Assembly: GCA_964594235.1 (NCBI GenBank) | Contig: CAZQMF010000004.1 | Location: 9,718-73,717 of the forward strand | Source of the DNA: an uncultured Acidimicrobiia bacterium | GTDB taxonomy: Bacteria > Actinomycetota > Acidimicrobiia > Spongiisociales > UBA4744 | Direction: 5' to 3' | Length of the DNA: 64,000 bases | In this document: one piece after another, positions 1 through 64,000 of the stretch | Layout: each line of letters starts with the position of its first letter | Numbering within the stretch: the first letter of the stretch is position 1 | The notes under the pieces: generated by a model | What the model saw: only the letters and a program-made list of their open reading frames with translations | The model's database searches: none | Told to the model about the DNA's origin: nothing | Program-made: the position numbers and the translations under genes

Positions 1-129
1 GGGCCCCGTTACGGGCGAGGTTCGTCGGGGTCATCGCCGCGCGGGCTCGTTCCACACGGCGCAGGACGCGGACCGTTCCCCAGGCGCCGGCGAGGACACC
101 GGCGACGAACCACCACAGTCTCACGATCA
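1..129 (-). CDS. hypothetical small membrane-anchored protein, N-terminal part only (runs off window start)
   Basis: ATG at 129-127, 10 nt after the rarA stop. Translation MIVRLWWFVAGVLAGAWGTVRVLRR has one hydrophobic helix. Third-position GC is about 85 percent. Absent from the ORF track because it is truncated. Confidence 0.4.
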
Positions 130-139
130 TGCGAGCAGG

Positions 140-1471
140 TTAGCGCTCCCTCTGATCCTCCCGCCTGGAGTTCCAGGCGTCGAGGCGCTCGGCGATCTCC
201 CGCTCGTCTCCCTGGGTTCCCGGCTCGAAGAACCGGTCACCCACCGATTCGTCCGGAAGATACTGCTGCACGACGAAGTGGCCCTCGAAGTTGTGGGGGT
301 ATCGGTATTCAGTCCCGTGACCGAGCTTCTCTGCTGCACGATACGAGGCATCCCTGAGATGCTCCGGCACCTCGGCACCCGCGGTCGCCTCGACCGCGGC
401 TTTCGCCTTTGCGATCGTGGCAGCGATGGTGTTCGACTTCGGAGACGTCGCGAGGTAGGTCGCCGCATGGGTCAGGGCGTAGCCCGCTTCGGGGAGACCG
501 ACGTAGGCGAGCGCCTGAGATGCCGCCACTGCGAGCGGGAGGGCGTGCCGGTCGGCCAGCCCGATGTCCTCTGAGGCAAAGATGATCATCCGTCGTGCGA
601 TGAACTCTGGATCCTCACCCGCCTCGAGCATCGTGTGCAGCCAGTAGGCGGCGGCGTCGGGGTCCGAGCCACGCATACTCTTGATGAACGCAGAGATGAC
701 GTCGTAGTGCCGGTCGCCGGACTTGTCGTAGCGCACGATGCGCCGTTGCAGCGCTTCGGCGACGTCTGCCTCGGTGATCGCGGTTCTCCCTGCTCCGATC
801 ACGAGACCGGCGGCGACTTCGAGCCCGTTCAGCGCAAGGCGAGCATCCCCACCAACCCGTTCCGCCAGCGCCCTGCGGGCGGAATCATCGATGGTGAGGC
901 CCTGTCTTCCGAGACCCCGTTCCGGGTCGGCCATCGCACGTTCGAGCAGTACCTCGAGGTCCTCGGGGTCGATGCGTTCCAGCCGGAACAGGCTCGCCCT
1001 CGAGATCAGTGGAGAGTTCACTTCGAAGAACGGATTCTCCGTCGTGGCCCCGATGAGGATGATCGTTCCGTCCTCTACTCCTGGAAGCAGCGCATCCTGC
1101 TGCGACTTCGAGAAGCGGTGGATCTCGTCGAGAAACAGCACGGTTCTGCGCTCTTCCTCGCCAAGCCGCCGTTCGGCCTCATCGAGAATCCGCCGCACGT
1201 CCTTGACACCAGCCGCCGTCGCGGACAGCTGCTCGAACCAGGCATCGCCCGAAGCGAGGCGAGCGAGGGTGGTCTTGCCCGTTCCGGGGGGACCCCAGAG
1301 GATCATCGACATGGGACGGCCCGACTCGACCAACCTACGGAAGGCAGCACCTTCCCCGACCAGGTGCCGCTGTCCAACGACCTCGCTCAGTACGGCCGGG
1401 CGCATGCGCGCTGCAAGCGGGGCCACCCTCGCTTTCACCTCCGCACGGCGGGCATCGAACAGATCTCCCAT
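140..1471 (-). CDS. rarA: replication-associated recombination protein A (AAA+ ATPase, RarA/MgsA)
   Basis: 443-aa ORF with Walker A GPPGTGKTT, Walker B LFLDEIHRF, and an MgsA-type C-terminal domain (HYDVISAFIKSMRGSD). Confidence 0.95.
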   Translation of the reverse strand: MGDLFDARRAEVKARVAPLAARMRPAVLSEVVGQRHLVGEGAAFRRLVESGRPMSMILWGPPGTGKTTLARLASGDAWFEQLSATAAGVKDVRRILDEAERRLGEEERRTVLFLDEIHRFSKSQQDALLPGVEDGTIILIGATTENPFFEVNSPLISRASLFRLERIDPEDLEVLLERAMADPERGLGRQGLTIDDSARRALAERVGGDARLALNGLEVAAGLVIGAGRTAITEADVAEALQRRIVRYDKSGDRHYDVISAFIKSMRGSDPDAAAYWLHTMLEAGEDPEFIARRMIIFASEDIGLADRHALPLAVAASQALAYVGLPEAGYALTHAATYLATSPKSNTIAATIAKAKAAVEATAGAEVPEHLRDASYRAAEKLGHGTEYRYPHNFEGHFVVQQYLPDESVGDRFFEPGTQGDEREIAERLDAWNSRREDQRER

Positions 1472-1472
1472 G

Positions 1473-3233
1473 TCAGCCCTCTGCCTTCACCTCCGGCCTG
1501 AGAGCGATACCCAGTTCCCGAAGCTGGTCGTCGTCCACCGGGGTCGGCGAACCGCTCATCGGATCCACTCCGGTCTGGGTTTTGGGAAATGGGATCACCT
1601 CCCGAATAGACCTCTCTCCTTGCAGGATCGCGAGGAGGCGGTCGATACCCACGGCGAACCCCGCGTGGGGCGGCGTACCAAACCGGAGTCCTTTCACGAA
1701 CCAGCCGAACCGTCGCTCGGCTTCCTCCTGCCCGATACCGAGGATGTCGAAGACCTGCTCTTGAACCACCGGATCGTGAATCCTGACGCTCCCCGATCCG
1801 AGCTCGGATCCGTTGAGGACGAGGTCGTACGACCTCGAGATCGCCGTTTCGGGTGAGGTGCGCATCTCGTTCACGTCGACGGGAGCGGTGAACGGGTGGT
1901 GGGCCGGAGACAGGCTTCCATCGTCGTTGACGTCGAAGACAGGAAAGTCGATGACCCAGAGGAACGCGAGTGCCTCGTGATCTCTCGGCTGCCCCAGCTC
2001 GAGACGGAGTTGCCCGAGCACCACGCTCGCCTTCTTGGAGTCGTCGGCGACGAGCAGTATCAGATCGCCGGGATGTGCATCGAACGCCTGGACGATGTGT
2101 GTCTGCTCCTCATCGGACAGGAACTTGGCGACCGCCGAGCGGAGCCCCGTCTCTTCAACTGCGAGCGAGATGAGACCTTTCGCTCCCAACTCACGAGCCC
2201 GGTCGGTGAGCGCGTCGAGGGCGGATCGGGACAGGCCGACGTTGCCCGAGTTGATGCCCTTGACAGCGCCCCCTGCAGCGACCGTCGATGCAAACACACC
2301 GAAGGCCGAGTCCGCGACGAGGTCGCTGATGTCGTGGATCTCCATACCGAAGCGAAGGTCGGGCTTGTCGGTCCCGTAGCGTTCCATGACGTCGGCGTAG
2401 GTGAACCGCCGGAAAGGAGTCTGCACGGGGACGCCCCTCACTCGTTCGACGACGGCGCCGATGACGGCCTCGAGCGTTTGAAACACACCTTCTCTGCCCC
2501 AGAAGGCGCCTTCGAGGTCGAGCTGTATGAACTCCAGCTGACGGTCGCTTCTGAAGTCCTCGTCGCGGTAGCACCGGGCAATCTGGTAGTACCGGTCAAC
2601 CCCGGAGACCATGAGGAGCTGCTTGAACAGCTGAGGCGACTGCGGCAGTGCATAGAAGGATCCCTTGCGAAGACGTGACGGAACCAGCACGTCTCGTGCG
2701 CCTTCAGGTGTCGATCGGATCAGCGTGGGAGTGTCCACGTCCATGAATCCCAACCCATCGAGCACCTCCCTCATCGCCCGAAAGGCCGCCGATCGAGCCC
2801 GGAGGTTCGCCGCCATGCGAGGCGAGCGCAGATCCAGGTACCGGTACTCCAGTCGGGTTCGCTCATCGACGTCCACTCGATCGTCGAGCATGAACGGCAG
2901 CGTCTCGGCAGCAGACAGCACAGTCAGCTCGTCGACTGCCACCTCGACCATCCCCGTGACCATGTCCGGGTTCTCGGTTCCGTCAGGGCGCGCCCGCACA
3001 ACACCTCTCAGCGAAACAACGTACTCGAGCTTCAGACTCCTGGCGTCAGGGATGCTCGCAGGGTCGATGACCGCCTGTACGATGCCCGACGCGTCCCGAA
3101 GGTCGATGAAGATGATGGCGCCGTGGTCGCGGCGGCGACCCACCCACCCGGCGATCCGGACGGTATCCCCGACGCGCTGTTCCGTCACGTGCCCCGCGTA
3201 CGTGTCCCGATATTCCACGTCTACCTGAGCCAT
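1473..3233 (-). CDS. aspS: aspartate--tRNA ligase
   Basis: ORF 1473-3311. AspRS homology begins at MAQVDVEYRDTYAG. ATG 3233 is preceded by GAGGAGG. Class II motifs include FRDED-like CYRDEDFR and GFAVGIDRL. Overlaps the hisS stop. Confidence 0.95.
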   Translation of the reverse strand: MAQVDVEYRDTYAGHVTEQRVGDTVRIAGWVGRRRDHGAIIFIDLRDASGIVQAVIDPASIPDARSLKLEYVVSLRGVVRARPDGTENPDMVTGMVEVAVDELTVLSAAETLPFMLDDRVDVDERTRLEYRYLDLRSPRMAANLRARSAAFRAMREVLDGLGFMDVDTPTLIRSTPEGARDVLVPSRLRKGSFYALPQSPQLFKQLLMVSGVDRYYQIARCYRDEDFRSDRQLEFIQLDLEGAFWGREGVFQTLEAVIGAVVERVRGVPVQTPFRRFTYADVMERYGTDKPDLRFGMEIHDISDLVADSAFGVFASTVAAGGAVKGINSGNVGLSRSALDALTDRARELGAKGLISLAVEETGLRSAVAKFLSDEEQTHIVQAFDAHPGDLILLVADDSKKASVVLGQLRLELGQPRDHEALAFLWVIDFPVFDVNDDGSLSPAHHPFTAPVDVNEMRTSPETAISRSYDLVLNGSELGSGSVRIHDPVVQEQVFDILGIGQEEAERRFGWFVKGLRFGTPPHAGFAVGIDRLLAILQGERSIREVIPFPKTQTGVDPMSGSPTPVDDDQLRELGIALRPEVKAEG

Positions 3234-4444
3234 TCCGAAACCTCCTCGACGGGCACCTCGCGTTGGTCTCCCGTCGCCATATCTCTCACAGTCACCGTGC
3301 CACGGTGCCACTCGTCCCCGATCACGAGAACCTTCGATGCTCCCCGGCGAGAAGCGATCTTGAACTGGGCTTTGACAGAGCGCCCGTCCACGTCATCGTC
3401 GACCCGGAACCCTTCGGCGCGCAAATCGGAGGCCAGTCGGGTCGCCTCCGCCCGCATCTGTTCGTCGGCCACCACGACAAAGGCGTCGAGTGCCCCGCCT
3501 TCGACGAGCTCACCTCGGGCCAGCACGATCCGATCGAGTCCCAGTGCGAGGCCGACGCCAGGAATGGGGGGACCTCCGATCGACTCAGACAGGCCGTCGT
3601 ACCTTCCACCACCTCCGACCGCGTTCTGTGCTGCGTCGAGGTCGGTGGCGATGTACTCGAAGGCCGTTCTCGTGTAGTAGTCGAGACCGCGCACCAGGTG
3701 CGGATCCTCTTCGAAGGGAACACCTACCACCCCGAGTGTCTCCTTCACGGTGCGATAGTGGGCGGTGCACGCGTCGCACAGGTGATCGACGGGCGTCGGG
3801 GCGTCACCGAGGATGGGTCTGCAGATCTTGCAGTCGAGGACCCTCAATGGGTTGCTGTCGATGCGTTGCTTGCTGTCCTCGCACAGCTGGTCCTCTCGGG
3901 CCCTCAGGTACACCCTCAGTAGTTCCTGGTACGCGGGCCGGCAGACGGGGTCGCCGATCGAGTTGACGGTTACCGTCACATCATCGAGGCCCACCTCCCA
4001 CAGATAGCGGTAGCCGAGTTCGATGACCTCCGCATCGGCGAGTGGCGAATCGCTTCCAAGGTATTCGACGTCGAGTTGGTAGAACTGCCGTCTCCTGCCC
4101 GCCTGGGGGCGCTCGTAACGAAACATCGGCCCCCAACTCGCTACCTTGCGCACGCCCGACCCACCTGCTTGTTGGTGTGCCCGCATGACCGAAGGTGTCG
4201 CTTCGGGTCGGAGGGTCAGTGATCGCCCCCCTTTGTCGGAGAAGGTGTACATCTGCTTCTGCACGATCTCGGTGTCTTCCCCCGAACCTCTCGAGAAGAG
4301 ATCGGTGGCCTCGAAGAGCGGAGTGATGATGAGGTCGTAGCCGAACCGCTCGGTGATCTGATCCCAGATGCGCAGCATCCGCCGCCACGTTCTCGACGCG
4401 GGTGCGAGGATGTCGTCTGTGCCTTTGGGTGCGCGGATGGTCAT
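3221..4444 (-). CDS. hisS: histidine--tRNA ligase
   Basis: 407 aa. HisRS motifs FRYERPQAGRRRQFYQ and GGGRYDGL, plus a C-terminal anticodon-binding domain. Confidence 0.95.
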   Translation of the reverse strand: MTIRAPKGTDDILAPASRTWRRMLRIWDQITERFGYDLIITPLFEATDLFSRGSGEDTEIVQKQMYTFSDKGGRSLTLRPEATPSVMRAHQQAGGSGVRKVASWGPMFRYERPQAGRRRQFYQLDVEYLGSDSPLADAEVIELGYRYLWEVGLDDVTVTVNSIGDPVCRPAYQELLRVYLRAREDQLCEDSKQRIDSNPLRVLDCKICRPILGDAPTPVDHLCDACTAHYRTVKETLGVVGVPFEEDPHLVRGLDYYTRTAFEYIATDLDAAQNAVGGGGRYDGLSESIGGPPIPGVGLALGLDRIVLARGELVEGGALDAFVVVADEQMRAEATRLASDLRAEGFRVDDDVDGRSVKAQFKIASRRGASKVLVIGDEWHRGTVTVRDMATGDQREVPVEEVSEWLR

Positions 4445-5076
4445 CGAAGATCTCGGAGGAACGGGTTGCTGCGGCGTTCGGCCCGCATCGTAGTCGTGGG
4501 TCCGTGCCCCGGATACACGGCCGTCTCGTCCGGCAGCGGCAGGATCTTCGAGCGCATACTCTCGAGCAGCTCCGGGAGGTCGCCACCTGGCAGGTCCGTG
4601 CGCCCTATCGAGCCCGCGAAGAGATGATCGCCGGAGAACAGGCGTCCCTCGACGAGAAAACAGCAGTGTCCCGGCGTGTGACCGGGTGTGTGGATGACCT
4701 CGATGTCGAGACCCCCGAGGAGCAGGCGCGTTCCGCCAACCAGCCGCTCAACCCGCTCCAAGAGCCGTGGCTGTTCATAGGTGCCCAACAACGCTGCGAG
4801 TTGTGTCGCCGGGTCGAATGTGAGGAAGTCGTCGTCAGGATGGACGTAGGCAGCGATCCCTGCCTGCTCGCACACATCCGGTGCGCCGCCGCTGTGGTCC
4901 ACATGTCCGTGGGTGAGAAGGAGCGCCGCGGGAGCGAGCCCGTGTCGCTCGACGAGTGCAAGCACGGCATCGGGATCGGGGGGTGCGTCAACGATGACAC
5001 ACGGTCCACCCGGTTCACGCGCGACCACATAGGTGTTCGTTGCGGCCAACCAGAGTGTGTCGGAGGCAATCAGCAT
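4441..5076 (-). CDS. MBL-fold metallo-hydrolase (glyoxalase-II-like)
   Basis: THGHVDHSGG (HxHxDH motif) and a later HTPGHTPGH. 4-nt overlap with the hisS start. Same position as the glyoxalase-II-like gene next to hisS in mycobacteria. Confidence 0.85.
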   Translation of the reverse strand: MLIASDTLWLAATNTYVVAREPGGPCVIVDAPPDPDAVLALVERHGLAPAALLLTHGHVDHSGGAPDVCEQAGIAAYVHPDDDFLTFDPATQLAALLGTYEQPRLLERVERLVGGTRLLLGGLDIEVIHTPGHTPGHCCFLVEGRLFSGDHLFAGSIGRTDLPGGDLPELLESMRSKILPLPDETAVYPGHGPTTTMRAERRSNPFLRDLR

Positions 5077-5109
5077 CCTCGGTAGGGTACAGGGACGCCG
5101 GAGATCGTT

Positions 5110-6543
5110 CTACGGAGTGCACCCCGGTGCATCCGCGGGTACCTCGCGCCAGATACGCGGTTGAGGGATGAACTGGTCGGCTGCGGCGGGATCGAACGAG
5201 AACACGCCCTGGATCGAGTCGTTCATCGGCCGGAAGTGCACATAGGACCGCTGACCCTGGTTGCCGCCCTCCCCGTAGATGGTCCCGTAGACCACCGAGT
5301 TGTTTTCCGTCGCTACGGTTCCCGCCGAGTACCCGAGGAAGTGGATGTCTTCGGTGCCGGTCATCGTGAACCCCTGGGCGAGAGACAGCGAGTTGACGGA
5401 CCCGGCCACCACCACGGCCACCGACACGGGCGTGTCGGTGGAGTCGGTGGTGACGTTCAGCCACTTGGTGATGTCGGCGTCCCCATCGGGAACGTAGATG
5501 ATGACGTCGCCGTGGAATTCGGTCTTGCTGAAATCGATCGAGACGTCGCCGTCTGGCATCCGGTAGCTCGTGGTCTGACCGGCGTATCCCAGCTCGGACG
5601 GGTTCCAATCGCTATCCGGCACCGCCTCTTTGTGTGGGGAAGCGCTCCACTCGAACGTCGGCAACAGCAGGGGAGCCACCGGCGTCCAGTCCACTCCTGT
5701 GAGCACTTCGTTGACACTGCCGAGGTCGCCTCCGGGCGGGGAGGGGTCGCGCATGTTCAGGCTGCCGACGATCGTCGGCTCCTTCAGATAGCTCGAAGAT
5801 CCTCCGATCGAGACGTCCGACTGGTAGAGGGTGTTCTTCTTGTCGTCGGTGATGTCCCCGTTCACCCTCACCGGGCCCGAGAAGCTACTCGCCGCGTTCG
5901 AGCTGATGGTCATGTCACCGACCACGCTGACGGCTCCTGTTCCGGGCCAGGGGATGTCGTTTGGGAGAACGGTCGTGGAGTTGTCGACTGCGAAATCGGC
6001 GGCACTGTACACGTCACCCCAGATCTTCTTGTTGTTGCCACCTGTGTACCCGGCAGTTCCGGTGAACACTGCGAAGTCGAACCCACCTCCGTAGGGACGA
6101 AGTTCGATCTCGAAATCGATCTTCTTCTGTGAAGAGAGACTCACGTCGTGTCTCGGAGCCCACCCCCAGGCCTCGATCCGGTAGCGCAGGTCGAACCCGG
6201 GGGTCTTGGTCGCTCTGACCCAGTACTCCCCAAGGCGATCCGATGCCGTGCCGGAGGAGTCCAGCTCCGTGTAGACGCACGCGCTCCCTTCGGGACTCGT
6301 CGAGTAGACAGCACCAGAGGTTTCCAGCGAGTCGCGAATCGTCGCGTCGTTGGCGAGCAGGTACATCATCTCTCGTGCGCCGGCCTCTGCGGCGTTGATT
6401 GCGGCCGTCGACACGCGATCCTGCGTCGCTTGATTGAGTTCGTGCGTACTGATCCCGTACCAGAGGGCGGCAAGGATGAACACGACGAACGAGATCATCA
6501 GAGCCGTGATCAGCCCGAATCCGTCCTCACGTTCGAATCTCAT
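5110..6543 (-). CDS. PilX/GspK-like minor pseudopilin with large unassigned C-terminal domain
   Basis: N-terminus MRFEREDG/FGLITALMISFVVFILAALWYG is a prepilin-like leader plus hydrophobic helix lacking Glu at +5. Start overlaps the upstream stop (TGATG at 6541-6545). Confidence 0.6.
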   Translation of the reverse strand: MRFEREDGFGLITALMISFVVFILAALWYGISTHELNQATQDRVSTAAINAAEAGAREMMYLLANDATIRDSLETSGAVYSTSPEGSACVYTELDSSGTASDRLGEYWVRATKTPGFDLRYRIEAWGWAPRHDVSLSSQKKIDFEIELRPYGGGFDFAVFTGTAGYTGGNNKKIWGDVYSAADFAVDNSTTVLPNDIPWPGTGAVSVVGDMTISSNAASSFSGPVRVNGDITDDKKNTLYQSDVSIGGSSSYLKEPTIVGSLNMRDPSPPGGDLGSVNEVLTGVDWTPVAPLLLPTFEWSASPHKEAVPDSDWNPSELGYAGQTTSYRMPDGDVSIDFSKTEFHGDVIIYVPDGDADITKWLNVTTDSTDTPVSVAVVVAGSVNSLSLAQGFTMTGTEDIHFLGYSAGTVATENNSVVYGTIYGEGGNQGQRSYVHFRPMNDSIQGVFSFDPAAADQFIPQPRIWREVPADAPGCTP

Positions 6544-7094
6544 CAGCAGCTGCCTCCCGGGCTGGGTGTCCAGATGTTCCTCCCCGACACCTCGGTTTCG
6601 GCGAGGCGGGGACCGATCCGGTCAGTCGGATCGGCGTCCGACCAGATGCTGATGGTCACGACCTTGCCCTCACTCGGAGTTCCGCCGGTCGACCCTTGCG
6701 TCTGAAAGAGCGGCTGAGACGACGCGTTGACAACGTCGTCGATCACGGTTCGCCACGTCGAGCCTCCGTCATCCGAGCGCTGGAGTGCCCCATCCACCAG
6801 CGTGTACACGATGTGTTGCTGGGTCTTCTCGGATCCGACATATGCCCTGGTGTCGAAGTCCAGGGTGTTGGACGTGTTGCATGGCAGTGGTTCATAGATC
6901 TGGTCCGCCGACCGGAGCTCGCGCGTGATCTGCTTGAGGACGAGTCGCGAGCTGTCGTTGGACGCTGCGTTGCCCTGGAAGTCCTTCGTCACAGTGAAGC
7001 TCGTTGACAACGCAGTCCCAAACACCGCAGCCGCTATCAGCATCAGCGCCATGGCGATCAGCAGTTCAACGATGCTGATCCCTCGCTCGTTCAT
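6543..7094 (-). CDS. prepilin-type N-terminal cleavage/methylation domain protein (PilW/GspJ-like)
   Basis: MNERG/ISIVELLIAMALMLIAAAVFG has the canonical G-[FI]-[ST]-x-x-E class III signal. 183 aa. Confidence 0.7.
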   Translation of the reverse strand: MNERGISIVELLIAMALMLIAAAVFGTALSTSFTVTKDFQGNAASNDSSRLVLKQITRELRSADQIYEPLPCNTSNTLDFDTRAYVGSEKTQQHIVYTLVDGALQRSDDGGSTWRTVIDDVVNASSQPLFQTQGSTGGTPSEGKVVTISIWSDADPTDRIGPRLAETEVSGRNIWTPSPGGSC

Positions 7095-8998
7095 GACAGC
7101 TCCGGATTGATATAGACGGCGGTGGCTTGCACGCCGCCGGCTGAGAATGTCAACGTCAGGTCATACAGCACCGACTTCACCTCACTACCCGGCGTCGTCT
7201 CACCAAACTCAGCGGCAGCAATCTTGTCGACGACCCGGTAGCTGATCGAGCCAATCACGATGCTCTTCGCGGACACGGTGTTCGAGCGAACTTCACCGCT
7301 GGTGTACTGCTGGGTCGATCCGACACACATTCCGTTGACGGTGACGTTTCCCTTCACCGTGTAGTCGAGCTGTGGCAGCCCAACCGTCGACGTCGTGAAG
7401 TCCTCGTCGATGACGAGCGGCTCGGAATCGCAGTTGGCGATACTCTCGTAGTCTTCGAAGATCCGTGTGTAGGAGTTTCCGTCCCACACGTCGATCGTCA
7501 CATCCCCAGTCTTCACGTCAATACCCGGGGTGAGCGCCGCATAGTACTCGCCTGCCTCGAGCGGCGCGACCGAACCCTCGTTGGAGATCCCGGGCAGTCC
7601 GACCACCACCCAACCTCTGAATTTTGGTGTGAGGCTGCCGATCACGTTGTCATCGAGGAGGTCGACCTCCTCACCTTTCCAGTCGAACTGGGCGGTCGCC
7701 TTGCGCAGACCGGTCGCTGAGACATCCTGACGGTCGACCTGGCCGCTCATCAGCATCGCTGACGCCTGGTCATGGTCTCCGTACCGGTAGAACGTGAACT
7801 CGTAGGCCGTTGTGCCGAGAGGCGAAGCTTGGTCGATGTAGGCCTGTGCCGGATCCCCCGCCCAGTCTTCGACACGAGTCATCGCGGTCCTCCCGGCCCC
7901 TTCGACCTCCATCGAGGCATGGGGCAGGTCATCGGTACTGTCGAGCGCGGCGGCCCCGCCCGGAGTGAGAATCCTCGTGTGGTTCTTCAGCGTGGCACCA
8001 CCCGACGACTCGGCAATGGTGACGCCGTCCTCAGTCGTGTTGAGCTGAGTCAGATCGATCTGAGCACTGATCGGATAGTTGACAGGAGCCGAAGACGTAC
8101 CGTCATCGTCGGCCAGCAGATCGGTCACTTGAGGATCAAGCGTGGCAAGCCGCACATCGTCGGTGCTGCTCGACCCGAGGACCCCATCGGGTCCCGCCCC
8201 GGTCCAGTAGCCAGATGTTCCTTCGAGCCGCGCCTCACCGACCGACACGTAGTCCGAGGTTGCGGTCAGCCGCACGGAGGGCATCGACAGAAGGATCGAC
8301 TCGTCTTGCGTAGTGTTGTAGTCCATGCCCCAGCCTCCGATGCCTGTGATACGGCCCTGGATCTGACCGAAACCTCCGTCGAGGTTCACCTCTGCCGAGA
8401 TGAACGGCTGTGACGGTTCCGTGAAGGGGCTCACATAGGAGCTGAGACGGACTTCTCTGCGATATCCGCTGGGTGCGTTCCAGCGCACCACTGCGGTGAT
8501 GCGCCGGTACTTCTCCGTCGCGGGGTCGCTGTTGTCGGTGCGAACCGACGTGATGAACAGATACCGGTCGAAGACCGTCTTGTCCCTGACCACCTGCTGA
8601 TGAAACGACAGGAAAGGATCAAACGTGCTTCCCGTGGCGAACACTACGGGTTCACCGCCAAACTCGTACCCGCCGCTGATGGCGGTGATTTCGGATGGGA
8701 AGTCGGCGGTGAACGAAGAACAGCCGACACCCTGTGGCGGGTCGGCAGGACTAGAAGGTTCCGTGCAGTTCGCGCTGTTCGCGTCGACGGTCAAGCCCAT
8801 GTTCGACCACTCCAACGACCGTGCGCGTTCCATCAGCTCGGATGCGAACGCGGAGCCCGCAGACTGGCGCTTGGTCTCGGACAGCACTCTCGAACCCGAG
8901 TCGATGCTTCGCAACATGACAAGCACGGCCCCAAAAATGATGACCAGTGCAACGATCGCCTCGGTGATCGTGAATCCATCTTCGCGCGAAAGCCGCAT
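7091..8998 (-). CDS. prepilin-type N-terminal domain protein (PilV-like), 635 aa with unassigned C-terminal region
   Basis: The ORF track starts at TTG 9025. ATG 8998 gives MRLSREDG/FTITEAIVALVIIFGAVLV, a typical short prepilin leader. GGAG lies 14 nt upstream. Confidence 0.65.
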   Translation of the reverse strand: MRLSREDGFTITEAIVALVIIFGAVLVMLRSIDSGSRVLSETKRQSAGSAFASELMERARSLEWSNMGLTVDANSANCTEPSSPADPPQGVGCSSFTADFPSEITAISGGYEFGGEPVVFATGSTFDPFLSFHQQVVRDKTVFDRYLFITSVRTDNSDPATEKYRRITAVVRWNAPSGYRREVRLSSYVSPFTEPSQPFISAEVNLDGGFGQIQGRITGIGGWGMDYNTTQDESILLSMPSVRLTATSDYVSVGEARLEGTSGYWTGAGPDGVLGSSSTDDVRLATLDPQVTDLLADDDGTSSAPVNYPISAQIDLTQLNTTEDGVTIAESSGGATLKNHTRILTPGGAAALDSTDDLPHASMEVEGAGRTAMTRVEDWAGDPAQAYIDQASPLGTTAYEFTFYRYGDHDQASAMLMSGQVDRQDVSATGLRKATAQFDWKGEEVDLLDDNVIGSLTPKFRGWVVVGLPGISNEGSVAPLEAGEYYAALTPGIDVKTGDVTIDVWDGNSYTRIFEDYESIANCDSEPLVIDEDFTTSTVGLPQLDYTVKGNVTVNGMCVGSTQQYTSGEVRSNTVSAKSIVIGSISYRVVDKIAAAEFGETTPGSEVKSVLYDLTLTFSAGGVQATAVYINPELS

Positions 8999-9078
8999 GC
9001 CATAGCTATCGGCTCCGACAGCCAAACCACTTAGCCATAAAGTGAGGTGGTCTCGATGGCTCCCGAAGTGTCTAGTCC

Positions 9079-11238
9079 TCAGCGCGGCACGAGCCGATAT
9101 GCGTCGTAGACACCTTCGATACCTCTGAGACCAACAACCAGGCGATCGAGCTGACCGGGGTCCGACAGCTCGACCTCGTAGCGGAGTAATGCGGTCCGAT
9201 CACTGCTCGTCGTCGACGACGATGCGCGGACGTCACCCCCGACCTCCGAGATCCATTCGGTGACGTCCCGAAGCATCCGCGGGCGGTCCAGCGCTTCGAT
9301 CTGAATCCACACCGAGAACCGTCCTACCCTGTCCGGCGCCCACGCTACGTCGATCATTCGCTCCTCACCCAGTGCGTGGATGTTCGTGCAATCCGAACGA
9401 TGCACCGAGACTCCACGCCCGACCGTCACGAACCCGACGATGTCGTCGCCAGGAACGGGGGCACAGCATCGGGCGATACGCACCCAGACGTCCTCCAGAC
9501 CTTCGACGATGATGCCGACTCCGCCGTCGGAGCGCGGCTGGACCGGCGGCAGCTCAGGCAGAACGGCCTCGGCCGCCTCCTCTTCTTCCGGTCTGGCAAG
9601 ACGCACGAGCCGGGCAACAACAGTGGAACCGGCGACGCCTCCTTCCCCGACAGCGATGAACAGCGAGTCGATGTCCCGTTGGCCCATTCGCCCGGCGACC
9701 TCTCTCAGAAGCTCGTCGCGCCGGTTCGCGTGTAGTCCGAGGCCTTCCTTGCGGAGGAGCGCCAGAACCGTCTCTCGTCCTTTCTCGAGCGCGGCAACCC
9801 GGCGCTCCTTTCCAAACCACTGCCTGATCTTCGCCCTCGCTCTCGAGGTCCGAACGTACGCCAGCCAGTCTCTGCTGGGACCGGCGTCCTGTGCCTTGGA
9901 AGTGACCACCTCGACGATGTCTCCGGACTCCAGTCTCGTATCGAGCGGGACCAACCGGCCGTTGACCTTCGCGCCGATACACCGGTGTCCCACTTCGGTG
10001 TGGACGCTGTACGCGAAGTCGACAGGCGTGGCCCCCCTTGGAAGCGTCTTCACCTCACCTTTCGGTGTGAGAATGAACACCTCGTCCTGGTAGAGATCAA
10101 GCTTCAGGCCCGCCAGGAACTCCGTCGGATCCTCGTACTCGTCTCTGAGAAAACGCATGTCCGCGATCCACGGAAGCGACTCGGCCGCCTCGCCTTCCTT
10201 GTATCGCCAGTGTGCGGCGATTCCGAACTCGGCACGTTCGTGCATGTCCCTCGTGCGGATCTGAACCTCCAGCGGGCCTCCACCCGGCCCGATCACCGTC
10301 GTGTGCAAGCTCTGGTACAGGTTGAACTTGGGCATCGCGATGTAGTCCTTGAACCGTCCATGTACAGGGGGCCACGTGGAGTGGATCACTCCGAGTACCG
10401 CGTAGCAGTCCCGAACGTCTTCGACAATCACCCTGATCCCGATGAGATCATGGATGTCCTCGAACGGAAGGCCGCTGGCCACCATCTTGCGGTAGATCGA
10501 GTATTGATGCTTCGGTCGACCACTCACATCACCCTTGATACCGGCAGAGTCGAGGAGTTCCCGCACATGGTCGATGACATCTCGCAGAAATGCTTCTCGC
10601 ATCGGTGCGCGCTGCTCGAGAAGGGCGTTGATCTCGGCGTTCCTCCTCGGATACATGATGGCGAAACACCTGTCCTCCATCTCGTGCTTGATCTCCTGGA
10701 CTCCGAGCCGGTGTGCCAGCGGGGCGTATACCTCGAGGCTCTCGCGGGCGATCCGCTGTTGTTTCTCCTCGGGGAACGGCCAGATCGTACGCAAATTGTG
10801 CAAACGGTCCGCGAGCTTGATCAGCAACACCCGAACGTCCTTCGCGAGGGCGACGACGAGCTTCCTGATCGTCGCGGCCTGCGCCTCTTCCCGCGATCCG
10901 AACTTGATCAAGTCGAGTTTCGTGACGCCGTCGATGAGTTCGGCGACGTGACCACCGAATTGCGCGGCCACCTGGTCGAGTGTCAGGTCGGTGTCCTCGA
11001 CCGTATCGTGGAGCAGTGCTGCGCACAGCGTCTCGGCATCGAGGCCGTAGTCGGCGAGGATCGCTGTCACCGCGACAGGGTGCGTGATGTAGGGATCGCC
11101 CGTTTGCCGCATCTGTCCCTCGTGGCGATCCCTGGCGAGCAGATAGGCCTCGGACAGCAGCGAGGTGTCGGCGGTGGGATGGTGGGCGCGAAACGAGTCG
11201 AGAACCTTCTCCATCCCCTCTTGCGAGAGGTCAGCCAT
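9079..11238 (-). CDS. relA: bifunctional (p)ppGpp synthetase/hydrolase RelA/SpoT family
   Basis: 719 aa. HD hydrolase domain (HDTVEDT), RelA/SpoT synthetase domain, TGS and C-terminal ACT-like regions. Confidence 0.95.
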
Positions 11239-11749
11239 ACGTCACGAGCGCGTGCAGGTCGGCACCATTCAGAGAAGCTCTGCCGCCGAGAAACGCCAAC
11301 TCGATGAACACCGCGACGCCGATCACCTCGGCGTCCAGTCGTTCGACCAACCTGATAGCCGCTGCCGCGGTTCCGCCGGTTGCGAGCACATCATCGACGA
11401 CCAGCACCCTGTCGCCCCGGCGAAGTGCGTCCTTGTGCATCTCGAGTGCGTCGGTCCCATACTCCAGCTCGTATGTCTCCCGAATGACGTCAGCAGGCAG
11501 CTTGCCCGGCTTGCGAATCGGCACGAATCCTGCACCGAGCTGCTCGGCGACCGGGGTCGCGAGAATGAATCCACGAGCCTCGATACCGACGACCTTCGTG
11601 ACGGACCCTCGTTCGTAGGGAGCACAGAGCTGGTCGATCAAGGCGGAGAATGCATCTGGATCGGCGAGGACTGGTGTGATGTCCTTGAAGACGACACCCG
11701 GCTTCGGGAAATCCGGGACGTCACGAATCAGATCGGCGTACTCGAACAC
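11231..11749 (-). CDS. apt: adenine phosphoribosyltransferase
   Basis: 172 aa. PRPP-binding motif [13 protein letters not shown]. 8-nt overlap with the relA start. Confidence 0.95.
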
Positions 11750-11767
11750 CGGTTGATTGTACCTCGC

Positions 11768-12820
11768 TCAGCGCTTGCGGCCCTTCTTGGGAGGCCTAGG
11801 CGCGGCACCACTCTTGCGTGACGGCGCCTGCGTGGTCACGGCCGCACTCTTTGGTGTCTCGCTGTCGGAACTCCGACCGCGGTCCCGGCGACGCCTGACA
11901 CGAGCCCACTCGTCTTCGTGTTCCTTCCATGATGCAAGGATCGGCGACGCGACGGCGATCGATGAGTATGTACCCGCTGCGATGCCCACGAACAGTGCCA
12001 ACGCGAAGTCGCGGAGCGTCTGTGCTCCGAGCAGGAATGAACCCACGAAGAGCAGGCTCCCGACCGGAAGGAGACTCGTCAGCGACGTGTTGATCGAACG
12101 CATCAGCACCTGATTCATCGATCGATTGACGAGCTCGGTGATCGTCATTCGGTCCGTGTGAAGTTCCTCGACGTTCTCCTTGACCTTGTCGAACACGACC
12201 ACCGTGTCGTAGAGGGAGTAGCCGAGGATGGTCAGGACCCCGATCACGGTCGCCGGTGTGACTTCGAACCTCGTCACTGCATACACGCCGGTCGTGATGA
12301 TCAGGTCGTGGAACAACGCGGTGATACCTGCCATCGCCATCTTCCACTCGAGTCGCCAGGACATGAACAAGACGACCGCCGCCAGGAACACGACGAGGGC
12401 TGTAGCGGCCCGTTTCGTGATCTGGGCCCCGAAGGTGGGCCCTACCTGGTTGAGCGAAAGCTCGTTGAGCGTCGTCCCGGTTGCGTCGGCTACCGCCTGC
12501 TGGAACTGCTCAGACTCGGTCGACGTCAACGAGCCGACCTGAACCCGAATGTCGGCCCCGCCGGCGAGTTCCTGGATCTTTGCCTCCTGCAACCCGAGCG
12601 GGGCGAGAGCCGATCGTATGTCCGCCACGCTGGCACCGGCCGGATTCGCGGTCTCGACGGCGACACCACCCCTGAAATCGAGGCTGAGGTTGAGTCCGAA
12701 GATGATGAGCGCGAGAAGCGAGACCAGGATCAGAGCGCTCGAGATGGTCAGCCAGATTCTCCTCGATCCAACAAAGTCGAAAGAGGTCTCTCCTCTGTAG
12801 AGGCGTGTGATGAGATTCAT
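11768..12820 (-). CDS. secF: protein translocase subunit SecF
   Basis: 350 aa with a six-TM SecF pattern. 4-nt overlap with the secD stop. Confidence 0.9.
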   Translation of the reverse strand: MNLITRLYRGETSFDFVGSRRIWLTISSALILVSLLALIIFGLNLSLDFRGGVAVETANPAGASVADIRSALAPLGLQEAKIQELAGGADIRVQVGSLTSTESEQFQQAVADATGTTLNELSLNQVGPTFGAQITKRAATALVVFLAAVVLFMSWRLEWKMAMAGITALFHDLIITTGVYAVTRFEVTPATVIGVLTILGYSLYDTVVVFDKVKENVEELHTDRMTITELVNRSMNQVLMRSINTSLTSLLPVGSLLFVGSFLLGAQTLRDFALALFVGIAAGTYSSIAVASPILASWKEHEDEWARVRRRRDRGRSSDSETPKSAAVTTQAPSRKSGAAPRPPKKGRKR

Positions 12821-14442
12821 GATGCCTCCTGCACTCCACCCGCTGCTGCTCTGATACTGAATCGCCCTCCTTCGCCGAGGCCACTATGCGCGATCGCACC
12901 CACCGCATTCCGCGTAAAGAAGTAGGCAACGAGGATGTCGAGGAAGGTGGCGATGCCCAATGTGAGTGCGAAACCTTTCACCGGGCCGACGGCGAGCAGC
13001 CAGAGCAGGACCGCAGCCAGAATCGACACCGTGTCGGCCGTGAGAATCGTGTGGAACGCCCGCGAGAACCCTTCGTCCACCGCTGCCTTCATTGTTCGAC
13101 CGCGGTGGAGTTCCTCTTTGATCCTCTCATAGAACACGATGTACGAGTCTGCCGTGATGCCGACCGACACGACGATTCCGGTCACGCCGGCAAGGGTCAG
13201 GGTGAGACCCGAAGTCGCACTCAGGAGCCCGAGCACGATCAACATCAACGACCCGAACACGCTCAGACCAACGATCGTCACCACTCCGAGGGACCGGTAG
13301 TAGAGCAACATGTAGATGGCGACCAGGATCAGACCCGCGAGCCCGGCGATGAGCCCGGACCGCAGCGAGTCCGACCCGAGCGTCGCTGACACACTCTGAA
13401 CCTGATCCTGCTCGAAACTCACCGGGAGTGAACCGTAGCGGAGGACCACTGCGAGGTCCTGTGCTTCGGACTGCTGGTTGCCACCGGTGCCCAGCGTGAT
13501 GACGGCGCTGCCGCCTGCAATGCCGGTGTTGGAATCGACGTTCGACGACACCTGCGGGGCTGAGATGATCTTCCCGTCGAGCACGATCGCGATCTGGCGC
13601 TGTGGGTCGCCCGTGGAGAACTGTGCAGCGGCACGGGTGAGCTCCTGGAACTTGCGAGCCCCGTCGTCATTGAGTTTGAGGTCGACCTGCCACTGGCCGG
13701 TGGTCTGGCTGAAGGTGGCGAGAGCTTCGGTGATATCGGAGCCTGTCAACGGATCGGGAGTGCCGTTGGTAGGAGCGCCATCACTCCCTTTCTGGCATGT
13801 CGCGAGCGTCGTTCCGTCATTGCACAGCGTTCCCACTTCGTAGCCGGCGACGAGCTGGCCGTTCGCGTCGTACTCGGGCACCCATGAATCCAGCAGGTCG
13901 GGGCTGTCATTGATCATGAAGCCGGTCGTAGGATCCACGCCGGCCGGGAGCGAGGTTGTGGTGGTCGCGGCCGTCGTGGTGGTCGACTCCGTCGTCGTGC
14001 TGCCGGCCGCCGTGGTGGTCGTCTCCCCCGCCGACGTAGTGGTGGTCTCCGGCACCGTTGTTGTGGTGGTCGTGTCGAAGATCGGGCTCTGGAACGAGGC
14101 AGCGAATACCGGCCGGAACGACAGGACGCCGGTCTGACCGATCGCCTGGAGTGCCCGCTCCCTGTCGGTCACACCTGGAAGCTGAACGAGGACGGCGTTG
14201 TTTCCGCTGATCGCAATCTCAGGCTCCTGCACTCCGAACGCCTCGATACGACCTCGCATGATTTCAACGGCCTTCGCCAGCACGGCAGGATCGGTGCCGT
14301 CGGGAGCCCGGAGAATCACGGATGTTCCACCCTTGAGGTCGAGGCCCAGCTTGGGTGTGCTGTGGGTGGCGACCACCGCTGCTACGCCCCCATAGGCGAG
14401 CGCAAGCACGATCACGAGCGTGGTGATCCGTCGCGACATCAC
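12817..14442 (-). CDS. secD: protein translocase subunit SecD (with Thr-rich insertion)
   Basis: 541 aa. N-terminal TM, LGLDLKGG motif, C-terminal 5-TM bundle. Thr-rich linker at residues about 124-164. Confidence 0.9.
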   Translation of the reverse strand: MMSRRITTLVIVLALAYGGVAAVVATHSTPKLGLDLKGGTSVILRAPDGTDPAVLAKAVEIMRGRIEAFGVQEPEIAISGNNAVLVQLPGVTDRERALQAIGQTGVLSFRPVFAASFQSPIFDTTTTTTVPETTTTSAGETTTTAAGSTTTESTTTTAATTTTSLPAGVDPTTGFMINDSPDLLDSWVPEYDANGQLVAGYEVGTLCNDGTTLATCQKGSDGAPTNGTPDPLTGSDITEALATFSQTTGQWQVDLKLNDDGARKFQELTRAAAQFSTGDPQRQIAIVLDGKIISAPQVSSNVDSNTGIAGGSAVITLGTGGNQQSEAQDLAVVLRYGSLPVSFEQDQVQSVSATLGSDSLRSGLIAGLAGLILVAIYMLLYYRSLGVVTIVGLSVFGSLMLIVLGLLSATSGLTLTLAGVTGIVVSVGITADSYIVFYERIKEELHRGRTMKAAVDEGFSRAFHTILTADTVSILAAVLLWLLAVGPVKGFALTLGIATFLDILVAYFFTRNAVGAIAHSGLGEGGRFSIRAAAGGVQEAS

Positions 14443-14723
14443 TTCTCCTGTTTCCCGGCGATCGCCCGCCGGGAGATGCGCATGCGTCCTTCTTCGAGGC
14501 CGAGCACGACGGAATCGTCATCGAGGCCGACCACGACGCCATACACACCGCCGTAGGTCCGAACCTTGTCGCCGATCTCCAGAGCCGCTGCGAGCTGTTG
14601 CTGTTGTTTCGACCTGACCCGTTGCGGTCGGATCAATAGGAAGTAGAACATCCCGATGAGCAATGCCAGAAAGATCAGCGAGGTCCAGAGACTTCCACCT
14701 GTGGCATCTGTTTGGGCAAGCAC
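14439..14723 (-). CDS. yajC: preprotein translocase subunit YajC
   Basis: 94 aa with a single TM followed by FYFLLIRPQ, typical of YajC. Overlaps the secD start. Confidence 0.85.
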   Translation of the reverse strand: MLAQTDATGGSLWTSLIFLALLIGMFYFLLIRPQRVRSKQQQQLAAALEIGDKVRTYGGVYGVVVGLDDDSVVLGLEEGRMRISRRAIAGKQEK

Positions 14724-14773
14724 GCGTTACCTTCTTTGTGACGAGTGGAGGCTCACGACCAGCGAGCCGGCGG

Positions 14774-15889
14774 TCATGCTAGCGACTTGCCGGAGACTGC
14801 AGAAACTCTTCGTTCGATCGTCGAGGCGACGAATGGCTCGAAGCGACCCTCTGTGATGGCGCTCCGCATGCCGCGCATGAGGTTGAACGTGTAGCTGAGG
14901 TTGTGCATCGTCAGGAGTCGCAAGCCGGTCGGTTCGCCGGTCTGGAGGAGATGGCGAAGGTACCCCCGGCTGTACGATCTACACGTCGTACAGCCGCACG
15001 AGGAGTCGAGCGGACCCGTCGAACGGGCGTGCTCTGCTCGTCGAAGACTGTAGTCGCCGTCGGGGGTCAGGACCTTCCCGTGCCTGGCGAGGCGCGTGGG
15101 AAGAACACAATCGAAGAGGTCGATCCCACGAGCGACCGCATGCAGCATCCCTTCGGTGTCACCCAACCCCATCGTGTAGCGCACCCGGTCTTCCGGCAAC
15201 TCGCCAACGACGACCTCGATGGCCTTGTCGCGTTCCGCGTCGGACTCTCCGACCGACAATCCCCCGACGGCGTACCCGTCAAATCCGAGTTCGGCAGTCT
15301 TGGATGCGCTCTCCGCGCGTAGTGACGCATCGGTGCCGCCTTGGACGATCCCGAACATCGACTGGTTCTGTCGGCGTCTCGCCTGCATGGAGCGGGCGGC
15401 CCATCGAAGCGTCCGCCGCATGGCCGCCTCGACGACCGGTCGTGAAGCCGGGAGCCCCACCAGCACATCGAGTGCGACTGCGACATCTGAGCCCAGGTCC
15501 TCCTGAACGGCCACTGCCCGCTCAGGGGTGAGTTCTACGCGAGATCCGTCGTAGGTCGACCGGAACGCGACGCCATCCTCGCTCACCTTCGCGTCGAGGG
15601 AGAACACCTGGTAGCCGCCCGAGTCGGTGAGGATCGGTCCACGCCAATTCATGAACTCGTGCAAACCTCCCAGGTCGCGCACGACGTCGGAGCCGGGACG
15701 CAGCATCAGATGGTATGTGTTCGACAGCACCATTTGCGCGCCGAGACTCTCGAGATCGTCCCCGTCGAGCGTCTTCACGGTTCCGCGGGTACCCACAGGC
15801 ATGAATGCCGGTGTGGCGACCGCTCCGTGGGGAGTATGAAACACCCCGGAGCGAGCCATGCCATCCCGCGCTTCGATCTCGAGCCTCAT
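14774..15889 (-). CDS. tgt: tRNA-guanine transglycosylase (queuine tRNA-ribosyltransferase)
   Basis: Homology starts at [13 protein letters not shown] 15889 overlaps the queA stop (ATGA). Motifs TDSGGYQV and zinc site CGCTTC...H. Confidence 0.9.
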   Translation of the reverse strand: MRLEIEARDGMARSGVFHTPHGAVATPAFMPVGTRGTVKTLDGDDLESLGAQMVLSNTYHLMLRPGSDVVRDLGGLHEFMNWRGPILTDSGGYQVFSLDAKVSEDGVAFRSTYDGSRVELTPERAVAVQEDLGSDVAVALDVLVGLPASRPVVEAAMRRTLRWAARSMQARRRQNQSMFGIVQGGTDASLRAESASKTAELGFDGYAVGGLSVGESDAERDKAIEVVVGELPEDRVRYTMGLGDTEGMLHAVARGIDLFDCVLPTRLARHGKVLTPDGDYSLRRAEHARSTGPLDSSCGCTTCRSYSRGYLRHLLQTGEPTGLRLLTMHNLSYTFNLMRGMRSAITEGRFEPFVASTIERRVSAVSGKSLA

Positions 15890-16893
15890 GCGCGCTCCGT
15901 GAACATTGCGTCCCCGAACGACAAGAACCGATAGCCCCGTTCGAGGGCCGTCCGGTACACATGTCGCCACCGTTCTCCGATGAACGCAGCCACAAGCACA
16001 ATCAACGTCGACCGAGGAACATGGAAGTTGGTGACCATTGCGTCCACCGCGCGGAAACGGTAGCCGGGTCGGATGAACAGCTCCGTGGAGGCCGAGCCCG
16101 GGCTGAGTCGGCCATCGACGACCGCTGACTCGAGGGCTCGCACCACGGTCGTTCCGATCGCGATGATCCTTCCGCCTCGCCGCCTCGCCGCCTCGAACGC
16201 GGCTGCCGTCTCCACCGGGACGTCGAAGCGTTCGCTGTGCATCTGGTGTGCTTCGATGGTTTCTTCCGCGATTGGTCTGAACGTGTCGATGCCGACGTGG
16301 AGGTCGATGGACGCGACGTCCACACCTCGATCGGCGAACTCCGCCAGCACTCGGGTACTGAGATGCAGACCGGCGGTCGGTGCAGCGGCCGATCCGAGTC
16401 TCTTCGCAAACACGGTCTGGTACTCGGAAGGATCGCCGAGCGGCGTGGTGATGTACGGCGGGAGAGGCACCTCACCCATCTCGCGTGCCAACGCCTCGAC
16501 GTCCGCGTCGAATCGTAGTGTTGTACGTCCCGATGCCGGGCGTTCCAGAACGACGGCGCGAGCACTTCCGAAGCGGAGCCGGACACCCGGTCTCACCTTC
16601 CGCGCCGGCCGGATCAGTGCGTCCCAGTCACCTTGACCACGGTCGCTGAGCAGCAACACCTCTACCGCGCCCCCCGTTTCCTCCTTCGTGCCCCGGAGTC
16701 TGGCCGCCCGCACCTTCGTGGTGTTGAGGACCACGAGATCCCCCGCATCGAGCATGCCCGGCAGTTCCGAGAAGGAGCGATCTTCGAGACCGCGACAGTC
16801 GAGGAGGCGCGCCGACTCACGCGGCATCGCGGGACGCTGGGCGATCGCGGCCGCCGGCAGCTCATAGTCGAAGTCGTCCGTGCGCAAAGTCAA
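15886..16893 (-). CDS. queA: S-adenosylmethionine:tRNA ribosyltransferase-isomerase
   Basis: 335 aa. N-terminal DFDYELP hallmark. The TTG start overlaps the ruvB stop (TTGA). Confidence 0.9.
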
Positions 16894-17900
16894 TCGAGCA
16901 GGGTGGGTTGATGCGGGGGCTCGAGCCCGAGATGCCGGAACGCTAGCGGTGTGGCCACCCGGCCCCGCTGGGTCCGTTTCAACAGGCCACGCTTCAGCAG
17001 GAAAGGCTCATACGCGTCCTCGACCGTCTCTGCTTCCTCCCCGACGACGATCGCGAGTGTGGAGAGTCCGACGGGCCCTCCACCGAACGTCTCGACAACG
17101 GCCCGGAGAATGTCGAGGTCCACTCGATCCAACCCGAGCTCGTCCACTTCAAACACGCGCAGCGCCTCGTTGGCGGTGTCGGTATCGACGATGCCCTTTG
17201 CTCGTGCGACGGCAAAGTCCCTCACTCTGGCAAGGAGCCTGTTGGCGATTCGAGGTGTTCCCCTGCTTCTCGCCGCAACGATCGCCGCACCGGCTTCGTC
17301 GATCGTGACACCCAAGATGCCGGCTGATCGGAGAACGATGTGCGACAGTTCGGCGTCGGAGTAGAACTCCAGCTTGTCGACGATGCCGAACCGGTCCCTC
17401 AATGGGGCCGTCACCTTGCCCTTGCGTGTGGTCGCTCCGACAAGCGTGAAACGTGGCAGCTCCAGGCGAATCGACTGCGCCGACGGCCCCTTCCCAAGAA
17501 CGATGTCGAGTCGGAAGTCCTCCATGGCAGGGTAGAGCACCTCTTCTACAGCCCTGGGGAGACGGTGAATCTCGTCGATGAAGAGCACCTCTCCCTCCTC
17601 CAGGTTCGACACGATCGATGCCACGTCGCCCGGACGCTCGAGAGCCGGTCCCGAGGTCACCCTGATTCGAACCCCCAGCTCGGTTGCGATGATCCCCGCG
17701 AGTGTCGTCTTGCCCAGCCCCGGTGGTCCCGACAACAAGACGTGATCGAGCGCATGGTCGAGCTGTCTCGCAGCGTCGAGACTGATCCTCAGCCGTTCCT
17801 TGACGTTGCCCTGTCCGATGAACTCGTCCAGCCGAGTCGGTCGGAGGGTTTCGTCTGTGTCGTCGGGCAACCGTTCAGAGGTGAGAATGTCTTCCCTCAT
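16890..17900 (-). CDS. ruvB: Holliday junction helicase RuvB
   Basis: 336 aa. Walker [10 protein letters not shown], Walker B LFIDEIHR. Confidence 0.95.
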
Positions 17901-18466
17901 CGCTTTCCCAGTTCCTGCAGTGCGAGCCTGAGCGATTCTTCCACGGTTGCCTCCTCGGGCAACGAGGCAACCACTTCTCGAAGCTCCGTCGGGGCGTAGC
18001 CGAGTCCTTCGAGAGCATCTCGGACTTGCGCTCGAGTGCTGGATCCCATGACATCCGCTTCCGCACCGACCATGCGGGGACGGAGCTCGAGAATGAGCTT
18101 CTGGGCGCTTCGAGAACCGATTCCAGGCACCACCGTGAGGGCAAGGGCATCCTCGGAGAGCACCGCACGACGAATCTCGTCGCCGCGCAGGCTCGCCATC
18201 ATGGCCATGGCGACCTTCGGCCCGACCCCGGACGCTCCCAGAAGCATTCGGAACAAGTCACGATCGGCTTGGTCGACGAACCCGTAGAGGTCAAGCACAT
18301 CTTCTCGGACATGCAGGTGCGTGTGCACGGTCGTCTCGGCCTCTCTCTCCGCGAGACGGCCGAGATCCCTCGGAGTCACCGTGATCTCAAAACCGACACC
18401 GGCCACGCCCAGCACAATCCTGTCTGTTCCACGAGACAAGATCGTTCCGCGCAGCACCCCGATCAC
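17897..18466 (-). CDS. ruvA: Holliday junction DNA-binding protein RuvA
   Basis: ORF track start is 18505. GTG 18466 gives the [10 protein letters not shown] RuvA-type N-terminus, is preceded by GAGGAGG, and overlaps the ruvC stop (GTGA). Confidence 0.9.
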
Positions 18467-18939
18467 GGAACCCTCCTCGAGAGGACGTGCTGCTGTAGAT
18501 GACACAGTGCGATCGCGACGGCGTCGGCAGCGTCAGGGGGCGACGGAGGCTCCGAAAGGCCCATCCGGGCGGCAACCATGCGTTGTACCTGCTCCTTCGG
18601 GGCGCGTCCATACCCTGCCACCGCCGACTTCACCGCCGAAGGGCTGTACTCCCACACCGGAACGCCATGCTCGGCTGCGGCGATCATGGCGGCTCCCGAC
18701 GCCCGCACGACCGATGTCGCCGTCTGGAGATTGCGGTTGACAAAGACCTGCTCGATCGCCATCACCTCCGGTGAGAACTCCACGATCAGGTCTGAGAGGT
18801 CCCGACGGATCTCGGCGAGTCGAGTCGGGACACTATCTGCGGGGTCCGTTGTTATGACGCCGAGTGCTACGACTTCACCTCCGCCGACGATCGCATAGCC
18901 GGTCGTGGTCAGCCCGGGATCGATACCGAGAACGAACAT
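18463..18939 (-). CDS. ruvC: crossover junction endodeoxyribonuclease RuvC
   Basis: 158 aa. N-terminal VLGIDPGL catalytic Asp motif and RNase-H-like fold pattern. Confidence 0.9.
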   Translation of the reverse strand: MFVLGIDPGLTTTGYAIVGGGEVVALGVITTDPADSVPTRLAEIRRDLSDLIVEFSPEVMAIEQVFVNRNLQTATSVVRASGAAMIAAAEHGVPVWEYSPSAVKSAVAGYGRAPKEQVQRMVAARMGLSEPPSPPDAADAVAIALCHLQQHVLSRRVP

Positions 18940-18982
18940 ATGTACGGGAGTGTAACCGGCGACTCGGACGTCACCACGGCTA

Positions 18983-19723
18983 TCAGGCCATCAAGTCGGC
19001 CAAGACATCGTCTGGGATGTCGAAGTTCGCGTACACTTCCTGGACGTCGTCGAGATCCTCGAGTGCGTCCACGAGCCGGAGGATCTTCGGGGCGGTCGCC
19101 CGATCGACGGGGACGACCGACTTGGGGAGATGGGTCACTTCTGCATTCTCGACCTCGGTCGCTACGGCCGCCACGGCGTCTCTCACCGCCGTGAACAGCC
19201 CCGGTTCGGAGATCACTTCGAACGCCCCGCCGGCAGGTCGCACATCCTCAGCACCTGCATCGAGCGCCGCGAGCAAGATGTCGTCCTCGTCGCCTCTCAC
19301 AACGACGTACCCCTTCTGCTCGAACAGATACGAGACCGATCCTGGCTCACCGAGATTCCCCCCGTTACGCGAGAAGGTGGACCTGACGTCAGACGCGGCC
19401 CTATTCCGGTTGTCCGTCAGGATCTGCAGAAAGAGAGCGACCCCACCCGGGCCGTACCCCTCGTACCAGAACTGCTCGTAGTCAACGCCCTCGACCTCGC
19501 CCGTTCCCCGCTTGATCGCCCGATCGATGTTGTCGTTGGGTACCGAAGCCGCCTTCGCCTTCTCGATGGCGTTGGCGAGCGTGGTGTTTCCGGCAGGGTC
19601 GCCACCGCCCTCTCTGGCTGCGACTTCGACGGCCTTCACGAGCTTCGCAAACAGCTTGCCCCTCTGTGCGTCCTTGGCACCCTTCTTGTGTTTGATCGTC
19701 GACCATTTGGAATGTCCGGACAT
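18983..19723 (-). CDS. yebC: YebC/PmpR family DNA-binding regulator
   Basis: 246 aa. Hallmark N-terminus [23 protein letters not shown]. Confidence 0.9.
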
Positions 19724-20301
19724 CAGGCTGCCCCCATACTCAGCGCCATCTTATGTATTCGCGGGTCTTCAGTCAGCTCGGGATGGAAGGCAGCTGCCAC
19801 GACATTCCCGTCTCGGACCAAGACGGGATGGCCGTCGATCTCCGCCAGCACCTCGACGCCCTTCCCCACGTGTTCGACCCATGGTGCGCGGATGAACACG
19901 GCGTGGAACGGTGCATCGAAGCCTTTCACGTCGAGTTGCACCTCGAACGAATCGTTCTGGCGACCGAACGCGTTTCGTTGCACGGTTACGTCCAGCACGC
20001 CGAGCAGCAACTGTGATCCTGTGGTGACGCCCGACGCGAGGAAGATCATGCCCGCACACGTCCCGAATGTGGGAAGTCCACCTCCAATCGCCTCTCTCAG
20101 TGGTTCAACGAGGCCGAAACGGTCGGCGAGCCGGGCGATCGTGGTCGATTCACCACCGGGAAACACCAACCCGTCCAGACCCCTCAGATCGGCAGGCTGA
20201 CGCACTTCGCGGGGGCTCCATCCCAGGGACCGGATGACGAACGCGTGCTCACGAACGTCGCCCTGGAGGGCGACGACGCCGATGTCGCCCACGCTCACCA
20301 A
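19723..20301 (-). CDS. pdxT: pyridoxal 5-phosphate synthase glutaminase subunit PdxT
   Basis: 192 aa class I amidotransferase (GGESTT, catalytic Cys in GTCAGMI). Adjacent to pdxS. Confidence 0.9.
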
Positions 20302-21176
20302 CCTCGCGTCTGAAGCAATTCCGATTCGGACAGCTCGGACAGCTCGATGCCGTGCATCGCCTCGCCGAGTCCTCGCGACACCTTCGCGACGATCGCAGGG
20401 TCCCGGAAGAATGTGACCGCCTCGACGATCGCTCGAGCACGCGGTGCAGGATCCTCACTCTTGAAAACGCCCGACCCCACGAACACACCCTCACAGCCGA
20501 GCTGCATCATGAGCGCTGCATCGGCAGGCGTTGCCACTCCCCCAGCGGCGAAGTTGACGACTGGGAGCTTGCCGGTCTCGGCCACTTCACGAACCAGTCC
20601 TACCGGCGCCCCGAGGTTCTTGGCGGCGGCCGACAGTTCCTCCGGTCCCATCGTGGTGAGCGCCCTCATCTCGCGATTGACGGTCCTCATGTGCCGGACC
20701 GCCTCGACGATGTTGCCCGTACCCGCCTCGCCCTTGGTCCGGATCATCGCCGCTCCTTCGCCGATACGGCGGAGCGCCTCGCCGAGATTCCTCGCGCCGC
20801 ACACGAACGGCGTCGTGAACTGCCACTTGTCGATGTGGTGCTCTTCGTCGGCCGGCGTGAGCACTTCGCTCTCGTCGATGTAGTCCACGCCGAGGGCCTG
20901 CAGCACTTGGGCTTCCACGAAGTGGCCGATGCGGGCCTTCGCCATGACAGGGATGTTCACCGTGGCCATGATCTCCTCGACCTTGGTGGGGTCCGCCATT
21001 CTCGCGACGCCACCTTCTTTTCGGATGTCGGCGGGGACACGCTCGAGCGCCATGACGGCGACAGCGCCGGCCTCTTCGGCGATTTTCGCCTGTTCGGCAT
21101 TGACGACGTCCATGATCACGCCGCCCTTGAGCATTTCGGCGAGTCCTCGTTTCACAAGATCGGTCCCACGTTCCAC
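20295..21176 (-). CDS. pdxS: pyridoxal 5-phosphate synthase lyase subunit PdxS
   Basis: PdxS homology ([23 protein letters not shown]) starts near residue 77 of the 369-aa ORF. GTG 21176 lies 8 nt after AAGGAGG. The upstream part of the ORF overlaps the neighbouring gene. Confidence 0.9.
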
Positions 21177-21189
21177 GTTCACTTCCTCC

Positions 21190-22245
21190 TTATGCCCCAA
21201 TTCTACCGGGAGCCCGTTCGATCGCTTGCTCGTACAGCATGATCCAGCGAGGGAGCACCCGAGTCCAATCGAACACGTTCCCCCTGGCTCTCGCAGCGCG
21301 CCCCAGGTGACGGACTCGTTCAGGGTTCGCCAGCAACTCGAGGAGGACATCTGCAAGGCGCTCGCTGTCATTGACAGGCACATGTTCGGCGATCCCACAG
21401 GCAACGCTCACGAATGCCGGTAGGTCGGTGCACACGACAGCGCACCCGGCGGCCATGGCTTCGATCAGGGTGATGCCGAAGCTCTCACCTCCCGTGTTCG
21501 GTGCACAGAAGACCGACGACGAGGCGAGAACTTCACGCTTGCGAAGGTCGGAGACGGTGCCCTCAAACCTGACCCCGGCCGCTCCAATCTCCCTCTTTGC
21601 GCCGACGACGAGCAGCTCCGCGTCCGGTACCGACGCGCGTACTCTCGGCCACGCGGCCAGCAGCACATCGAGGCCCTTGCGGGGGTCGTCGCGCCCCACG
21701 AACGCGACGCGGTGTTCAACTCGTTCCTGCTCTGCGAACCCTCCGACGTCGACGGCGTTTGGCACGATCTCGACGCCCGGGGCGAACTTTTCGACGGCCA
21801 TGGCCGCCTCGGCACTGACCGCCGTCAGCACTTCGATTCGCTCCATGAGATGCGCGAGAAGTGGACCACCGAACTTGTACACTGCTCTGACCACGGCAGC
21901 CGGTTCGGCGTGAAACGTCCCCACGGTGGGTACATAGGTGCCGATCCACGCGGCCGGCCCGACGACTGGAAGCAGCGGTTCGTGCACATGCACGACCTCC
22001 GCGCCGTCTATCGCCTCTTTCACACGCTGGATCGCACCCGGCTCCAAACACACCGGTGCCACCGCGTCGTTCGATTCGATGTTGGTGGTCCCTCCGACAG
22101 ACGTCCAGGTTCCATCGGATTCGCCAGGACCGATCAGCTTCACGCTGTGTCCGGCCCGAGCGAGTTGGTCTCGCAGTTGCAGTGCCTGCTCCTGCACACC
22201 TCCGTGTCTATCGAGCGCATACGGGCTGACGATCGCGAGTCTCAC
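21190..22245 (-). CDS. pimA: GT4 family glycosyltransferase, PimA-like
   Basis: 351 aa GT-B fold with [15 protein letters not shown] (E-x7-E). Sits with the acyltransferase and pgsA as in the mycobacterial PIM locus. The symbol is assigned by synteny only. Confidence 0.7.
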
Positions 22246-23180
22246 GGCGCTCTCCTATCGGAGGGCCAGTTCGGCTGCACGATGTGCCACTGCTCGGGTG
22301 CTCGCCGAATCAGCTCCTCGAGTGCCGCGGCAATCCTCCGAGTCCCCTCAACGATCCGCTCCTCCACCGTTCCCGAGCTGGGCATTTCGACGGGCGCTTC
22401 GACCACCAGTCGGTGGCCACGCCCTTTCTTGAAGTATGCGGCGACCGGGAACACGGGGACGCCGTGTCGCATTCCCAGCGCGGCGGCTCCTGCGGGCATC
22501 GACGTTACTTCGCCGAAGAACTCGACATCCACTCCCCCGTCCTTGACGTTTCGATCCATGACCAGTGCGACGGCGGCCCCGCGGTCCAGCGCCTGCCCCA
22601 GCCGGTTCATGATGTTCGGTTCGTTCGCCAGTACCACGTCGATGCCGAGCTGACGTCGTATGTCGATGAACCAGTCCACAACATCGCTGTCCGGTAGCGG
22701 TTCGGCGACCGCGAGGAGTTCCAGACCGATGTCGTGTGCAACGCTGCCCGCCACTTCCCAGTTGCCGATGTGGGGTAGCGCGAAGATCATCCCGGTTCCT
22801 TCGTCGCGCGCCGCCTCTGCCCGTTCCACTCCATCTCTGTCGATGTGGCGCAGGATCGCCGGTACGCGATGAGGTCGCACCCAGAACGCCTCTGCCCAGT
22901 ACCGGCCATATGCTCCGAACGCTCTCCTGGCGGTGTCTTCGACTTCCCACTCGGATCCGATTGCCCGACTCACGTGGCGGATGTTCATCCGGCGTCGCCG
23001 ACCCGCGCGTTCGAACGCGAGGCGTCCGGCTCGCTCCCCCACGACACGCACGATCGGCTCCGGCATCCACCCAGCCATGGCGATCCCCGCTCGGTACAGC
23101 GCGTTCACGCGTCGAGTCGTTTCCAGCCGATCCAGAACCGCTGAACGACGGTGATCCACACGAGCGCCACCATCGCCCAC
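22242..23180 (-). CDS. lysophospholipid/PIM acyltransferase (HtrB/PatA-like)
   Basis: HIGNWE acyltransferase motif. An alternative start, GTG 23108, overlaps the pgsA stop (GTGA), so the start is uncertain. Confidence 0.8.
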   Translation of the reverse strand: MGDGGARVDHRRSAVLDRLETTRRVNALYRAGIAMAGWMPEPIVRVVGERAGRLAFERAGRRRRMNIRHVSRAIGSEWEVEDTARRAFGAYGRYWAEAFWVRPHRVPAILRHIDRDGVERAEAARDEGTGMIFALPHIGNWEVAGSVAHDIGLELLAVAEPLPDSDVVDWFIDIRRQLGIDVVLANEPNIMNRLGQALDRGAAVALVMDRNVKDGGVDVEFFGEVTSMPAGAAALGMRHGVPVFPVAAYFKKGRGHRLVVEAPVEMPSSGTVEERIVEGTRRIAAALEELIRRAPEQWHIVQPNWPSDRRAP

Positions 23181-23698
23181 AACATCGGTCCGATCAGCCC
23201 GGACAAGATCCCGGCACCGAACAGGATCAGACGCTCGGCCCTCCCCATGATCCCACCTCGACCATCAACGCCACCGGTCTCTACTTTCGCCCGCAGGTAC
23301 GAGATCAGGAGCGAACCGCCAAGCGAGACAGTACACAGCGCGACCCATGCCGGTGTATCCGAGACAGCCAGTGCCAGACCGGTCCACATCGCCGTTTCTT
23401 CCACTCTGTCCGTCACCGAGTCCAGCAGCGCTCCCCGTGCCGAGACGCTCCCTCGTGCTCTGGCGACCGCTCCGTCGAGGGCGTCGATCGCCGATCCCAC
23501 CAACACGAAGCCGACGCCGAGTTGCAGTCGTCCGGCTGCGATCAGCGCTGCCCCTGCAAGAGCAACGATCAATCCGAACAGGGTGACGTGCCACGCGCGC
23601 ACCCCGACTCGGGCGAGCGCCTTCCCGATCGGCGCGAACATGGCATTGGCCCTCCGGCGGGCCTTGAGTTCGATCATGGGTGCAGCAACGTACCACAC
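23105..23698 (-). CDS. pgsA: CDP-alcohol phosphatidyltransferase (phosphatidylinositol-phosphate synthase-like)
   Basis: Motif DALDGAVARARGSVSARGALLDSVTDRVEE matches D-G-x2-A-R-x8-G-x3-D-x3-D. Start uncertain (GTG 23698 or ATG 23677). Confidence 0.8.
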   Translation of the reverse strand: MWYVAAPMIELKARRRANAMFAPIGKALARVGVRAWHVTLFGLIVALAGAALIAAGRLQLGVGFVLVGSAIDALDGAVARARGSVSARGALLDSVTDRVEETAMWTGLALAVSDTPAWVALCTVSLGGSLLISYLRAKVETGGVDGRGGIMGRAERLILFGAGILSGLIGPMLWAMVALVWITVVQRFWIGWKRLDA

Positions 23699-23764
23699 CG
23701 TTCGAGCGCCGGGATGAGGGGCGGCATCCCGCCACTAGAATCGTCCGAAACATCAGGAGGTCAT

Positions 23765-25810
23765 GTGGTCCCGGAGAACATACGGAACGTCGCACTGGTC
23801 GGTCACGGTGGAAGCGGGAAGACCTCCCTCGCCGAAGCGCTGTTGTTCACCGCCGGGCAGACCACTCGACTGGGACGCATCGAAGATGGCAACACCGTCA
23901 CCGACCATGAGCCAGAAGAGATCGAGCGCGAGTTGTCGCTCGGGCTGGCCACCGCGTCGTTCCCATGGGGCAGCCAGAGAATCACGATCATCGACACCCC
24001 GGGGTATGCCGACTTCGTCGGAGATGCGCGCTCTGCACTCAGAGCTGCCGACATGGCCGTGTTCGTCGTTTCGGGAGTGGACGGTGTGGAGGTACAGACC
24101 GAGGCGTTGTGGCAGTTCGCCGGCGAAGAGGGAGTTCCACGGGTCATCTTCGTGAACAAGCTCGACCGCGAGCGAGCGTCCTTCCAGCGGACACTCGACC
24201 AGCTTCGCGAGACGTTCGGAAAGGGGGTCGCTCCGGTACAGGTGCCGATCGGGTCGGAGACCGAGCTGTCGGGATTGGTTCGGGTCGTCTCGAACACCGC
24301 CGTTCAGTACGCCGGTGGCAACCCGAAAGGAACCCCGGCTAGCGCGCCGGACTCGATGAGCGATGTTCTCGGAGAGATGCACACAGCCCTCGTCGAGTCG
24401 GTCGTTGAGACCAGCGACGAGCTGCTGGAGGCCTACTTCGAAGGAGTAGAGCCCGACAGGCCGACAATCGTCGAGATCACTCGCTCGGGCATTCTCACGG
24501 GAGAGATCCAACCGGTGCTGTGTGGATCCGCGACGCAGCTCATCGGTATCGACACGCTCGCCGATTTCATCGCGGAGTTCGGACCCAGTCCCCTGGAACG
24601 TCCCCCCGTACCACTGAAGGGAGGCGGGACCCTCTCACTCGACGACGGCCCCGTTGCATACGTTTTCAAGACCACGTCCGACCCATATGTAGGGCGGATC
24701 TCACTTTTGCGGGTGTACTCGGGGAAGGTAGAGGCGGACGACGTCCTCGAGTCATCGACGGGCGAGAAGGTACGCGTCCACAACTTGTTCACCATGCAGG
24801 GCAAAGAGCACAATGATGCGACCGAACTGGTGGCCGGCGACATCGCAGCAGTCGCCAAGATCGAGAATCTCAGTCCCGGCGACACGCTGCATACGCCCGG
24901 TTCTTCCGTGGAGATCGCACCCGTGGCGATGCCGCGGCCGGTCATGAGCGTCGTCGTGTCCCCTCACTCCTCACAAGACGAGGAGAAACTCTCGACGGCG
25001 CTCGCAAGGATCGCCGAGGAGGACCCGACCCTCGAGGTCGAGCGAAGAGCCGAGACGAAGGAGACGGTCCTCTCCGGTCTCGGTGACACACATCTCGACG
25101 TCACCGTTGCCCGTCTTGCTCGCAAGTTCGGGGTCGAGGTGGAGACGTCGATACCGACGGTGGCCTACCGTGAGACGATCGGTGCGACTGCCGAAGCCGA
25201 AGGCAAGCACAAGAAGCAGAGCGGTGGCCGAGGCCAGTTCGGCGTGGCGTTCGTTCGTTTCGAACCCCTTCCGAGAGGCTCTGGGTACGAGTTTGTCGAT
25301 GCAATCAAGGGCGGGTCGATTCCCCGCCAGTACATCCCGGCCGTCGACAAGGGGGTCCAGGAGGGTCTGGAACGAGGCATCCTCGCCGGCTTTCCCGTCA
25401 CGGACATCAAGGCAACCGTGTATGACGGAAAGTACCACTCGGTCGACTCGGACGAGCTGTCGTTTCGGATGGCGGGGATCATGGCTGTGCGGACGGCGGC
25501 CCCGAGTCTGCGAGCCACTCTCCTCGAGCCGATCGTGAAAGCCCGGATCAACGTCCCGGAGGACTACATGGGTGACGTCATCGGCGACCTCAACGCGAAA
25601 CGGGGGAGAGTGCTCGGCATGGACTCGGACGGTCGGTATCGGATCGTGACGGCAGAGGTTCCACTGGCGGAGATGCAGCGATACGCGATCGATCTTCGGT
25701 CGATGACGGGCGGACGGGGTAGCTTTGAAATGGAGTTCGACCACTACGAGGAAGTTCCGAGGCAGGAAGCCCAGAAGGTGATCGCTTCTGCCCAACACGA
25801 AGATGCGTAG
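23765..25810 (+). CDS. elongation factor G paralogue (EF-G-like, actinobacterial fusA2 type)
   Basis: The listed 1024-aa ORF is homologous to EF-G only from VVPENIRNVALVGHGGSGKTS. GTG 23765 lies 4 nt after AGGAGG; in-frame ATG 23714 is an alternative. Motifs DTPGYADF and NKLD. Confidence 0.85.
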   Translation: MVPENIRNVALVGHGGSGKTSLAEALLFTAGQTTRLGRIEDGNTVTDHEPEEIERELSLGLATASFPWGSQRITIIDTPGYADFVGDARSALRAADMAVFVVSGVDGVEVQTEALWQFAGEEGVPRVIFVNKLDRERASFQRTLDQLRETFGKGVAPVQVPIGSETELSGLVRVVSNTAVQYAGGNPKGTPASAPDSMSDVLGEMHTALVESVVETSDELLEAYFEGVEPDRPTIVEITRSGILTGEIQPVLCGSATQLIGIDTLADFIAEFGPSPLERPPVPLKGGGTLSLDDGPVAYVFKTTSDPYVGRISLLRVYSGKVEADDVLESSTGEKVRVHNLFTMQGKEHNDATELVAGDIAAVAKIENLSPGDTLHTPGSSVEIAPVAMPRPVMSVVVSPHSSQDEEKLSTALARIAEEDPTLEVERRAETKETVLSGLGDTHLDVTVARLARKFGVEVETSIPTVAYRETIGATAEAEGKHKKQSGGRGQFGVAFVRFEPLPRGSGYEFVDAIKGGSIPRQYIPAVDKGVQEGLERGILAGFPVTDIKATVYDGKYHSVDSDELSFRMAGIMAVRTAAPSLRATLLEPIVKARINVPEDYMGDVIGDLNAKRGRVLGMDSDGRYRIVTAEVPLAEMQRYAIDLRSMTGGRGSFEMEFDHYEEVPRQEAQKVIASAQHEDA

Positions 25811-25880
25811 GGAGGAGTAGACCAATCACGCGAGGGCGTCCCCCCTCGGGCATGTCCTCGACAGAGCCCAAGGAGGCACT

Positions 25881-27179
25881 ATGGCATTGAAAGAAGCCCT
25901 AGAGCGGACAATCAACGAGTGGAGGCCGCGAACAACTCGACTGCTGAAGCAGTTTGGAGATGTCAAGGTCTCCGATGTCACCATTTCTCAGGCGATCGGT
26001 GGGGCCCGAGGTGTGCGGTGCCTCGTTACGGACATCTCATACCTCGACCCGAATGAGGGGATCAGGTTCCGGGGGCACACGATCCCCGAGACGCTTGCGC
26101 TGCTCCCGAAGGTCCCTGGGAAGGAGATGCCCTACGTCGAAGGCCACATCTACCTTCTTCTGACCGGTGAGATCCCCACCGAGGACGACGTCACCGATCT
26201 GGTCGATGACTTGAAGCGTCGCAGGGGCGTTCCCGGCTACGTGTTCGACATGCTCCGTGCGATGCCACTCGACACCCACCCGATGACGATGTTCTCCGCG
26301 GGCATACTCGCCATGCAGCGCGAGTCCGAGTACGTGAAGGCGTACAACGAGGGCCTCGGCAAGATGGACCATTGGCAGCCGACCCTCGAGGACGCTTTGA
26401 ACCTGTGGGCAAGGCTCCCGGAACTCGGCGCGTTCATCTACCGCCTCAAGTACAAGGGTGACACGCTTATCGCGTCTGATCCGAACCAGGACCTCGGAGG
26501 CGACTTCGCTCACATGATGGGTATCGAGGACCCGTACGACGACGTTGCTCGTCTCTACTTCATCCTCCATTCGGATCATGAGAGCGGCAACGTGAGCGCT
26601 CACACCGGACACCTGGTGGCAAGCGCCCTCTCAGACGTGTACTACGCGGCGTCGGCGATGATCGACGGCCTTGCCGGTCCTCTCCACGGCCTCGCCAACC
26701 AGGAGGTCCTGCGTTGGATCCAGGGTGTGATGGACAAGATGGGCGGCGTCGTACCGACTGAGGAGAAGATGAAGGAGTTCGTCTGGGAAACCCTCAACTC
26801 CGGTCAGGTGATCCCCGGGTTCGGGCACGCAGTGCTGCGCAAGACCGATCCGAGATATGCCGAACAGCGCAACTTCTGCCTCAAGCACCTTCCGGACGAT
26901 CCCATCTTCAAGTATGTGGACGTCCTCTACAAGGTGGTCCCCCCGATCCTGGAGGAGCAGGGCAAGGCGAAGAACCCCTGGCCGAACGTCGACGCGCAGT
27001 CCGGTGTCATCCAGTGGCACTACGGCCTGCAAGAGTACGACTTCTACACCGTGCTCTTCGGCGTCGGACGCTCCCTCGGGGTCCTGTCCAACATCGTGTG
27101 GGACAGAGCGCTCGGCTACCCGATCGAGCGACCGAAGTCACTCACGACGGCAATGCTCGAGGACATCGCCGGCGTCTAG
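25881..27179 (+). CDS. citrate synthase, eukaryote/mitochondrial-like type
   Basis: 432 aa. LHSDHESGNVSAHTGHLVASALSD, GLAGPLHGLANQEVL and GFGHAVLRKTDPRY closely resemble the motifs of animal mitochondrial citrate synthase. AAGGAGG lies upstream. Confidence 0.9.
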   Translation: MALKEALERTINEWRPRTTRLLKQFGDVKVSDVTISQAIGGARGVRCLVTDISYLDPNEGIRFRGHTIPETLALLPKVPGKEMPYVEGHIYLLLTGEIPTEDDVTDLVDDLKRRRGVPGYVFDMLRAMPLDTHPMTMFSAGILAMQRESEYVKAYNEGLGKMDHWQPTLEDALNLWARLPELGAFIYRLKYKGDTLIASDPNQDLGGDFAHMMGIEDPYDDVARLYFILHSDHESGNVSAHTGHLVASALSDVYYAASAMIDGLAGPLHGLANQEVLRWIQGVMDKMGGVVPTEEKMKEFVWETLNSGQVIPGFGHAVLRKTDPRYAEQRNFCLKHLPDDPIFKYVDVLYKVVPPILEEQGKAKNPWPNVDAQSGVIQWHYGLQEYDFYTVLFGVGRSLGVLSNIVWDRALGYPIERPKSLTTAMLEDIAGV

Positions 27180-27190
27180 GCCGAGCTCGA

Positions 27191-27223
27191 GAGAGTGGGA
27201 GTCCTCCCCGGACTCCCACTCTC
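27191..27223. terminator. bidirectional terminator-like hairpin between citrate synthase and the MMPL gene
   Basis: Perfect 14-bp stem GAGAGTGGGAGTCC / GGACTCCCACTCTC with a 5-nt loop, 12 nt after the citrate synthase stop. Confidence 0.6.
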
Positions 27224-27301
27224 GTATCTGGTACGTCGTACGCGACTGTCGGCGCACGGCGACCGCGGGGCGACTCGTACCCCTACGAGATACAAGGTAC
27301 G

Positions 27302-27328
27302 GGGTGAGCGAGCTTCGCTCGGTCACCC
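27302..27328 (-). terminator. hairpin immediately after the MMPL stop
   Basis: 12-bp stem with one mismatch (GGGTGAGCGAGC / GCTCGGTCACCC) and a 3-nt loop, 3 nt from the stop at 27331. Confidence 0.45.
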
Positions 27329-27330
27329 TC

Positions 27331-29883
27331 CTACTCGTCCAGGAGTCCGTGGGCGGCAAGCCGGTCTCTGTCGAACGTCGTGGCATGGCGGCGCCGGTGC
27401 CACGAGTCCCACAGCGCGAGCATCGACGGCAGTACCAACACCGACGCGATCAGCGCCGCAGCGAGCGCGAACACCGTCACCTCACCCATCTGCTGCATCG
27501 GCTTCAGCGATGAGGTCATCAGTATGCCGAACCCTGCCATGGTCGTGAACGCCGAGCCGGCGAGTGCAGCTCCCGTATGCCGAGCGGTCGATCGGATCGC
27601 TTCCTCCTGATCCTCGTACCGAATCCGATCCTCCTCGAATCTGTGGGTGACGTGAATCGTGAATGGCACGCCGATACCGATAGCCATTGCCGAGAGGGTC
27701 GCTGTCACCGGGTTGAACGAGATGCCGAACAGGGCCATCATCCCGAATGTCCACAACACCACGAGCGCGACCGGTGCGATCGTGATCACGCCGAGGAAGG
27801 GCCTACGGGTCTCGAACCAGAAGTTGCCGATCAACAGAAGCATGGCCGCGATGATGGCCACGAACAGCGACCGGATCTGCGAGTTGGACAGCTTCTCGAT
27901 GATCACCGACGAGATGATGTTCGTCGATGTGGGGGTCGCCATCAGCCCGACGTCCCTCACAGGCGAGAAGTCTCCGTTGAGATCGGTGAGCAGCTCCGTT
28001 GCTCGTTCCTCGCCCGCGGACGTCGAGATCGCGAATTGGGCCGCCGTGTAGGTCCCGTTCGTGTCCCTGTGGAGGACGCGTCCTGCCGCTTCTGGTAACG
28101 CGGCCATGGCTGCGTCGTAGATCGCGGAGACATCAGCGCTCGACGAAACGGTCAGATCCGGTTGGAGCCCAGCTGCTCCTGCCGCCTGAAGGAACGTCTG
28201 GTCCCCCGACTGCGCCAAGGTACCGATGACACTCAGTGGCGATTCCGCGGCGGCAATCCCACCGTAGGTGATCACATCGGGAGTGTCCGTGAGGCTCTTC
28301 GAGGCGTCCAGAAACGCGGCATACGCTGCCGGCGTGGCGACGTCGCCCTTGATGAGCACGTTCGTCTGCTCGCCGAAACCTCCAGAGAACTCCCGGTCGA
28401 GCGTCTTGAAGGCGAGAACCGACGGTGAGTCGGCTGGAAGAAAGTCGATGAAGCTGAACGTCGTTTTCAGCTGGCTGAGTCCATACGCACCGAGCCCTCC
28501 CAGGACCAGCGCGACGATCAGCGTGATGACGGGGATCCGCTCGGCGAGCACCGCTGTTCGTGCGGCGATCCGAGGGAGTGCCCGCTCGGTCGTCCCTGCA
28601 GCAAAGGAGTCGGCGTGCAGGCGTCCGGCACGCTCGGCTCGACGGTCCAGGATGAGTCTGATGGCCGGCAGCAGCGTGAGCATGAGGATGAATGCCGCCC
28701 CGATACCGATCGCCGTGAGGATGCCGAAGTCCTTCAATCCTGGAATGGGCGAGATCAGGTTCGTCAGGAATCCGACGGCGGTGGTGATCGTCGCGAGGAT
28801 GAGCGCAACGCCCACCGTGCTGATCGCTCTCGTCGAGGCCGAAGCCACGCTCTTGCCCGCGCTGATCTCTTCCCGATACCGCCCCGTCAAGTGAATCGCA
28901 TAATCGACCCCCAGACCGATGAGCAGAATCGGAACGATCTGCGTGATCTCGTTCAACCTGCCGATTACGCCCAGATGATCGGGTCCAAGTAGGACGGCGA
29001 GACCCTGCACCCATACGATGGCCGTCATGATCACCAGGAGCGTGAGTGCGACGTCTGCGGCGGTCCTTCGAAGGCTGCCCCACGGTGACCGTCCTCCGCG
29101 CGGACGAACCCAGTACACGTACCCGAGAATGAGCAGAATGATCACGAACGCGCTGATGAACAGGCGACCGACCTCTTTCGAGAAATCGAATTCGTTCCCG
29201 AATAGCAGCAGCGTGCTGAACGCCTGCACTTTGATCGTGTCGGTGGAGAACTGGTCGGCGGCGCTCGCGGCCGCCTGCTCTACGTCCACGATGCCCGAGA
29301 AGTCGTTTCCGCCTTGGATCGAGGACGTGTCCAGGAAAACGACGACCAGCCCCGCCGGCGAGACAGCGCCGTCGAAGTTGGTGTTGCTCGACACCAGCGC
29401 CCGAAGGTAGTCCGCCTGGTCCGCCGGTGCCTGCGACAGGGTGAGGGAGTACAGCTGCTGTACCTGCGAGTCGGTGAGGCCGTCCACAGGGATGCCTTGC
29501 ATAGAGGCGCCCTGCATCACTCCCCCGAGGTACGAAACGATGCCGGCACGGTCGGCGCGATCGGAGATGTAGGGACCCGCGTCGCTCGATCGGATTGCGT
29601 CCTCGATGCTCTGGACGGTCTTGACTCCGTCGGCCGAAATGACATTGTCACCACTGAGGATGATCTGCATCACCTGCTCGTTGCCGCCGGTGGAAAAGAG
29701 CTGCTCGATCTCCCTCGATGCCTGAAGCTCGGGTGTGTCCGGGGCGAAGCCCTCCTGTCCCGTGGACACCGTCGAATTCGACGCGAACGAGCCAAGTCCC
29801 GCCGTGACGAGCAGAACGATCCCGATCGTCCACCATGGCCATCGGCGGATGACGGCAGAGATCGCACCAACCAATTGCTTCAC
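27331..29883 (-). CDS. MMPL/RND superfamily membrane transporter
   Basis: 850 aa. Two repeated halves, each with a large extracytoplasmic loop and a TM bundle. GTG start preceded by AGAGGGAG. Confidence 0.85.
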   Translation of the reverse strand: MKQLVGAISAVIRRWPWWTIGIVLLVTAGLGSFASNSTVSTGQEGFAPDTPELQASREIEQLFSTGGNEQVMQIILSGDNVISADGVKTVQSIEDAIRSSDAGPYISDRADRAGIVSYLGGVMQGASMQGIPVDGLTDSQVQQLYSLTLSQAPADQADYLRALVSSNTNFDGAVSPAGLVVVFLDTSSIQGGNDFSGIVDVEQAAASAADQFSTDTIKVQAFSTLLLFGNEFDFSKEVGRLFISAFVIILLILGYVYWVRPRGGRSPWGSLRRTAADVALTLLVIMTAIVWVQGLAVLLGPDHLGVIGRLNEITQIVPILLIGLGVDYAIHLTGRYREEISAGKSVASASTRAISTVGVALILATITTAVGFLTNLISPIPGLKDFGILTAIGIGAAFILMLTLLPAIRLILDRRAERAGRLHADSFAAGTTERALPRIAARTAVLAERIPVITLIVALVLGGLGAYGLSQLKTTFSFIDFLPADSPSVLAFKTLDREFSGGFGEQTNVLIKGDVATPAAYAAFLDASKSLTDTPDVITYGGIAAAESPLSVIGTLAQSGDQTFLQAAGAAGLQPDLTVSSSADVSAIYDAAMAALPEAAGRVLHRDTNGTYTAAQFAISTSAGEERATELLTDLNGDFSPVRDVGLMATPTSTNIISSVIIEKLSNSQIRSLFVAIIAAMLLLIGNFWFETRRPFLGVITIAPVALVVLWTFGMMALFGISFNPVTATLSAMAIGIGVPFTIHVTHRFEEDRIRYEDQEEAIRSTARHTGAALAGSAFTTMAGFGILMTSSLKPMQQMGEVTVFALAAALIASVLVLPSMLALWDSWHRRRHATTFDRDRLAAHGLLDE

Positions 29884-29942
29884 AGAAACTCCCTCTGGCT
29901 GCGGTCAGGATATGTGCTTGCTGCAGTTTGCAGAAATCGCGA

Positions 29943-31868
29943 CTACCGGGGCGGCTCCACGGCTAACACGAGGCGAGCGACGGCCTCTTCCAGCGGTACC
30001 CCTCGGTCCTCGTGCTCGGCGTCGTACCGGCGGTAGCCCACGGTTCCGGCGGACGCATCCCGATCGCCTACGACCAGCACGGCCGGCACCTTCAGGGACA
30101 GCGCGCGCCGTATCTTCTCGCCGACCGTTTCGGATGTGCCGTCCACGTCGACGCGAACACCTGCATCTCGGATGACAGCTGCAACCTCGTTCGCATACTC
30201 GAGGTGTCTATCCGCGACAGGGATGATCGCGGCCTGGACCGGGGCGAGCCATGCCGGGAATGCTCCCGCATAGTGCTCAACGAGGATTCCGAAGAATCGC
30301 TCGACGGACCCGAACAGGGCCCGATGGATCATCACCGGACGCTCTCGCGTGTTCTCTGCGCTCGTGTACTCGATCTTGAATCGATCAGGCGTGGAGAAGT
30401 CCACCTGAATGGTCGACAGCTGCCACTTCCGACCGATGGCGTCTTTGATGTGCACGTCGATCTTCGGGCCGTAGAAGGCGCCTTCTCCCTCGGCGATGTC
30501 ATAGTGCAATCCGGCCGTCTCCAGGGACTTGGCGAGCGCTGCGGTCGCAATCTCCCACAGTTCGACCTCACCGACGTACTTCACCGGCCGCGTCGAGAGC
30601 TCGGCCTCGAACTCCTCAAAACCGAAGTCTCGAAGCACCATGAGGACAAAGTCGAGGAGGTTCTGCAACTCCTCACCGATCTGGTCCAACGTGCAGAAGA
30701 TGTGACTGTCGTCCTGGGTGAAACCCCTCGCCCTGAGCAGACCGTGAACGACCCCGGAACGCTCATACCTGTAGACGGTTCCGAGCTCGAAGAGACGCAA
30801 GGGAAGCTCGCGGTACGACCGCGACCGGCTCTTGTAGATGAGCACGTGGAACGGGCAGTTCATCGGCTTAACGATGTAGGAGTCGCCGTGGTCGAGTTCC
30901 AGCGGTGGGTACATGTTGTCGGCATAGAAGCCGAGGTGTCCCGAGGTCTCCCAGAGCTGTGCCTTCGCGACGTGTGGGGAGACGACGAGCTGATAGTCGT
31001 TCGCGAGGTGGACGCCGCGGCTGTAGTCCTCGATCACCTTGCGAACCAATCCACCTCTCGGATGCCACACTGCCAATCCGGACCCGAGCTCGGGCGGGAA
31101 CGAGAACAAATCCAGCTCTGTTCCCAGCTTCCTGTGGTCGCGCCGCTCGGCTTCCTGCAGCCGGTTGAGATACGCGTCGAGGGCCTTCTGGTCCTCCCAC
31201 GCGGTCCCATAGATCCGCTGAAGCTGCGGGCGGTGCTCATCCCCCCGCCAGTACGCGCCGGCCGAGCGCAGCAACTTGAATGCCTTCACCCTCGCCGTCG
31301 AGGGCACGTGTGGTCCTCTGCACAGGTCCACGAACCCGTTGTTCCGGTATACCGAGATGACAGAACCAACTTCTGACACATCGACCGATTGGATGATCTC
31401 GGTCTTGAACGGTTGGTCGGCGAAGATCTCGAGTGCTTCGGACTCCGAGAGCTCCTCTCTGACGAAGGATTGGTCGGCGGCGACGATCTCTCGCATGCGC
31501 TCTTCGATCCGCTCGAGATCCTCAGGAGTGAACGGACGACCGATGTCGAAGTCGTAGTAGAAGCCGTCCTCGATAGCTGGGCCGATCGCAAACCGGGCTG
31601 CCTCGAACAGCGACAACACCGCCTGTGCCATGACGTGTGCCGTCGAGTGCCGGAGCACGTCGCGTCCCTCGTCCGTCCCAACCGTCACGATCTCGATCCT
31701 TCCACCGTGGTCGAGCGGACGCGACAGATCGGTGAGGACACCGTCAAGCTTGATCGCTACTGCCGCAGCGGCCAGTCGTGGACCGATGTCGCCGGCGATC
31801 TCCAATCCGGTGACACCCTGGGGGTAGCTCCTGTGGGAGTTGTCGGGGAACTCGATATCGATGGACAC
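29943..31868 (-). CDS. thrS: threonine--tRNA ligase
   Basis: ThrRS homology (TGS domain IEFPDNSHRSYPQGVTG) starts at residue 111 of the 751-aa ORF. GTG 31868 follows GAGGTGG. HSTAHVMAQA editing motif and class II core. Confidence 0.95.
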   Translation of the reverse strand: MSIDIEFPDNSHRSYPQGVTGLEIAGDIGPRLAAAAVAIKLDGVLTDLSRPLDHGGRIEIVTVGTDEGRDVLRHSTAHVMAQAVLSLFEAARFAIGPAIEDGFYYDFDIGRPFTPEDLERIEERMREIVAADQSFVREELSESEALEIFADQPFKTEIIQSVDVSEVGSVISVYRNNGFVDLCRGPHVPSTARVKAFKLLRSAGAYWRGDEHRPQLQRIYGTAWEDQKALDAYLNRLQEAERRDHRKLGTELDLFSFPPELGSGLAVWHPRGGLVRKVIEDYSRGVHLANDYQLVVSPHVAKAQLWETSGHLGFYADNMYPPLELDHGDSYIVKPMNCPFHVLIYKSRSRSYRELPLRLFELGTVYRYERSGVVHGLLRARGFTQDDSHIFCTLDQIGEELQNLLDFVLMVLRDFGFEEFEAELSTRPVKYVGEVELWEIATAALAKSLETAGLHYDIAEGEGAFYGPKIDVHIKDAIGRKWQLSTIQVDFSTPDRFKIEYTSAENTRERPVMIHRALFGSVERFFGILVEHYAGAFPAWLAPVQAAIIPVADRHLEYANEVAAVIRDAGVRVDVDGTSETVGEKIRRALSLKVPAVLVVGDRDASAGTVGYRRYDAEHEDRGVPLEEAVARLVLAVEPPR

Positions 31869-31925
31869 GCCCACCTCATTTGCTCTCGTCTCGTGTAGCG
31901 TAAACGAAGGCGTTCCAATCGCCGA

Positions 31926-32765
31926 TTGCTTTACGAGGGAGTTCAGGTGCAAGCACGAGACATCGCAGCCCTCCTCGCGGACGGTGCAGGTATACACCCG
32001 CTGTCCCAAGGCACCAACAGCGTATTTCGCCTCACGCATGTCGGCGATCGCACATCGATCCTCAAGGTGTACGGCTCTGCGTCCTACCAGCGCCGCGAGC
32101 GCAGAGCGCTCGAGGCGCTCGAAGGCATGCAAGGGCTGCCCTCCATCATCGAGTGGGGCGCCACCGAAGGAACGAACTGGGTTCGTTTCACCGACCATGG
32201 TCGATGGAACCTGGCATCACTTCCTGGAGACAGCAAGGCCGCCACGAAGGCCGGTGCCCTGCTGCGTAAGCTCCACGAGGCGGACTTCTCGCGCCTGTCG
32301 AATCTCGAGGAAGGCATCGGATCGACCTGGATGGAGACGGCTCTCCGCGGCAACTTCGCCCGGCTCGAACGGTACCGGCGCCGGTTGAACGTCCCCTCGG
32401 CGGTGTTCGACAGGGCTACTGATCTCTCTTTCCCCAAGGCTGGTCCACCGAGAGGAAGCCACACGCGTCCATCGCCGTCGTCGTTCGTCATCGACGATGC
32501 CGGTACGGTCACCTTGACAGGCTGGACGTGGGCCACCTTGGCTCCACCGGAGTGGGACTACACCTTCGCCTACTGGCAACTGGCCAGACACGAAGGCGCC
32601 GCCGATGCGTTCGCGAACGGCTACGGCGCAACGGTGGATCCCGAGGTCCTCAAGGCGTGGATCATCTTCCACATCACCGCTCTCCTTCTCCGTGAGGCCG
32701 AGAGCAGGGATGGTCGGCTCGAAGACCTCCGCCCGTACGTAGAGCAACTCGACGCGGCGGTCTAG
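31926..32765 (+). CDS. aminoglycoside-phosphotransferase/choline-kinase-fold protein, predicted catalytically inactive
   Basis: 279 aa. N-lobe SILKVYG Lys and ERRALEAL Glu are present. The Brenner motif reads HTRPSPSSFVIDD (Asp and Asn missing) and the IDWE metal site reads TGWTW. Confidence 0.65.
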   Translation: MLYEGVQVQARDIAALLADGAGIHPLSQGTNSVFRLTHVGDRTSILKVYGSASYQRRERRALEALEGMQGLPSIIEWGATEGTNWVRFTDHGRWNLASLPGDSKAATKAGALLRKLHEADFSRLSNLEEGIGSTWMETALRGNFARLERYRRRLNVPSAVFDRATDLSFPKAGPPRGSHTRPSPSSFVIDDAGTVTLTGWTWATLAPPEWDYTFAYWQLARHEGAADAFANGYGATVDPEVLKAWIIFHITALLLREAESRDGRLEDLRPYVEQLDAAV

Positions 32766-32882
32766 AGCCCGCGGGCGCGTGACTAGTTCGGCCGCGGCAA
32801 CTTCAGTTGGACCCGCACTCATCGAGATACCAGCCGCTCATAGTGGTAGCTTGACCACGTATAGCGCGCATGGGGAGGCATC

Positions 32883-33143
32883 GTGGCCCGCAGTTGCAGA
32901 GAGCACCAGTACAGTGAGCCCGTCGCCGTCGGCGGCGGCATCGTGCGCACCAGTTGCTCGCGCTGCGGCGCCGTGCATCTGAATCTCGCTCGACCCGGTG
33001 TGCTCGCGAACTCGCCTCTCTTTCGGTCGGGTCGCAGCAGGTGGATGGCCTGGGATCCTGACGTCGTTCTGCCCGTTCCGTACAAGCGGACGTTCGGCAA
33101 GCCAGTCGGGCGGCGACAGAGACCCCAATCGGCGGTGGCCTAG
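32883..33143 (+). CDS. hypothetical small basic protein with C-x19-C-x2-C
   Basis: GTG lies 4 nt after GGGGAGG. Third-position GC is about 77 percent. No family recognised. Confidence 0.35.
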   Translation: MARSCREHQYSEPVAVGGGIVRTSCSRCGAVHLNLARPGVLANSPLFRSGRSRWMAWDPDVVLPVPYKRTFGKPVGRRQRPQSAVA

Positions 33144-33204
33144 ATCGCGAAATCCTTCCCTATGGGGCTTGCGGTTCATACACTCCGCCACGAGAGGAGG
33201 ACTC

Positions 33205-33420
33205 GTGGCGCAATTGCTCGTGGCAGCGTCGATCATCACGGTGCTCGTTGTGATCGCCGGAAGCCGTTTTCGAGATACCGGCGAGGACCTCGAGGTGCAA
33301 TCTTGGGCGGAGGCCTACCGAGTCGCGACCGAGCTGCCATGCCCTTGGTGTGGCGCGGAGACCGAAGAGTCCGATTCGGCGTGTCCCAACTGCCGGCGCG
33401 CGTTCGGCGTCACCGTCTGA
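33205..33420 (+). CDS. small membrane-anchored zinc-ribbon protein (71 aa)
   Basis: GTG lies 4 nt after GGAGG. N-terminal TM (LLVAASIITVLVVIAG). C-terminal CPWC-x12-CPNC. Stop is 13 nt before the patatin start. Confidence 0.45.
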   Translation: MAQLLVAASIITVLVVIAGSRFRDTGEDLEVQSWAEAYRVATELPCPWCGAETEESDSACPNCRRAFGVTV

Positions 33421-33433
33421 GTAACCTGCTCTC

Positions 33434-34378
33434 GTGAGCAGAGTGGGTCTCATCCTCGGGGGTGGGGGCGTTACCGGCGCCTCGTTTCATCTTGCAGCAC
33501 TGCTCGCGCTCGAGATGGCGACGGGGTGGGATCCAACGGCAGCCGATGTCATCATCGGCACATCCGCCGGTTCGTTCGCGGCCGCGATCGTTCGTTCAGG
33601 CAGCCTATCGCTCGACAGCATCGTCCGTCCCGGAGAGCGAGAGGAGGACGTCGAGGCGCGGATCCGATCGTGGGTCTATAAGAAGAAGCCGCTCAACGGG
33701 GTCGGACGATGGATCCGCCGCGGCATCATCCCGAGTTTCCGGCATCCGGGACTCACCTCCTTGCTCGGTGTGCCCGGTCGATTCGACCCATCGGGCATCG
33801 GTGACTGGGTCGCCGCCCAGGCGCCTTCAATCGCAGACACCTGGCCGGACCGACCGACGGTCGTAGTTGCCTATGGTCTCGAGGATCGGCGCCGGACGGC
33901 CTTCGGAACTACCGACGCCCCTGATGTCACGCTGCGCGACGCAGTCTCGGCCTCATCTGCCGTCCCCGTGCTGTTCGATCCACACGTCATCAAAGGCAAG
34001 AGTTACGTCGACGGCGGTGTCGCTTCAGGAACCAACGCGGACCTCGTCCTCGGGAGTCCGGAACCACTCGATTTCCTCCTCGTCCTGGCCCCGATGGCAG
34101 CGGAGGCTCAGAGAAACGGTGCTCTCTTCTATGAAGCTCTGTTCGATCGCGTCGGGCGTTCTGCGCTCCACGACGAGCTTCAGGCGGTGGCGACCGTGTG
34201 GCCCGAGACCGACACCCTCGTCCTGAGACCGACACCGGCGGTTCTCGCAGCAATGCGTCCCAACCCGATGGACCCGGCGCGGGCGGTGCCAACGTTCGTT
34301 CGAACGCTCGCATCGCTCCGATCTCGCCTCGCAAGACCCGAGGTCTGGCAGGTTCTCGAGCGCTACCTCGTGACTTGA
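33434..34378 (+). CDS. patatin-like phospholipase
   Basis: LGGGGVTGA oxyanion motif, GTSAG (GxSxG nucleophile), VDGGV (catalytic Asp). Confidence 0.85.
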   Translation: MSRVGLILGGGGVTGASFHLAALLALEMATGWDPTAADVIIGTSAGSFAAAIVRSGSLSLDSIVRPGEREEDVEARIRSWVYKKKPLNGVGRWIRRGIIPSFRHPGLTSLLGVPGRFDPSGIGDWVAAQAPSIADTWPDRPTVVVAYGLEDRRRTAFGTTDAPDVTLRDAVSASSAVPVLFDPHVIKGKSYVDGGVASGTNADLVLGSPEPLDFLLVLAPMAAEAQRNGALFYEALFDRVGRSALHDELQAVATVWPETDTLVLRPTPAVLAAMRPNPMDPARAVPTFVRTLASLRSRLARPEVWQVLERYLVT

Positions 34379-35358
34379 GAGGTCTCCTCGAGCCATGTGG
34401 CACGCTGCTCTTCGGTAGCAAACGATGCTTCGATCGACGACCGCGCAATCGTCGCCACATCCATCTCCGTGAGACCGAGTGCCGACGCCGCCGCCACGTA
34501 GTTGTCCACGATGTATCCGCCGAAGTAGGCGGGGTCGTCGGAGTTGATCGTGACGACCGCACCCGCATCGATGAGACGCTTCAGATTGTGCTGGGCCAGT
34601 TCATCGACAACACGAAGCTTCACGTTCGACAGCGGACACATCGTGAGGGGTATCCGCTCCTTCACGACCCGCCGCAGCAACACCGGATCCTCCTCGACCC
34701 TCACGCCATGATCGATCCGTTCGGCGTGGAGCAGGTCCAATGCCTGCCGGATGTACTCGGGTGGGCCCTCTTCTCCCGCGTGGGCGACGACATGCAGTCC
34801 CTCCCGGCGCGCACGACGAAAGACCTCCTCGAACAACGATGGAGGACGACCCACCTCCGAAGAGTCGAGTCCGACGCCGATGATCTTCATGCGGTGGCGA
34901 AGGCCATCCTCGAGCGTTTGCTCCGCGGCTTCAGGGCTGAGATGGCGGAGGAACGACAGGATGAGGGCGGCTGACACGCCGAGATCCTCGGCATCCTCTA
35001 CTGCCCGGTGCAGTCCCGAGATTACGGCGTCAAAGGGGATCCCCCGAGTGGTGTGCGTCTGAGGATCGAAGAAGATCTCGGCTCTCTTGACGCCGTCTGA
35101 TGCAGCCCTGTTCAGGTACGCCCATGCGAGGTCGTAGAAGTCGCGTTCCGTCCGAAGAACCGCCGCCCCTTCGTAGTAGATGTCGAGGAATGACTGGAGA
35201 TCGGTGAATGCATAGGCGGCTCTGATCTCGTCGACCGTCTCGAAACGCAAGGCAACATCGTTTCGTTTGGCGAGCGTCACCATGAGCTCAGGCTCCAGCG
35301 ATCCCTCGATGTGGATGTGGAGTTCCGCTTTGGGAAGACTTCGAACGTAGGTTTCCAC
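34363..35358 (-). CDS. add: adenosine/adenine deaminase (Aah1/PA0148-like subgroup)
   Basis: Homology starts at VETYVRSLPKAELHIHIEGSLEPEL. GTG 35358. Motifs HAGE and INSDDPAYF. The upstream 210 codons of the listed ORF have no homology. Confidence 0.85.
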   Translation of the reverse strand: METYVRSLPKAELHIHIEGSLEPELMVTLAKRNDVALRFETVDEIRAAYAFTDLQSFLDIYYEGAAVLRTERDFYDLAWAYLNRAASDGVKRAEIFFDPQTHTTRGIPFDAVISGLHRAVEDAEDLGVSAALILSFLRHLSPEAAEQTLEDGLRHRMKIIGVGLDSSEVGRPPSLFEEVFRRARREGLHVVAHAGEEGPPEYIRQALDLLHAERIDHGVRVEEDPVLLRRVVKERIPLTMCPLSNVKLRVVDELAQHNLKRLIDAGAVVTINSDDPAYFGGYIVDNYVAAASALGLTEMDVATIARSSIEASFATEEQRATWLEETSQVTR

Positions 35359-35400
35359 TGCTGATCTACCTCGCCGGCTTTGAATCCGGAATCTTACCCA

Positions 35401-36765
35401 ATGGTCGGTAGCATCGTCACCGATGTGACCACGCTGCTTGTCAAACATGCGACCGTCCTCGTCACGATGGACGAATCCCGGAGAGAGATTCGCGATGCCG
35501 GTCTCTTCGCCAGGGACGGTTGGATCGAACAGGTCGCTCCAACGAAGGAACTCCCCTCCTCTGCCGATGTCGTCCTCGATCTGACGGATCATGTCGTCAT
35601 CCCCGGCCTGGTCAATACGCACCATCACCTGTACCAGACACTGACGAGAGCCTACGCCCAAGATGCGGAGCTCTTCGAATGGCTGACCACGTTGTATCCG
35701 GTGTGGGCAAAGCTCACACCTCATGACATCCGTGTCTCTGCGCGACTTGGACTGACGGAACTCGCACTGAGTGGATGCACCACCTCCTCGGATCACTTGT
35801 ACCTGTTCCCGAATGGTGCACGTCTCGACGACGAGATCCACGCGGCCAGCGAGGTCGGTATCAGGTTTCACGCCGCGAGGGGGTCGATGAGCCTCGGGCA
35901 GAGCGATGGCGGCCTCCCTCCGGATTCGGTAGTCGAAGACGAGCAAGCGATCCTCGACGACACCCGCAGGGTCATCGAATCCTTTCACGATTCAACACCG
36001 GGTTCGATGCTCCGGGTGGTCGTTGCTCCGTGCTCTCCGTTCTCGGTGACGCCGGACCTCATGAGGGAATCTGCAGCCCTTGCTCGCCACTACGGCGTCA
36101 CCCTCCACACACACCTCGCGGAGACGATCGATGAGGAGGCGTTCTGCGTGGATCGATTCGGCATGCCTCCGTTGGCGTATGCAGAGAGTGTCGGTTGGGT
36201 GGGACCCGACGTCTGGTTCGCCCACGCGGTCCACATGTCTGAAGCAGAAATCACTCGGATGGCCGACACCAACACCGGCGCGGCCCACTGTCCCGCCTCG
36301 AACATGCGGCTCGGATCCGGCATCGCTCCGGTTGCCGAGTATCGCGACGCAGGTGTTCGGATCGGCCTTGGCGTCGACGGGTCCGCTTCCAACGACGGCA
36401 ACGACCTCCTCGGCGAGGCGCGGCTCGCCACGCTCCTCGCCCGCGTTCGGCGGCGAGGAATCATGCCTGTGCGATCTGCACTCGAGCTCGCCACGCTCGG
36501 CGGCGCCGCCGTACTGGGACGCGACGATATCGGTGCCCTCGCCCCGGGGAAGACGGCCGACTTCGCCGCGTTCGATCTCAGAAGAATCGAATATGCCGGG
36601 GCGCAACATGATCCGGTCGCGGCCCTGCTTCTGTGTGCCCCCACCCGGGCGGTCTACACATACGTCCACGGTTCACCCGTCATCTCCAGCGGCCGTCCCG
36701 TCAACGTGGAGCTGGAAGCCCTCGTCGAAGAACACAATCGCGCTGCAGCTCGCCTCTTCGAGTAG
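35401..36765 (+). CDS. 8-oxoguanine deaminase-like amidohydrolase (ATZ/TRZ/SsnA superfamily)
   Basis: LLVKHATVLVTMD....PGLVNTHHHLYQTLTRA with the HxH metal site. Start is ATG 35401 or TTG 35380. Confidence 0.8.
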   Translation: MVGSIVTDVTTLLVKHATVLVTMDESRREIRDAGLFARDGWIEQVAPTKELPSSADVVLDLTDHVVIPGLVNTHHHLYQTLTRAYAQDAELFEWLTTLYPVWAKLTPHDIRVSARLGLTELALSGCTTSSDHLYLFPNGARLDDEIHAASEVGIRFHAARGSMSLGQSDGGLPPDSVVEDEQAILDDTRRVIESFHDSTPGSMLRVVVAPCSPFSVTPDLMRESAALARHYGVTLHTHLAETIDEEAFCVDRFGMPPLAYAESVGWVGPDVWFAHAVHMSEAEITRMADTNTGAAHCPASNMRLGSGIAPVAEYRDAGVRIGLGVDGSASNDGNDLLGEARLATLLARVRRRGIMPVRSALELATLGGAAVLGRDDIGALAPGKTADFAAFDLRRIEYAGAQHDPVAALLLCAPTRAVYTYVHGSPVISSGRPVNVELEALVEEHNRAAARLFE

Positions 36766-36818
36766 TTCCCAACCTCCCGCCTCGCGCTCGCCCCGCGATC
36801 TCGCAGCGTTCCAGGCCG

Positions 36819-36837
36819 CCTACTGACAACTGACAAC
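36819..36837 (-). repeat. heptad repeat array A (plus strand CCTAC TGACAAC TGACAAC)
   Basis: Two exact 7-nt units directly 3' of the terminator hairpin of the Mo-subunit gene. Sense strand reads GTTGTCA GTTGTCA GTAGG. Confidence 0.6.
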
Positions 36838-36839
36838 TG

Positions 36840-36868
36840 GAGATCGGGTAGCTGAGCTACCCGATCTC
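36840..36868. terminator. bidirectional terminator-like hairpin
   Basis: GAGATCGGGTAGC / GCTACCCGATCTC, a 12-13 bp perfect stem. The right arm contains the last codons and TAG of the Mo-subunit gene. Lies between convergent genes. Confidence 0.6.
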
Positions 36869-39067
36869 TGCAATGTCCTCCGGGTGAATGGGCAGTCGCG
36901 TCACCGGCTTGCCGGTCGCGGCGCGAACAGCGGACGCCACCGCGGCCGCCGAAGAGATCGACGGCAGCTCAGAGAACCCTTTGGCGCCGAACGGCCCCCA
37001 GGAACTCGGCTGTTCCACGACGACGGCCTCGACCGGAGGCATATCTTCGATCGTCGGCAGGAGGTAGTCGGTGAAGGTCGGGTTTCTTATGACACCGTTG
37101 TCGAGAATGACCTCTTCCATGAGCGCCATGCCGAATCCCTGCGCTATTCCACCCTCGATCTGTCCGATCACCTGCATGGGGTTGAGGGCCTTCCCGACGT
37201 CTTGAGCCGTGTCGATTCGGACCACGCGAACCAGACCAAGGACAGGGTCCACGTCGACGACCGCCCTGTGAGCGGCGACGCAGAAATCGACGTGCACGTC
37301 GCCTTGTCCGTTCTCGTCGGGTCCCTCGGTGGGCACATGCCGGTAGCGGATCTCGCCGACGATCGGCCCGTCGACGCACAGTTCCGGCCAGGTCGCGACG
37401 AGTCGACCATTTCGCCACACACCGTCGTCATCCATCTCGTCGCCGCCGACTCGTTCCAATGCGGCCGCACGAGCACGACGGGCGGCGTGTTCGACCGCAC
37501 CACCCGTCATCTGAGTCTGTCTCGAAGCCGAAGTTGAACCCGCGGAACCGATCTGTGAGGTGTCGTCCCAGACGATCTCGACCCGCTCCAAGCCCAGCAC
37601 GCTCCGTCCGATCTGGCCGAGGACGGTCACCATCCCTTGCCCCACTTCGGCCGCGGCCGTGTGCACCTTTGCACCCTCGGGTGTCAGCTCCACCCTGGCG
37701 TCCGCATAGTCGTCGAAGGCCTCGGAGAAGGCCAGGTTCTTCAGCCCGACCGCATACCCGACACCTCGCACGACTGCAGAGACGGGTGTCGTCAGTCCGG
37801 TCCCTCCCGGAAGTCGGTCGGTGTCCTCTTCGGGCAGCGGAATCGACATCACCGACCGAATGACTTCCTCTGTCGGAAGTGGGTCGACGATGCGCTGGCC
37901 CGTAGTCGAGAGCACATCGCCCGGACCGATGGCGTTCTTCAGACGGAGATCGAGAGGGTCCATCTCCAGGACGGCGGCCAGCCTGTCCATCTGGGCTTCG
38001 TACGCGAAACAGACCTGATTGGCGCCGAACCCCCGCATCGCTCCCGTGGGCGGGTTGTTGGTACGCACCGCATACCCTTCCACGAACACGTTGGGGCAGC
38101 GGTACGGCCCGGCGGCGAAGTACACCGCGTTCGCGATGACGGCCTCTGAGGTGTTCGCGTACGCTCCACCGTCCAGCACGAGCCTCGCCTCGACCCTGGT
38201 GAGCGTCCCATCGGCTTCGGCCTCGTGCCGGTACCACATGTGGGCGCTGTGCCGCTTGACGTGACCGACGAAGCTCTCGTCGCGCCCGTACACCATCTTG
38301 ACGGGTCGGCCCGTCCGCAGCGCGAGCATGCACAGGTGGGTGTGCAGGCTGAGGTCCTCTCTGGACCCGAACGCGCCACCGAGGCCGGTCGGGTGGACAC
38401 GAAGCTGGTCGGACTCGAGTCCGAGACACCGTACGAGCTGCTCATGGTCCACATGGATCCATTGCGATGGCGGGTAGAGGTCTACTCCACCCGAGCCGTC
38501 GGGAACGGCAAGCCCCGCTTCCGTGCCCAGTGGCGCCTGGTCGATGTTCGGGGTCTCGTAGTAGCCCTCGACGACGATTGGACCATGCGCGTCGGGATCG
38601 CCCCGCCTTACGGTCAGCTTTCTGAAAATACCGCCGTGTTCGACTGCTTCCTCGAGGTTCGTCGCTGGGGCCAGTTCTTCGAGCTCGACGGTGATCGCGG
38701 CGGCCGCAGCCCGGGCCTGGTCGCGCGTTTGTGCTGCAACCAACGCGACCGCCTCACCCCAGAAACGGACCTCACCCTCGGCGAGTACCGGCTGATCCTG
38801 AACGATCTGCCCCTGGTACTTGAATCCGGGCACGTCATCGACGGTGAGAACGGCAACGACACCGTCCATGTCGAGCGCAGGCGTGACATCTATCGAAGCG
38901 ATGCGGGCATGCGGCATATACGCCCTGCGAGTCGCCCCCCACAGCATGGTCTCCGCATGGAGATCCCCGACGTACTCGAACGCGCCCGAGGTCTTCGCTG
39001 CCCCGTCGGGCCGCCGAATCGATTCACCGACCCCTCCACGCACTCGACTCGATGTCCGGGTGGTCAT
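36857..39067 (-). CDS. xanthine dehydrogenase family, molybdopterin-binding subunit (system 1)
   Basis: 736 aa. a/b-hammerhead plus Mo-cofactor domains. GLGGAFGSRED and MRGFGANQ motifs. ATGA overlap with the Fe-S subunit gene. Confidence 0.9.
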   Translation of the reverse strand: MTTRTSSRVRGGVGESIRRPDGAAKTSGAFEYVGDLHAETMLWGATRRAYMPHARIASIDVTPALDMDGVVAVLTVDDVPGFKYQGQIVQDQPVLAEGEVRFWGEAVALVAAQTRDQARAAAAAITVELEELAPATNLEEAVEHGGIFRKLTVRRGDPDAHGPIVVEGYYETPNIDQAPLGTEAGLAVPDGSGGVDLYPPSQWIHVDHEQLVRCLGLESDQLRVHPTGLGGAFGSREDLSLHTHLCMLALRTGRPVKMVYGRDESFVGHVKRHSAHMWYRHEAEADGTLTRVEARLVLDGGAYANTSEAVIANAVYFAAGPYRCPNVFVEGYAVRTNNPPTGAMRGFGANQVCFAYEAQMDRLAAVLEMDPLDLRLKNAIGPGDVLSTTGQRIVDPLPTEEVIRSVMSIPLPEEDTDRLPGGTGLTTPVSAVVRGVGYAVGLKNLAFSEAFDDYADARVELTPEGAKVHTAAAEVGQGMVTVLGQIGRSVLGLERVEIVWDDTSQIGSAGSTSASRQTQMTGGAVEHAARRARAAALERVGGDEMDDDGVWRNGRLVATWPELCVDGPIVGEIRYRHVPTEGPDENGQGDVHVDFCVAAHRAVVDVDPVLGLVRVVRIDTAQDVGKALNPMQVIGQIEGGIAQGFGMALMEEVILDNGVIRNPTFTDYLLPTIEDMPPVEAVVVEQPSSWGPFGAKGFSELPSISSAAAVASAVRAATGKPVTRLPIHPEDIAEIG

Positions 39068-39507
39068 TCCACACTCCTGATGGCTCTCACGATGGATCCA
39101 TACCCGGTGCAGCGACAGATATTGCCGGCAAGAGCCTCACGGATCTTCCCCTCGGAGGGATCCGGGGTGTGCTCGAGGAGATGTGTTGCGGCAACGACGA
39201 TTCCTGGCGTGCAGTAGCCGCACTGGACGCCTCCCTCGGCGACGAGGGCCTCCTGCACGGGGGACAGTCCGTCTTCAGGGGTGAGCCCTTCCACGGTGAT
39301 GACCTCGGCGCCCTCGGCGTCGAGACCCATGACGAGGCACGAGCACACCGGTTCCCCGTCCATCAGGACGGTGCACGATCCGCACTCCCCCTGTTCACAT
39401 GCATCCTTGGTCCCCGTCAGTTCGAGGTTCTCACGCAGAACCCGCAGAAGGCTCTGCGTCCCGTCGACAGCCACTTCCGTCTCAATGCCGTTCAGTCGGA
39501 ATCTCAT
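39064..39507 (-). CDS. [2Fe-2S]-binding subunit (system 1)
   Basis: 147 aa. CEQGECGSC and CGYCTPG...CRCTGY cluster motifs. Confidence 0.9.
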   Translation of the reverse strand: MRFRLNGIETEVAVDGTQSLLRVLRENLELTGTKDACEQGECGSCTVLMDGEPVCSCLVMGLDAEGAEVITVEGLTPEDGLSPVQEALVAEGGVQCGYCTPGIVVAATHLLEHTPDPSEGKIREALAGNICRCTGYGSIVRAIRSVE

Positions 39508-40295
39508 AGCAACCGCTCCAGAGTCCGTCGCGCTATCACACCGACGCCGTGCCGCCGGTAGCGTGCGGTCGCCCGGTGATCGGTAATAGGCGACGCCTCT
39601 TCGGATACGAGTCGCTGGAATTCATCGAGCGCAGCCTCGCTCGGTGATCGTTCTGCAGAGATCATCTCTTCCGCCTGCCACGCTCTCACCACCGTTGGAG
39701 CAACCGAGCCGAGCGCGACACGAGTCCTCCCGTCGGCGAAACGTGCGAGGCAGACCGAGGCGATTGCGATGACCATGGCCGAACGAGTGCCGATTTTCGA
39801 GAACCCCTGCCGGTCGGGCATCTCGGATGGCAGCTTGACACCGACGATGAGTTCCCCGGGGAGCAAGGCCGTGCGTTTGACGCCGGTGAAAAACTCGTTC
39901 CATCGCAGCTCCCGCGAGCCGTTCACGGACCGCGTCACAATCGTTGCATCGACCGCTGCGAGGAATGGGAGCGCATCACCGGCAGGACTCGCCGTTCCGA
40001 TGTTCCCTCCTATGGTTCCCGCGCTCCGGATCTGGGGTGATCCAACGGTACGGGCTGCCTCGGCCAGTCCGGGCCACGGCGAGTGTTCGAGGCGTGCGTG
40101 GGTGACGCCGGCGCCGATCCAATCGTCTCGCATTTCGCGGAGCTCTTCGATTCGTCGCAATGCGACCACGTGGGTGGGGTGGAGGTGTCCGAAGTTGACC
40201 TCGACCATCAGGTCTGTTCCGCCTGCGAGGCACGTCGTGTCGCCATCGAGCACCCGCACCGCGTCGTCGATCGTTGTCGGAAACTCGATGTGCAC
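39504..40295 (-). CDS. FAD-binding subunit of molybdopterin dehydrogenase (system 1)
   Basis: AGGTDLMVE and GTIGGNIG motifs. The listed start is TTG 40343. GTG 40295 gives a typical N-terminus (VHIEFPTTIDDAVRVL) and leaves a 62-nt divergent spacer. Confidence 0.8.
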   Translation of the reverse strand: MHIEFPTTIDDAVRVLDGDTTCLAGGTDLMVEVNFGHLHPTHVVALRRIEELREMRDDWIGAGVTHARLEHSPWPGLAEAARTVGSPQIRSAGTIGGNIGTASPAGDALPFLAAVDATIVTRSVNGSRELRWNEFFTGVKRTALLPGELIVGVKLPSEMPDRQGFSKIGTRSAMVIAIASVCLARFADGRTRVALGSVAPTVVRAWQAEEMISAERSPSEAALDEFQRLVSEEASPITDHRATARYRRHGVGVIARRTLERLL

Positions 40296-40357
40296 GTCAC
40301 GCCCAAATCTAGCCGCTTGCCGGCCCTGCCTACCCGCTGCCAAGTAAGGTCCGACTC

Positions 40358-41023
40358 ATGGACATCGATGCGATCCTTGCGCGGTGCGAGTCGGCTCTCG
40401 AAGGTTCCAACGCAGTTGACCTTTCAGGGTTGGGCTTCTGGAGGGTCGTTGCTCGGCTCAAGCGTGACCCGCAACTCGCTGCCCGCTACGGCAGTCGTGT
40501 TGCGAAGATCGACGAGAACGCGTTCTCTCGTTGGGCCTTTCTTCGGCTTCCCATCGGCGTCGGTATCGGTCTGATGGCGCTGTTCACCGTCGCGGGTCTC
40601 GCCGTGGTGTCGCTCGCCTACTACGTCGACGCTCCATGGAACGGCATCTGGGTGCTCATTGGCACGGGTGTACTCCTCGGTTCGACGCACACACTCGCGC
40701 ACTTCGTCGTAGGTCGAATCGTCGGTATTCGATTCACCCACTGGTTCATCGGGCGCACTCCCCAACCGGGCGTCAAGATCGACTATGTCAGCTACCTGGC
40801 CACGCCGCCACGTGCCCGGGCCTGGATGCACGCATCGGGGGCGCTGGCCACGAAACTGGTCCCGTTCCTCAACATCGGCGCCGCGTGGGGATCTCACTCT
40901 CCGGCATGGACGCTGTGGGTACTCCTGCTGCTCGGCCTCGTGATGATCGCGACGGACGTCTTTCTGTCGACGAAACAGTCGGACTGGAAGAAGTTCCGCC
41001 GAGAGATGCGCTACGCCTCCTGA
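40358..41023 (+). CDS. hypothetical polytopic membrane protein
   Basis: 221 aa. A soluble N-terminal region of about 70 aa, then about 5 hydrophobic helices. STHTLAHF (HxxxH). No family recognised. Confidence 0.5.
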   Translation: MDIDAILARCESALEGSNAVDLSGLGFWRVVARLKRDPQLAARYGSRVAKIDENAFSRWAFLRLPIGVGIGLMALFTVAGLAVVSLAYYVDAPWNGIWVLIGTGVLLGSTHTLAHFVVGRIVGIRFTHWFIGRTPQPGVKIDYVSYLATPPRARAWMHASGALATKLVPFLNIGAAWGSHSPAWTLWVLLLLGLVMIATDVFLSTKQSDWKKFRREMRYAS

Positions 41024-41101
41024 CAGCTCTGTTCAGGAGACGGTCTCGGGTCACTAGTCTCCAGCAACCGGCCCCCGCCGTGCATGGTCCCGGTGCGCGG
41101 T

Positions 41102-41128
41102 TCCTACCGAGAACCGACAACCGATGTA
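41102..41128 (-). repeat. heptad repeat array B (plus strand TCCTAC CGAGAAC CGACAAC CGATGTA)
   Basis: 7-nt units directly 3' of the hairpin after the Zn-ADH gene. Sense strand reads GGTTGTC GGTTCTC GGTAGG. Confidence 0.55.
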
Positions 41129-41152
41129 GGGCCCGCTCGCGGACCCTACATC
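41123..41152. terminator. terminator-like hairpin spanning the Zn-ADH stop
   Basis: 9-bp stem GATGTAGGG / CCCTACATC plus inner GC pairs. Lies between convergent genes. Confidence 0.45.
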
Positions 41153-42141
41153 GTAAGGACGGCTGCCCCCGCGACCCGGCCCTCGCGAAGGTCCAAGAGC
41201 GCCCGGTTGGCGTCCTCGAGCCCGTACTGCTGGACGACCGTTCTGATGGGAATCTCGGCGGCAAGCCGGAGGAACTCGCGGGCATCGTTCTTCGTGAAGT
41301 TGGCGACGCTGCGGATCTGTCTCTCCAGCCACAGGTACCGGTAGTCGAATGCGGGCATCTCGTCGAGGTGGATCGCGTTGATCGCGACTGCTCCTCCTCT
41401 ATCGACCGCTTTCAGTGCCTGAACGACGACGGACCCCACCGGTGCGAATGTCACAGCAGCGTCGAGCGGCACCGGCGGTACTTCGTTGTACCCGCCTGTC
41501 CAAACGGCTCCCATCTCGGTTGCCCGTGTGCGCTCCGCCTCGGATCTTGTTGCGACGTACACGCTGCATCCCCAGTGCAGGGCAACCTGCAGCGAGAGCA
41601 GCGCCGACGCTCCGAATCCGTACAATCCGAGCCTGCCACCCGGCTGAATTCCCGATACCTTCAGAGCGCGGTAGCCAATGACTCCACCGCACAGCAGCGG
41701 CGCCACGTCGACGTCAGATACGCCCTCCGGGAGTCGAAACGCGAACCCCGCGTCGACGGTCGCCTTCTCTGCATATCCGCCGTCGCGGTGCCATCCGGTG
41801 AACACCGCTGAGTGGCACAGGTTTTCGCGACCCGACCTGCAGAAGTCGCATGTTCCGCAACTCCCGCCGATCCATCCGACTCCGGCCCTGTCTCCCAGGC
41901 TCCACCCTCGCACCCCGTCTCCGACGGCGGCGACGGCCCCGACGATCTGGTGTCCTGGAATCACCGGAACCTCGTGCAGCTCGATGTCGCCTTCGACCTC
42001 CTGAAGGTCGGTGCGACACACACCGCATGCCTTCACGTCCAGCAGTAGTTCCCCGGCCATCGGAAAGGGATCATCTGTGCGCTCGAGGCGTAGCGGTTGC
42101 CGATCGATCGGCCCCGGTTCGTACAGCAGCTGCGCACGCAT
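41146..42141 (-). CDS. zinc-dependent alcohol dehydrogenase family oxidoreductase
   Basis: 331 aa. GVCRTDL...GHQIVG catalytic Zn site, structural Zn CGTCDFCRSGRENLC, Rossmann motif GFGASA. Confidence 0.85.
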   Translation of the reverse strand: MRAQLLYEPGPIDRQPLRLERTDDPFPMAGELLLDVKACGVCRTDLQEVEGDIELHEVPVIPGHQIVGAVAAVGDGVRGWSLGDRAGVGWIGGSCGTCDFCRSGRENLCHSAVFTGWHRDGGYAEKATVDAGFAFRLPEGVSDVDVAPLLCGGVIGYRALKVSGIQPGGRLGLYGFGASALLSLQVALHWGCSVYVATRSEAERTRATEMGAVWTGGYNEVPPVPLDAAVTFAPVGSVVVQALKAVDRGGAVAINAIHLDEMPAFDYRYLWLERQIRSVANFTKNDAREFLRLAAEIPIRTVVQQYGLEDANRALLDLREGRVAGAAVLTM

Positions 42142-42142
42142 G

Positions 42143-43612
42143 TCAGAGTTCTGCGAGGAGTCCGGTCTTCTCGTTGAACGCCTCGATGTGACGGTCCATT
42201 GCGTCGACCTCGGACTGGACTGACGTCCAGTAGTCGTCGTCGTACCACTGAGCCTGAATCTCCTCGTAGCTCCTACCCTGCTGCTCGACCCACGTGTAGT
42301 ACTTCAGGTTGTGGATGCGCTTGCGACCTTGGTAGTCGAGTTCGACCATGGCGTCGGTCCCGGTACCTCGCAGGTAGCGCTCGAACGCGCGGACTGCGTC
42401 GTCCCGAGTGAACGCACCACGCTCTTCATTGAGTTCCCTCAGTCGTGACTCGTACATCTCAACGGAGTCTGTCGCCACGGTCATCACGACGTCCCGGCCG
42501 GTCATCTCGTTCCACTTGGCGAACTTGATCGACGACAGCATGTTCGCAATGCTCGAGATGCCGAGCTGCGGGAGTTCCTCCACAAAGGATGCGTCCACAC
42601 CTCGCTCGATCAGGTAGTCCTGACCGACCGGTTCGTTGAAGAGCCGCAAAATCTGCATGGTGGCTTCGTCATCGATGGCTGTAACGAAGTCGGTGTTCTT
42701 CACATTGTGGATCCACGGAACGTGCTTGTCGCCAATCCCCTCGATTCGATGAGCGCCGAACCCATTCTCGAGCAACGTCGGGCACTGGAGGGCCTCACTC
42801 GCGACGATCTTCGACGTCGGGAACTGCTGCTTCATGTAGTCGCCTGAGCCGATCGTCCCTGCCGACCCCGTCGTCAACGCGACACCCCGGTACCGATCGC
42901 CGGATCCCAAGATCTGTTCCAGGACCTCGACCATCGCGGGACCGGTGATCGTGTAGTGCCACAGGTAGTTGCCGAACTCGTCGAACTGGTTGAAGATCAC
43001 GACGTCCTCGCCTGATCGCCTGAGCTCCCACGTCTTGTCGAAGATCTCTTTCACGTTGCTCTCCGAGCCAGGAGTGGCGATGACTTCGCCGGCGACCTTG
43101 GCGAGCCACTCGAACCGCTCTTTGCTCATTCCCTCGGGAAGGATCGCGACGGATTCACATGCGAGCAGATTCGAATCGTACGCCCCGCCCCGGCAGTAGT
43201 TGCCTGTCGACGGCCACACCGCCTTCTGTGTGGTCGGATCGAACTGGCCGGTCACCAGTCTCGGAACGAGGCACCCGAACGCAGCTCCGACCTTGTGGGA
43301 TCCCGTCGGGAACCATTTGCCGACCAGTGTGACGATGCGGGCCGGGGCACCGGTGAGTGCGGACGGGTACTCGAGGAAGTTCACACCACCGAACCCGCCC
43401 CCGCTCGGCACGGCTTCGTTCTTCCACGTGATCCTGAACAGGTTGACCGGGTCGAGGTCCCACAGGCCGACGTCACCGAGTCGCGTCTTGATCGCCTCGG
43501 GCACCAGCCTTGGGTCGCGCTGCTGAGCGAATGTCGGAATGATGATGTTGCGCTCGCGGGCCCTCTGAACCGCCCGCCCCAGCGGGCCTTCGTGAATGGT
43601 GAGGTCGATCAC
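42143..43612 (-). CDS. fold-type-II PLP-dependent enzyme (CysK/Trp-synthase-beta superfamily), atypically long
   Basis: 489 aa. Candidate PLP-Lys in PTGSHKVGAAFG and Asn-loop equivalent PSTGNYCRGGA. Extension of about 100 aa at each end. Substrate unknown. Confidence 0.75.
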   Translation of the reverse strand: MIDLTIHEGPLGRAVQRARERNIIIPTFAQQRDPRLVPEAIKTRLGDVGLWDLDPVNLFRITWKNEAVPSGGGFGGVNFLEYPSALTGAPARIVTLVGKWFPTGSHKVGAAFGCLVPRLVTGQFDPTTQKAVWPSTGNYCRGGAYDSNLLACESVAILPEGMSKERFEWLAKVAGEVIATPGSESNVKEIFDKTWELRRSGEDVVIFNQFDEFGNYLWHYTITGPAMVEVLEQILGSGDRYRGVALTTGSAGTIGSGDYMKQQFPTSKIVASEALQCPTLLENGFGAHRIEGIGDKHVPWIHNVKNTDFVTAIDDEATMQILRLFNEPVGQDYLIERGVDASFVEELPQLGISSIANMLSSIKFAKWNEMTGRDVVMTVATDSVEMYESRLRELNEERGAFTRDDAVRAFERYLRGTGTDAMVELDYQGRKRIHNLKYYTWVEQQGRSYEEIQAQWYDDDYWTSVQSEVDAMDRHIEAFNEKTGLLAEL

Positions 43613-44838
43613 GGAATCTCCAGTCTGTCGACAACTGCCTTGACGGCATCCAATGTGGGTTCGATCGTGTACGGCTCGGCACCCGCCATGCCGGCGGCGC
43701 GCACCGCAGACGCGACATCCTTGAGACCGTTCCCGGTGTTGAGAACGACAACACGGTCGGACTCTCCCAGGATCCCGAGCTCGCGTGCCCGAATGAATCC
43801 GGCGTATGCTGCAGCGCCGGCAGGTTCACCGAACACGCCGCTCGCTCGAGCCATCGCGGGAATCGCGTTCAGGATCTCGTCGTCTGCCACGGTCACGTAC
43901 GCACCCTCTGTTTCGATGACCGCCGCCATTGCCTTGATCCGGTCGCGTGGAAGGCCGGCCGAGATCGAGTCTGCAACCGTCGTCGCATCGATCGGTGGTT
44001 TGGTCAGCACATCCTCGCCGTTGGCCCAGGCTTGCGCGAGATAGTTGCTCCCCGCTGCTTGGACACCGATCAGCCTCGGAATCCGATCGGTCCATCCGAG
44101 GGCAACAAGATCCTTGAAGCCCTTGTGGAGGCCACCAATGATACATCCGTCCCCGACGCTCACTACGACCGCGTCGGGCACGTTCCACCCGAGCTGCTCT
44201 GCGATCTCGTAGGCGGCCGTCTTCTTTCCTTCGCTCATATACGGGTTGTAGGCGGTGTTGCGGTTGTACCAGCCGTACTCCGCCGCGACCTGCAGGCACA
44301 GCTCGAAGGCGTCGTCGTAGGTGCCCTGGACCGTAAACACGGTGGAACCGAACACGAGGAGCTGCGCGATCTTCGCTCGCGGCGCGGACGCCGGGACGAA
44401 GATCACGTTCCGTTGACCGACCGACGCCGCAATCCCTGCGAGCGCTGCCGCAGCGTTCCCTGTCGATGCGGTTGTCACAACGTCAGCACCACACTCTCTC
44501 GCCTTCACGACCGCGATGGCGCTCGCGCGGTCCTTGAAGGACGCCGTCGGTTCCCGTCCGTCATCCTTGATCCAGAGGCCACGCTCAACCTGGTACACGG
44601 GCGTCCAGCCGATGCGGAGTGGTGGAACCTCGGCGTTCTGTCGAATCGGCAGCAGCGGGCGGTATCGCCACATCGACCAATCGGAGCCGAGTTCGTCTCG
44701 ATCGATAGTCTCGCGCAAGGAGTCGTAGTCGTAGATGACGTCGAGGATGCCCTCATTGCCGTGTTTGGGACAGACGTACTCGACCTGGTCCGGCCCATAC
44801 ACCGTCCCGCAGATGACACAGCGAAGTCCGATGATCAT
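43609..44838 (-). CDS. threonine-synthase-like PLP enzyme with N-terminal zinc ribbon
   Basis: 409 aa. CVICG...CPKHG ribbon, TASFKDRASA PLP-Lys motif, ASTGNAAAALA. 4-nt overlaps on both sides. Confidence 0.8.
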   Translation of the reverse strand: MIIGLRCVICGTVYGPDQVEYVCPKHGNEGILDVIYDYDSLRETIDRDELGSDWSMWRYRPLLPIRQNAEVPPLRIGWTPVYQVERGLWIKDDGREPTASFKDRASAIAVVKARECGADVVTTASTGNAAAALAGIAASVGQRNVIFVPASAPRAKIAQLLVFGSTVFTVQGTYDDAFELCLQVAAEYGWYNRNTAYNPYMSEGKKTAAYEIAEQLGWNVPDAVVVSVGDGCIIGGLHKGFKDLVALGWTDRIPRLIGVQAAGSNYLAQAWANGEDVLTKPPIDATTVADSISAGLPRDRIKAMAAVIETEGAYVTVADDEILNAIPAMARASGVFGEPAGAAAYAGFIRARELGILGESDRVVVLNTGNGLKDVASAVRAAGMAGAEPYTIEPTLDAVKAVVDRLEIP

Positions 44839-45788
44839 CTCGTGATCCGTGTTCCGGTCTCACCTCGCACGGCCCGTTCGATGTTCTCGGGGTTCGTGAT
44901 GATGACCTCGGTGCCGCCAGCTTCGAGATACATGATCGCCGCCTCGATCTTGGGCGCCATGCTGCCTTTTGCAAAGTGGACGCCCTCACCGAGGTGCTGT
45001 TTCGCCTCCTCGAGCGTCATGGAGTCGACCCATCGCTGGTCCGATGTGCCCCATCCGAGCGCGACCTTCTCGACGGAGGTCGAGATCAGCAGGAGTTCCG
45101 CGCCGAGTTCACTCGCGAGCAGCGCCGAGGCCCGGTCCTTGTCGATCACCGCCGGAACGCCTCTCAGCCATCCCCCTGGATCGGCGACGACCGGGATTCC
45201 ACCACCACCGACACAGATGACGGCCATGCCACTCCCGAGGAGGTCACGAATGGCGCCGATCTCGACGATCCGTTTCGGTTGGGGAGATGCAACGACCCGC
45301 CGCCAGCCTCTGCCGGCATCCTCGACGACCTCCCATCCGTCAGACAGGCGCCGCTGTTCCGCCGTGCCCTCGTCCATGAACGAGCCGATCGGTTTCGACG
45401 GATGCTCGAATGCGGGGTCGGCCGGATCGACCTCGACCTGGGTGACGACCGTCGTGACTGTCTTGTCGATCCCGAGGGCAAGGAAGTCGTTGTAGAGGTT
45501 CTGCTGGAGCGCATACCCGATCGCGCCCTGGGTGTCGGCGCCACACACGTCGAGCGGGACCTCGTGGAGCTCACCTCGTGAAATCTCGGATCGCCGAAGG
45601 ATGAACCCGACCTGCGGCCCGTTCCCGTGGGTTATCGCGACGTCCCATCCTTCCCTGATCAGTTCAGCGATGTGGTGGTCGGTTTCCCCTGCTGCTATGT
45701 ACTGGTCCTCGACGGTGGAATGTGCACTGTCCTTGATCAACGAGTTGCCGCCGATCGCCACCACCGCCAGTTTCGTGTTGCCCAACAC
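44835..45788 (-). CDS. arcC: carbamate kinase
   Basis: 317 aa. AIGGNSL, THGNGPQVG, GGGGIPV, and a C-terminal amino-acid-kinase fold. AAGGAG lies before the GTG start. Confidence 0.9.
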   Translation of the reverse strand: MLGNTKLAVVAIGGNSLIKDSAHSTVEDQYIAAGETDHHIAELIREGWDVAITHGNGPQVGFILRRSEISRGELHEVPLDVCGADTQGAIGYALQQNLYNDFLALGIDKTVTTVVTQVEVDPADPAFEHPSKPIGSFMDEGTAEQRRLSDGWEVVEDAGRGWRRVVASPQPKRIVEIGAIRDLLGSGMAVICVGGGGIPVVADPGGWLRGVPAVIDKDRASALLASELGAELLLISTSVEKVALGWGTSDQRWVDSMTLEEAKQHLGEGVHFAKGSMAPKIEAAIMYLEAGGTEVIITNPENIERAVRGETGTRITR

Positions 45789-45814
45789 CGTCTCCTTCTG
45801 GAAGATGGCACTCC

Positions 45815-46789
45815 CTACATCGTCAGTGCCATCACTGCCTTCTGCGCGTGCAGCCTGTTCTCTGCCTGATCGAAGACGACACTATGTGAACCGTCGATGA
45901 CCCCGTCGGTGACCTCGATGTTTCGGTCCGCCGGCAGCGGGTGCATATAGATCGCGTCCTCGTTGGCGAGGGCCATCCTGCGCTCGTCGGTGATCCAATC
46001 CGTGTACTTGTCGCCGATCGCCTTCGATTCTGCATCGTCGGTCGTGGTCAGCATTGCACCCCAGCTCTTCGCGTACACGACGTCGGCTCCACGGAACCCC
46101 TCATCGAAGTCCTCGATGATCTCGAACGATCCGTGCGCCTTGCGGGCGTTCTCCTCTGCCTGCGCCACGATCTCGGGCATCAGCATGAACTCCGGTGGGC
46201 GGGTCAGTCTGACGTTCATCCCAAACCTCGTCGCCAGCAGGATCAGGCTCTGTGGAACGCTCAATGGCTTCTGGTAGCTGGACGCGTAGGCGTAGCTCAC
46301 GTTGATCGTCCTGCCGCGAGGATCACCCTTCTTCTCGATGATCGTCATCAGGTCCGCGAGGATCTGGTGCGGGTGGTACATCTCGCACTGCATGTTGAGT
46401 ACGGGCACTCGGCTTGCCTCGGCAACAGCACGCTGGTACCCATTTCCAACCCCCCAGTCGACCTGGCGAATCGCGATACCTGCGCTGTAACGACCGAGGA
46501 TCTCGCCGATCTCCGTGGCAGTGTCGCCGTGGCTGATCTGCGTCGTACGAGACTCCATGAACATGGCATGCCCGCCGAGTTGCGCCATCCCGGCCTCGAA
46601 ACTCGCTCTCGTCCTGGTGCTCGAGAAGAAGAACAGCATCGCGAGCACCTTGTCGCGCAGGTATGCGTGCGGCTCGCCGAGCGCCTGCTTGCGCTTCAAG
46701 TCCAACGCGACATCCAGCACCGTGTCGATCTCGTCCTTGGTCCACTCCTGGGTCGTGATCATGTCCCGACCCCTCAATCCCGTCTGCAT
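45815..46789 (-). CDS. ygeW: YgeW-like carbamoyltransferase of unassigned specificity
   Basis: 324 aa. STRTR carbamoyl-phosphate motif, HPHQ, YMHPLPAD. The stretch AYASSYQKPLSVPQSLILLATRFGM resembles my recollection of E. coli YgeW rather than OTC or ATC. Confidence 0.7.
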   Translation of the reverse strand: MQTGLRGRDMITTQEWTKDEIDTVLDVALDLKRKQALGEPHAYLRDKVLAMLFFFSSTRTRASFEAGMAQLGGHAMFMESRTTQISHGDTATEIGEILGRYSAGIAIRQVDWGVGNGYQRAVAEASRVPVLNMQCEMYHPHQILADLMTIIEKKGDPRGRTINVSYAYASSYQKPLSVPQSLILLATRFGMNVRLTRPPEFMLMPEIVAQAEENARKAHGSFEIIEDFDEGFRGADVVYAKSWGAMLTTTDDAESKAIGDKYTDWITDERRMALANEDAIYMHPLPADRNIEVTDGVIDGSHSVVFDQAENRLHAQKAVMALTM

Positions 46790-46856
46790 TGTTGCTCCTT
46801 GCGGTCTTCAGTCATCGGTTATCAGTTCAGAACGACGGAAGCACGGCCATCGGTAC

Positions 46857-46883
46857 TCCTACCGACAACCGAGAACTGAGAAC
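46857..46883 (-). repeat. heptad repeat array C (plus strand TCCTAC CGACAAC CGAGAAC TGAGAAC)
   Basis: Three 7-nt units starting 4 nt after the stop of the PyrB-like gene. Sense strand reads GTTCTCA GTTCTCG GTTGTCG GTAGG. Confidence 0.6.
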
Positions 46884-46887
46884 CGTC

Positions 46888-47847
46888 CTACTCCATCGCT
46901 CCCAGCACGAGGGCGAGGAGGGCCATGCGCATCACGACGCCGTTGTACGCCTCCTGCCAGTAGCGGGCGTACTTCGTGGCGTCCACATCGGGTGGCAGCT
47001 CGTCCATGCGCGGCAGCGAGTGCAAGATGATCGCATCCGACTTCGCCTTGTCTGCGAGGAGACCCCTGGTCACCTTGTAGTTGTCCGGGGTGAGACCCAT
47101 CTCGGCGCCGCGCTCGTCGCGGCCTTTCGTGTAATCGGCCTGCACGACTGGCTCCATGTAGATGACGTCCGCCTCTGCGATCACGTCCGCTACATGCTCG
47201 GCCGTACGGACGAACAGGTTCTGCTCGGCGAGTTCGGCCTTGAAGTCATCCGTCAGTGACATCTCGGGTGGCGAGACCGAAATCATCTGCGCATCGAACT
47301 GGGTGAGCGCATATCCGAGCGAGTGCATGGTGCGCATCCGCATGTCACCGATCGCGACGAACGTGAGGCCGTCGATCGTCCCCTTCTCGACCAGCACCGT
47401 GTAGAGATCGGTCAGCACCTGTGTCGGATGTTCTCCCCACCCGTCGCCTGCATTGATGACAGGCACACTCGCCCACTTGGCGGCCTCCTGCGGAGCACCC
47501 TGCTGGAAGTGCCGCATGACGATGGCGTCGCCGTAGTACTCCAGCATGTGAACGGTGTCCTTGATCGACTCCTGGTAGAAGTCGCCGGCACGCGTCATCT
47601 TGGCATCCGAGAACCCCAGCACGGCGCCTCCGAGCCGATGCATCGCCGCCTCATGAGCCATGCGTGTTCGAGTCGACGGCTGGTAGAAGGCGGTCAGCAG
47701 AGTCTTGTCCGACAGCAGATCGATGTTGCGACGTTCACGAGCGATCGGTTCCAGCTCGGATGCGGTCTCGAACACGTGCTCGAACTCTGCCCGTTCGAAG
47801 CCCTTCAGCGACAGGATGTCCCGGCCGGCGAAGCTCCTCATTGACAC
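46888..47847 (-). CDS. aspartate-carbamoyltransferase-like enzyme with a divergent second-substrate site
   Basis: 319 aa. STRTR, MRH, HPTQ and HSLPR conserved. The region aligned with the E. coli Asp-binding TRVQKER reads EPVVQAD. AAGGAG lies before the ATG. Confidence 0.75.
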   Translation of the reverse strand: MSMRSFAGRDILSLKGFERAEFEHVFETASELEPIARERRNIDLLSDKTLLTAFYQPSTRTRMAHEAAMHRLGGAVLGFSDAKMTRAGDFYQESIKDTVHMLEYYGDAIVMRHFQQGAPQEAAKWASVPVINAGDGWGEHPTQVLTDLYTVLVEKGTIDGLTFVAIGDMRMRTMHSLGYALTQFDAQMISVSPPEMSLTDDFKAELAEQNLFVRTAEHVADVIAEADVIYMEPVVQADYTKGRDERGAEMGLTPDNYKVTRGLLADKAKSDAIILHSLPRMDELPPDVDATKYARYWQEAYNGVVMRMALLALVLGAME

Positions 47848-47952
47848 TCTCCTTTCGAGGAATGGTCCAAGCCTATCGCTTCCCGCACCCCTCCCATCCG
47901 TTTCGGACGACGACCACCGAGGCCGGCCTCAACCCTCTATGCTTGCCCGAAC

Positions 47953-48542
47953 GTGGAGGGTAGGAAGCCGACCAACCTGAGGCTGCTGTCGCTCGCCGGA
48001 GGCCTCTTCCCTGTCATCGCGGTCCTCGGCGCGCTTCTGGTCGGCGCCATCATGCTGCTCATCCTGGGAGCAGATCCCCTCGAGGGCTTCCGTTCGCGAA
48101 GCGCGGGTTTCTCGATTTTGCGGCGATCGAGGAGCACTGCGACCAGCTCATCGCCGATTTCAACGTGAAGACGCCGTCGCAGAAGACACTGCTGAGCGCG
48201 ATGTCGGGCGGCAATATCCAGAAGGCAATTTTCGCCCGGGAGTTGTCAGGCAACCCGAAAGTACTCATCGCAGCACAGCCGACACGTGGCGTCGACATCG
48301 GGGCCACCGAGTACATCCATCGGCGACTCCTCGACCAACGGTTCATCCACGAGAAGCTCCTCGATCAACGCAAGGCCGGGACCGCAACGCTGCTGATCTC
48401 CGAAGACCTCGACGAGATCCTCATCCTTGCCGATCGAATCGCGGTCATCTATGAGGGCCGGATCATGGGCATCGTCAACCACGCCGACGCCACGATCGAA
48501 CAACTCGGCCTGATGATGGCAGGCGTGGAAGCAGACAGCTGA
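47953..48542 (+). pseudogene. relic of a BMP/nucleoside-type ABC transporter (permease N-terminus joined to ATPase C-terminus)
   Basis: 47953 to about 48092 encodes a permease-like N-terminus ([29 protein letters not shown]). From about 48100, in another frame, there is an ATPase C-terminal fragment ([23 protein letters not shown]...MSGGNIQK...LLISEDLDEI). No Walker A and no permease body. Confidence 0.6.
48312..48371 (+). repeat. imperfect 30-bp tandem duplication inside the ABC ATPase relic
   Basis: TACATCCATCGGCGACTCCTCGACCAACGG is followed by TTCATCCACGAGAAGCTCCTCGATCAACGC, encoding [10 protein letters not shown] / [10 protein letters not shown]. Confidence 0.7.
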
Positions 48543-48553
48543 CAGCCGACAGC
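48533..48553 (-). repeat. heptad repeat array E (plus strand AGACAGC TGACAGC CGACAGC)
   Basis: Three 7-nt units 15 nt after the ygfK-like stop in sense orientation (GCTGTCG GCTGTCA GCTGTCT). Overlaps the stop of the ABC relic. Confidence 0.65.
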
Positions 48554-48568
48554 GCCGACCCCTCGCGC

Positions 48569-51500
48569 TCAGCTGTTCGCTGTCCGCTGTTCGCTGTTCG
48601 CTGTTGGCAGGTGCGGCATCGACCCTCGCAGGCCTTGCATGATGGCGTACATGGTCGCGGCTGCCTCGAGCCGCAGGACCGCTCCCTCCTCGCCTGACGC
48701 GTCGAGGACCGTGAACTCGTCGGCATCGATATGCACGGTTCCCTCGGGGCTTTCGTAGGTGAGCGAACCGTTCAGCTCTATGCGGTGTGTCTCCCCAGCG
48801 AACCGCCCCTCCATCGCATCCTCATAGAGCATGAACGCGTTGTCCGTTTCACTGAGGAAATCATCCTTGTTGAGGTAGATCCGCGGCTTGTCGCGATATG
48901 GCTCGCCTGCCGTTGGGCAGAACGTCACACAGTTCCCGCACTCGTTGCAGAAGTCGGTGAGCACCGCTATCTGGTACCCCTGTTCGACCGAGAACGACTC
49001 ACCCGGTGCAACGCTCGTCTCTCCATCTCCAATCGTGACAACGGACAGATCGAACGACAAAGGCTCCATCGCGTAGGTCATCAGCGCCATGTTGGGGCAC
49101 ACGCCGACACAGATGCTGCAGTAGAGGTCGCAGTCGAGGCAGCGCGATGCCTCCTTCTGGGCTTCCTCCACCGTGTAGGGGAACGTCCCTATTTCGAAGT
49201 TCTTGCGTTCGCCGACCGGAACGTGCGTGATGGGCACGCGGTACTCGCGGTGCGCCTTGCGCACCTGGATGTCCGCCACGGAGAACACCGGCTGGTTTCT
49301 CGGTGCCGGCACGACCCTGCCACCCTCCCGCTCGATGATCGCCGCTGCAGCCACCTTGGCGTCACCGGCCGCCTTCACGATCGATGCCGGTCCCGGAGCG
49401 GCGACGTCACCTGCCGCGAACACGCCCGGGATGGACGTCTCCATGGTGGCCGGATCGACGTCGAGGTATCCGCCGCGGGTCAACGCGGGCGCCTCCTCGT
49501 CGAAGAAGTCGATCAGGGCATGCTGGCTGATCGCGAGGATCATCGTGTCGAACGGAAGCTCGAACTCCGACCCTTCGATCGTGTGCGGCACCTTGCGGCC
49601 CGACGCGTCCCTGTCGCCCCGGTACTCGTTGCGAACGCAGACCAACCCGGCAAGGGCTCCGTTTTCGATGTGGAGAGACACCGGGCTGGTCAGCTCCTCG
49701 ACACGGATGCCCTCTTCGAGAAGCAGATGGACCTCCTCCCTGTCCGCAGGCATCTGATCGATCGTACGCCGGTAGACCACGGTCACGTTGTCCGTCCCGA
49801 GACGCCATGAGGTTCGTGCGCAGTCCATTGCGGTGTCGCCGGCCCCGATGACCGCCACCCTGTCTCCGATCGGCACCGGGTGACCCTCTCGTGCCGCCCT
49901 GAGGAAGTGAAGGGCATCCATGACACCGGCGGCTTCCTCACCGTCGAGTCCGAGGCGCTTGCCGATTTGGGCACCGGCGGCTACCAGCACATAGCGGTAG
50001 CCCTGCTTCCGTAGGTCCGAGACGGTGAAGTCTCGTCCCGCAATCTGGCCATATCTGGTTTCGACGCCGAGGTCATCGACGACGACCATGTCCTTGTCGA
50101 TCTCGCTCTGGGGAAGGCGATACTCCGGAATCGCGCCGGACACCATGCCACCCGGGTAGGGGTGCTGTTCGAACATCGTGACTTCGAACCCCCCACCGGC
50201 GAGGAGCTCAGCGGCGGACATGCCCGCGGGGCCGGCTCCGATGATCGCCACTTTGATGCCGGTCGGCGGCTTCGGGACCGTCGCTGGGGGTGCGGTCTCG
50301 AGCGTCATGACGAATCGTTTCATATCCCGGATAGCCAACGGCTCGTCGTAGTGGGTCCTGACACAGGTGTGCTCGCACAGGTGGTCGCAGACCTGACCAA
50401 GGATCGTCGGGATCGGGTTGTCCTGACGGGTGACCGCAACGGCGATCTCCCAGTCGCCGTCTCGAACGGCGCGCATGTACTCGGGGACCCGCTGATTCAC
50501 CGGGCACTCGTCCTCGCATGGCGCTGCGATGCAGTCGAATAGGTCCAGGGGGCGCACGGTCTTGGAGCGGCTTCTGAAGAACGAACCCTTCTCGAGATCC
50601 CATGCGTGTCTCGTCTCCGCCGAGTAGGCGCGCAGGTTGACCCGTGCGGCGGCCGTGACCAGGGCATGACGAGTCGCCGGGTTTCGAGGCAGAATCCCGC
50701 CTTCACTGAGACGTACGACCTCTTCGGCCGCCGGCTCCACGCCGAGAGTTTCTGCGAACACTCCTGTGAGCTCGCCTGGGCGTTCCAGGGCGGTGCGCAC
50801 GATCAACTCGTCGAGGTTCCCTGCTCCCGCAACGTCGAGCGCGGCGTCGGTGGTTTCGAAGTACTGCAGCATCCGCATGTACCCACCGGACTTGAGCAAG
50901 TCACTGCACACGGTGACGGTGCTCATTCCTGAGGCGAGGAGTGACGGGACGTTGAAGGCGTCCGCTCCGCCCGCAAACGACATGAGCAAGTCCCCTGCGA
51001 ACTCCTCGTTGAGCCGGTTGGCGACACTGGTGGTGATCGCGTGCAGCGCCCTGCCGGACATGTACATGGTCTCGTCGGTGAACACATCGCGGAAGTTCTC
51101 CACCTCGAGGGTGTTCGTGAGCTTGACGCCAAACGTCAAGCCCTCGGCTGCTCCGACGGTTGTGAGTCTGCGCAGCATCGGAACTGCGTCTGAGTACTGA
51201 AGGTCGTGTCCGAAGGCGGCGTCGGGAACAGGCACGTCCCGGTAGCCGAGACCTGACAGGATGGAGCGAACACCGTCCGGACCCAACAGCGTTGGATTCA
51301 GCTTCACGCTCGTATGTAGATGTCGCTGCTTCATGAGGTACTGGCTGATCGTCTCGATCTCGTCCGGCGGGCAACCGTGCATCGTGGAGAGGGTGATCGT
51401 GTCCGACAGCCGTGTCGGAATGTCGATGGTGCGAACCTCCGGGTAGTCAGCTGCGACGATGTCGACCATCTCGGCGACCCCCTCGGAGGCGTCGTTCATC

Positions 51501-52012
51501 CGCTCGAAGTACCACTGGACGTTCGGCTGCTGGATACCTGCGTAGTCGTACCCGACACTCATGTTGAAGATCAGGCCGGGATGGTCGCCCGGGAAGCCGA
51601 GCCGCCGGTGGAGGGCATGAACGAGCACCCACGCCCGGAGGTACTCCTCGAAGGACTCGTGCACCTTCAGTTCCTGCGACCACTCGACGTTGTAGCCCTC
51701 GTCTTGGCAGTCGATACACGGCTTGGGCACGTCGAGTTCATCGAGCGTCTGCACTGTCTTCAGCTCGATGAACCGTGCACCGTGGAGCCACGCGACGACG
51801 ATGTTCTGGGCCATCTGTGTGTGAGGTCCCGCGGCGACACCGAACGGCGTGTCCAGCGCCTGACCGTACACGTTGGTCCGGTAGCGGTCCGTGGGGTCGG
51901 GAACGAAGAACGCGGAACGCGGGAACCCGAAGATCGTGTCTTCGGCCTCGAGTTCGGAGAACACCCATCTGCTGAGCGCGCGGGCGCTGATCGGGTGGAA
52001 TCGATCGGACAT
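48569..52012 (-). CDS. ygfK: YgfK-like multidomain Fe-S flavoprotein (DPD/DHODH-like barrel, GltD-like FAD/NAD(P) module, 2x[4Fe-4S])
   Basis: Homology begins at MSDRFHPISARAL. ATG 52012 follows GAGAGGAG. Motifs VAIIGAGPAGMSAA, VAVIGAGDTAMDCA, CLDCDLYCSICVGVCP and FCNECGNCVTFCP. Confidence 0.85.
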   Translation of the reverse strand: MSDRFHPISARALSRWVFSELEAEDTIFGFPRSAFFVPDPTDRYRTNVYGQALDTPFGVAAGPHTQMAQNIVVAWLHGARFIELKTVQTLDELDVPKPCIDCQDEGYNVEWSQELKVHESFEEYLRAWVLVHALHRRLGFPGDHPGLIFNMSVGYDYAGIQQPNVQWYFERMNDASEGVAEMVDIVAADYPEVRTIDIPTRLSDTITLSTMHGCPPDEIETISQYLMKQRHLHTSVKLNPTLLGPDGVRSILSGLGYRDVPVPDAAFGHDLQYSDAVPMLRRLTTVGAAEGLTFGVKLTNTLEVENFRDVFTDETMYMSGRALHAITTSVANRLNEEFAGDLLMSFAGGADAFNVPSLLASGMSTVTVCSDLLKSGGYMRMLQYFETTDAALDVAGAGNLDELIVRTALERPGELTGVFAETLGVEPAAEEVVRLSEGGILPRNPATRHALVTAAARVNLRAYSAETRHAWDLEKGSFFRSRSKTVRPLDLFDCIAAPCEDECPVNQRVPEYMRAVRDGDWEIAVAVTRQDNPIPTILGQVCDHLCEHTCVRTHYDEPLAIRDMKRFVMTLETAPPATVPKPPTGIKVAIIGAGPAGMSAAELLAGGGFEVTMFEQHPYPGGMVSGAIPEYRLPQSEIDKDMVVVDDLGVETRYGQIAGRDFTVSDLRKQGYRYVLVAAGAQIGKRLGLDGEEAAGVMDALHFLRAAREGHPVPIGDRVAVIGAGDTAMDCARTSWRLGTDNVTVVYRRTIDQMPADREEVHLLLEEGIRVEELTSPVSLHIENGALAGLVCVRNEYRGDRDASGRKVPHTIEGSEFELPFDTMILAISQHALIDFFDEEAPALTRGGYLDVDPATMETSIPGVFAAGDVAAPGPASIVKAAGDAKVAAAAIIEREGGRVVPAPRNQPVFSVADIQVRKAHREYRVPITHVPVGERKNFEIGTFPYTVEEAQKEASRCLDCDLYCSICVGVCPNMALMTYAMEPLSFDLSVVTIGDGETSVAPGESFSVEQGYQIAVLTDFCNECGNCVTFCPTAGEPYRDKPRIYLNKDDFLSETDNAFMLYEDAMEGRFAGETHRIELNGSLTYESPEGTVHIDADEFTVLDASGEEGAVLRLEAAATMYAIMQGLRGSMPHLPTANSEQRTANS
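48572..48611 (+). repeat. heptad repeat array D (GCTGTTC GCTGTCC GCTGTTC GCTGTTC GCTGTTG GCAGG)
   Basis: Five 7-nt units, inverted relative to array E. Overlaps the last 12 codons of the ygfK-like gene (tail TANSEQRTANS). Confidence 0.7.
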
Positions 52013-52025
52013 GCTCACACTCCTC

Positions 52026-53048
52026 TCACAGCCGGGCGTGGAGTCGCTTCGCTTGCTCTCGAGCTCTCGCCCGGATCTCCTGCGCGTCGACCTTCGTCGG
52101 GCTGCCATTCTGGAACACGACCTCGCCGTCCATCTCGACCTTCAGGGGCCGGACACCAGGGGTGAACGCCAGGTGCCAAGGGTCCATCGGTTCGTATGAC
52201 CACGTCACCTCGTCCTCGAGCGCCTCGGGCGCGAGGTTCCATCCTTCCTCCAGCCACCTCCAGGCTGTCTCAGGCGATGCGGTCACGTCGACAGACCGAT
52301 GCATCACGTAGGCAAGACGGAACGACTCGACCATCGCGGCGCCTATCCCGTCCGTGCCGAGCGCCACGGGGTTGTCGAATCGCACCGGGTTCGCGTACCC
52401 GACGGCGTTGTTCAGGTTGGACCGAGGGTTGTGCACGACCGTGCCACGGAGTTCGTGGTCGGTCGGCAGATGCACGGCGTGGATCAGCAACCAGTCGTCG
52501 GTCGTGAGCCCTTGGAGCTTGAATGTGGCGTCTCTGTCGATTTCGCCTTCTGCGACATGGACGTGGACACCGACCCTCATATCGTTGGCGAGTCCGGCAG
52601 CGGCCTCCAGGCTCCCGTCAGTGCAGGTGAACGCTGCGTGGATCCCAACGAGCCCGTTGCCACCTGCTTTGATGAACCGTTCGTTCTCCGCGAGTCCCCT
52701 CAGGGCCCCTTCGTGCCCGTGCCGGTCCGTGATCCCGTAGGCACAGACGACTCGCACGCCGACCTCGGCACAGGCATCTGCGATCACCGACAGGCTCCCT
52801 TCGATCGCGTTCGGCGACTCGTTGTGATCGATGATGACGGTGGTTCCCTGTTCGAGCGCCTCGAGTGCGCCGAGTTTGGCCGACCACTCGAGCATCTCGA
52901 GGTCGAGAGCAGTGTCGAGCCTCCACCACACCTGCTCGAGAATCTCGAGGAAGTTGGTCGGGGTAGCCGGCGGCGCCGGCATGCCTCGTGCGAGTGTCGA
53001 ATACAGGTGGTGATGTGCGCACACCATGCCAGGGGTCGTCGATGCCAT
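52026..53048 (-). CDS. ssnA: SsnA-like amidohydrolase lacking the usual N-terminal beta-sandwich segment
   Basis: 340 aa. Starts at MASTTPGMVCAHHHLYS, with the HxH site at residues 11-13. VWWRLDTALD, HNPRSNLNNAVGY and LGTDGIGAAM match my recollection of E. coli SsnA. AGGAGG lies 4 nt before the ATG. Confidence 0.8.
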   Translation of the reverse strand: MASTTPGMVCAHHHLYSTLARGMPAPPATPTNFLEILEQVWWRLDTALDLEMLEWSAKLGALEALEQGTTVIIDHNESPNAIEGSLSVIADACAEVGVRVVCAYGITDRHGHEGALRGLAENERFIKAGGNGLVGIHAAFTCTDGSLEAAAGLANDMRVGVHVHVAEGEIDRDATFKLQGLTTDDWLLIHAVHLPTDHELRGTVVHNPRSNLNNAVGYANPVRFDNPVALGTDGIGAAMVESFRLAYVMHRSVDVTASPETAWRWLEEGWNLAPEALEDEVTWSYEPMDPWHLAFTPGVRPLKVEMDGEVVFQNGSPTKVDAQEIRARAREQAKRLHARL

Positions 53049-53067
53049 AGAACCTCCTGCCGCAAAC

Positions 53068-55617
53068 CTACCCGCTGGGTGCCAGCGGAAGCGTCTTCCT
53101 CCAGAACCCGTCTCTGTCGTGCATTGCTGCAGCGACCGCCGGCGCGGTCGGGACCAGCCCGATCTCCCCGACGCCCTTCACGCCGTACGGGGCGTTCGGT
53201 TGAGGCACCTCGATGATGATGACGTCAACGGGGGGCATGTCCTTGGCACGCAGAATGCCGAAGCTGCGGAACGTCATGTTGGTGGGCCGTCCTGAGTCGT
53301 CGACAGGGAAGTCCTCGGAAAGCGCGTACCCGAGCCCCATGTGGACGGCACCTTCGATCTGACCTTCAACGAGCGTCGGATTCACCGCCTTACCGACGTC
53401 GTGTGCCGCGACGACCCGCTCGATTTCGCCCGTTTCGCGATCCATGATGACCACCTGCGCGGCATATCCGAACGCGGAGTGAATGGTCGGATGCTCGACA
53501 CCGGACTCGAGCGAGTCAGTCCAGTCGATGACATACTGGCCGAGGTGATCCACACCCACCGTTCTGCCTGCCTCGATGGCGTTCCGGCAGGCGTCTTGGA
53601 TTGCCCCCGCGCCGAGCAGCGTCCCACGGGAACCGGTCGTCTGTCCGTCCCCCAGCTCCCTCGTGGTGTCGACGATCACGCGGACGCGTGCCGTGTCGAC
53701 ACCGAGCTCCTCGGCGACGACCTGCTGCGCGACAGTGTGGACGCCTTGGCCCATCTCGGTCCAGCAGTGACGGACTTCGACAGTGCCGTCCTCTTCGAAC
53801 CGAACGACCGCCCTCGACTCCTCCTTGTACCCGTTGCCGAGGCCGGTGTTCTTCAGCGCGAGTCCGAGTCCCACCGCCTTGCCTTCCGATCGGGCGGCGT
53901 CGTACACGCTCTTGACGGCGGCCAGGCACTCCGAGGCTCCTCTGCAGCCGTCGTCCATGATCTGCCCAGGGCCCCACTCGACGCCGGGGGTGATGACGTT
54001 GCGTGCTCTGATCTCCCAGCCGGAGATGCCGACGAGCTCCGCCAACCGATCGAGGGTCCCTTCCATCGCGAATTGTGCCTGGTTGGCGCCGAACCCTCGG
54101 AACGCGCCACACACCGGGTTGTTGGTTCGCACCGCGATCGACTCGACGTCGACGTTGGGAACGACGTACGGACCAGTCGCGTGCCCCGCGGCACGTTCGA
54201 GCACTTTCATGCCGACGGAGGCGTATGGACCGGAGTCACCGACGAGACGCGCCCTCACTGCAGTCAGCCTGCCGTCCTCGTCGCACCCCACCGCGTACTC
54301 GAGACGGATGGGATGGCGTTTGGCGTGCATCAAGAGCGACTGTTCCCTGGTGAGCGTGCACTTGACGGGTCGGCGGAGCAGCCACGCAGCCAGTGCCGTT
54401 TGGCCCTGGTTGGACATGTCCTCTTTGCCTCCAAACGCTCCCCCGTTCGAAACGAGCTCGACCGTGACCGCGTCGTTCGGTGCGGCGAGCAACGCGGCGA
54501 TCTGATCGCGGTCATCCCATACGCCTTGGCCGCCCGAGTAGACGTGGAGTCTGCCGCTCGGCGCGGGCACGGCAAGGGTCGACTCCGGTTCGAGGAACGC
54601 GTGCTCGACCCGTTGGGTCGTGAAGATCTCGTTGATCGTGTGACTGCTCGATGCGAGCGCGGAGTCGACGTCACCGCGCTGGTACGTGGAGCGCGACAAG
54701 ATGTTGCCATCGAGCCCCCACACGGCATCCTCGTCCGATGCAAGAGCCTTCTCGGCGTCCGTGAACGGTGCAAGTGGGCGATAGTCGACAGCTATCAGCT
54801 CGGCGGCCCGAAGGGCCGTTTCCCGACGTTCGGCGACGACGATTGCGAGCACATCGCCGAGATAGGAGGTGCGCCCTCCTTCCGGGATGAAGACGGGCCA
54901 GTCCTTGTCGATCAACCCGACGCGGAGCGTTCCCGGCACATCCTTGGCGGTGAACACAGCAGTGACCCCGGCAACCGCTTTCGCGGCGCTGGTGTCGATA
55001 CCAAGGACATCTGCGCGAGCGTGGTCGGCGAGGCGCAGTGCTGCGTGAAGCATCCCATCGACCTTCAGATCATCGACGTACCCTCTAGTGCCGAGAGCCA
55101 ACTCTCTCGCCTCGTACTTGACGCCGGTGGAACCGACGCCGCCAGGCGACGCGACTTCGATCCGATCGCCGTGGGCGACAGCCTCGATGGCGGCGAAGAC
55201 CTTGAGGTAGCCGGTGCAACGGCAGAGGTTCGCTCCGAGGTGGCGCCGGAGATCGTTGCGCGTGAGCTCACGACCTTTCTTGTCGATCAGAGCCTTCGAT
55301 CGCATGATGATGCCCGGCGTGCAGAACCCGCACTGGGTGGCACCGTATGCAGCGAACGCGTCGGCGAAACGATCGCGCTCCTCGTCGGACAGTCCTTCCA
55401 GGGTGGTGATGGTCGTGCCTTCGGCTCTGTCGACGTCCATCTGGCACGACACGCGAGCCTTGCCGTCGACGAGGATCGTGCAGGCACCGCACTGGCCAGA
55501 GGGTGAGCAGCCATCCTTCGGTGAAGTGACACCGAGCTCTTCACGGAGTGCTGCCAGAAGATGGGGATGGTGGTCGTGTACCTCGACGGGCGTGCCATTG
55601 AGGTCGAAACGAGTCAT
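53068..55617 (-). CDS. xdhD: XdhD-like fused [2Fe-2S]/molybdopterin-binding hydroxylase (system 2)
   Basis: N-terminal CSPSGQCGAC, CGFCTPG and CRCTGY, followed by hammerhead and Mo-cofactor domains in one polypeptide. ATG 55617 (MTRFDLNGTPV) is preferred over the listed GTG 55626. Confidence 0.85.
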   Translation of the reverse strand: MTRFDLNGTPVEVHDHHPHLLAALREELGVTSPKDGCSPSGQCGACTILVDGKARVSCQMDVDRAEGTTITTLEGLSDEERDRFADAFAAYGATQCGFCTPGIIMRSKALIDKKGRELTRNDLRRHLGANLCRCTGYLKVFAAIEAVAHGDRIEVASPGGVGSTGVKYEARELALGTRGYVDDLKVDGMLHAALRLADHARADVLGIDTSAAKAVAGVTAVFTAKDVPGTLRVGLIDKDWPVFIPEGGRTSYLGDVLAIVVAERRETALRAAELIAVDYRPLAPFTDAEKALASDEDAVWGLDGNILSRSTYQRGDVDSALASSSHTINEIFTTQRVEHAFLEPESTLAVPAPSGRLHVYSGGQGVWDDRDQIAALLAAPNDAVTVELVSNGGAFGGKEDMSNQGQTALAAWLLRRPVKCTLTREQSLLMHAKRHPIRLEYAVGCDEDGRLTAVRARLVGDSGPYASVGMKVLERAAGHATGPYVVPNVDVESIAVRTNNPVCGAFRGFGANQAQFAMEGTLDRLAELVGISGWEIRARNVITPGVEWGPGQIMDDGCRGASECLAAVKSVYDAARSEGKAVGLGLALKNTGLGNGYKEESRAVVRFEEDGTVEVRHCWTEMGQGVHTVAQQVVAEELGVDTARVRVIVDTTRELGDGQTTGSRGTLLGAGAIQDACRNAIEAGRTVGVDHLGQYVIDWTDSLESGVEHPTIHSAFGYAAQVVIMDRETGEIERVVAAHDVGKAVNPTLVEGQIEGAVHMGLGYALSEDFPVDDSGRPTNMTFRSFGILRAKDMPPVDVIIIEVPQPNAPYGVKGVGEIGLVPTAPAVAAAMHDRDGFWRKTLPLAPSG

Positions 55618-55620
55618 CGG

Positions 55621-55642
55621 CCACACCTTACGCGCCGTGTGG
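55621..55642. promoter_or_regulatory. inverted repeat CCACAC-N10-GTGTGG in the divergent control region
   Basis: Lies in the 92-nt spacer between the xdhD-like gene and the FAD-subunit gene, and overlaps the SD-like AAGGTG of the xdhD-like gene. Function unknown. Confidence 0.25.
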
Positions 55643-55709
55643 CGGTTGTGCCCCTGTACTCTGGCTCTCGAAGAGACGACACCTCGGGGGCGCTAGCATC
55701 TGATCTCGG

Positions 55710-56525
55710 ATGATCACCGAGTACGTGCACTCCGACTCCGTCGAAGAAGCCTACGGGCTCCTGACGTCACTCGGGTCCAGGGCACGCCTCATGGGTGGTG
55801 GAACCGACCTCTCTCTCCACCCTCCCACGGAGGTCGATACGCTCATCGACCTCTCACGAGCGTCACTCGGCGGAATCAGTCGCGACGATGGGGCCATCAC
55901 GATCGGCGCTACGGCGACGTTGACGGAGATGCTCGAGTATGAGCCGCTCGGCAGTGTGTGGTCGGGCGTCGTGCACGCCATGCTCCGGCGTGTTGCATCT
56001 CCACTCCACCGGAACGCTGCCTCGATCGGAGGCCATCTCGCGAGGGGACGCCTCTCAGACGTGGTCCCCGTCATGCTCGCGATCGACGCGTCGGTGCGGT
56101 TCTATGACGGTGCACCGAGACAGATGCCACTCGGCGAGTTCTATGCGACGAGACGCAACCGACGGCCGCTGGTGGTGACCGGTGTTGAGATCCCTGTCGA
56201 TGGAGGCAGGGCCGCGTTCCGGAAGTTCGCCCGCACCACGTATGACCTGGCGATCCTCAATGTGGCATGCGGCGTTCGCTTCGAAGATGCCGTCGTTTCG
56301 TCTGCCAGGATCGTCGTCGGGGAGCGACCTAGCCTCGCCGTGGAACTCGGGGACGCGTCGGAGGTCCTGGTCGGTCAACCCTTCGACGAAGCCTCGATCG
56401 TGCGGGCGGCCCGCGTCGCGAGGGACACCGTCGACGTTCGCTCCGATCCACGGGGAAGCGCCGAGTATCGCCGCCACCTCACCGAGGTGCTCGTTCGTCG
56501 TTGTCTCTTGGAGGTCACACCATGA
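55710..56525 (+). CDS. FAD-binding subunit of molybdopterin dehydrogenase (YgfM-like, system 3 and possibly shared with system 2)
   Basis: 271 aa. GGGTDL and ASIGGHL motifs. The stop overlaps the next start (ATGA). Confidence 0.85.
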   Translation: MITEYVHSDSVEEAYGLLTSLGSRARLMGGGTDLSLHPPTEVDTLIDLSRASLGGISRDDGAITIGATATLTEMLEYEPLGSVWSGVVHAMLRRVASPLHRNAASIGGHLARGRLSDVVPVMLAIDASVRFYDGAPRQMPLGEFYATRRNRRPLVVTGVEIPVDGGRAAFRKFARTTYDLAILNVACGVRFEDAVVSSARIVVGERPSLAVELGDASEVLVGQPFDEASIVRAARVARDTVDVRSDPRGSAEYRRHLTEVLVRRCLLEVTP

Positions 56526-56989
56526 ACCTCACGGTCAATGGTGCCGCGTTCGATGTGGAGGTCAAAGCTTCCGAGAGCCTGCTGGATCTTTTGCGGCGGC
56601 TCGGGTTCAAGGGTGTGAAGAACGGCTGCGACAACGGAGATTGCGGGGCATGCGCCGTGCTGATCGACGGGAGGGCTGTCACGTCGTGTGACTATCCGGC
56701 CCCGGCCGCGGCGGACACCAGCATCCTGACCGTGGAAGGTCTCGGAACCGAGGGTGAGCTACACCCGATTCAAGCTGCGTTCCTCGACGCTGGTGGGGTC
56801 CAGTGCGGCTTCTGTACCCCCGGGATGCTGATCAGCGCCTACGAGTTGCTGAACCGCGTCTCGGAGCCCTCCGAAGACGAGATACGCGAGGCGTTGCGCG
56901 GGAATCTGTGCCGCTGTACGGGCTATGTGAAGCCGGTGGAAGCCATCAGCATCGCCGCGGCGAGGATGCGGGAGGCGACCGGTGGCTGA
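56522..56989 (+). CDS. [2Fe-2S]-binding subunit (system 3)
   Basis: MNLTVNG start 7 nt after GGAGG (the listed TTG 56501 is less likely). CDNGDCGAC, CGFCTPG, CRCTGY. Confidence 0.9.
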   Translation: MNLTVNGAAFDVEVKASESLLDLLRRLGFKGVKNGCDNGDCGACAVLIDGRAVTSCDYPAPAAADTSILTVEGLGTEGELHPIQAAFLDAGGVQCGFCTPGMLISAYELLNRVSEPSEDEIREALRGNLCRCTGYVKPVEAISIAAARMREATGG

Positions 56990-59285
56990 TCAGTTCGTCG
57001 TCGTCGGCCAAAGCGAACGTCGTGTGGATGGGCGAGCGCTGGTAACGGGGAAACCCGTGTTCACCGGTGATCTCGACCTCCCCGGCATGCTGCATCTCGC
57101 GATGCTCGGCTCGCCACATGCACACGCACGAATCACATCCATCTCGACGGAACGTGCAGAAGAGCTCGAAGGGGTGGAGCTCGTGCTGACGCACGTGAAC
57201 ACACCAACGGTCCGCTACACGACCGCGGGACAGGGTCACCCGGAGCCGTCCCCGTACGACTCGCGGATGTTCGATCCGAAGGTCCGCTTCGTCGGGGATC
57301 GGGTAGCCGTCGTCGCTGCCACGTCGAAGGAGATCGCAGAACACGCGCTCGAACTGATCGAGGTCGAGTACGAACCGCTGACGCCCGTCCTGTCGATCGA
57401 CGACGCGCTCGCCGAGGGAGCCCCGGTCATCCACGACGAGACGGACGCATCGGGGATATGGGATGCCGAACACAACATCGCAGGAGTGGTCGAAGCCGAC
57501 GTAGGCGACGTCGACGCGGCGATCGAGTCTGCGTTCGCGAGCGTCGAGTTCACGGGAGAAACCCAGTACGCACAGCATGTCCCGCTCGAACCACACGTAT
57601 CGGTGGCCTACCTCGATGACAACGGGCGGCTGGTGCTCTACACGAGCACGCAGGTCCCCTTCCACGTGCGCCGGATCATCGCACGTGTCCTCGACATCCC
57701 GGCCGGGCAGATCAGGGTCATCAAGCCTCGCATCGGCGGCGGCTTCGGCGTCAAGCAGGAGATCCTCATCGAAGACCTCGTCGGACTCGTCACCTACCGG
57801 ACCGGGCGGCCGTGCAAGCTCGAGTACACGCGAGCCGAGGAGTTCTATGCGTCCCGCACGCGGCACCCGATGCGGGTGACCGTCCGGCTGGGTGCCGACG
57901 AAGACGGCCGTTTGACGGCAGTGCACATGAACGCACTCGAAAACACCGGCGCGTACGGAGCCCACAACCTGACGGTCGTGTCCAACGCAGGCTCCAAGAC
58001 GCTCCCGATGTACAACAAGGCGCCGAATGTCAGGTTCACCGCAAAGGGCATCTACACGAATCTGCCTGTCGGCGGCGCCTACCGGGGATACGGCGCAACC
58101 CAGGGGATCTTCCCGCTCGAAGTCGGTATCGACATGCTCGCCGAGAAACTCGGGATGGACCCACTCGAGCTTCGACGCCTCAATCACATCCGATCCGGCG
58201 AGACCAGCCCGATCTTCGAAGAACTCGGTGAAGGTCGCAAGGGTGTGCCCCAAACGATCGGAAGCTGTGGCCTCGAACGATGCATCGACATCGGGGCCGA
58301 GCGGATCGGCTGGGCCGCCAAGCGTGGCACACGCCTCCGTGAGGGTCCTTGGGTGCACGGCATCGGCATGTCCATCCACATGCAGGGCTCGGGAATCCCT
58401 GCGATCGACATGGCTGCCGCCACGATCAAGATGAACGATGACGGGTCGTTCAACCTCCTGATCGGAGCCACCGACCTCGGCACCGGTTCGGACACCGTCC
58501 TCGCGCAGATGGCCGCCGAGGTTCTCGGCGTCACGCTCGACGACATCATCGTGCTCTCCTCCGACACCGACGTGACTCCGTTCGATGTCGGCGCGTATGC
58601 GTCCTCGACCACCTACGTCTCGGGGTCTGCCGTGGTGCGAGCCGCGACCGATGTGAAGGGCCAGATCACGGCGGTCGCGGCAGCGATGCTCAGAGTCGAT
58701 GCCGATGAGCTCGAGCTCGGTGACGGAAGGGTCATCGCCGAGGATGGTCGAAGCGTCACGTTGGCGGACGTCGCGCTGCGGTCGTTGTACGGGGTGGATC
58801 AGTTCCAGATCGGGGCCACGGCATCGTTCGTCGGTGATGTCTCTCCCCCACCATTCCTCGCGTCGTTCGCGGAGATCGCCATCGACACCGAGACCGGTGA
58901 ACTGAGGATCGTCGACTACGTCGCAGCCGTGGACTGCGGAACAGCGATCAACCCGCGTCTCGCCGAAGGGCAGGCCGAGGGAGCACTCGCGAACGGGATC
59001 GGCTATGCCCTGATGGAGGAGATGCGGTTCGACACGTACGGCCGGATGCGCAACCCCGACCTGGGTCGGTACAAGATTCCCGCTGCCACCGACATGCCTC
59101 CGTTGGAGGTCATCCTCGTGGATACGTACGAGGAGACAGGCCCGATGGGTGCCAAGTCGATCGCAGAGATCGGCATCAATGCCCCGATCCCGACGCTGGC
59201 GAACGCCATCTACGACGCTATCGGTGTCCGATTGACGCATCCTCCGTTCACGTCAGAGAAGATCTGGCGAGCGATGCAGGGCTGA
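56982..59285 (+). CDS. xanthine dehydrogenase family molybdopterin-binding subunit (system 3)
   Basis: 767 aa. IGGGFGVKQE and YRGYGATQG motifs. The GTG start follows GGGAGG and overlaps the Fe-S gene by 8 nt. Confidence 0.9.
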   Translation: MADQFVVVGQSERRVDGRALVTGKPVFTGDLDLPGMLHLAMLGSPHAHARITSISTERAEELEGVELVLTHVNTPTVRYTTAGQGHPEPSPYDSRMFDPKVRFVGDRVAVVAATSKEIAEHALELIEVEYEPLTPVLSIDDALAEGAPVIHDETDASGIWDAEHNIAGVVEADVGDVDAAIESAFASVEFTGETQYAQHVPLEPHVSVAYLDDNGRLVLYTSTQVPFHVRRIIARVLDIPAGQIRVIKPRIGGGFGVKQEILIEDLVGLVTYRTGRPCKLEYTRAEEFYASRTRHPMRVTVRLGADEDGRLTAVHMNALENTGAYGAHNLTVVSNAGSKTLPMYNKAPNVRFTAKGIYTNLPVGGAYRGYGATQGIFPLEVGIDMLAEKLGMDPLELRRLNHIRSGETSPIFEELGEGRKGVPQTIGSCGLERCIDIGAERIGWAAKRGTRLREGPWVHGIGMSIHMQGSGIPAIDMAAATIKMNDDGSFNLLIGATDLGTGSDTVLAQMAAEVLGVTLDDIIVLSSDTDVTPFDVGAYASSTTYVSGSAVVRAATDVKGQITAVAAAMLRVDADELELGDGRVIAEDGRSVTLADVALRSLYGVDQFQIGATASFVGDVSPPPFLASFAEIAIDTETGELRIVDYVAAVDCGTAINPRLAEGQAEGALANGIGYALMEEMRFDTYGRMRNPDLGRYKIPAATDMPPLEVILVDTYEETGPMGAKSIAEIGINAPIPTLANAIYDAIGVRLTHPPFTSEKIWRAMQG

Positions 59286-59288
59286 CGG

Positions 59289-60830
59289 TCACTCCCCCAT
59301 CAGCTTGCGCACCATCCCGACCTTCATGTCCCACAGACTGTCCGTGAGCGACACGTGGTAGACGTGCGGGTTGATGAGCCGGCGCACACCTGGATCGAGC
59401 CGCTCGAGGTCGGCGATGCGACGCTGCCTCAGCTCGTCGATCGTTGGCGACTCTTGGAGTCGCGTGCCGTTCGCGAGCACCGGCAGTGGAAGGGTTTCAA
59501 CGTCGGAGACCGCCCCCTCCGGGAGTCTTCTCATGGACGTCGGGATCACAGGATGATGCAGGGTGATGGGCATGCCCGTTTGAATCGTCTCGTCTGCCGT
59601 GCCGAGGACGTCGGCGGTTGCCGTTCCACGCGCGTCGTAGAGGCGCCACGCCTGCTTGCGACCAGGGTTGGGAATCTTCGCCTGCGACTCCGAAACCTTG
59701 ATCGCCGGTTGCCAGCCGGACGGTTCCTCGATGGCAACCAGCTTGTAGACACCATCCAGCGACGCGTCGCCTTGGGAGGTGATCAGCCGCGTCCCGACCC
59801 CGTAGCTCAGCCGTCCGATCAAGTGATCGGGATCGACCCGGTAGTTCGGTGCCTCGTTTCTGATCTGCGAAACGATCTGCCAGATCGCGAGCTCATCCAG
59901 GTTGGATGACAGGACGATGGATGTCTCTGCGAACCCGGCGTCATTGAGCATGCGTGCAGCCTGAATCGCCAGATAGGCCAAGTCGCCCGAATCGAGTCTG
60001 ATGCCGACGGGTTCGTGGCCGGAGCGGCGGAGCTCTTCGAAGACGGTGATGGCATTCGGGATGCCACTCTCGATCGTGTCGATCGTGTCGACGAGCAGCA
60101 GACAGTCGTCGGGGAACACGTCCGCGTACGCCCGGAACGCGTCGAGTTCGGTCTGACCCTTGGCGAGGAAGAGTTGGATGAGAGAGTGGGCATGTGTCCC
60201 CTTGGAGGGAACACCGACGGTGAACGACGTGCCGACGTTGGAGCTGAAGTCGGCGCCACCTATGAGGGCCGCTCGGGTTCCTGCGTTGCTCCCACGCTCG
60301 GGACCTCTGCGCATACCGAACTCCAGCACCGGCCGGCCGAACCCGGCCTCATGGACGCGCGATGCCTTCGTGGCGATCAACGTCGGGTAGTTGAGATGGT
60401 TCAGAAGCGAGGTCTCCAGCATCTGTGCGATCCCGAGCGGACCGACCACCACGACAATCGGCACGTTGGGATGCACGATGCGGCCCTCGGGGATAGCCGT
60501 CATGCTGATCCCTGAGAAGTCTCCATTCTGACGCAACCACTCGAGGAAGTCCGGTGCGAACAACCGGTCGCCCGAAGCGCTTCGGAGCGTCTGAAGGTGT
60601 TCGATGTCCTGATCGGTTGCACGAGTGGATTCCATCCAGTCGAGCAGCCAGTCGAGGCCCGCGTTGACCGCGTAGCCGGCCTGATGTTTGCCGTAGTCCG
60701 GGTAGGAACGGAAGTAGTAGTCGAACTCCGCAGGCTGCTCGTGGACGCCGAGCCGGTAGTACACCTGGGCCATCGTCAGCTGGTACAGGTCGGTGAACAA
60801 GAACCCTTCGGCGAGTGATGCCTCATACAT
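59289..60830 (-). CDS. pncB: nicotinate phosphoribosyltransferase
   Basis: Homology starts at MYEASLAEGFLFTDLYQLTMAQ (ATG 60830). The upstream 149 codons of the listed ORF are not homologous. Confidence 0.85.
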   Translation of the reverse strand: MYEASLAEGFLFTDLYQLTMAQVYYRLGVHEQPAEFDYYFRSYPDYGKHQAGYAVNAGLDWLLDWMESTRATDQDIEHLQTLRSASGDRLFAPDFLEWLRQNGDFSGISMTAIPEGRIVHPNVPIVVVVGPLGIAQMLETSLLNHLNYPTLIATKASRVHEAGFGRPVLEFGMRRGPERGSNAGTRAALIGGADFSSNVGTSFTVGVPSKGTHAHSLIQLFLAKGQTELDAFRAYADVFPDDCLLLVDTIDTIESGIPNAITVFEELRRSGHEPVGIRLDSGDLAYLAIQAARMLNDAGFAETSIVLSSNLDELAIWQIVSQIRNEAPNYRVDPDHLIGRLSYGVGTRLITSQGDASLDGVYKLVAIEEPSGWQPAIKVSESQAKIPNPGRKQAWRLYDARGTATADVLGTADETIQTGMPITLHHPVIPTSMRRLPEGAVSDVETLPLPVLANGTRLQESPTIDELRQRRIADLERLDPGVRRLINPHVYHVSLTDSLWDMKVGMVRKLMGE

Positions 60831-60845
60831 GGGCTCGATGGTACC

Positions 60846-60880
60846 CAACAGCGGACCGCTCACAGCTGACAGCCCACAGC
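60846..60880 (-). repeat. heptad repeat array F (plus strand CAACAGC GGACCGC TCACAGC TGACAGC CCACAGC)
   Basis: Five 7-nt units 16-50 nt upstream of the pncB ATG. Sense strand reads GCTGTGG GCTGTCA GCTGTGA GCGGTCC GCTGTTG. Confidence 0.6.
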
Positions 60881-60971
60881 CAGAGGATGGCAGAAGCAGG
60901 CGGTCCGTCCAACCGGTCTTCTTGCCGGAGACTGGAGCCTGACGGCACCTCGTCGCGGTACGCTGCACGGC

Positions 60972-61316
60972 ATGGTTGCGTGTGACACGATCATCATCTT
61001 CACGCCGAAGATGACCGAGCTCGCGGAGTTCTACCGGAACGGACTCGACCTCCCTGAACCGACGGCGCACGGCCCTTTGCACCTCGGGTTTCGTCTCGAC
61101 AACCTCTACTTCGGTTTCGACCAGGTCGACGGTGAGGCCACCGCCGGCGTTGGCGTCACCCTGTGGTTCGCGGTTCCGGATCTCGACGCTGCATTCGATC
61201 GATTCGTCGAGGCCGGTGCAACGGTCCGCTACCCACCGACTTTGAAGGCAATGGGAGACGTCCTCGCATCGCTCCACGACCTCGACGGAAACGTGCTCGG
61301 TCTCGTACAGCGTTGA
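60972..61316 (+). CDS. VOC (glyoxalase/bleomycin-resistance) family protein
   Basis: 114 aa single beta-alpha-beta-beta-beta pair pattern. C-terminal DLDGNVLGLVQ is typical of VOC proteins. Confidence 0.7.
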   Translation: MVACDTIIIFTPKMTELAEFYRNGLDLPEPTAHGPLHLGFRLDNLYFGFDQVDGEATAGVGVTLWFAVPDLDAAFDRFVEAGATVRYPPTLKAMGDVLASLHDLDGNVLGLVQR

Positions 61317-61317
61317 G

Positions 61318-61345
61318 TAGGGACGCTCCCTCGGGAGCGTCCCTA
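61318..61345. terminator. bidirectional terminator-like hairpin
   Basis: TAGGGACGCTCC(C) / (G)GGAGCGTCCCTA, an 11-12 bp perfect stem between convergent genes, 2 nt after the VOC stop. Confidence 0.65.
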
Positions 61346-61371
61346 CGTCTCGTCCGGGAAGGAGGGACGAT

Positions 61372-61794
61372 CTACTTGACCGGCACCAGCGGACACTCGA
61401 GGAACTGCGGATTGCTGTCGTCGATACTCAGGTTCCCTAGAGACACCTGCTCCATGAGCACGTCGAAGGACTTGATCAGGAAGGGGGTGGCACCGTCACT
61501 CCATGTCGCCGGTACCTCGTACCACCGGCCGCCGTTGTAGGCAGGATTTCCTGGGCCGGCCTCGGCAACGGCGAGTTGACCTTCGACGCCGTTGGTGATA
61601 CCGACCAGCATGTCGAATGACTGAAGGTTGTGTGCGTTGGGAGCCGGGATGTCGGCAACCTTTCTTGAGCTATACGCGGTTCCGTCGGCGTAGATGCCGG
61701 GCGCGAAGCTGAACTTGCCCGGCAGTGCAAATGCGGGTGCGGCCATCGCGAACAGCATCGCGATGACAAGACCCACAACGGCAATGCGACGCAT
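61372..61794 (-). CDS. secreted hypothetical protein
   Basis: 140 aa. Signal peptide MRRIAVVGLVIAMLFAMAAPAFA/LPG. No family recognised. Confidence 0.55.
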   Translation of the reverse strand: MRRIAVVGLVIAMLFAMAAPAFALPGKFSFAPGIYADGTAYSSRKVADIPAPNAHNLQSFDMLVGITNGVEGQLAVAEAGPGNPAYNGGRWYEVPATWSDGATPFLIKSFDVLMEQVSLGNLSIDDSNPQFLECPLVPVK

Positions 61795-61936
61795 GGTTAT
61801 CTCCTTTCACCGGGATCTCCGGTCTGCGACAGACGATGTCATGCGGATCTCTCGTCGCGACAACGTGGAGATGAACATTTCCGAAACGGGCGGTGCTCCG
61901 CTTCTCATCTCGAGTCCCTGCCCGTACGATGCGGTC

Positions 61937-62614
61937 ATGGATCGAGTCCTCGTCGTCGACGATGAACCAATGGTGCGTGAGGTCGTCACGGAGTACCTCG
62001 AACGTGAAGGCTTCGTGGTCGAAACTGTCCAGGATGGCGATGCCGCGCTCGAGGCCATCCGCGCCCGGCCCCCGGATCTGCTCGTGCTCGACGTCATGCT
62101 TCCCGAGAGGGACGGCTTCTCCGTTCTCCATGAAGTGAGGAAAGACTCGACGATCCCCGTGATCCTCCTGACCGCCCGCGGCGAGGAACCCGACCGAGTG
62201 GTGGGTCTCGAGCTGGGTGCCGACGACTACGTGGTCAAACCGTTCTCTCCACGGGAGTTGGCCGCACGAGTGCGTTCGGTGTTGAGAAGGAGCCGGCCCG
62301 AACCGGTCAACGAGACACTGGCATTCGAAGGCCTCGAGATCGATCGCCGCTCTCGCGAGGTGCGGGCGGATGGGCGGCTTGTTGAGCTGACGCCAAGGGA
62401 GTTCGATCTCCTCGTCTACATCGCTTCACACCCGAGACAGGTCTTTTCGAGGGGCCAGCTCCTTCAACACGTGTGGGAGTCCTCTTCCGATTGGCAGGAC
62501 CCGGCGACCGTCACGGTGCACATCGGCCGCCTCAGGACCAAGCTCGAAGCCAACCCCGCCAGACCCCGCTGGATCGCCACGGTGTGGGGGGTCGGCTACC
62601 GGTTCGAACCATGA
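61937..62614 (+). CDS. OmpR-family response regulator
   Basis: [11 protein letters not shown] receiver domain (phospho-acceptor Asp in LLVLDVMLP) and a winged-helix C-terminus ending GVGYRFEP. Confidence 0.9.
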   Translation: MDRVLVVDDEPMVREVVTEYLEREGFVVETVQDGDAALEAIRARPPDLLVLDVMLPERDGFSVLHEVRKDSTIPVILLTARGEEPDRVVGLELGADDYVVKPFSPRELAARVRSVLRRSRPEPVNETLAFEGLEIDRRSREVRADGRLVELTPREFDLLVYIASHPRQVFSRGQLLQHVWESSSDWQDPATVTVHIGRLRTKLEANPARPRWIATVWGVGYRFEP

Positions 62615-63792
62615 GATTCACCGGGTTGCTGATCGGAGCGGTCATCGTCGCCTACGGGGTCGTCGAGCTCCTCATGCGTCCATCGGGCCAGGATCGAGCG
62701 GCGTTCGCCTTCATGTTCGCGGGCATCGCCCTCGTGACTGCCCTCGTGGGGATTGTGCTGCGCTCTGTTGCCGTTCGGGCGAAGTCACTGTCCGCAACGA
62801 TGTTCGTCGTTTCGGTAGGAGCCGTCTTCATCGTTGCGCTTGCAGTAGTCGCCGCCGGCCGCCTGATGTTTCTGTCCGGCCATGACTTGCACCTGACGCT
62901 GATCGTCCTCGGCTTCGGCGTGGTGCTCGGCGCTCTCCTCGCCGGTGCCGTAGCAGAGCGGCTCAGCCATGACCTTCACCGTCTGCGTGACATTGCAGAG
63001 CAGGTGGCTGCCGGTGACTTCACCGCCCGGGCGGGACTGAACCGGCCCGACGAGGTGGGCGCGCTCTCGTTGGCGATCGACTCCATGGTGGAGCGTCTCG
63101 ATGCGGCCGACAACGAACGCCAGCGCATCGAGGCCTCCCGACGAACGTTCCTCGCGGCAATAGGGCACGATCTTCGAACCCCTCTGACATCGGCCCGAGC
63201 CGCGGTGGAGGCTCTCCAGGATGGTGTTGCGCGCGATCCGGAGCGGTTCCTGGGTTCGATCAGTCGCGATCTGTCGATCCTCAGCGGACTGGTTGAGGAT
63301 CTGTTCCTTCTCTCGAAGATCGAGGCCGATCAGCTCGATCTGCAGATGGAGCCCGTAGACCTGACCGATCTGGCAGACACGACGCTGGAGGCGATGACCC
63401 CGGTCGCACAGAAGAGACGCATCAATCTACGACTGGACGCCACATCCCACGTCCGCGTCCTCGCGGGAGAGCTGGAGCTGGCCCGAGTCCTACGCAACCT
63501 CGTCGACAACGCTATCCGACACGCCCCCGACGCCTCGGAGGTGACCGTGGGCGTGAACAGCGACCAGTCCGCCGTCACGGTCCGTGTGACGGATCAGGGC
63601 CCCGGATTCCCACCTGACATCGATGTCTTCGAGAGCTTCACCCGGGGTGATAGTGCGCGGGCCCGCGACACGGGAGGCGCCGGCCTGGGATTGGCGATCG
63701 CTCGTGGCATCGTGCACGCGCACGGAGGCGCCACCTGGATCGAACCCGGCCCGGGCGGCACCATCGCGTTCCGCATCCCGATCCGTCGCTAG
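62611..63792 (+). CDS. sensor histidine kinase (two TM, HAMP, HisKA, HATPase_c)
   Basis: The ATG overlaps the regulator stop (ATGA). H-box FLAAIGHDLRTPL, N-box LVDNAIRH, G-boxes DQGPGF and GGAGLGLAI. Confidence 0.9.
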   Translation: MRFTGLLIGAVIVAYGVVELLMRPSGQDRAAFAFMFAGIALVTALVGIVLRSVAVRAKSLSATMFVVSVGAVFIVALAVVAAGRLMFLSGHDLHLTLIVLGFGVVLGALLAGAVAERLSHDLHRLRDIAEQVAAGDFTARAGLNRPDEVGALSLAIDSMVERLDAADNERQRIEASRRTFLAAIGHDLRTPLTSARAAVEALQDGVARDPERFLGSISRDLSILSGLVEDLFLLSKIEADQLDLQMEPVDLTDLADTTLEAMTPVAQKRRINLRLDATSHVRVLAGELELARVLRNLVDNAIRHAPDASEVTVGVNSDQSAVTVRVTDQGPGFPPDIDVFESFTRGDSARARDTGGAGLGLAIARGIVHAHGGATWIEPGPGGTIAFRIPIRR

Positions 63793-64000
63793 CTATCCGA
63801 CCCCGGCGCGCTCGAAGCCGGCTGCCACGGAACACCGAGCCTGGGCAGCAGGAACCGGTCCAGTCCCAACCAACCCGCATTCCGCCACGCGAGGAACACC
63901 AGCCCGGAGACGAGGATCATCGCCGGGTTGACCCCTGCGCTTCCAGCGAACACATATGTGAAGTTGAGCATCGCGCCGAACAGCGCCGCGATCCCCGTGA
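63789..64000 (-). CDS. DoxX-family membrane protein, C-terminal part (open at window end)
   Basis: The frame stays open to position 64000. ...GIAALFGAMLNFTYVFAGSAGVNPAMILVSGLVFLAWRNAGWLGLDRFLLP resembles DoxX/DoxD C-termini. Confidence 0.5.
   Translation of the reverse strand, partial: TGIAALFGAMLNFTYVFAGSAGVNPAMILVSGLVFLAWRNAGWLGLDRFLLPRLGVPWQPASSAPGSDS

What the first reader, a model, noticed from the sequence alone, without database searches (positions are those of the whole stretch)
48569..56525. ygfK-ssnA-xdhD (plus ygfM-like) module in rearranged form in a high-GC actinobacterial context
The minus-strand operon xdhD-like -> ssnA-like -> ygfK-like has gaps of only 19 and 13 nt. It faces a divergently transcribed YgfM-like FAD subunit. 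In E. coli the same four families form ygfK-ssnA-ygfM-xdhD, inside the ygeW-ygeX-ygeY-hyuA-yqeA locus. Recent gut-microbiome work linked homologous clusters in anaerobes genetically to anaerobic urate/purine degradation. Earlier comparative genomics associated those families with selenium-dependent molybdenum hydroxylases. Here the order is inverted and the FAD subunit is split off, heading a second FeS/Mo pair, so it may serve both hydroxylases. No selenium-cofactor marker gene is adjacent. YgfK carries a C-terminal extension of about 100 aa after its ferredoxin domain. This looks like a divergent, possibly selenium-independent, version of a pathway whose enzymology is still only partly described.
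Basis: partly seen in the sequence, partly recalled or inferred. Interest (0 to 1): 0.8.

Follow-up and report, generated by a model that had tools for sequence, protein, structure and literature searches.

The report
Reductive urate-degradation cluster, environmental actinobacterial variant
This is an uncultured Acidimicrobiia bacterium's version of the recently solved oxygen-free ("2,8-dioxopurine") uric-acid breakdown pathway, built from partly different parts (a shortened ring-opening enzyme, two candidate first-step enzymes, different downstream enzymes); it is a variant of a known system, not a new one.

Summary
A minus-strand operon of a fused FeS-Mo hydroxylase, an SsnA-like amidohydrolase and YgfK has gaps of 19 and 13 nt. 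It faces a FAD-FeS-Mo trio.

The family labels need correcting:
- The fused enzyme belongs to TIGR03311 (EF_2570 type, inferred XdhAC type), not XdhD: it is 26% identical to XdhD.
- The split FeS+Mo pair behind the FAD gene is the real XdhD relative (41% identical, Glu606 kept).
- YgfK is a true family member. Its "100-aa C-terminal extension" is mostly a family feature, because E. coli YgfK has about 95 aa there.
- SsnA is a conserved 340-aa short form lacking the N-terminal about 53 aa. It fails the SsnA model cut-offs but keeps the metal ligands and models confidently. At least 80 species genomes carry it, mainly Acidimicrobiia and Chloroflexota.

The pathway was solved biochemically in 2025, so its enzymology is no longer open.

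Selenium independence is not supported. True YqeB and YqeC genes sit beside the same cluster in 8-9 of 83 related loci. This genome cannot be judged from one window.

HyuA, YgeY and YgeX are missing. Two carbamoyltransferases, a carbamate kinase and two PLP enzymes recur instead.

Verdict: a new variant of a known pathway, of moderate interest.

The parts
53068..55617 (-). Fused [2Fe-2S] + molybdopterin hydroxylase, 849 aa (852 aa from the upstream GTG at 55626). TIGR03311 family (E. faecalis EF_2570 type; inferred to be the C. sporogenes XdhAC type). Proposed urate <-> 2,8-dioxopurine oxidoreductase. First gene of the operon.
   Evidence: TIGR03311 scores 842.8 against a cut-off of 830.45; the XdhD model TIGR03313 scores only 202 of 1102. 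Pfam finds Fer2_2, Ald_Xan_dh_C and MoCoBD_1/2. Identity to XdhD is 26% and to XdhA 28%. It keeps the bovine/rat XOR residues E802, R880, F914 and E1261, has A1078->T, and lacks F1009/T1010 through a 4-aa deletion. An AAGGTG ribosome-binding site precedes the ATG at 55617.
52026..53048 (-). Short-form SsnA-like amidohydrolase, 340 aa. Proposed ring-opening hydrolase acting on dihydro-2,8-dioxopurine.
   Evidence: The best NCBIfam hits are SsnA models, but both fall below cut-off (NF005540 255 of 444; TIGR03314 242 of 455), matching profile positions 58-346 only. Identity to E. coli SsnA is 32% over residues 56-438; the N-terminal 53 aa and several loops are missing, while the HxH, His, Glu and Asp ligands are kept. 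The AF2 model has pLDDT 96. Structural neighbours are COG0402-type deaminases with TMq 0.83-0.86.
48569..52012 (-). YgfK, 1147 aa. FMN/FAD/Fe-S NAD(P)H-dependent reductase, proposed 2,8-dioxopurine reductase. Last gene of the core operon.
   Evidence: TIGR03315 scores 907.7 against a cut-off of 835.3. Pfam finds Fer4_20 and Pyr_redox_2. Identity to E. coli YgfK is 34% over residues 1-1008, with both C-terminal Cys-cluster motifs conserved.
55618..55709 (.). 92-nt divergent intergenic region between the two Mo-enzyme operons.
   Evidence: Sequence read directly. No promoter-consensus or Rfam match was found.
55710..56525 (+). FAD-binding subunit, 271 aa, of a three-subunit Mo hydroxylase. Its nearest E. 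coli homologue is YgfM.
   Evidence: Pfam finds FAD_binding_5 and CO_deh_flav_C. Identity is 28% to YgfM and 24% to XdhB. The YgfM model TIGR03312 scores 63 of 241.5.
56522..56989 (+). [2Fe-2S] subunit, 155 aa. Its ATG overlaps the FAD gene's stop (ATGA).
   Evidence: Pfam finds Fer2 and Fer2_2. Identity to XdhC is 43%.
56982..59285 (+). Mo-binding subunit, 767 aa. It is the closest relative of the E. coli XdhD Mo domain, so together with the FeS subunit it forms a split XdhD. Second candidate urate reductase, or a xanthine dehydrogenase.
   Evidence: Identity is 41% to XdhD residues 167-954 (562 bits) against 35% to XdhA. TIGR03313 scores 666 of 1102 and XdhA model NF043082 scores 673 of 780. 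XdhD Glu606 and its GEG context are conserved.
46888..47847 (-). Aspartate-carbamoyltransferase-like paralogue, 319 aa. Proposed phosphorolytic cleavage of one ureido group.
   Evidence: TIGR00670 scores 253 against a cut-off of 237. Identity to E. coli PyrB is 40%; STRTR and HPTQ are kept, but the 80s-loop Lys-Lys is replaced and the 240s region carries an insert. It co-occurs with short SsnA in 21 of 83 loci.
45815..46789 (-). YgeW/OTC-like carbamoyltransferase, 324 aa.
   Evidence: Identity to YgeW is 33%. It falls below every NCBIfam cut-off (OTC 264 of 306; YgeW 172-175 of 453-500). It lacks the OTCase DxxxSMG motif and has the SW motif seen in YgeW. Present in 20 of 83 loci.
44835..45788 (-). 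Carbamate kinase (YqeA equivalent): ATP from carbamoyl phosphate.
   Evidence: NF009007 scores 376.5 against a cut-off of 266. Identity to YqeA is 48%.
43609..44838 (-). Threonine-synthase-like fold-type II PLP enzyme, 409 aa. Candidate replacement for the diaminopropionate lyase YgeX.
   Evidence: NF006050 scores 293.6 of 303. Pfam PALP matches. Identity to YgeX is 28% over about 120 aa. The best PDB matches are threonine synthases. Present in 11 of 83 loci.
42143..43612 (-). CysK-like PLP enzyme with extra N- and C-terminal regions, 489 aa. Function unknown.
   Evidence: Only weak CysK and PALP hits. Present in 20 of 83 related loci.
41146..42141 (-). Zn-dependent alcohol-dehydrogenase family protein at the end of the minus-strand gene run. 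Role unknown.
   Evidence: TIGR02822 scores 386.8 against a cut-off of 283.5. It follows the PLP genes in L001/L002/L009.
36857..40343 (-). Third Mo hydroxylase, a conventional three-subunit PucC/E/D-like xanthine dehydrogenase: FAD 39504-40343, FeS 39064-39507, Mo 36857-39067.
   Evidence: PucD model TIGR03196 scores 731 of 784 and PucE scores 182 of 254. An XdhB-like hit lies at 39519-40274.
35380..36765 (+). 8-oxoguanine deaminase (produces urate). Left edge of the purine island.
   Evidence: NF006055 scores 678.4 against a cut-off of 532.
48010..48536 (+). Remnant of an ABC-transporter operon: 33 aa of a permease N-terminus joined to the last ~138 aa of the ATPase. This is a deletion and rearrangement scar.
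   Evidence: tblastn with the intact operon of locus L011 gives 45% and 59% identity. Sequence read directly.

Best explanation
Window 35.4-59.3 kb is a purine-catabolism island of an uncultured Acidimicrobiia bacterium.

Core operon (53068-55617, 52026-53048, 48569-52012, minus strand). I propose it encodes the three upper steps of the reductive 2,8-dioxopurine ("yanthine") pathway:
1. A fused FeS-Mo hydroxylase of the EF_2570/TIGR03311 type removes the C6 oxygen of urate to give 2,8-dioxopurine.
2. YgfK uses NAD(P)H, through FAD, Fe-S clusters and FMN, to dearomatise it.
3. A shortened SsnA hydrolyses the reduced ring. This pulls the unfavourable reduction forward, which would explain the tight translational coupling.

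Divergent FAD-FeS-Mo trio. It is a split homologue of E. coli YgfM-XdhD. It is either a second, NADH-linked urate reductase or a xanthine dehydrogenase.

Urate supply. A third three-subunit XDH and an 8-oxoguanine deaminase would supply urate.

Lower pathway. Two carbamoyltransferases, a carbamate kinase and two PLP enzymes stand where the canonical YgeW, YgeY and YgeX would be. I infer that both ureido groups of 2,3-diureidopropionate are removed by phosphorolysis, giving carbamoyl phosphate and then ATP. A PLP enzyme would then convert diaminopropionate to pyruvate and ammonia.

Shown here: family memberships, gene order and recurrence of the gene set across genomes. Inferred: every substrate assignment, which Mo enzyme performs step 1, and the whole lower pathway.
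For: - YgfK passes its equivalog model; the fused Mo enzyme passes TIGR03311.
- SsnA-family models are the best hits for the amidohydrolase. Metal ligands are invariant among 15 short-form homologues and the fold is modelled confidently.
- YgfK+SsnA, XdhD-YgfM and XdhAC were shown biochemically to perform these steps in E. coli and C. sporogenes.
- In E. faecalis the only Mo hydroxylase in the ygfK/ssnA/ygeW/ygeX/ygeY cluster is EF_2570, the named TIGR03311 member.
- The fused enzyme has A1078->T and lacks F1009, resembling the reported signature F1009V, A1078T/S of 2,8-dioxopurine dehydrogenase (DOPDH, the urate-reducing enzyme).
- Among 83 related loci, the fused enzyme is present in 54 and YgfK in 50 (YgfK in 32 of the 38 loci with full flanks). 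The ATC-like gene is in 21, the OTC-like in 20 and the carbamate kinase in 17.
- YgeY is never present in those loci.
- The XdhD-like subunit and the fused enzyme tend to exclude each other: 1 of 6 against 53 of 77, Fisher p=0.018. That fits interchangeable enzymes for the same step.
- HyuA-type hydantoinase follows ygfK in 3 relatives.
Against: - No activity data exist for any protein of this clade.
- SsnA fails both curated cut-offs and lacks about 100 residues, so its substrate or product could differ.
- HyuA (hydantoin ring opening), YgeY and YgeX are absent from the 64 kb and from 10 kb further to the right. The pathway as encoded here is incomplete unless those genes lie elsewhere or are replaced.
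- NCBIfam names TIGR03311 a xanthine dehydrogenase, and the enzyme keeps the XDH residues E802 and R880.
- I could not obtain the C. sporogenes XdhAC sequence, so I have not verified that it belongs to TIGR03311.
- The ATC-like protein passes the aspartate carbamoyltransferase model and could be an ordinary PyrB.
Confidence: 0.7

Rival explanations
1. Same pathway, with the roles of the two Mo enzymes swapped. The fused TIGR03311 enzyme is a true (selenium-dependent) xanthine dehydrogenase making urate. The FAD-FeS-Mo trio, a split YgfM-XdhD, is the NADH-dependent urate reductase, as in E. coli.
For: - NCBIfam names TIGR03311 'selenium-dependent xanthine dehydrogenase'.
- The fused enzyme keeps XOR E802, R880, F914 and E1261.
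- The 767-aa subunit is 41% identical to XdhD and keeps Glu606, the residue proposed to orient urate.
- Its FAD partner is closest to YgfM.
Against: - The fused gene, not the trio, is translationally coupled to ssnA-ygfK here, and it lies within 10 kb of short ssnA in 54 of 83 relatives against 6 of 83 for the trio.
- E. faecalis degrades urate with EF_2570 as the only Mo enzyme in its cluster.
- A separate PucCDE-like XDH already lies in the island.
- The 767-aa subunit fails both the XdhD and XdhA cut-offs.
Confidence: 0.2
2. One reading: a divergent, selenium-independent version of the pathway in which one YgfM-like FAD subunit serves both hydroxylases.
For: - No selD, yqeB, yqeC or mocA lies in the 64 kb window or in 10 kb beyond its right end.
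- No YqeB homologue on the 418-kb source contig appeared among the best 120 hits.
- The FAD gene sits between the two Mo-enzyme operons.
Against: - True YqeB (303-327 bits against a cut-off of 220) and YqeC (152 against 73) lie beside the same cluster in relatives, in 8-9 of 83 loci.
- NCBI-named YqeB proteins are common in Acidimicrobiia MAGs.
- In C. difficile these markers are unlinked to the pathway genes.
- All gut strains with the cluster had YqeBC and SelD.
- The FAD gene overlaps its own FeS gene. The fused enzyme occurs without any orphan FAD gene in 54 of 54 loci.
- XdhAC does not use NAD(P)H.
Confidence: 0.1
3. The module acts on a different N-heterocycle or ureido compound, not urate. 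The shortened SsnA and the non-canonical lower enzymes would reflect a different substrate, for example another oxopurine, a pyrimidine-type ring, or a hydantoin- or citrulline-like compound.
For: - SsnA is below cut-off and lacks about 100 residues.
- HyuA, YgeY and YgeX are missing.
- The carbamoyltransferases and PLP enzymes are not orthologues of YgeW and YgeX.
- YgfK relatives reduce other rings (dihydropyrimidine-dehydrogenase-like architecture).
Against: - YgfK passes its equivalog model.
- The island also holds 8-oxoguanine deaminase and an XDH, both of which produce urate.
- Relatives carry HyuA-type hydantoinase, YgeX-like lyase and YqeB/C in the same cluster.
Confidence: 0.12
4. YgfK plus the FAD and Mo subunits form a 'YgfKMN selenate reductase' used for anaerobic respiration or detoxification, as older annotation says and as a 2025 genomic study of UBA5794 Acidimicrobiia assumed.
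For: NCBIfam still titles TIGR03315 'putative selenate reductase subunit YgfK'. PMC12008989 interprets ygfK in 53% of UBA5794 genomes this way.
Against: - E. coli and C. sporogenes YgfK were shown to reduce 2,8-dioxopurine together with SsnA.
- Here ygfK is co-operonic with an amidohydrolase and a purine-type hydroxylase, inside a purine island.
Confidence: 0.03

Closest known systems
[quoted passage not shown] 2025, PMC12507026)
   Same: - YgfK is a true family member, 34% identical.
- An SsnA homologue lies directly next to ygfK.
- A carbamate kinase is 48% identical to YqeA.
- An FAD + FeS + Mo enzyme has a Mo domain 41% identical to XdhD with Glu606 kept.
- A separate XDH lies nearby, like xdhABC.
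   Different: - The gene order is Mo-enzyme, then ssnA, then ygfK.
- XdhD is split into two genes and its operon is divergent.
- An additional fused TIGR03311 enzyme heads the ssnA-ygfK operon.
- SsnA lacks 53 N-terminal residues.
- No hyuA, ygeY, ygeX, yqeB, yqeC or mocA lies in 64 kb.
- YgeW is replaced by a shorter OTC-like protein (33% identical) plus an ATCase-like paralogue.
Firmicute 2,8-dioxopurine pathway cluster: C. sporogenes xdhAC-ygfK-ssnA-hyuA-ygeW-ygeY-ygeX (Liu et al. 2025 preprint) and the E. faecalis EF_2570-EF_2582 cluster (Haft and Self 2008)
   Same: - A fused FeS-Mo hydroxylase without an FAD domain, of the EF_2570 family (TIGR03311), is clustered with ygfK and ssnA.
- The active site has A1078->T and no F1009, like the reported DOPDH signature.
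   Different: - The host is a high-GC environmental actinobacterium, not a gut anaerobe.
- SsnA is the short form.
- The lower-pathway genes differ.
- The selenium accessory genes are not in the window.
- Membership of C. sporogenes XdhAC in TIGR03311 was inferred, not checked by sequence.
COG0402 / subtype III amidohydrolases (8-oxoguanine deaminase 3HPA, TM0936, isocytosine deaminase, TrzN)
   Same: The short SsnA model superposes on their (beta/alpha)8 barrel with TMq 0.83-0.86, and it has the same HxH/His/His/Asp metal site.
   Different: Sequence identity is only 18-22%. The targets are about 100 residues longer (TMt about 0.65). The SsnA reaction is ring-opening amide hydrolysis, not deamination.

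Membership tests
YgfK (TIGR03315) | Whole-protein score above the curated equivalog cut-off | tested here: met
   907.7 bits against a cut-off of 835.3.
YgfK (TIGR03315) | Architecture: N-terminal DPD-like domain, Fer4_20, FAD/NAD(P)H Rossmann domains, and a C-terminal 2x[4Fe-4S] motif followed by a tail domain | tested here: met
   Pfam finds Fer4_20 and Pyr_redox_2. The alignment with E. coli YgfK runs from residue 1 to 1008, with both Cys motifs conserved and a post-ferredoxin tail in both proteins.
SsnA (TIGR03314 / NF005540) | Whole-protein score above the curated cut-off | tested here: not met
   242 bits against 455.5, and 255 against 444. Only profile positions 58-346 match.
SsnA (TIGR03314 / NF005540) | SsnA is the best-matching family, and the amidohydrolase metal ligands are present | tested here: met
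   SsnA models outrank the next family by about 175 bits. H12/H14, H164, E167, H190/H193 and D233 are invariant in 15 homologues. Full-length SsnA-sized relatives reach 40-50% identity.
SsnA (TIGR03314 / NF005540) | Full-length two-domain fold, about 440 aa with an N-terminal beta-sandwich arm | tested here: not met
   The protein is 340 aa with HxH at residue 12, against residues 54-70 in long forms. The model covers the barrel with TMt about 0.65 against 430-450-aa structures.
SsnA (TIGR03314 / NF005540) | Genomic coupling to ygfK (or another reductase) and a purine-type Mo hydroxylase | tested here: met
   The gap to ygfK is 13 nt here. YgfK lies within the flanks in 50 of 83 related loci, and in 32 of 38 with full flanks.
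   202 bits against 1101.9, and 26% identity to XdhD.
XdhD (TIGR03313, Mo/Fe-S subunit) | Score above cut-off, and a fused FeS-Mo architecture, for the 767-aa subunit | tested here: not met
   666 bits against 1101.9. The FeS domain is a separate gene. XdhD is nevertheless the best E. coli homologue (41% against 35% for XdhA), and Glu606 is conserved.
TIGR03311 (selenium-dependent XDH / EF_2570 type) | Score above the equivalog cut-off, with a fused 2Fe-2S + Mo architecture and no FAD domain | tested here: met
   842.8 bits against 830.45, covering profile positions 5-842 of 848. Pfam domains are listed.
TIGR03311 (selenium-dependent XDH / EF_2570 type) | The host genome carries the selenium-cofactor markers (SelD, YqeB, YqeC) | not testable with these tools
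Relatives have YqeB and YqeC beside the cluster.
YgfM (TIGR03312, FAD subunit) | Score above cut-off | tested here: not met
   63 bits against 241.5. Generic XdhB/CoxM-type models score higher. By BLAST, YgfM is marginally the closest E. coli protein (28% against 24%).
YgeW (TIGR03316, knotted carbamoyltransferase) | Score above cut-off | tested here: not met
   172 bits against 500 for the 324-aa protein. Identity is 33%, and the YgeW-specific insertions are absent.
Reductive urate (2,8-dioxopurine) gene cluster as scored by Liu et al. (at least 4 of 7: XdhAC, YgfK, SsnA, HyuA, YgeW, YgeY, YgeX) | Presence of at least four of the seven marker proteins | tested here: inconclusive
   An XdhAC-type enzyme and YgfK are present. 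SsnA is present only as the short form, and YgeW only as a distant homologue. HyuA, YgeY and YgeX are absent from the window. Their identity and coverage thresholds could not be applied without the C. sporogenes sequences.

The most novel reading that the evidence does not exclude
The 340-aa short SsnA marks a large environmental clade (mainly Acidimicrobiia and Chloroflexota). By my inference from the model scores and thresholds, the published surveys would have missed it: it fails the SsnA/IPR017700 model and probably the 80%-coverage BLAST filter. I propose that this clade runs a distinct version of the reductive urate pathway. Either of two unrelated Mo enzymes (EF_2570/XdhAC-type or split XdhD-YgfM-type) would do the first step. 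Both ureido groups would be removed by carbamoyltransferases instead of YgeW + YgeY, doubling the ATP gained through carbamate kinase. Diaminopropionate would be handled by ThrC- or CysK-like PLP enzymes instead of YgeX.
Probability: 0.25. Interest if true: 0.6.

Novelty: new variant of a known kind. Interest (0 to 1): 0.4.

Why it matters
The reductive urate pathway was described in 2025 from gut bacteria and presented mainly as a host-associated, selenium-dependent trait.

This locus and its relatives place the upper pathway in abundant sediment and soil Acidimicrobiia and Chloroflexota. It appears there in a form that curated models do not recognise: NCBI names the short SsnA "amidohydrolase" or "8-oxoguanine deaminase".

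The locus also bears on current annotation. A 2025 genomic study of Acidimicrobiia (PMC12008989) still reads ygfK as a selenate reductase, and the context here argues for purine catabolism instead.

The variant offers three things to test:
- a minimal SsnA
- two alternative first-step enzymes side by side
- a possible all-phosphorolytic lower pathway with a higher ATP yield

None of this overturns the known chemistry.

Tried and rejected
- A first AlphaFold run on 15 near-identical short SsnA sequences gave pLDDT 45 and was discarded. A 38-sequence alignment that included long-form relatives gave pLDDT 96.
- An Rfam scan of the whole window found no riboswitch or other RNA family.
- The promoter/terminator consensus scan of 40-59.9 kb found fewer sites than the shuffled controls, so nothing was usable.
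- I looked for selenium genes in the same genome. tblastn of the window was negative, and the 10 kb beyond the right end of the window was negative. A YqeB homologue search showed none of the top 120 clusters on the 418,359-bp source contig. This is inconclusive, because only the best 120 of 7905 hits are listed and the MAG has other contigs.
- I could not retrieve C. sporogenes XdhAC or E. faecalis EF_2570 sequences. The equation of TIGR03311 with XdhAC therefore rests on Haft and Self's table, on NCBIfam and on the active-site signature.
- PDB sequence searches for the two PLP enzymes returned only threonine synthases and cysteine synthases at low scores, so no function could be assigned.
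- I considered whether ORF 48165-48542 is a small pathway protein. I rejected this because it is the C-terminal fragment of an ABC ATPase.
- I considered whether the short SsnA is a truncated pseudogene. I rejected this because the 340-aa length and about 75% identity are conserved across at least 80 species genomes and more than 100 protein clusters.

Full report
**What is in the sequence**

ORF listing and gene calls on identical public contigs agree on a minus-strand run of three genes:
- 53068-55617/55626: an 849/852-aa protein with 2Fe-2S and molybdopterin domains.
- 52026-53048: a 340-aa amidohydrolase.
- 48569-52012: an 1147-aa Fe-S flavoprotein.

Across a 92-nt spacer lies a plus-strand trio. 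The 271-aa FAD subunit (55710-56525) ends in an ATGA overlap with a 155-aa 2Fe-2S subunit (56522-56989). That subunit overlaps a 767-aa Mo subunit (56982-59285) by 8 nt.

The left 35 kb of the window is ordinary housekeeping DNA in a typical actinobacterial order: aspS, hisS, relA, apt, secDF, ruvABC, pdxST, PIM acyltransferase, thrS. The closest named homologues are from Acidimicrobiia MAGs. The source is a 418-kb contig of an ENA metagenome assembly, and the same locus occurs in several JGI metagenomes.

**Family tests**

Family tests:

| Protein | Best result | Outcome |
|---|---|---|
| YgfK (1147 aa) | TIGR03315, 907.7 vs cut-off 835.3 | member |
| Fused Mo enzyme | TIGR03313 (XdhD) 202 vs 1102; TIGR03311 842.8 vs 830.45 | not XdhD; passes TIGR03311 |
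| 767-aa Mo subunit | 41% identical to the XdhD Mo domain (562 bits); 35% to XdhA | XdhD-like, but fails both the XdhD and XdhA cut-offs |
| FAD subunit | 63 vs 241.5 on the YgfM model; 28% to YgfM, 24% to XdhB | generic FAD subunit, YgfM only marginally closest |

By BLAST, the fused enzyme is only 26% identical to XdhD and 28% to XdhA. XdhD Glu606, proposed by Li et al. to orient urate, is conserved with its GEG context in the 767-aa subunit.

The "second FeS/Mo pair" is the split XdhD-like enzyme. The operon partner of ssnA-ygfK is the EF_2570-type enzyme.

**What the fused enzyme probably does**

- In Haft and Self's comparative table, E. faecalis has a single Mo hydroxylase, EF_2570, in its ygfK/ssnA/ygeW/ygeX/ygeY/hyuA cluster. 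Li et al. list E. faecalis among anaerobic urate degraders carrying a variant cluster. A cluster with only one Mo enzyme must use it for the urate-to-2,8-dioxopurine step.
- Liu et al. showed that the fused, FAD-less C. sporogenes XdhAC catalyses exactly that step, with viologen but not NAD(P)H. They report active-site changes F1009V and A1078T/S relative to bovine XOR.
- In the HMMER alignment to rat XDH, the window protein keeps E802, R880, F914 and E1261. It has Thr at A1078 and a 4-residue deletion that removes F1009/T1010.

I therefore assign it as the XdhAC-type urate reductase. I could not obtain the XdhAC sequence to confirm that it belongs to TIGR03311, so this step is inference.

**SsnA is a conserved short form**

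Against E. coli SsnA (442 aa), the protein lacks the first 53 residues and several loops. It aligns through to the C-terminus at 32% identity and keeps the HxH, His, Glu and Asp ligands.

It fails both SsnA models: 255 against 444, and 242 against 455.

It is not a pseudogene:
- More than 100 protein clusters of exactly 340 aa share at least 75% identity.
The best 80 were all full-length at 72-79% identity, mostly labelled Acidimicrobiia or Chloroflexota, with a few other phylum labels.
- A library-wide HMMER search shows long SsnA-sized relatives at 40-50% identity, with HxH at residues 54-70 rather than residue 12.
- With a 38-sequence alignment, AlphaFold gives pLDDT 96 and pTM 0.94.
- The model superposes on COG0402 amidohydrolases such as 8-oxoguanine deaminase 3HPA and TM0936, with TMq 0.83-0.86 but TMt about 0.65. 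This is the barrel with a reduced accessory domain.

NCBI names these proteins "amidohydrolase family protein" or "8-oxoguanine deaminase". Because they fall below the TIGR03314 cut-off, I infer that the IPR017700-based network of Li et al. and the 80%-coverage BLAST survey of Liu et al. probably missed them.

**The YgfK "extension"**

A pairwise alignment shows that E. coli YgfK also has about 95 residues after its last Cys cluster. The window protein's extra 115 residues are:
- an insert of about 55 aa at residues 420-480
- a 24-aa insert between the two C-terminal Cys clusters
- a tail of about 30 aa ending in a short repeat

This is not a novel domain.

**Neighbourhood**

Downstream on the same strand lie:
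- an aspartate-carbamoyltransferase-like protein (40% identical to PyrB, but with the 80s-loop lysines replaced)
- a YgeW/OTC-like carbamoyltransferase (33% identical to YgeW, no OTCase DxxxSMG motif)
- a carbamate kinase (48% identical to YqeA)
- a ThrC-like PLP enzyme
- a CysK-like PLP enzyme
- a Zn-dependent alcohol dehydrogenase

Further left are a complete PucC/E/D-like XDH and an 8-oxoguanine deaminase.

HyuA, YgeY, YgeX, YqeB, YqeC, MocA and SelD give no hit in the window. Nothing relevant lies in the next 10 kb to the right.

**Comparison with 83 related loci**

I annotated the loci by tblastn with the window and E. coli proteins.

| Gene | Loci (of 83) |
|---|---|
| Fused Mo enzyme | 54 |
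| YgfK | 50 (32 of the 38 with full flanks) |
| ATC-like carbamoyltransferase | 21 |
| OTC-like carbamoyltransferase | 20 |
| CysK-like PLP enzyme | 20 |
| Carbamate kinase | 17 |
| ThrC-like PLP enzyme | 11 |
| YqeC | 9 |
| YqeB | 8 |
| XdhD-like Mo subunit | 6 |
| HyuA-type hydantoinase | 5 (directly after ygfK in three) |
| YgeX-like lyase | 3 |
| YgeY | 0 |

- The YqeB and YqeC hits are true family members by NCBIfam.
- The XdhD-like subunit and the fused enzyme tend to exclude each other: 1 of 6 loci with the XdhD-like subunit also carry the fused enzyme, against 53 of 77 without it (Fisher p=0.018). This fits two interchangeable solutions for the same step. The window is unusual in having both.
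- In the 54 loci with the fused enzyme, no FAD gene occurs without its own FeS/Mo partners. This speaks against a shared FAD subunit.

**Selenium**

The window lacks the marker genes, but three observations weaken any inference from that:
- Relatives carry them beside the cluster.
- YqeB is common in Acidimicrobiia MAGs.
- In C. difficile the markers are unlinked to the pathway genes.

Liu et al. found YqeBC and SelD in every gut strain that carries the cluster. Selenium independence is therefore unsupported, and it cannot be tested from this window.

**Mechanism proposed**

- Urate would come from xanthine through the PucCDE-like XDH, and from 8-oxoguanine through the deaminase.
- The fused Mo enzyme would reduce urate to 2,8-dioxopurine. 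Its electron donor is unknown, as it is for XdhAC.
- The split XdhD/YgfM-like trio may do the same step with NADH.
- YgfK would reduce the ring and short SsnA would open it. Li et al. found that the reduction is only detectable when coupled to SsnA.
- The remaining steps are inferred. A hydantoinase encoded elsewhere would open the second ring. The two carbamoyltransferases would then phosphorolyse both ureido groups, and carbamate kinase would make ATP. One of the PLP enzymes would deaminate diaminopropionate.

The recurrent ATC-like gene, together with the complete absence of YgeY in the clade, is the main circumstantial support for this lower pathway.

**Status against the literature**

The pathway and the roles of XdhD-YgfM, XdhAC, YgfK, SsnA, HyuA, YgeW, YgeY and YgeX were established in 2025. 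Li et al. already noted SsnA-family clusters in Actinomycetota and Chloroflexota.

What I found no published account of in the papers read or in a targeted full-text search:
- the short-SsnA clade
- the pairing of two Mo-enzyme types in one locus
- the alternative lower-pathway genes

A 2025 study of UBA5794 Acidimicrobiia still reads ygfK as a selenate reductase. The context found here argues against that reading.

I rate this a new variant of a known kind, of moderate interest.

Noticed in passing
window 48010-48536 (+): Between the carbamoyltransferase gene and the 3' end of ygfK lie two gene fragments. One is 33 aa of an ABC permease N-terminus. It runs straight into the last ~138 aa of an ABC ATPase, which is the 125-aa ORF at 48165-48542. 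In relatives such as L011, an intact four-gene ABC operon lies divergent from the fused Mo enzyme. This looks like a deletion and rearrangement scar. The fragment also holds a 10-aa near-duplication, [19 protein letters not shown].
   Followed up: partly
window 36857-40343 (-) and 35380-36765 (+): A third XDH-family enzyme has its own FAD (39504-40343), FeS and PucD-like Mo subunits (PucD model 731 of 784 bits). It sits beside a confident 8-oxoguanine deaminase (678 bits against a cut-off of 532). The window therefore carries three Mo hydroxylases within 23 kb.
   Followed up: partly
loci L046:3908-6269, L021:19464-21013, and L043/L044/L051/L070/L075/L082: In related Acidimicrobiia, E. coli's 541-aa YqeB is represented by two separate genes: an XdhC-like maturation factor and a ~266-aa YqeB core. 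These are followed by YqeC and usually lie just downstream of the XdhD-like Mo subunit. An ACR3 arsenite efflux gene sits next to them in L046.
   Followed up: partly
loci L008-L090 (83 related loci): Short SsnA is far more conserved than its neighbours. It is about 75% identical between Acidimicrobiia and Chloroflexota copies. The fused Mo enzyme drops from about 70% to about 52%, and YgfK stays at 55-61%. A few loci carry bin labels from other phyla (Gemmatimonadales, Kiloniellaceae, Acidobacteria, Gammaproteobacteria). This could mean horizontal transfer or mis-binning; I did not resolve which.
   Followed up: no
window 40358-41023 (+): A 221-aa hydrophobic ORF with no family match lies divergent from the third XDH operon. 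It was found in only one related locus (L020). It may be a small membrane protein or transporter of unknown role.
   Followed up: no
window 48569-48600: The last residues of YgfK (PTANSEQRTANS) are encoded by a short tandem DNA repeat (gctgttcgct...). Part of the C-terminal tail may therefore be a recent slippage product rather than functional sequence.
   Followed up: no
window 5110-9025 (-): Three consecutive ORFs of 477, 183 and 644 aa lie between the glyoxalase-II-like gene and relA. They have coding-type GC3, but none has an NCBIfam match, and the two that were also scanned against Pfam (477 and 644 aa) have no Pfam match either.
   Followed up: no
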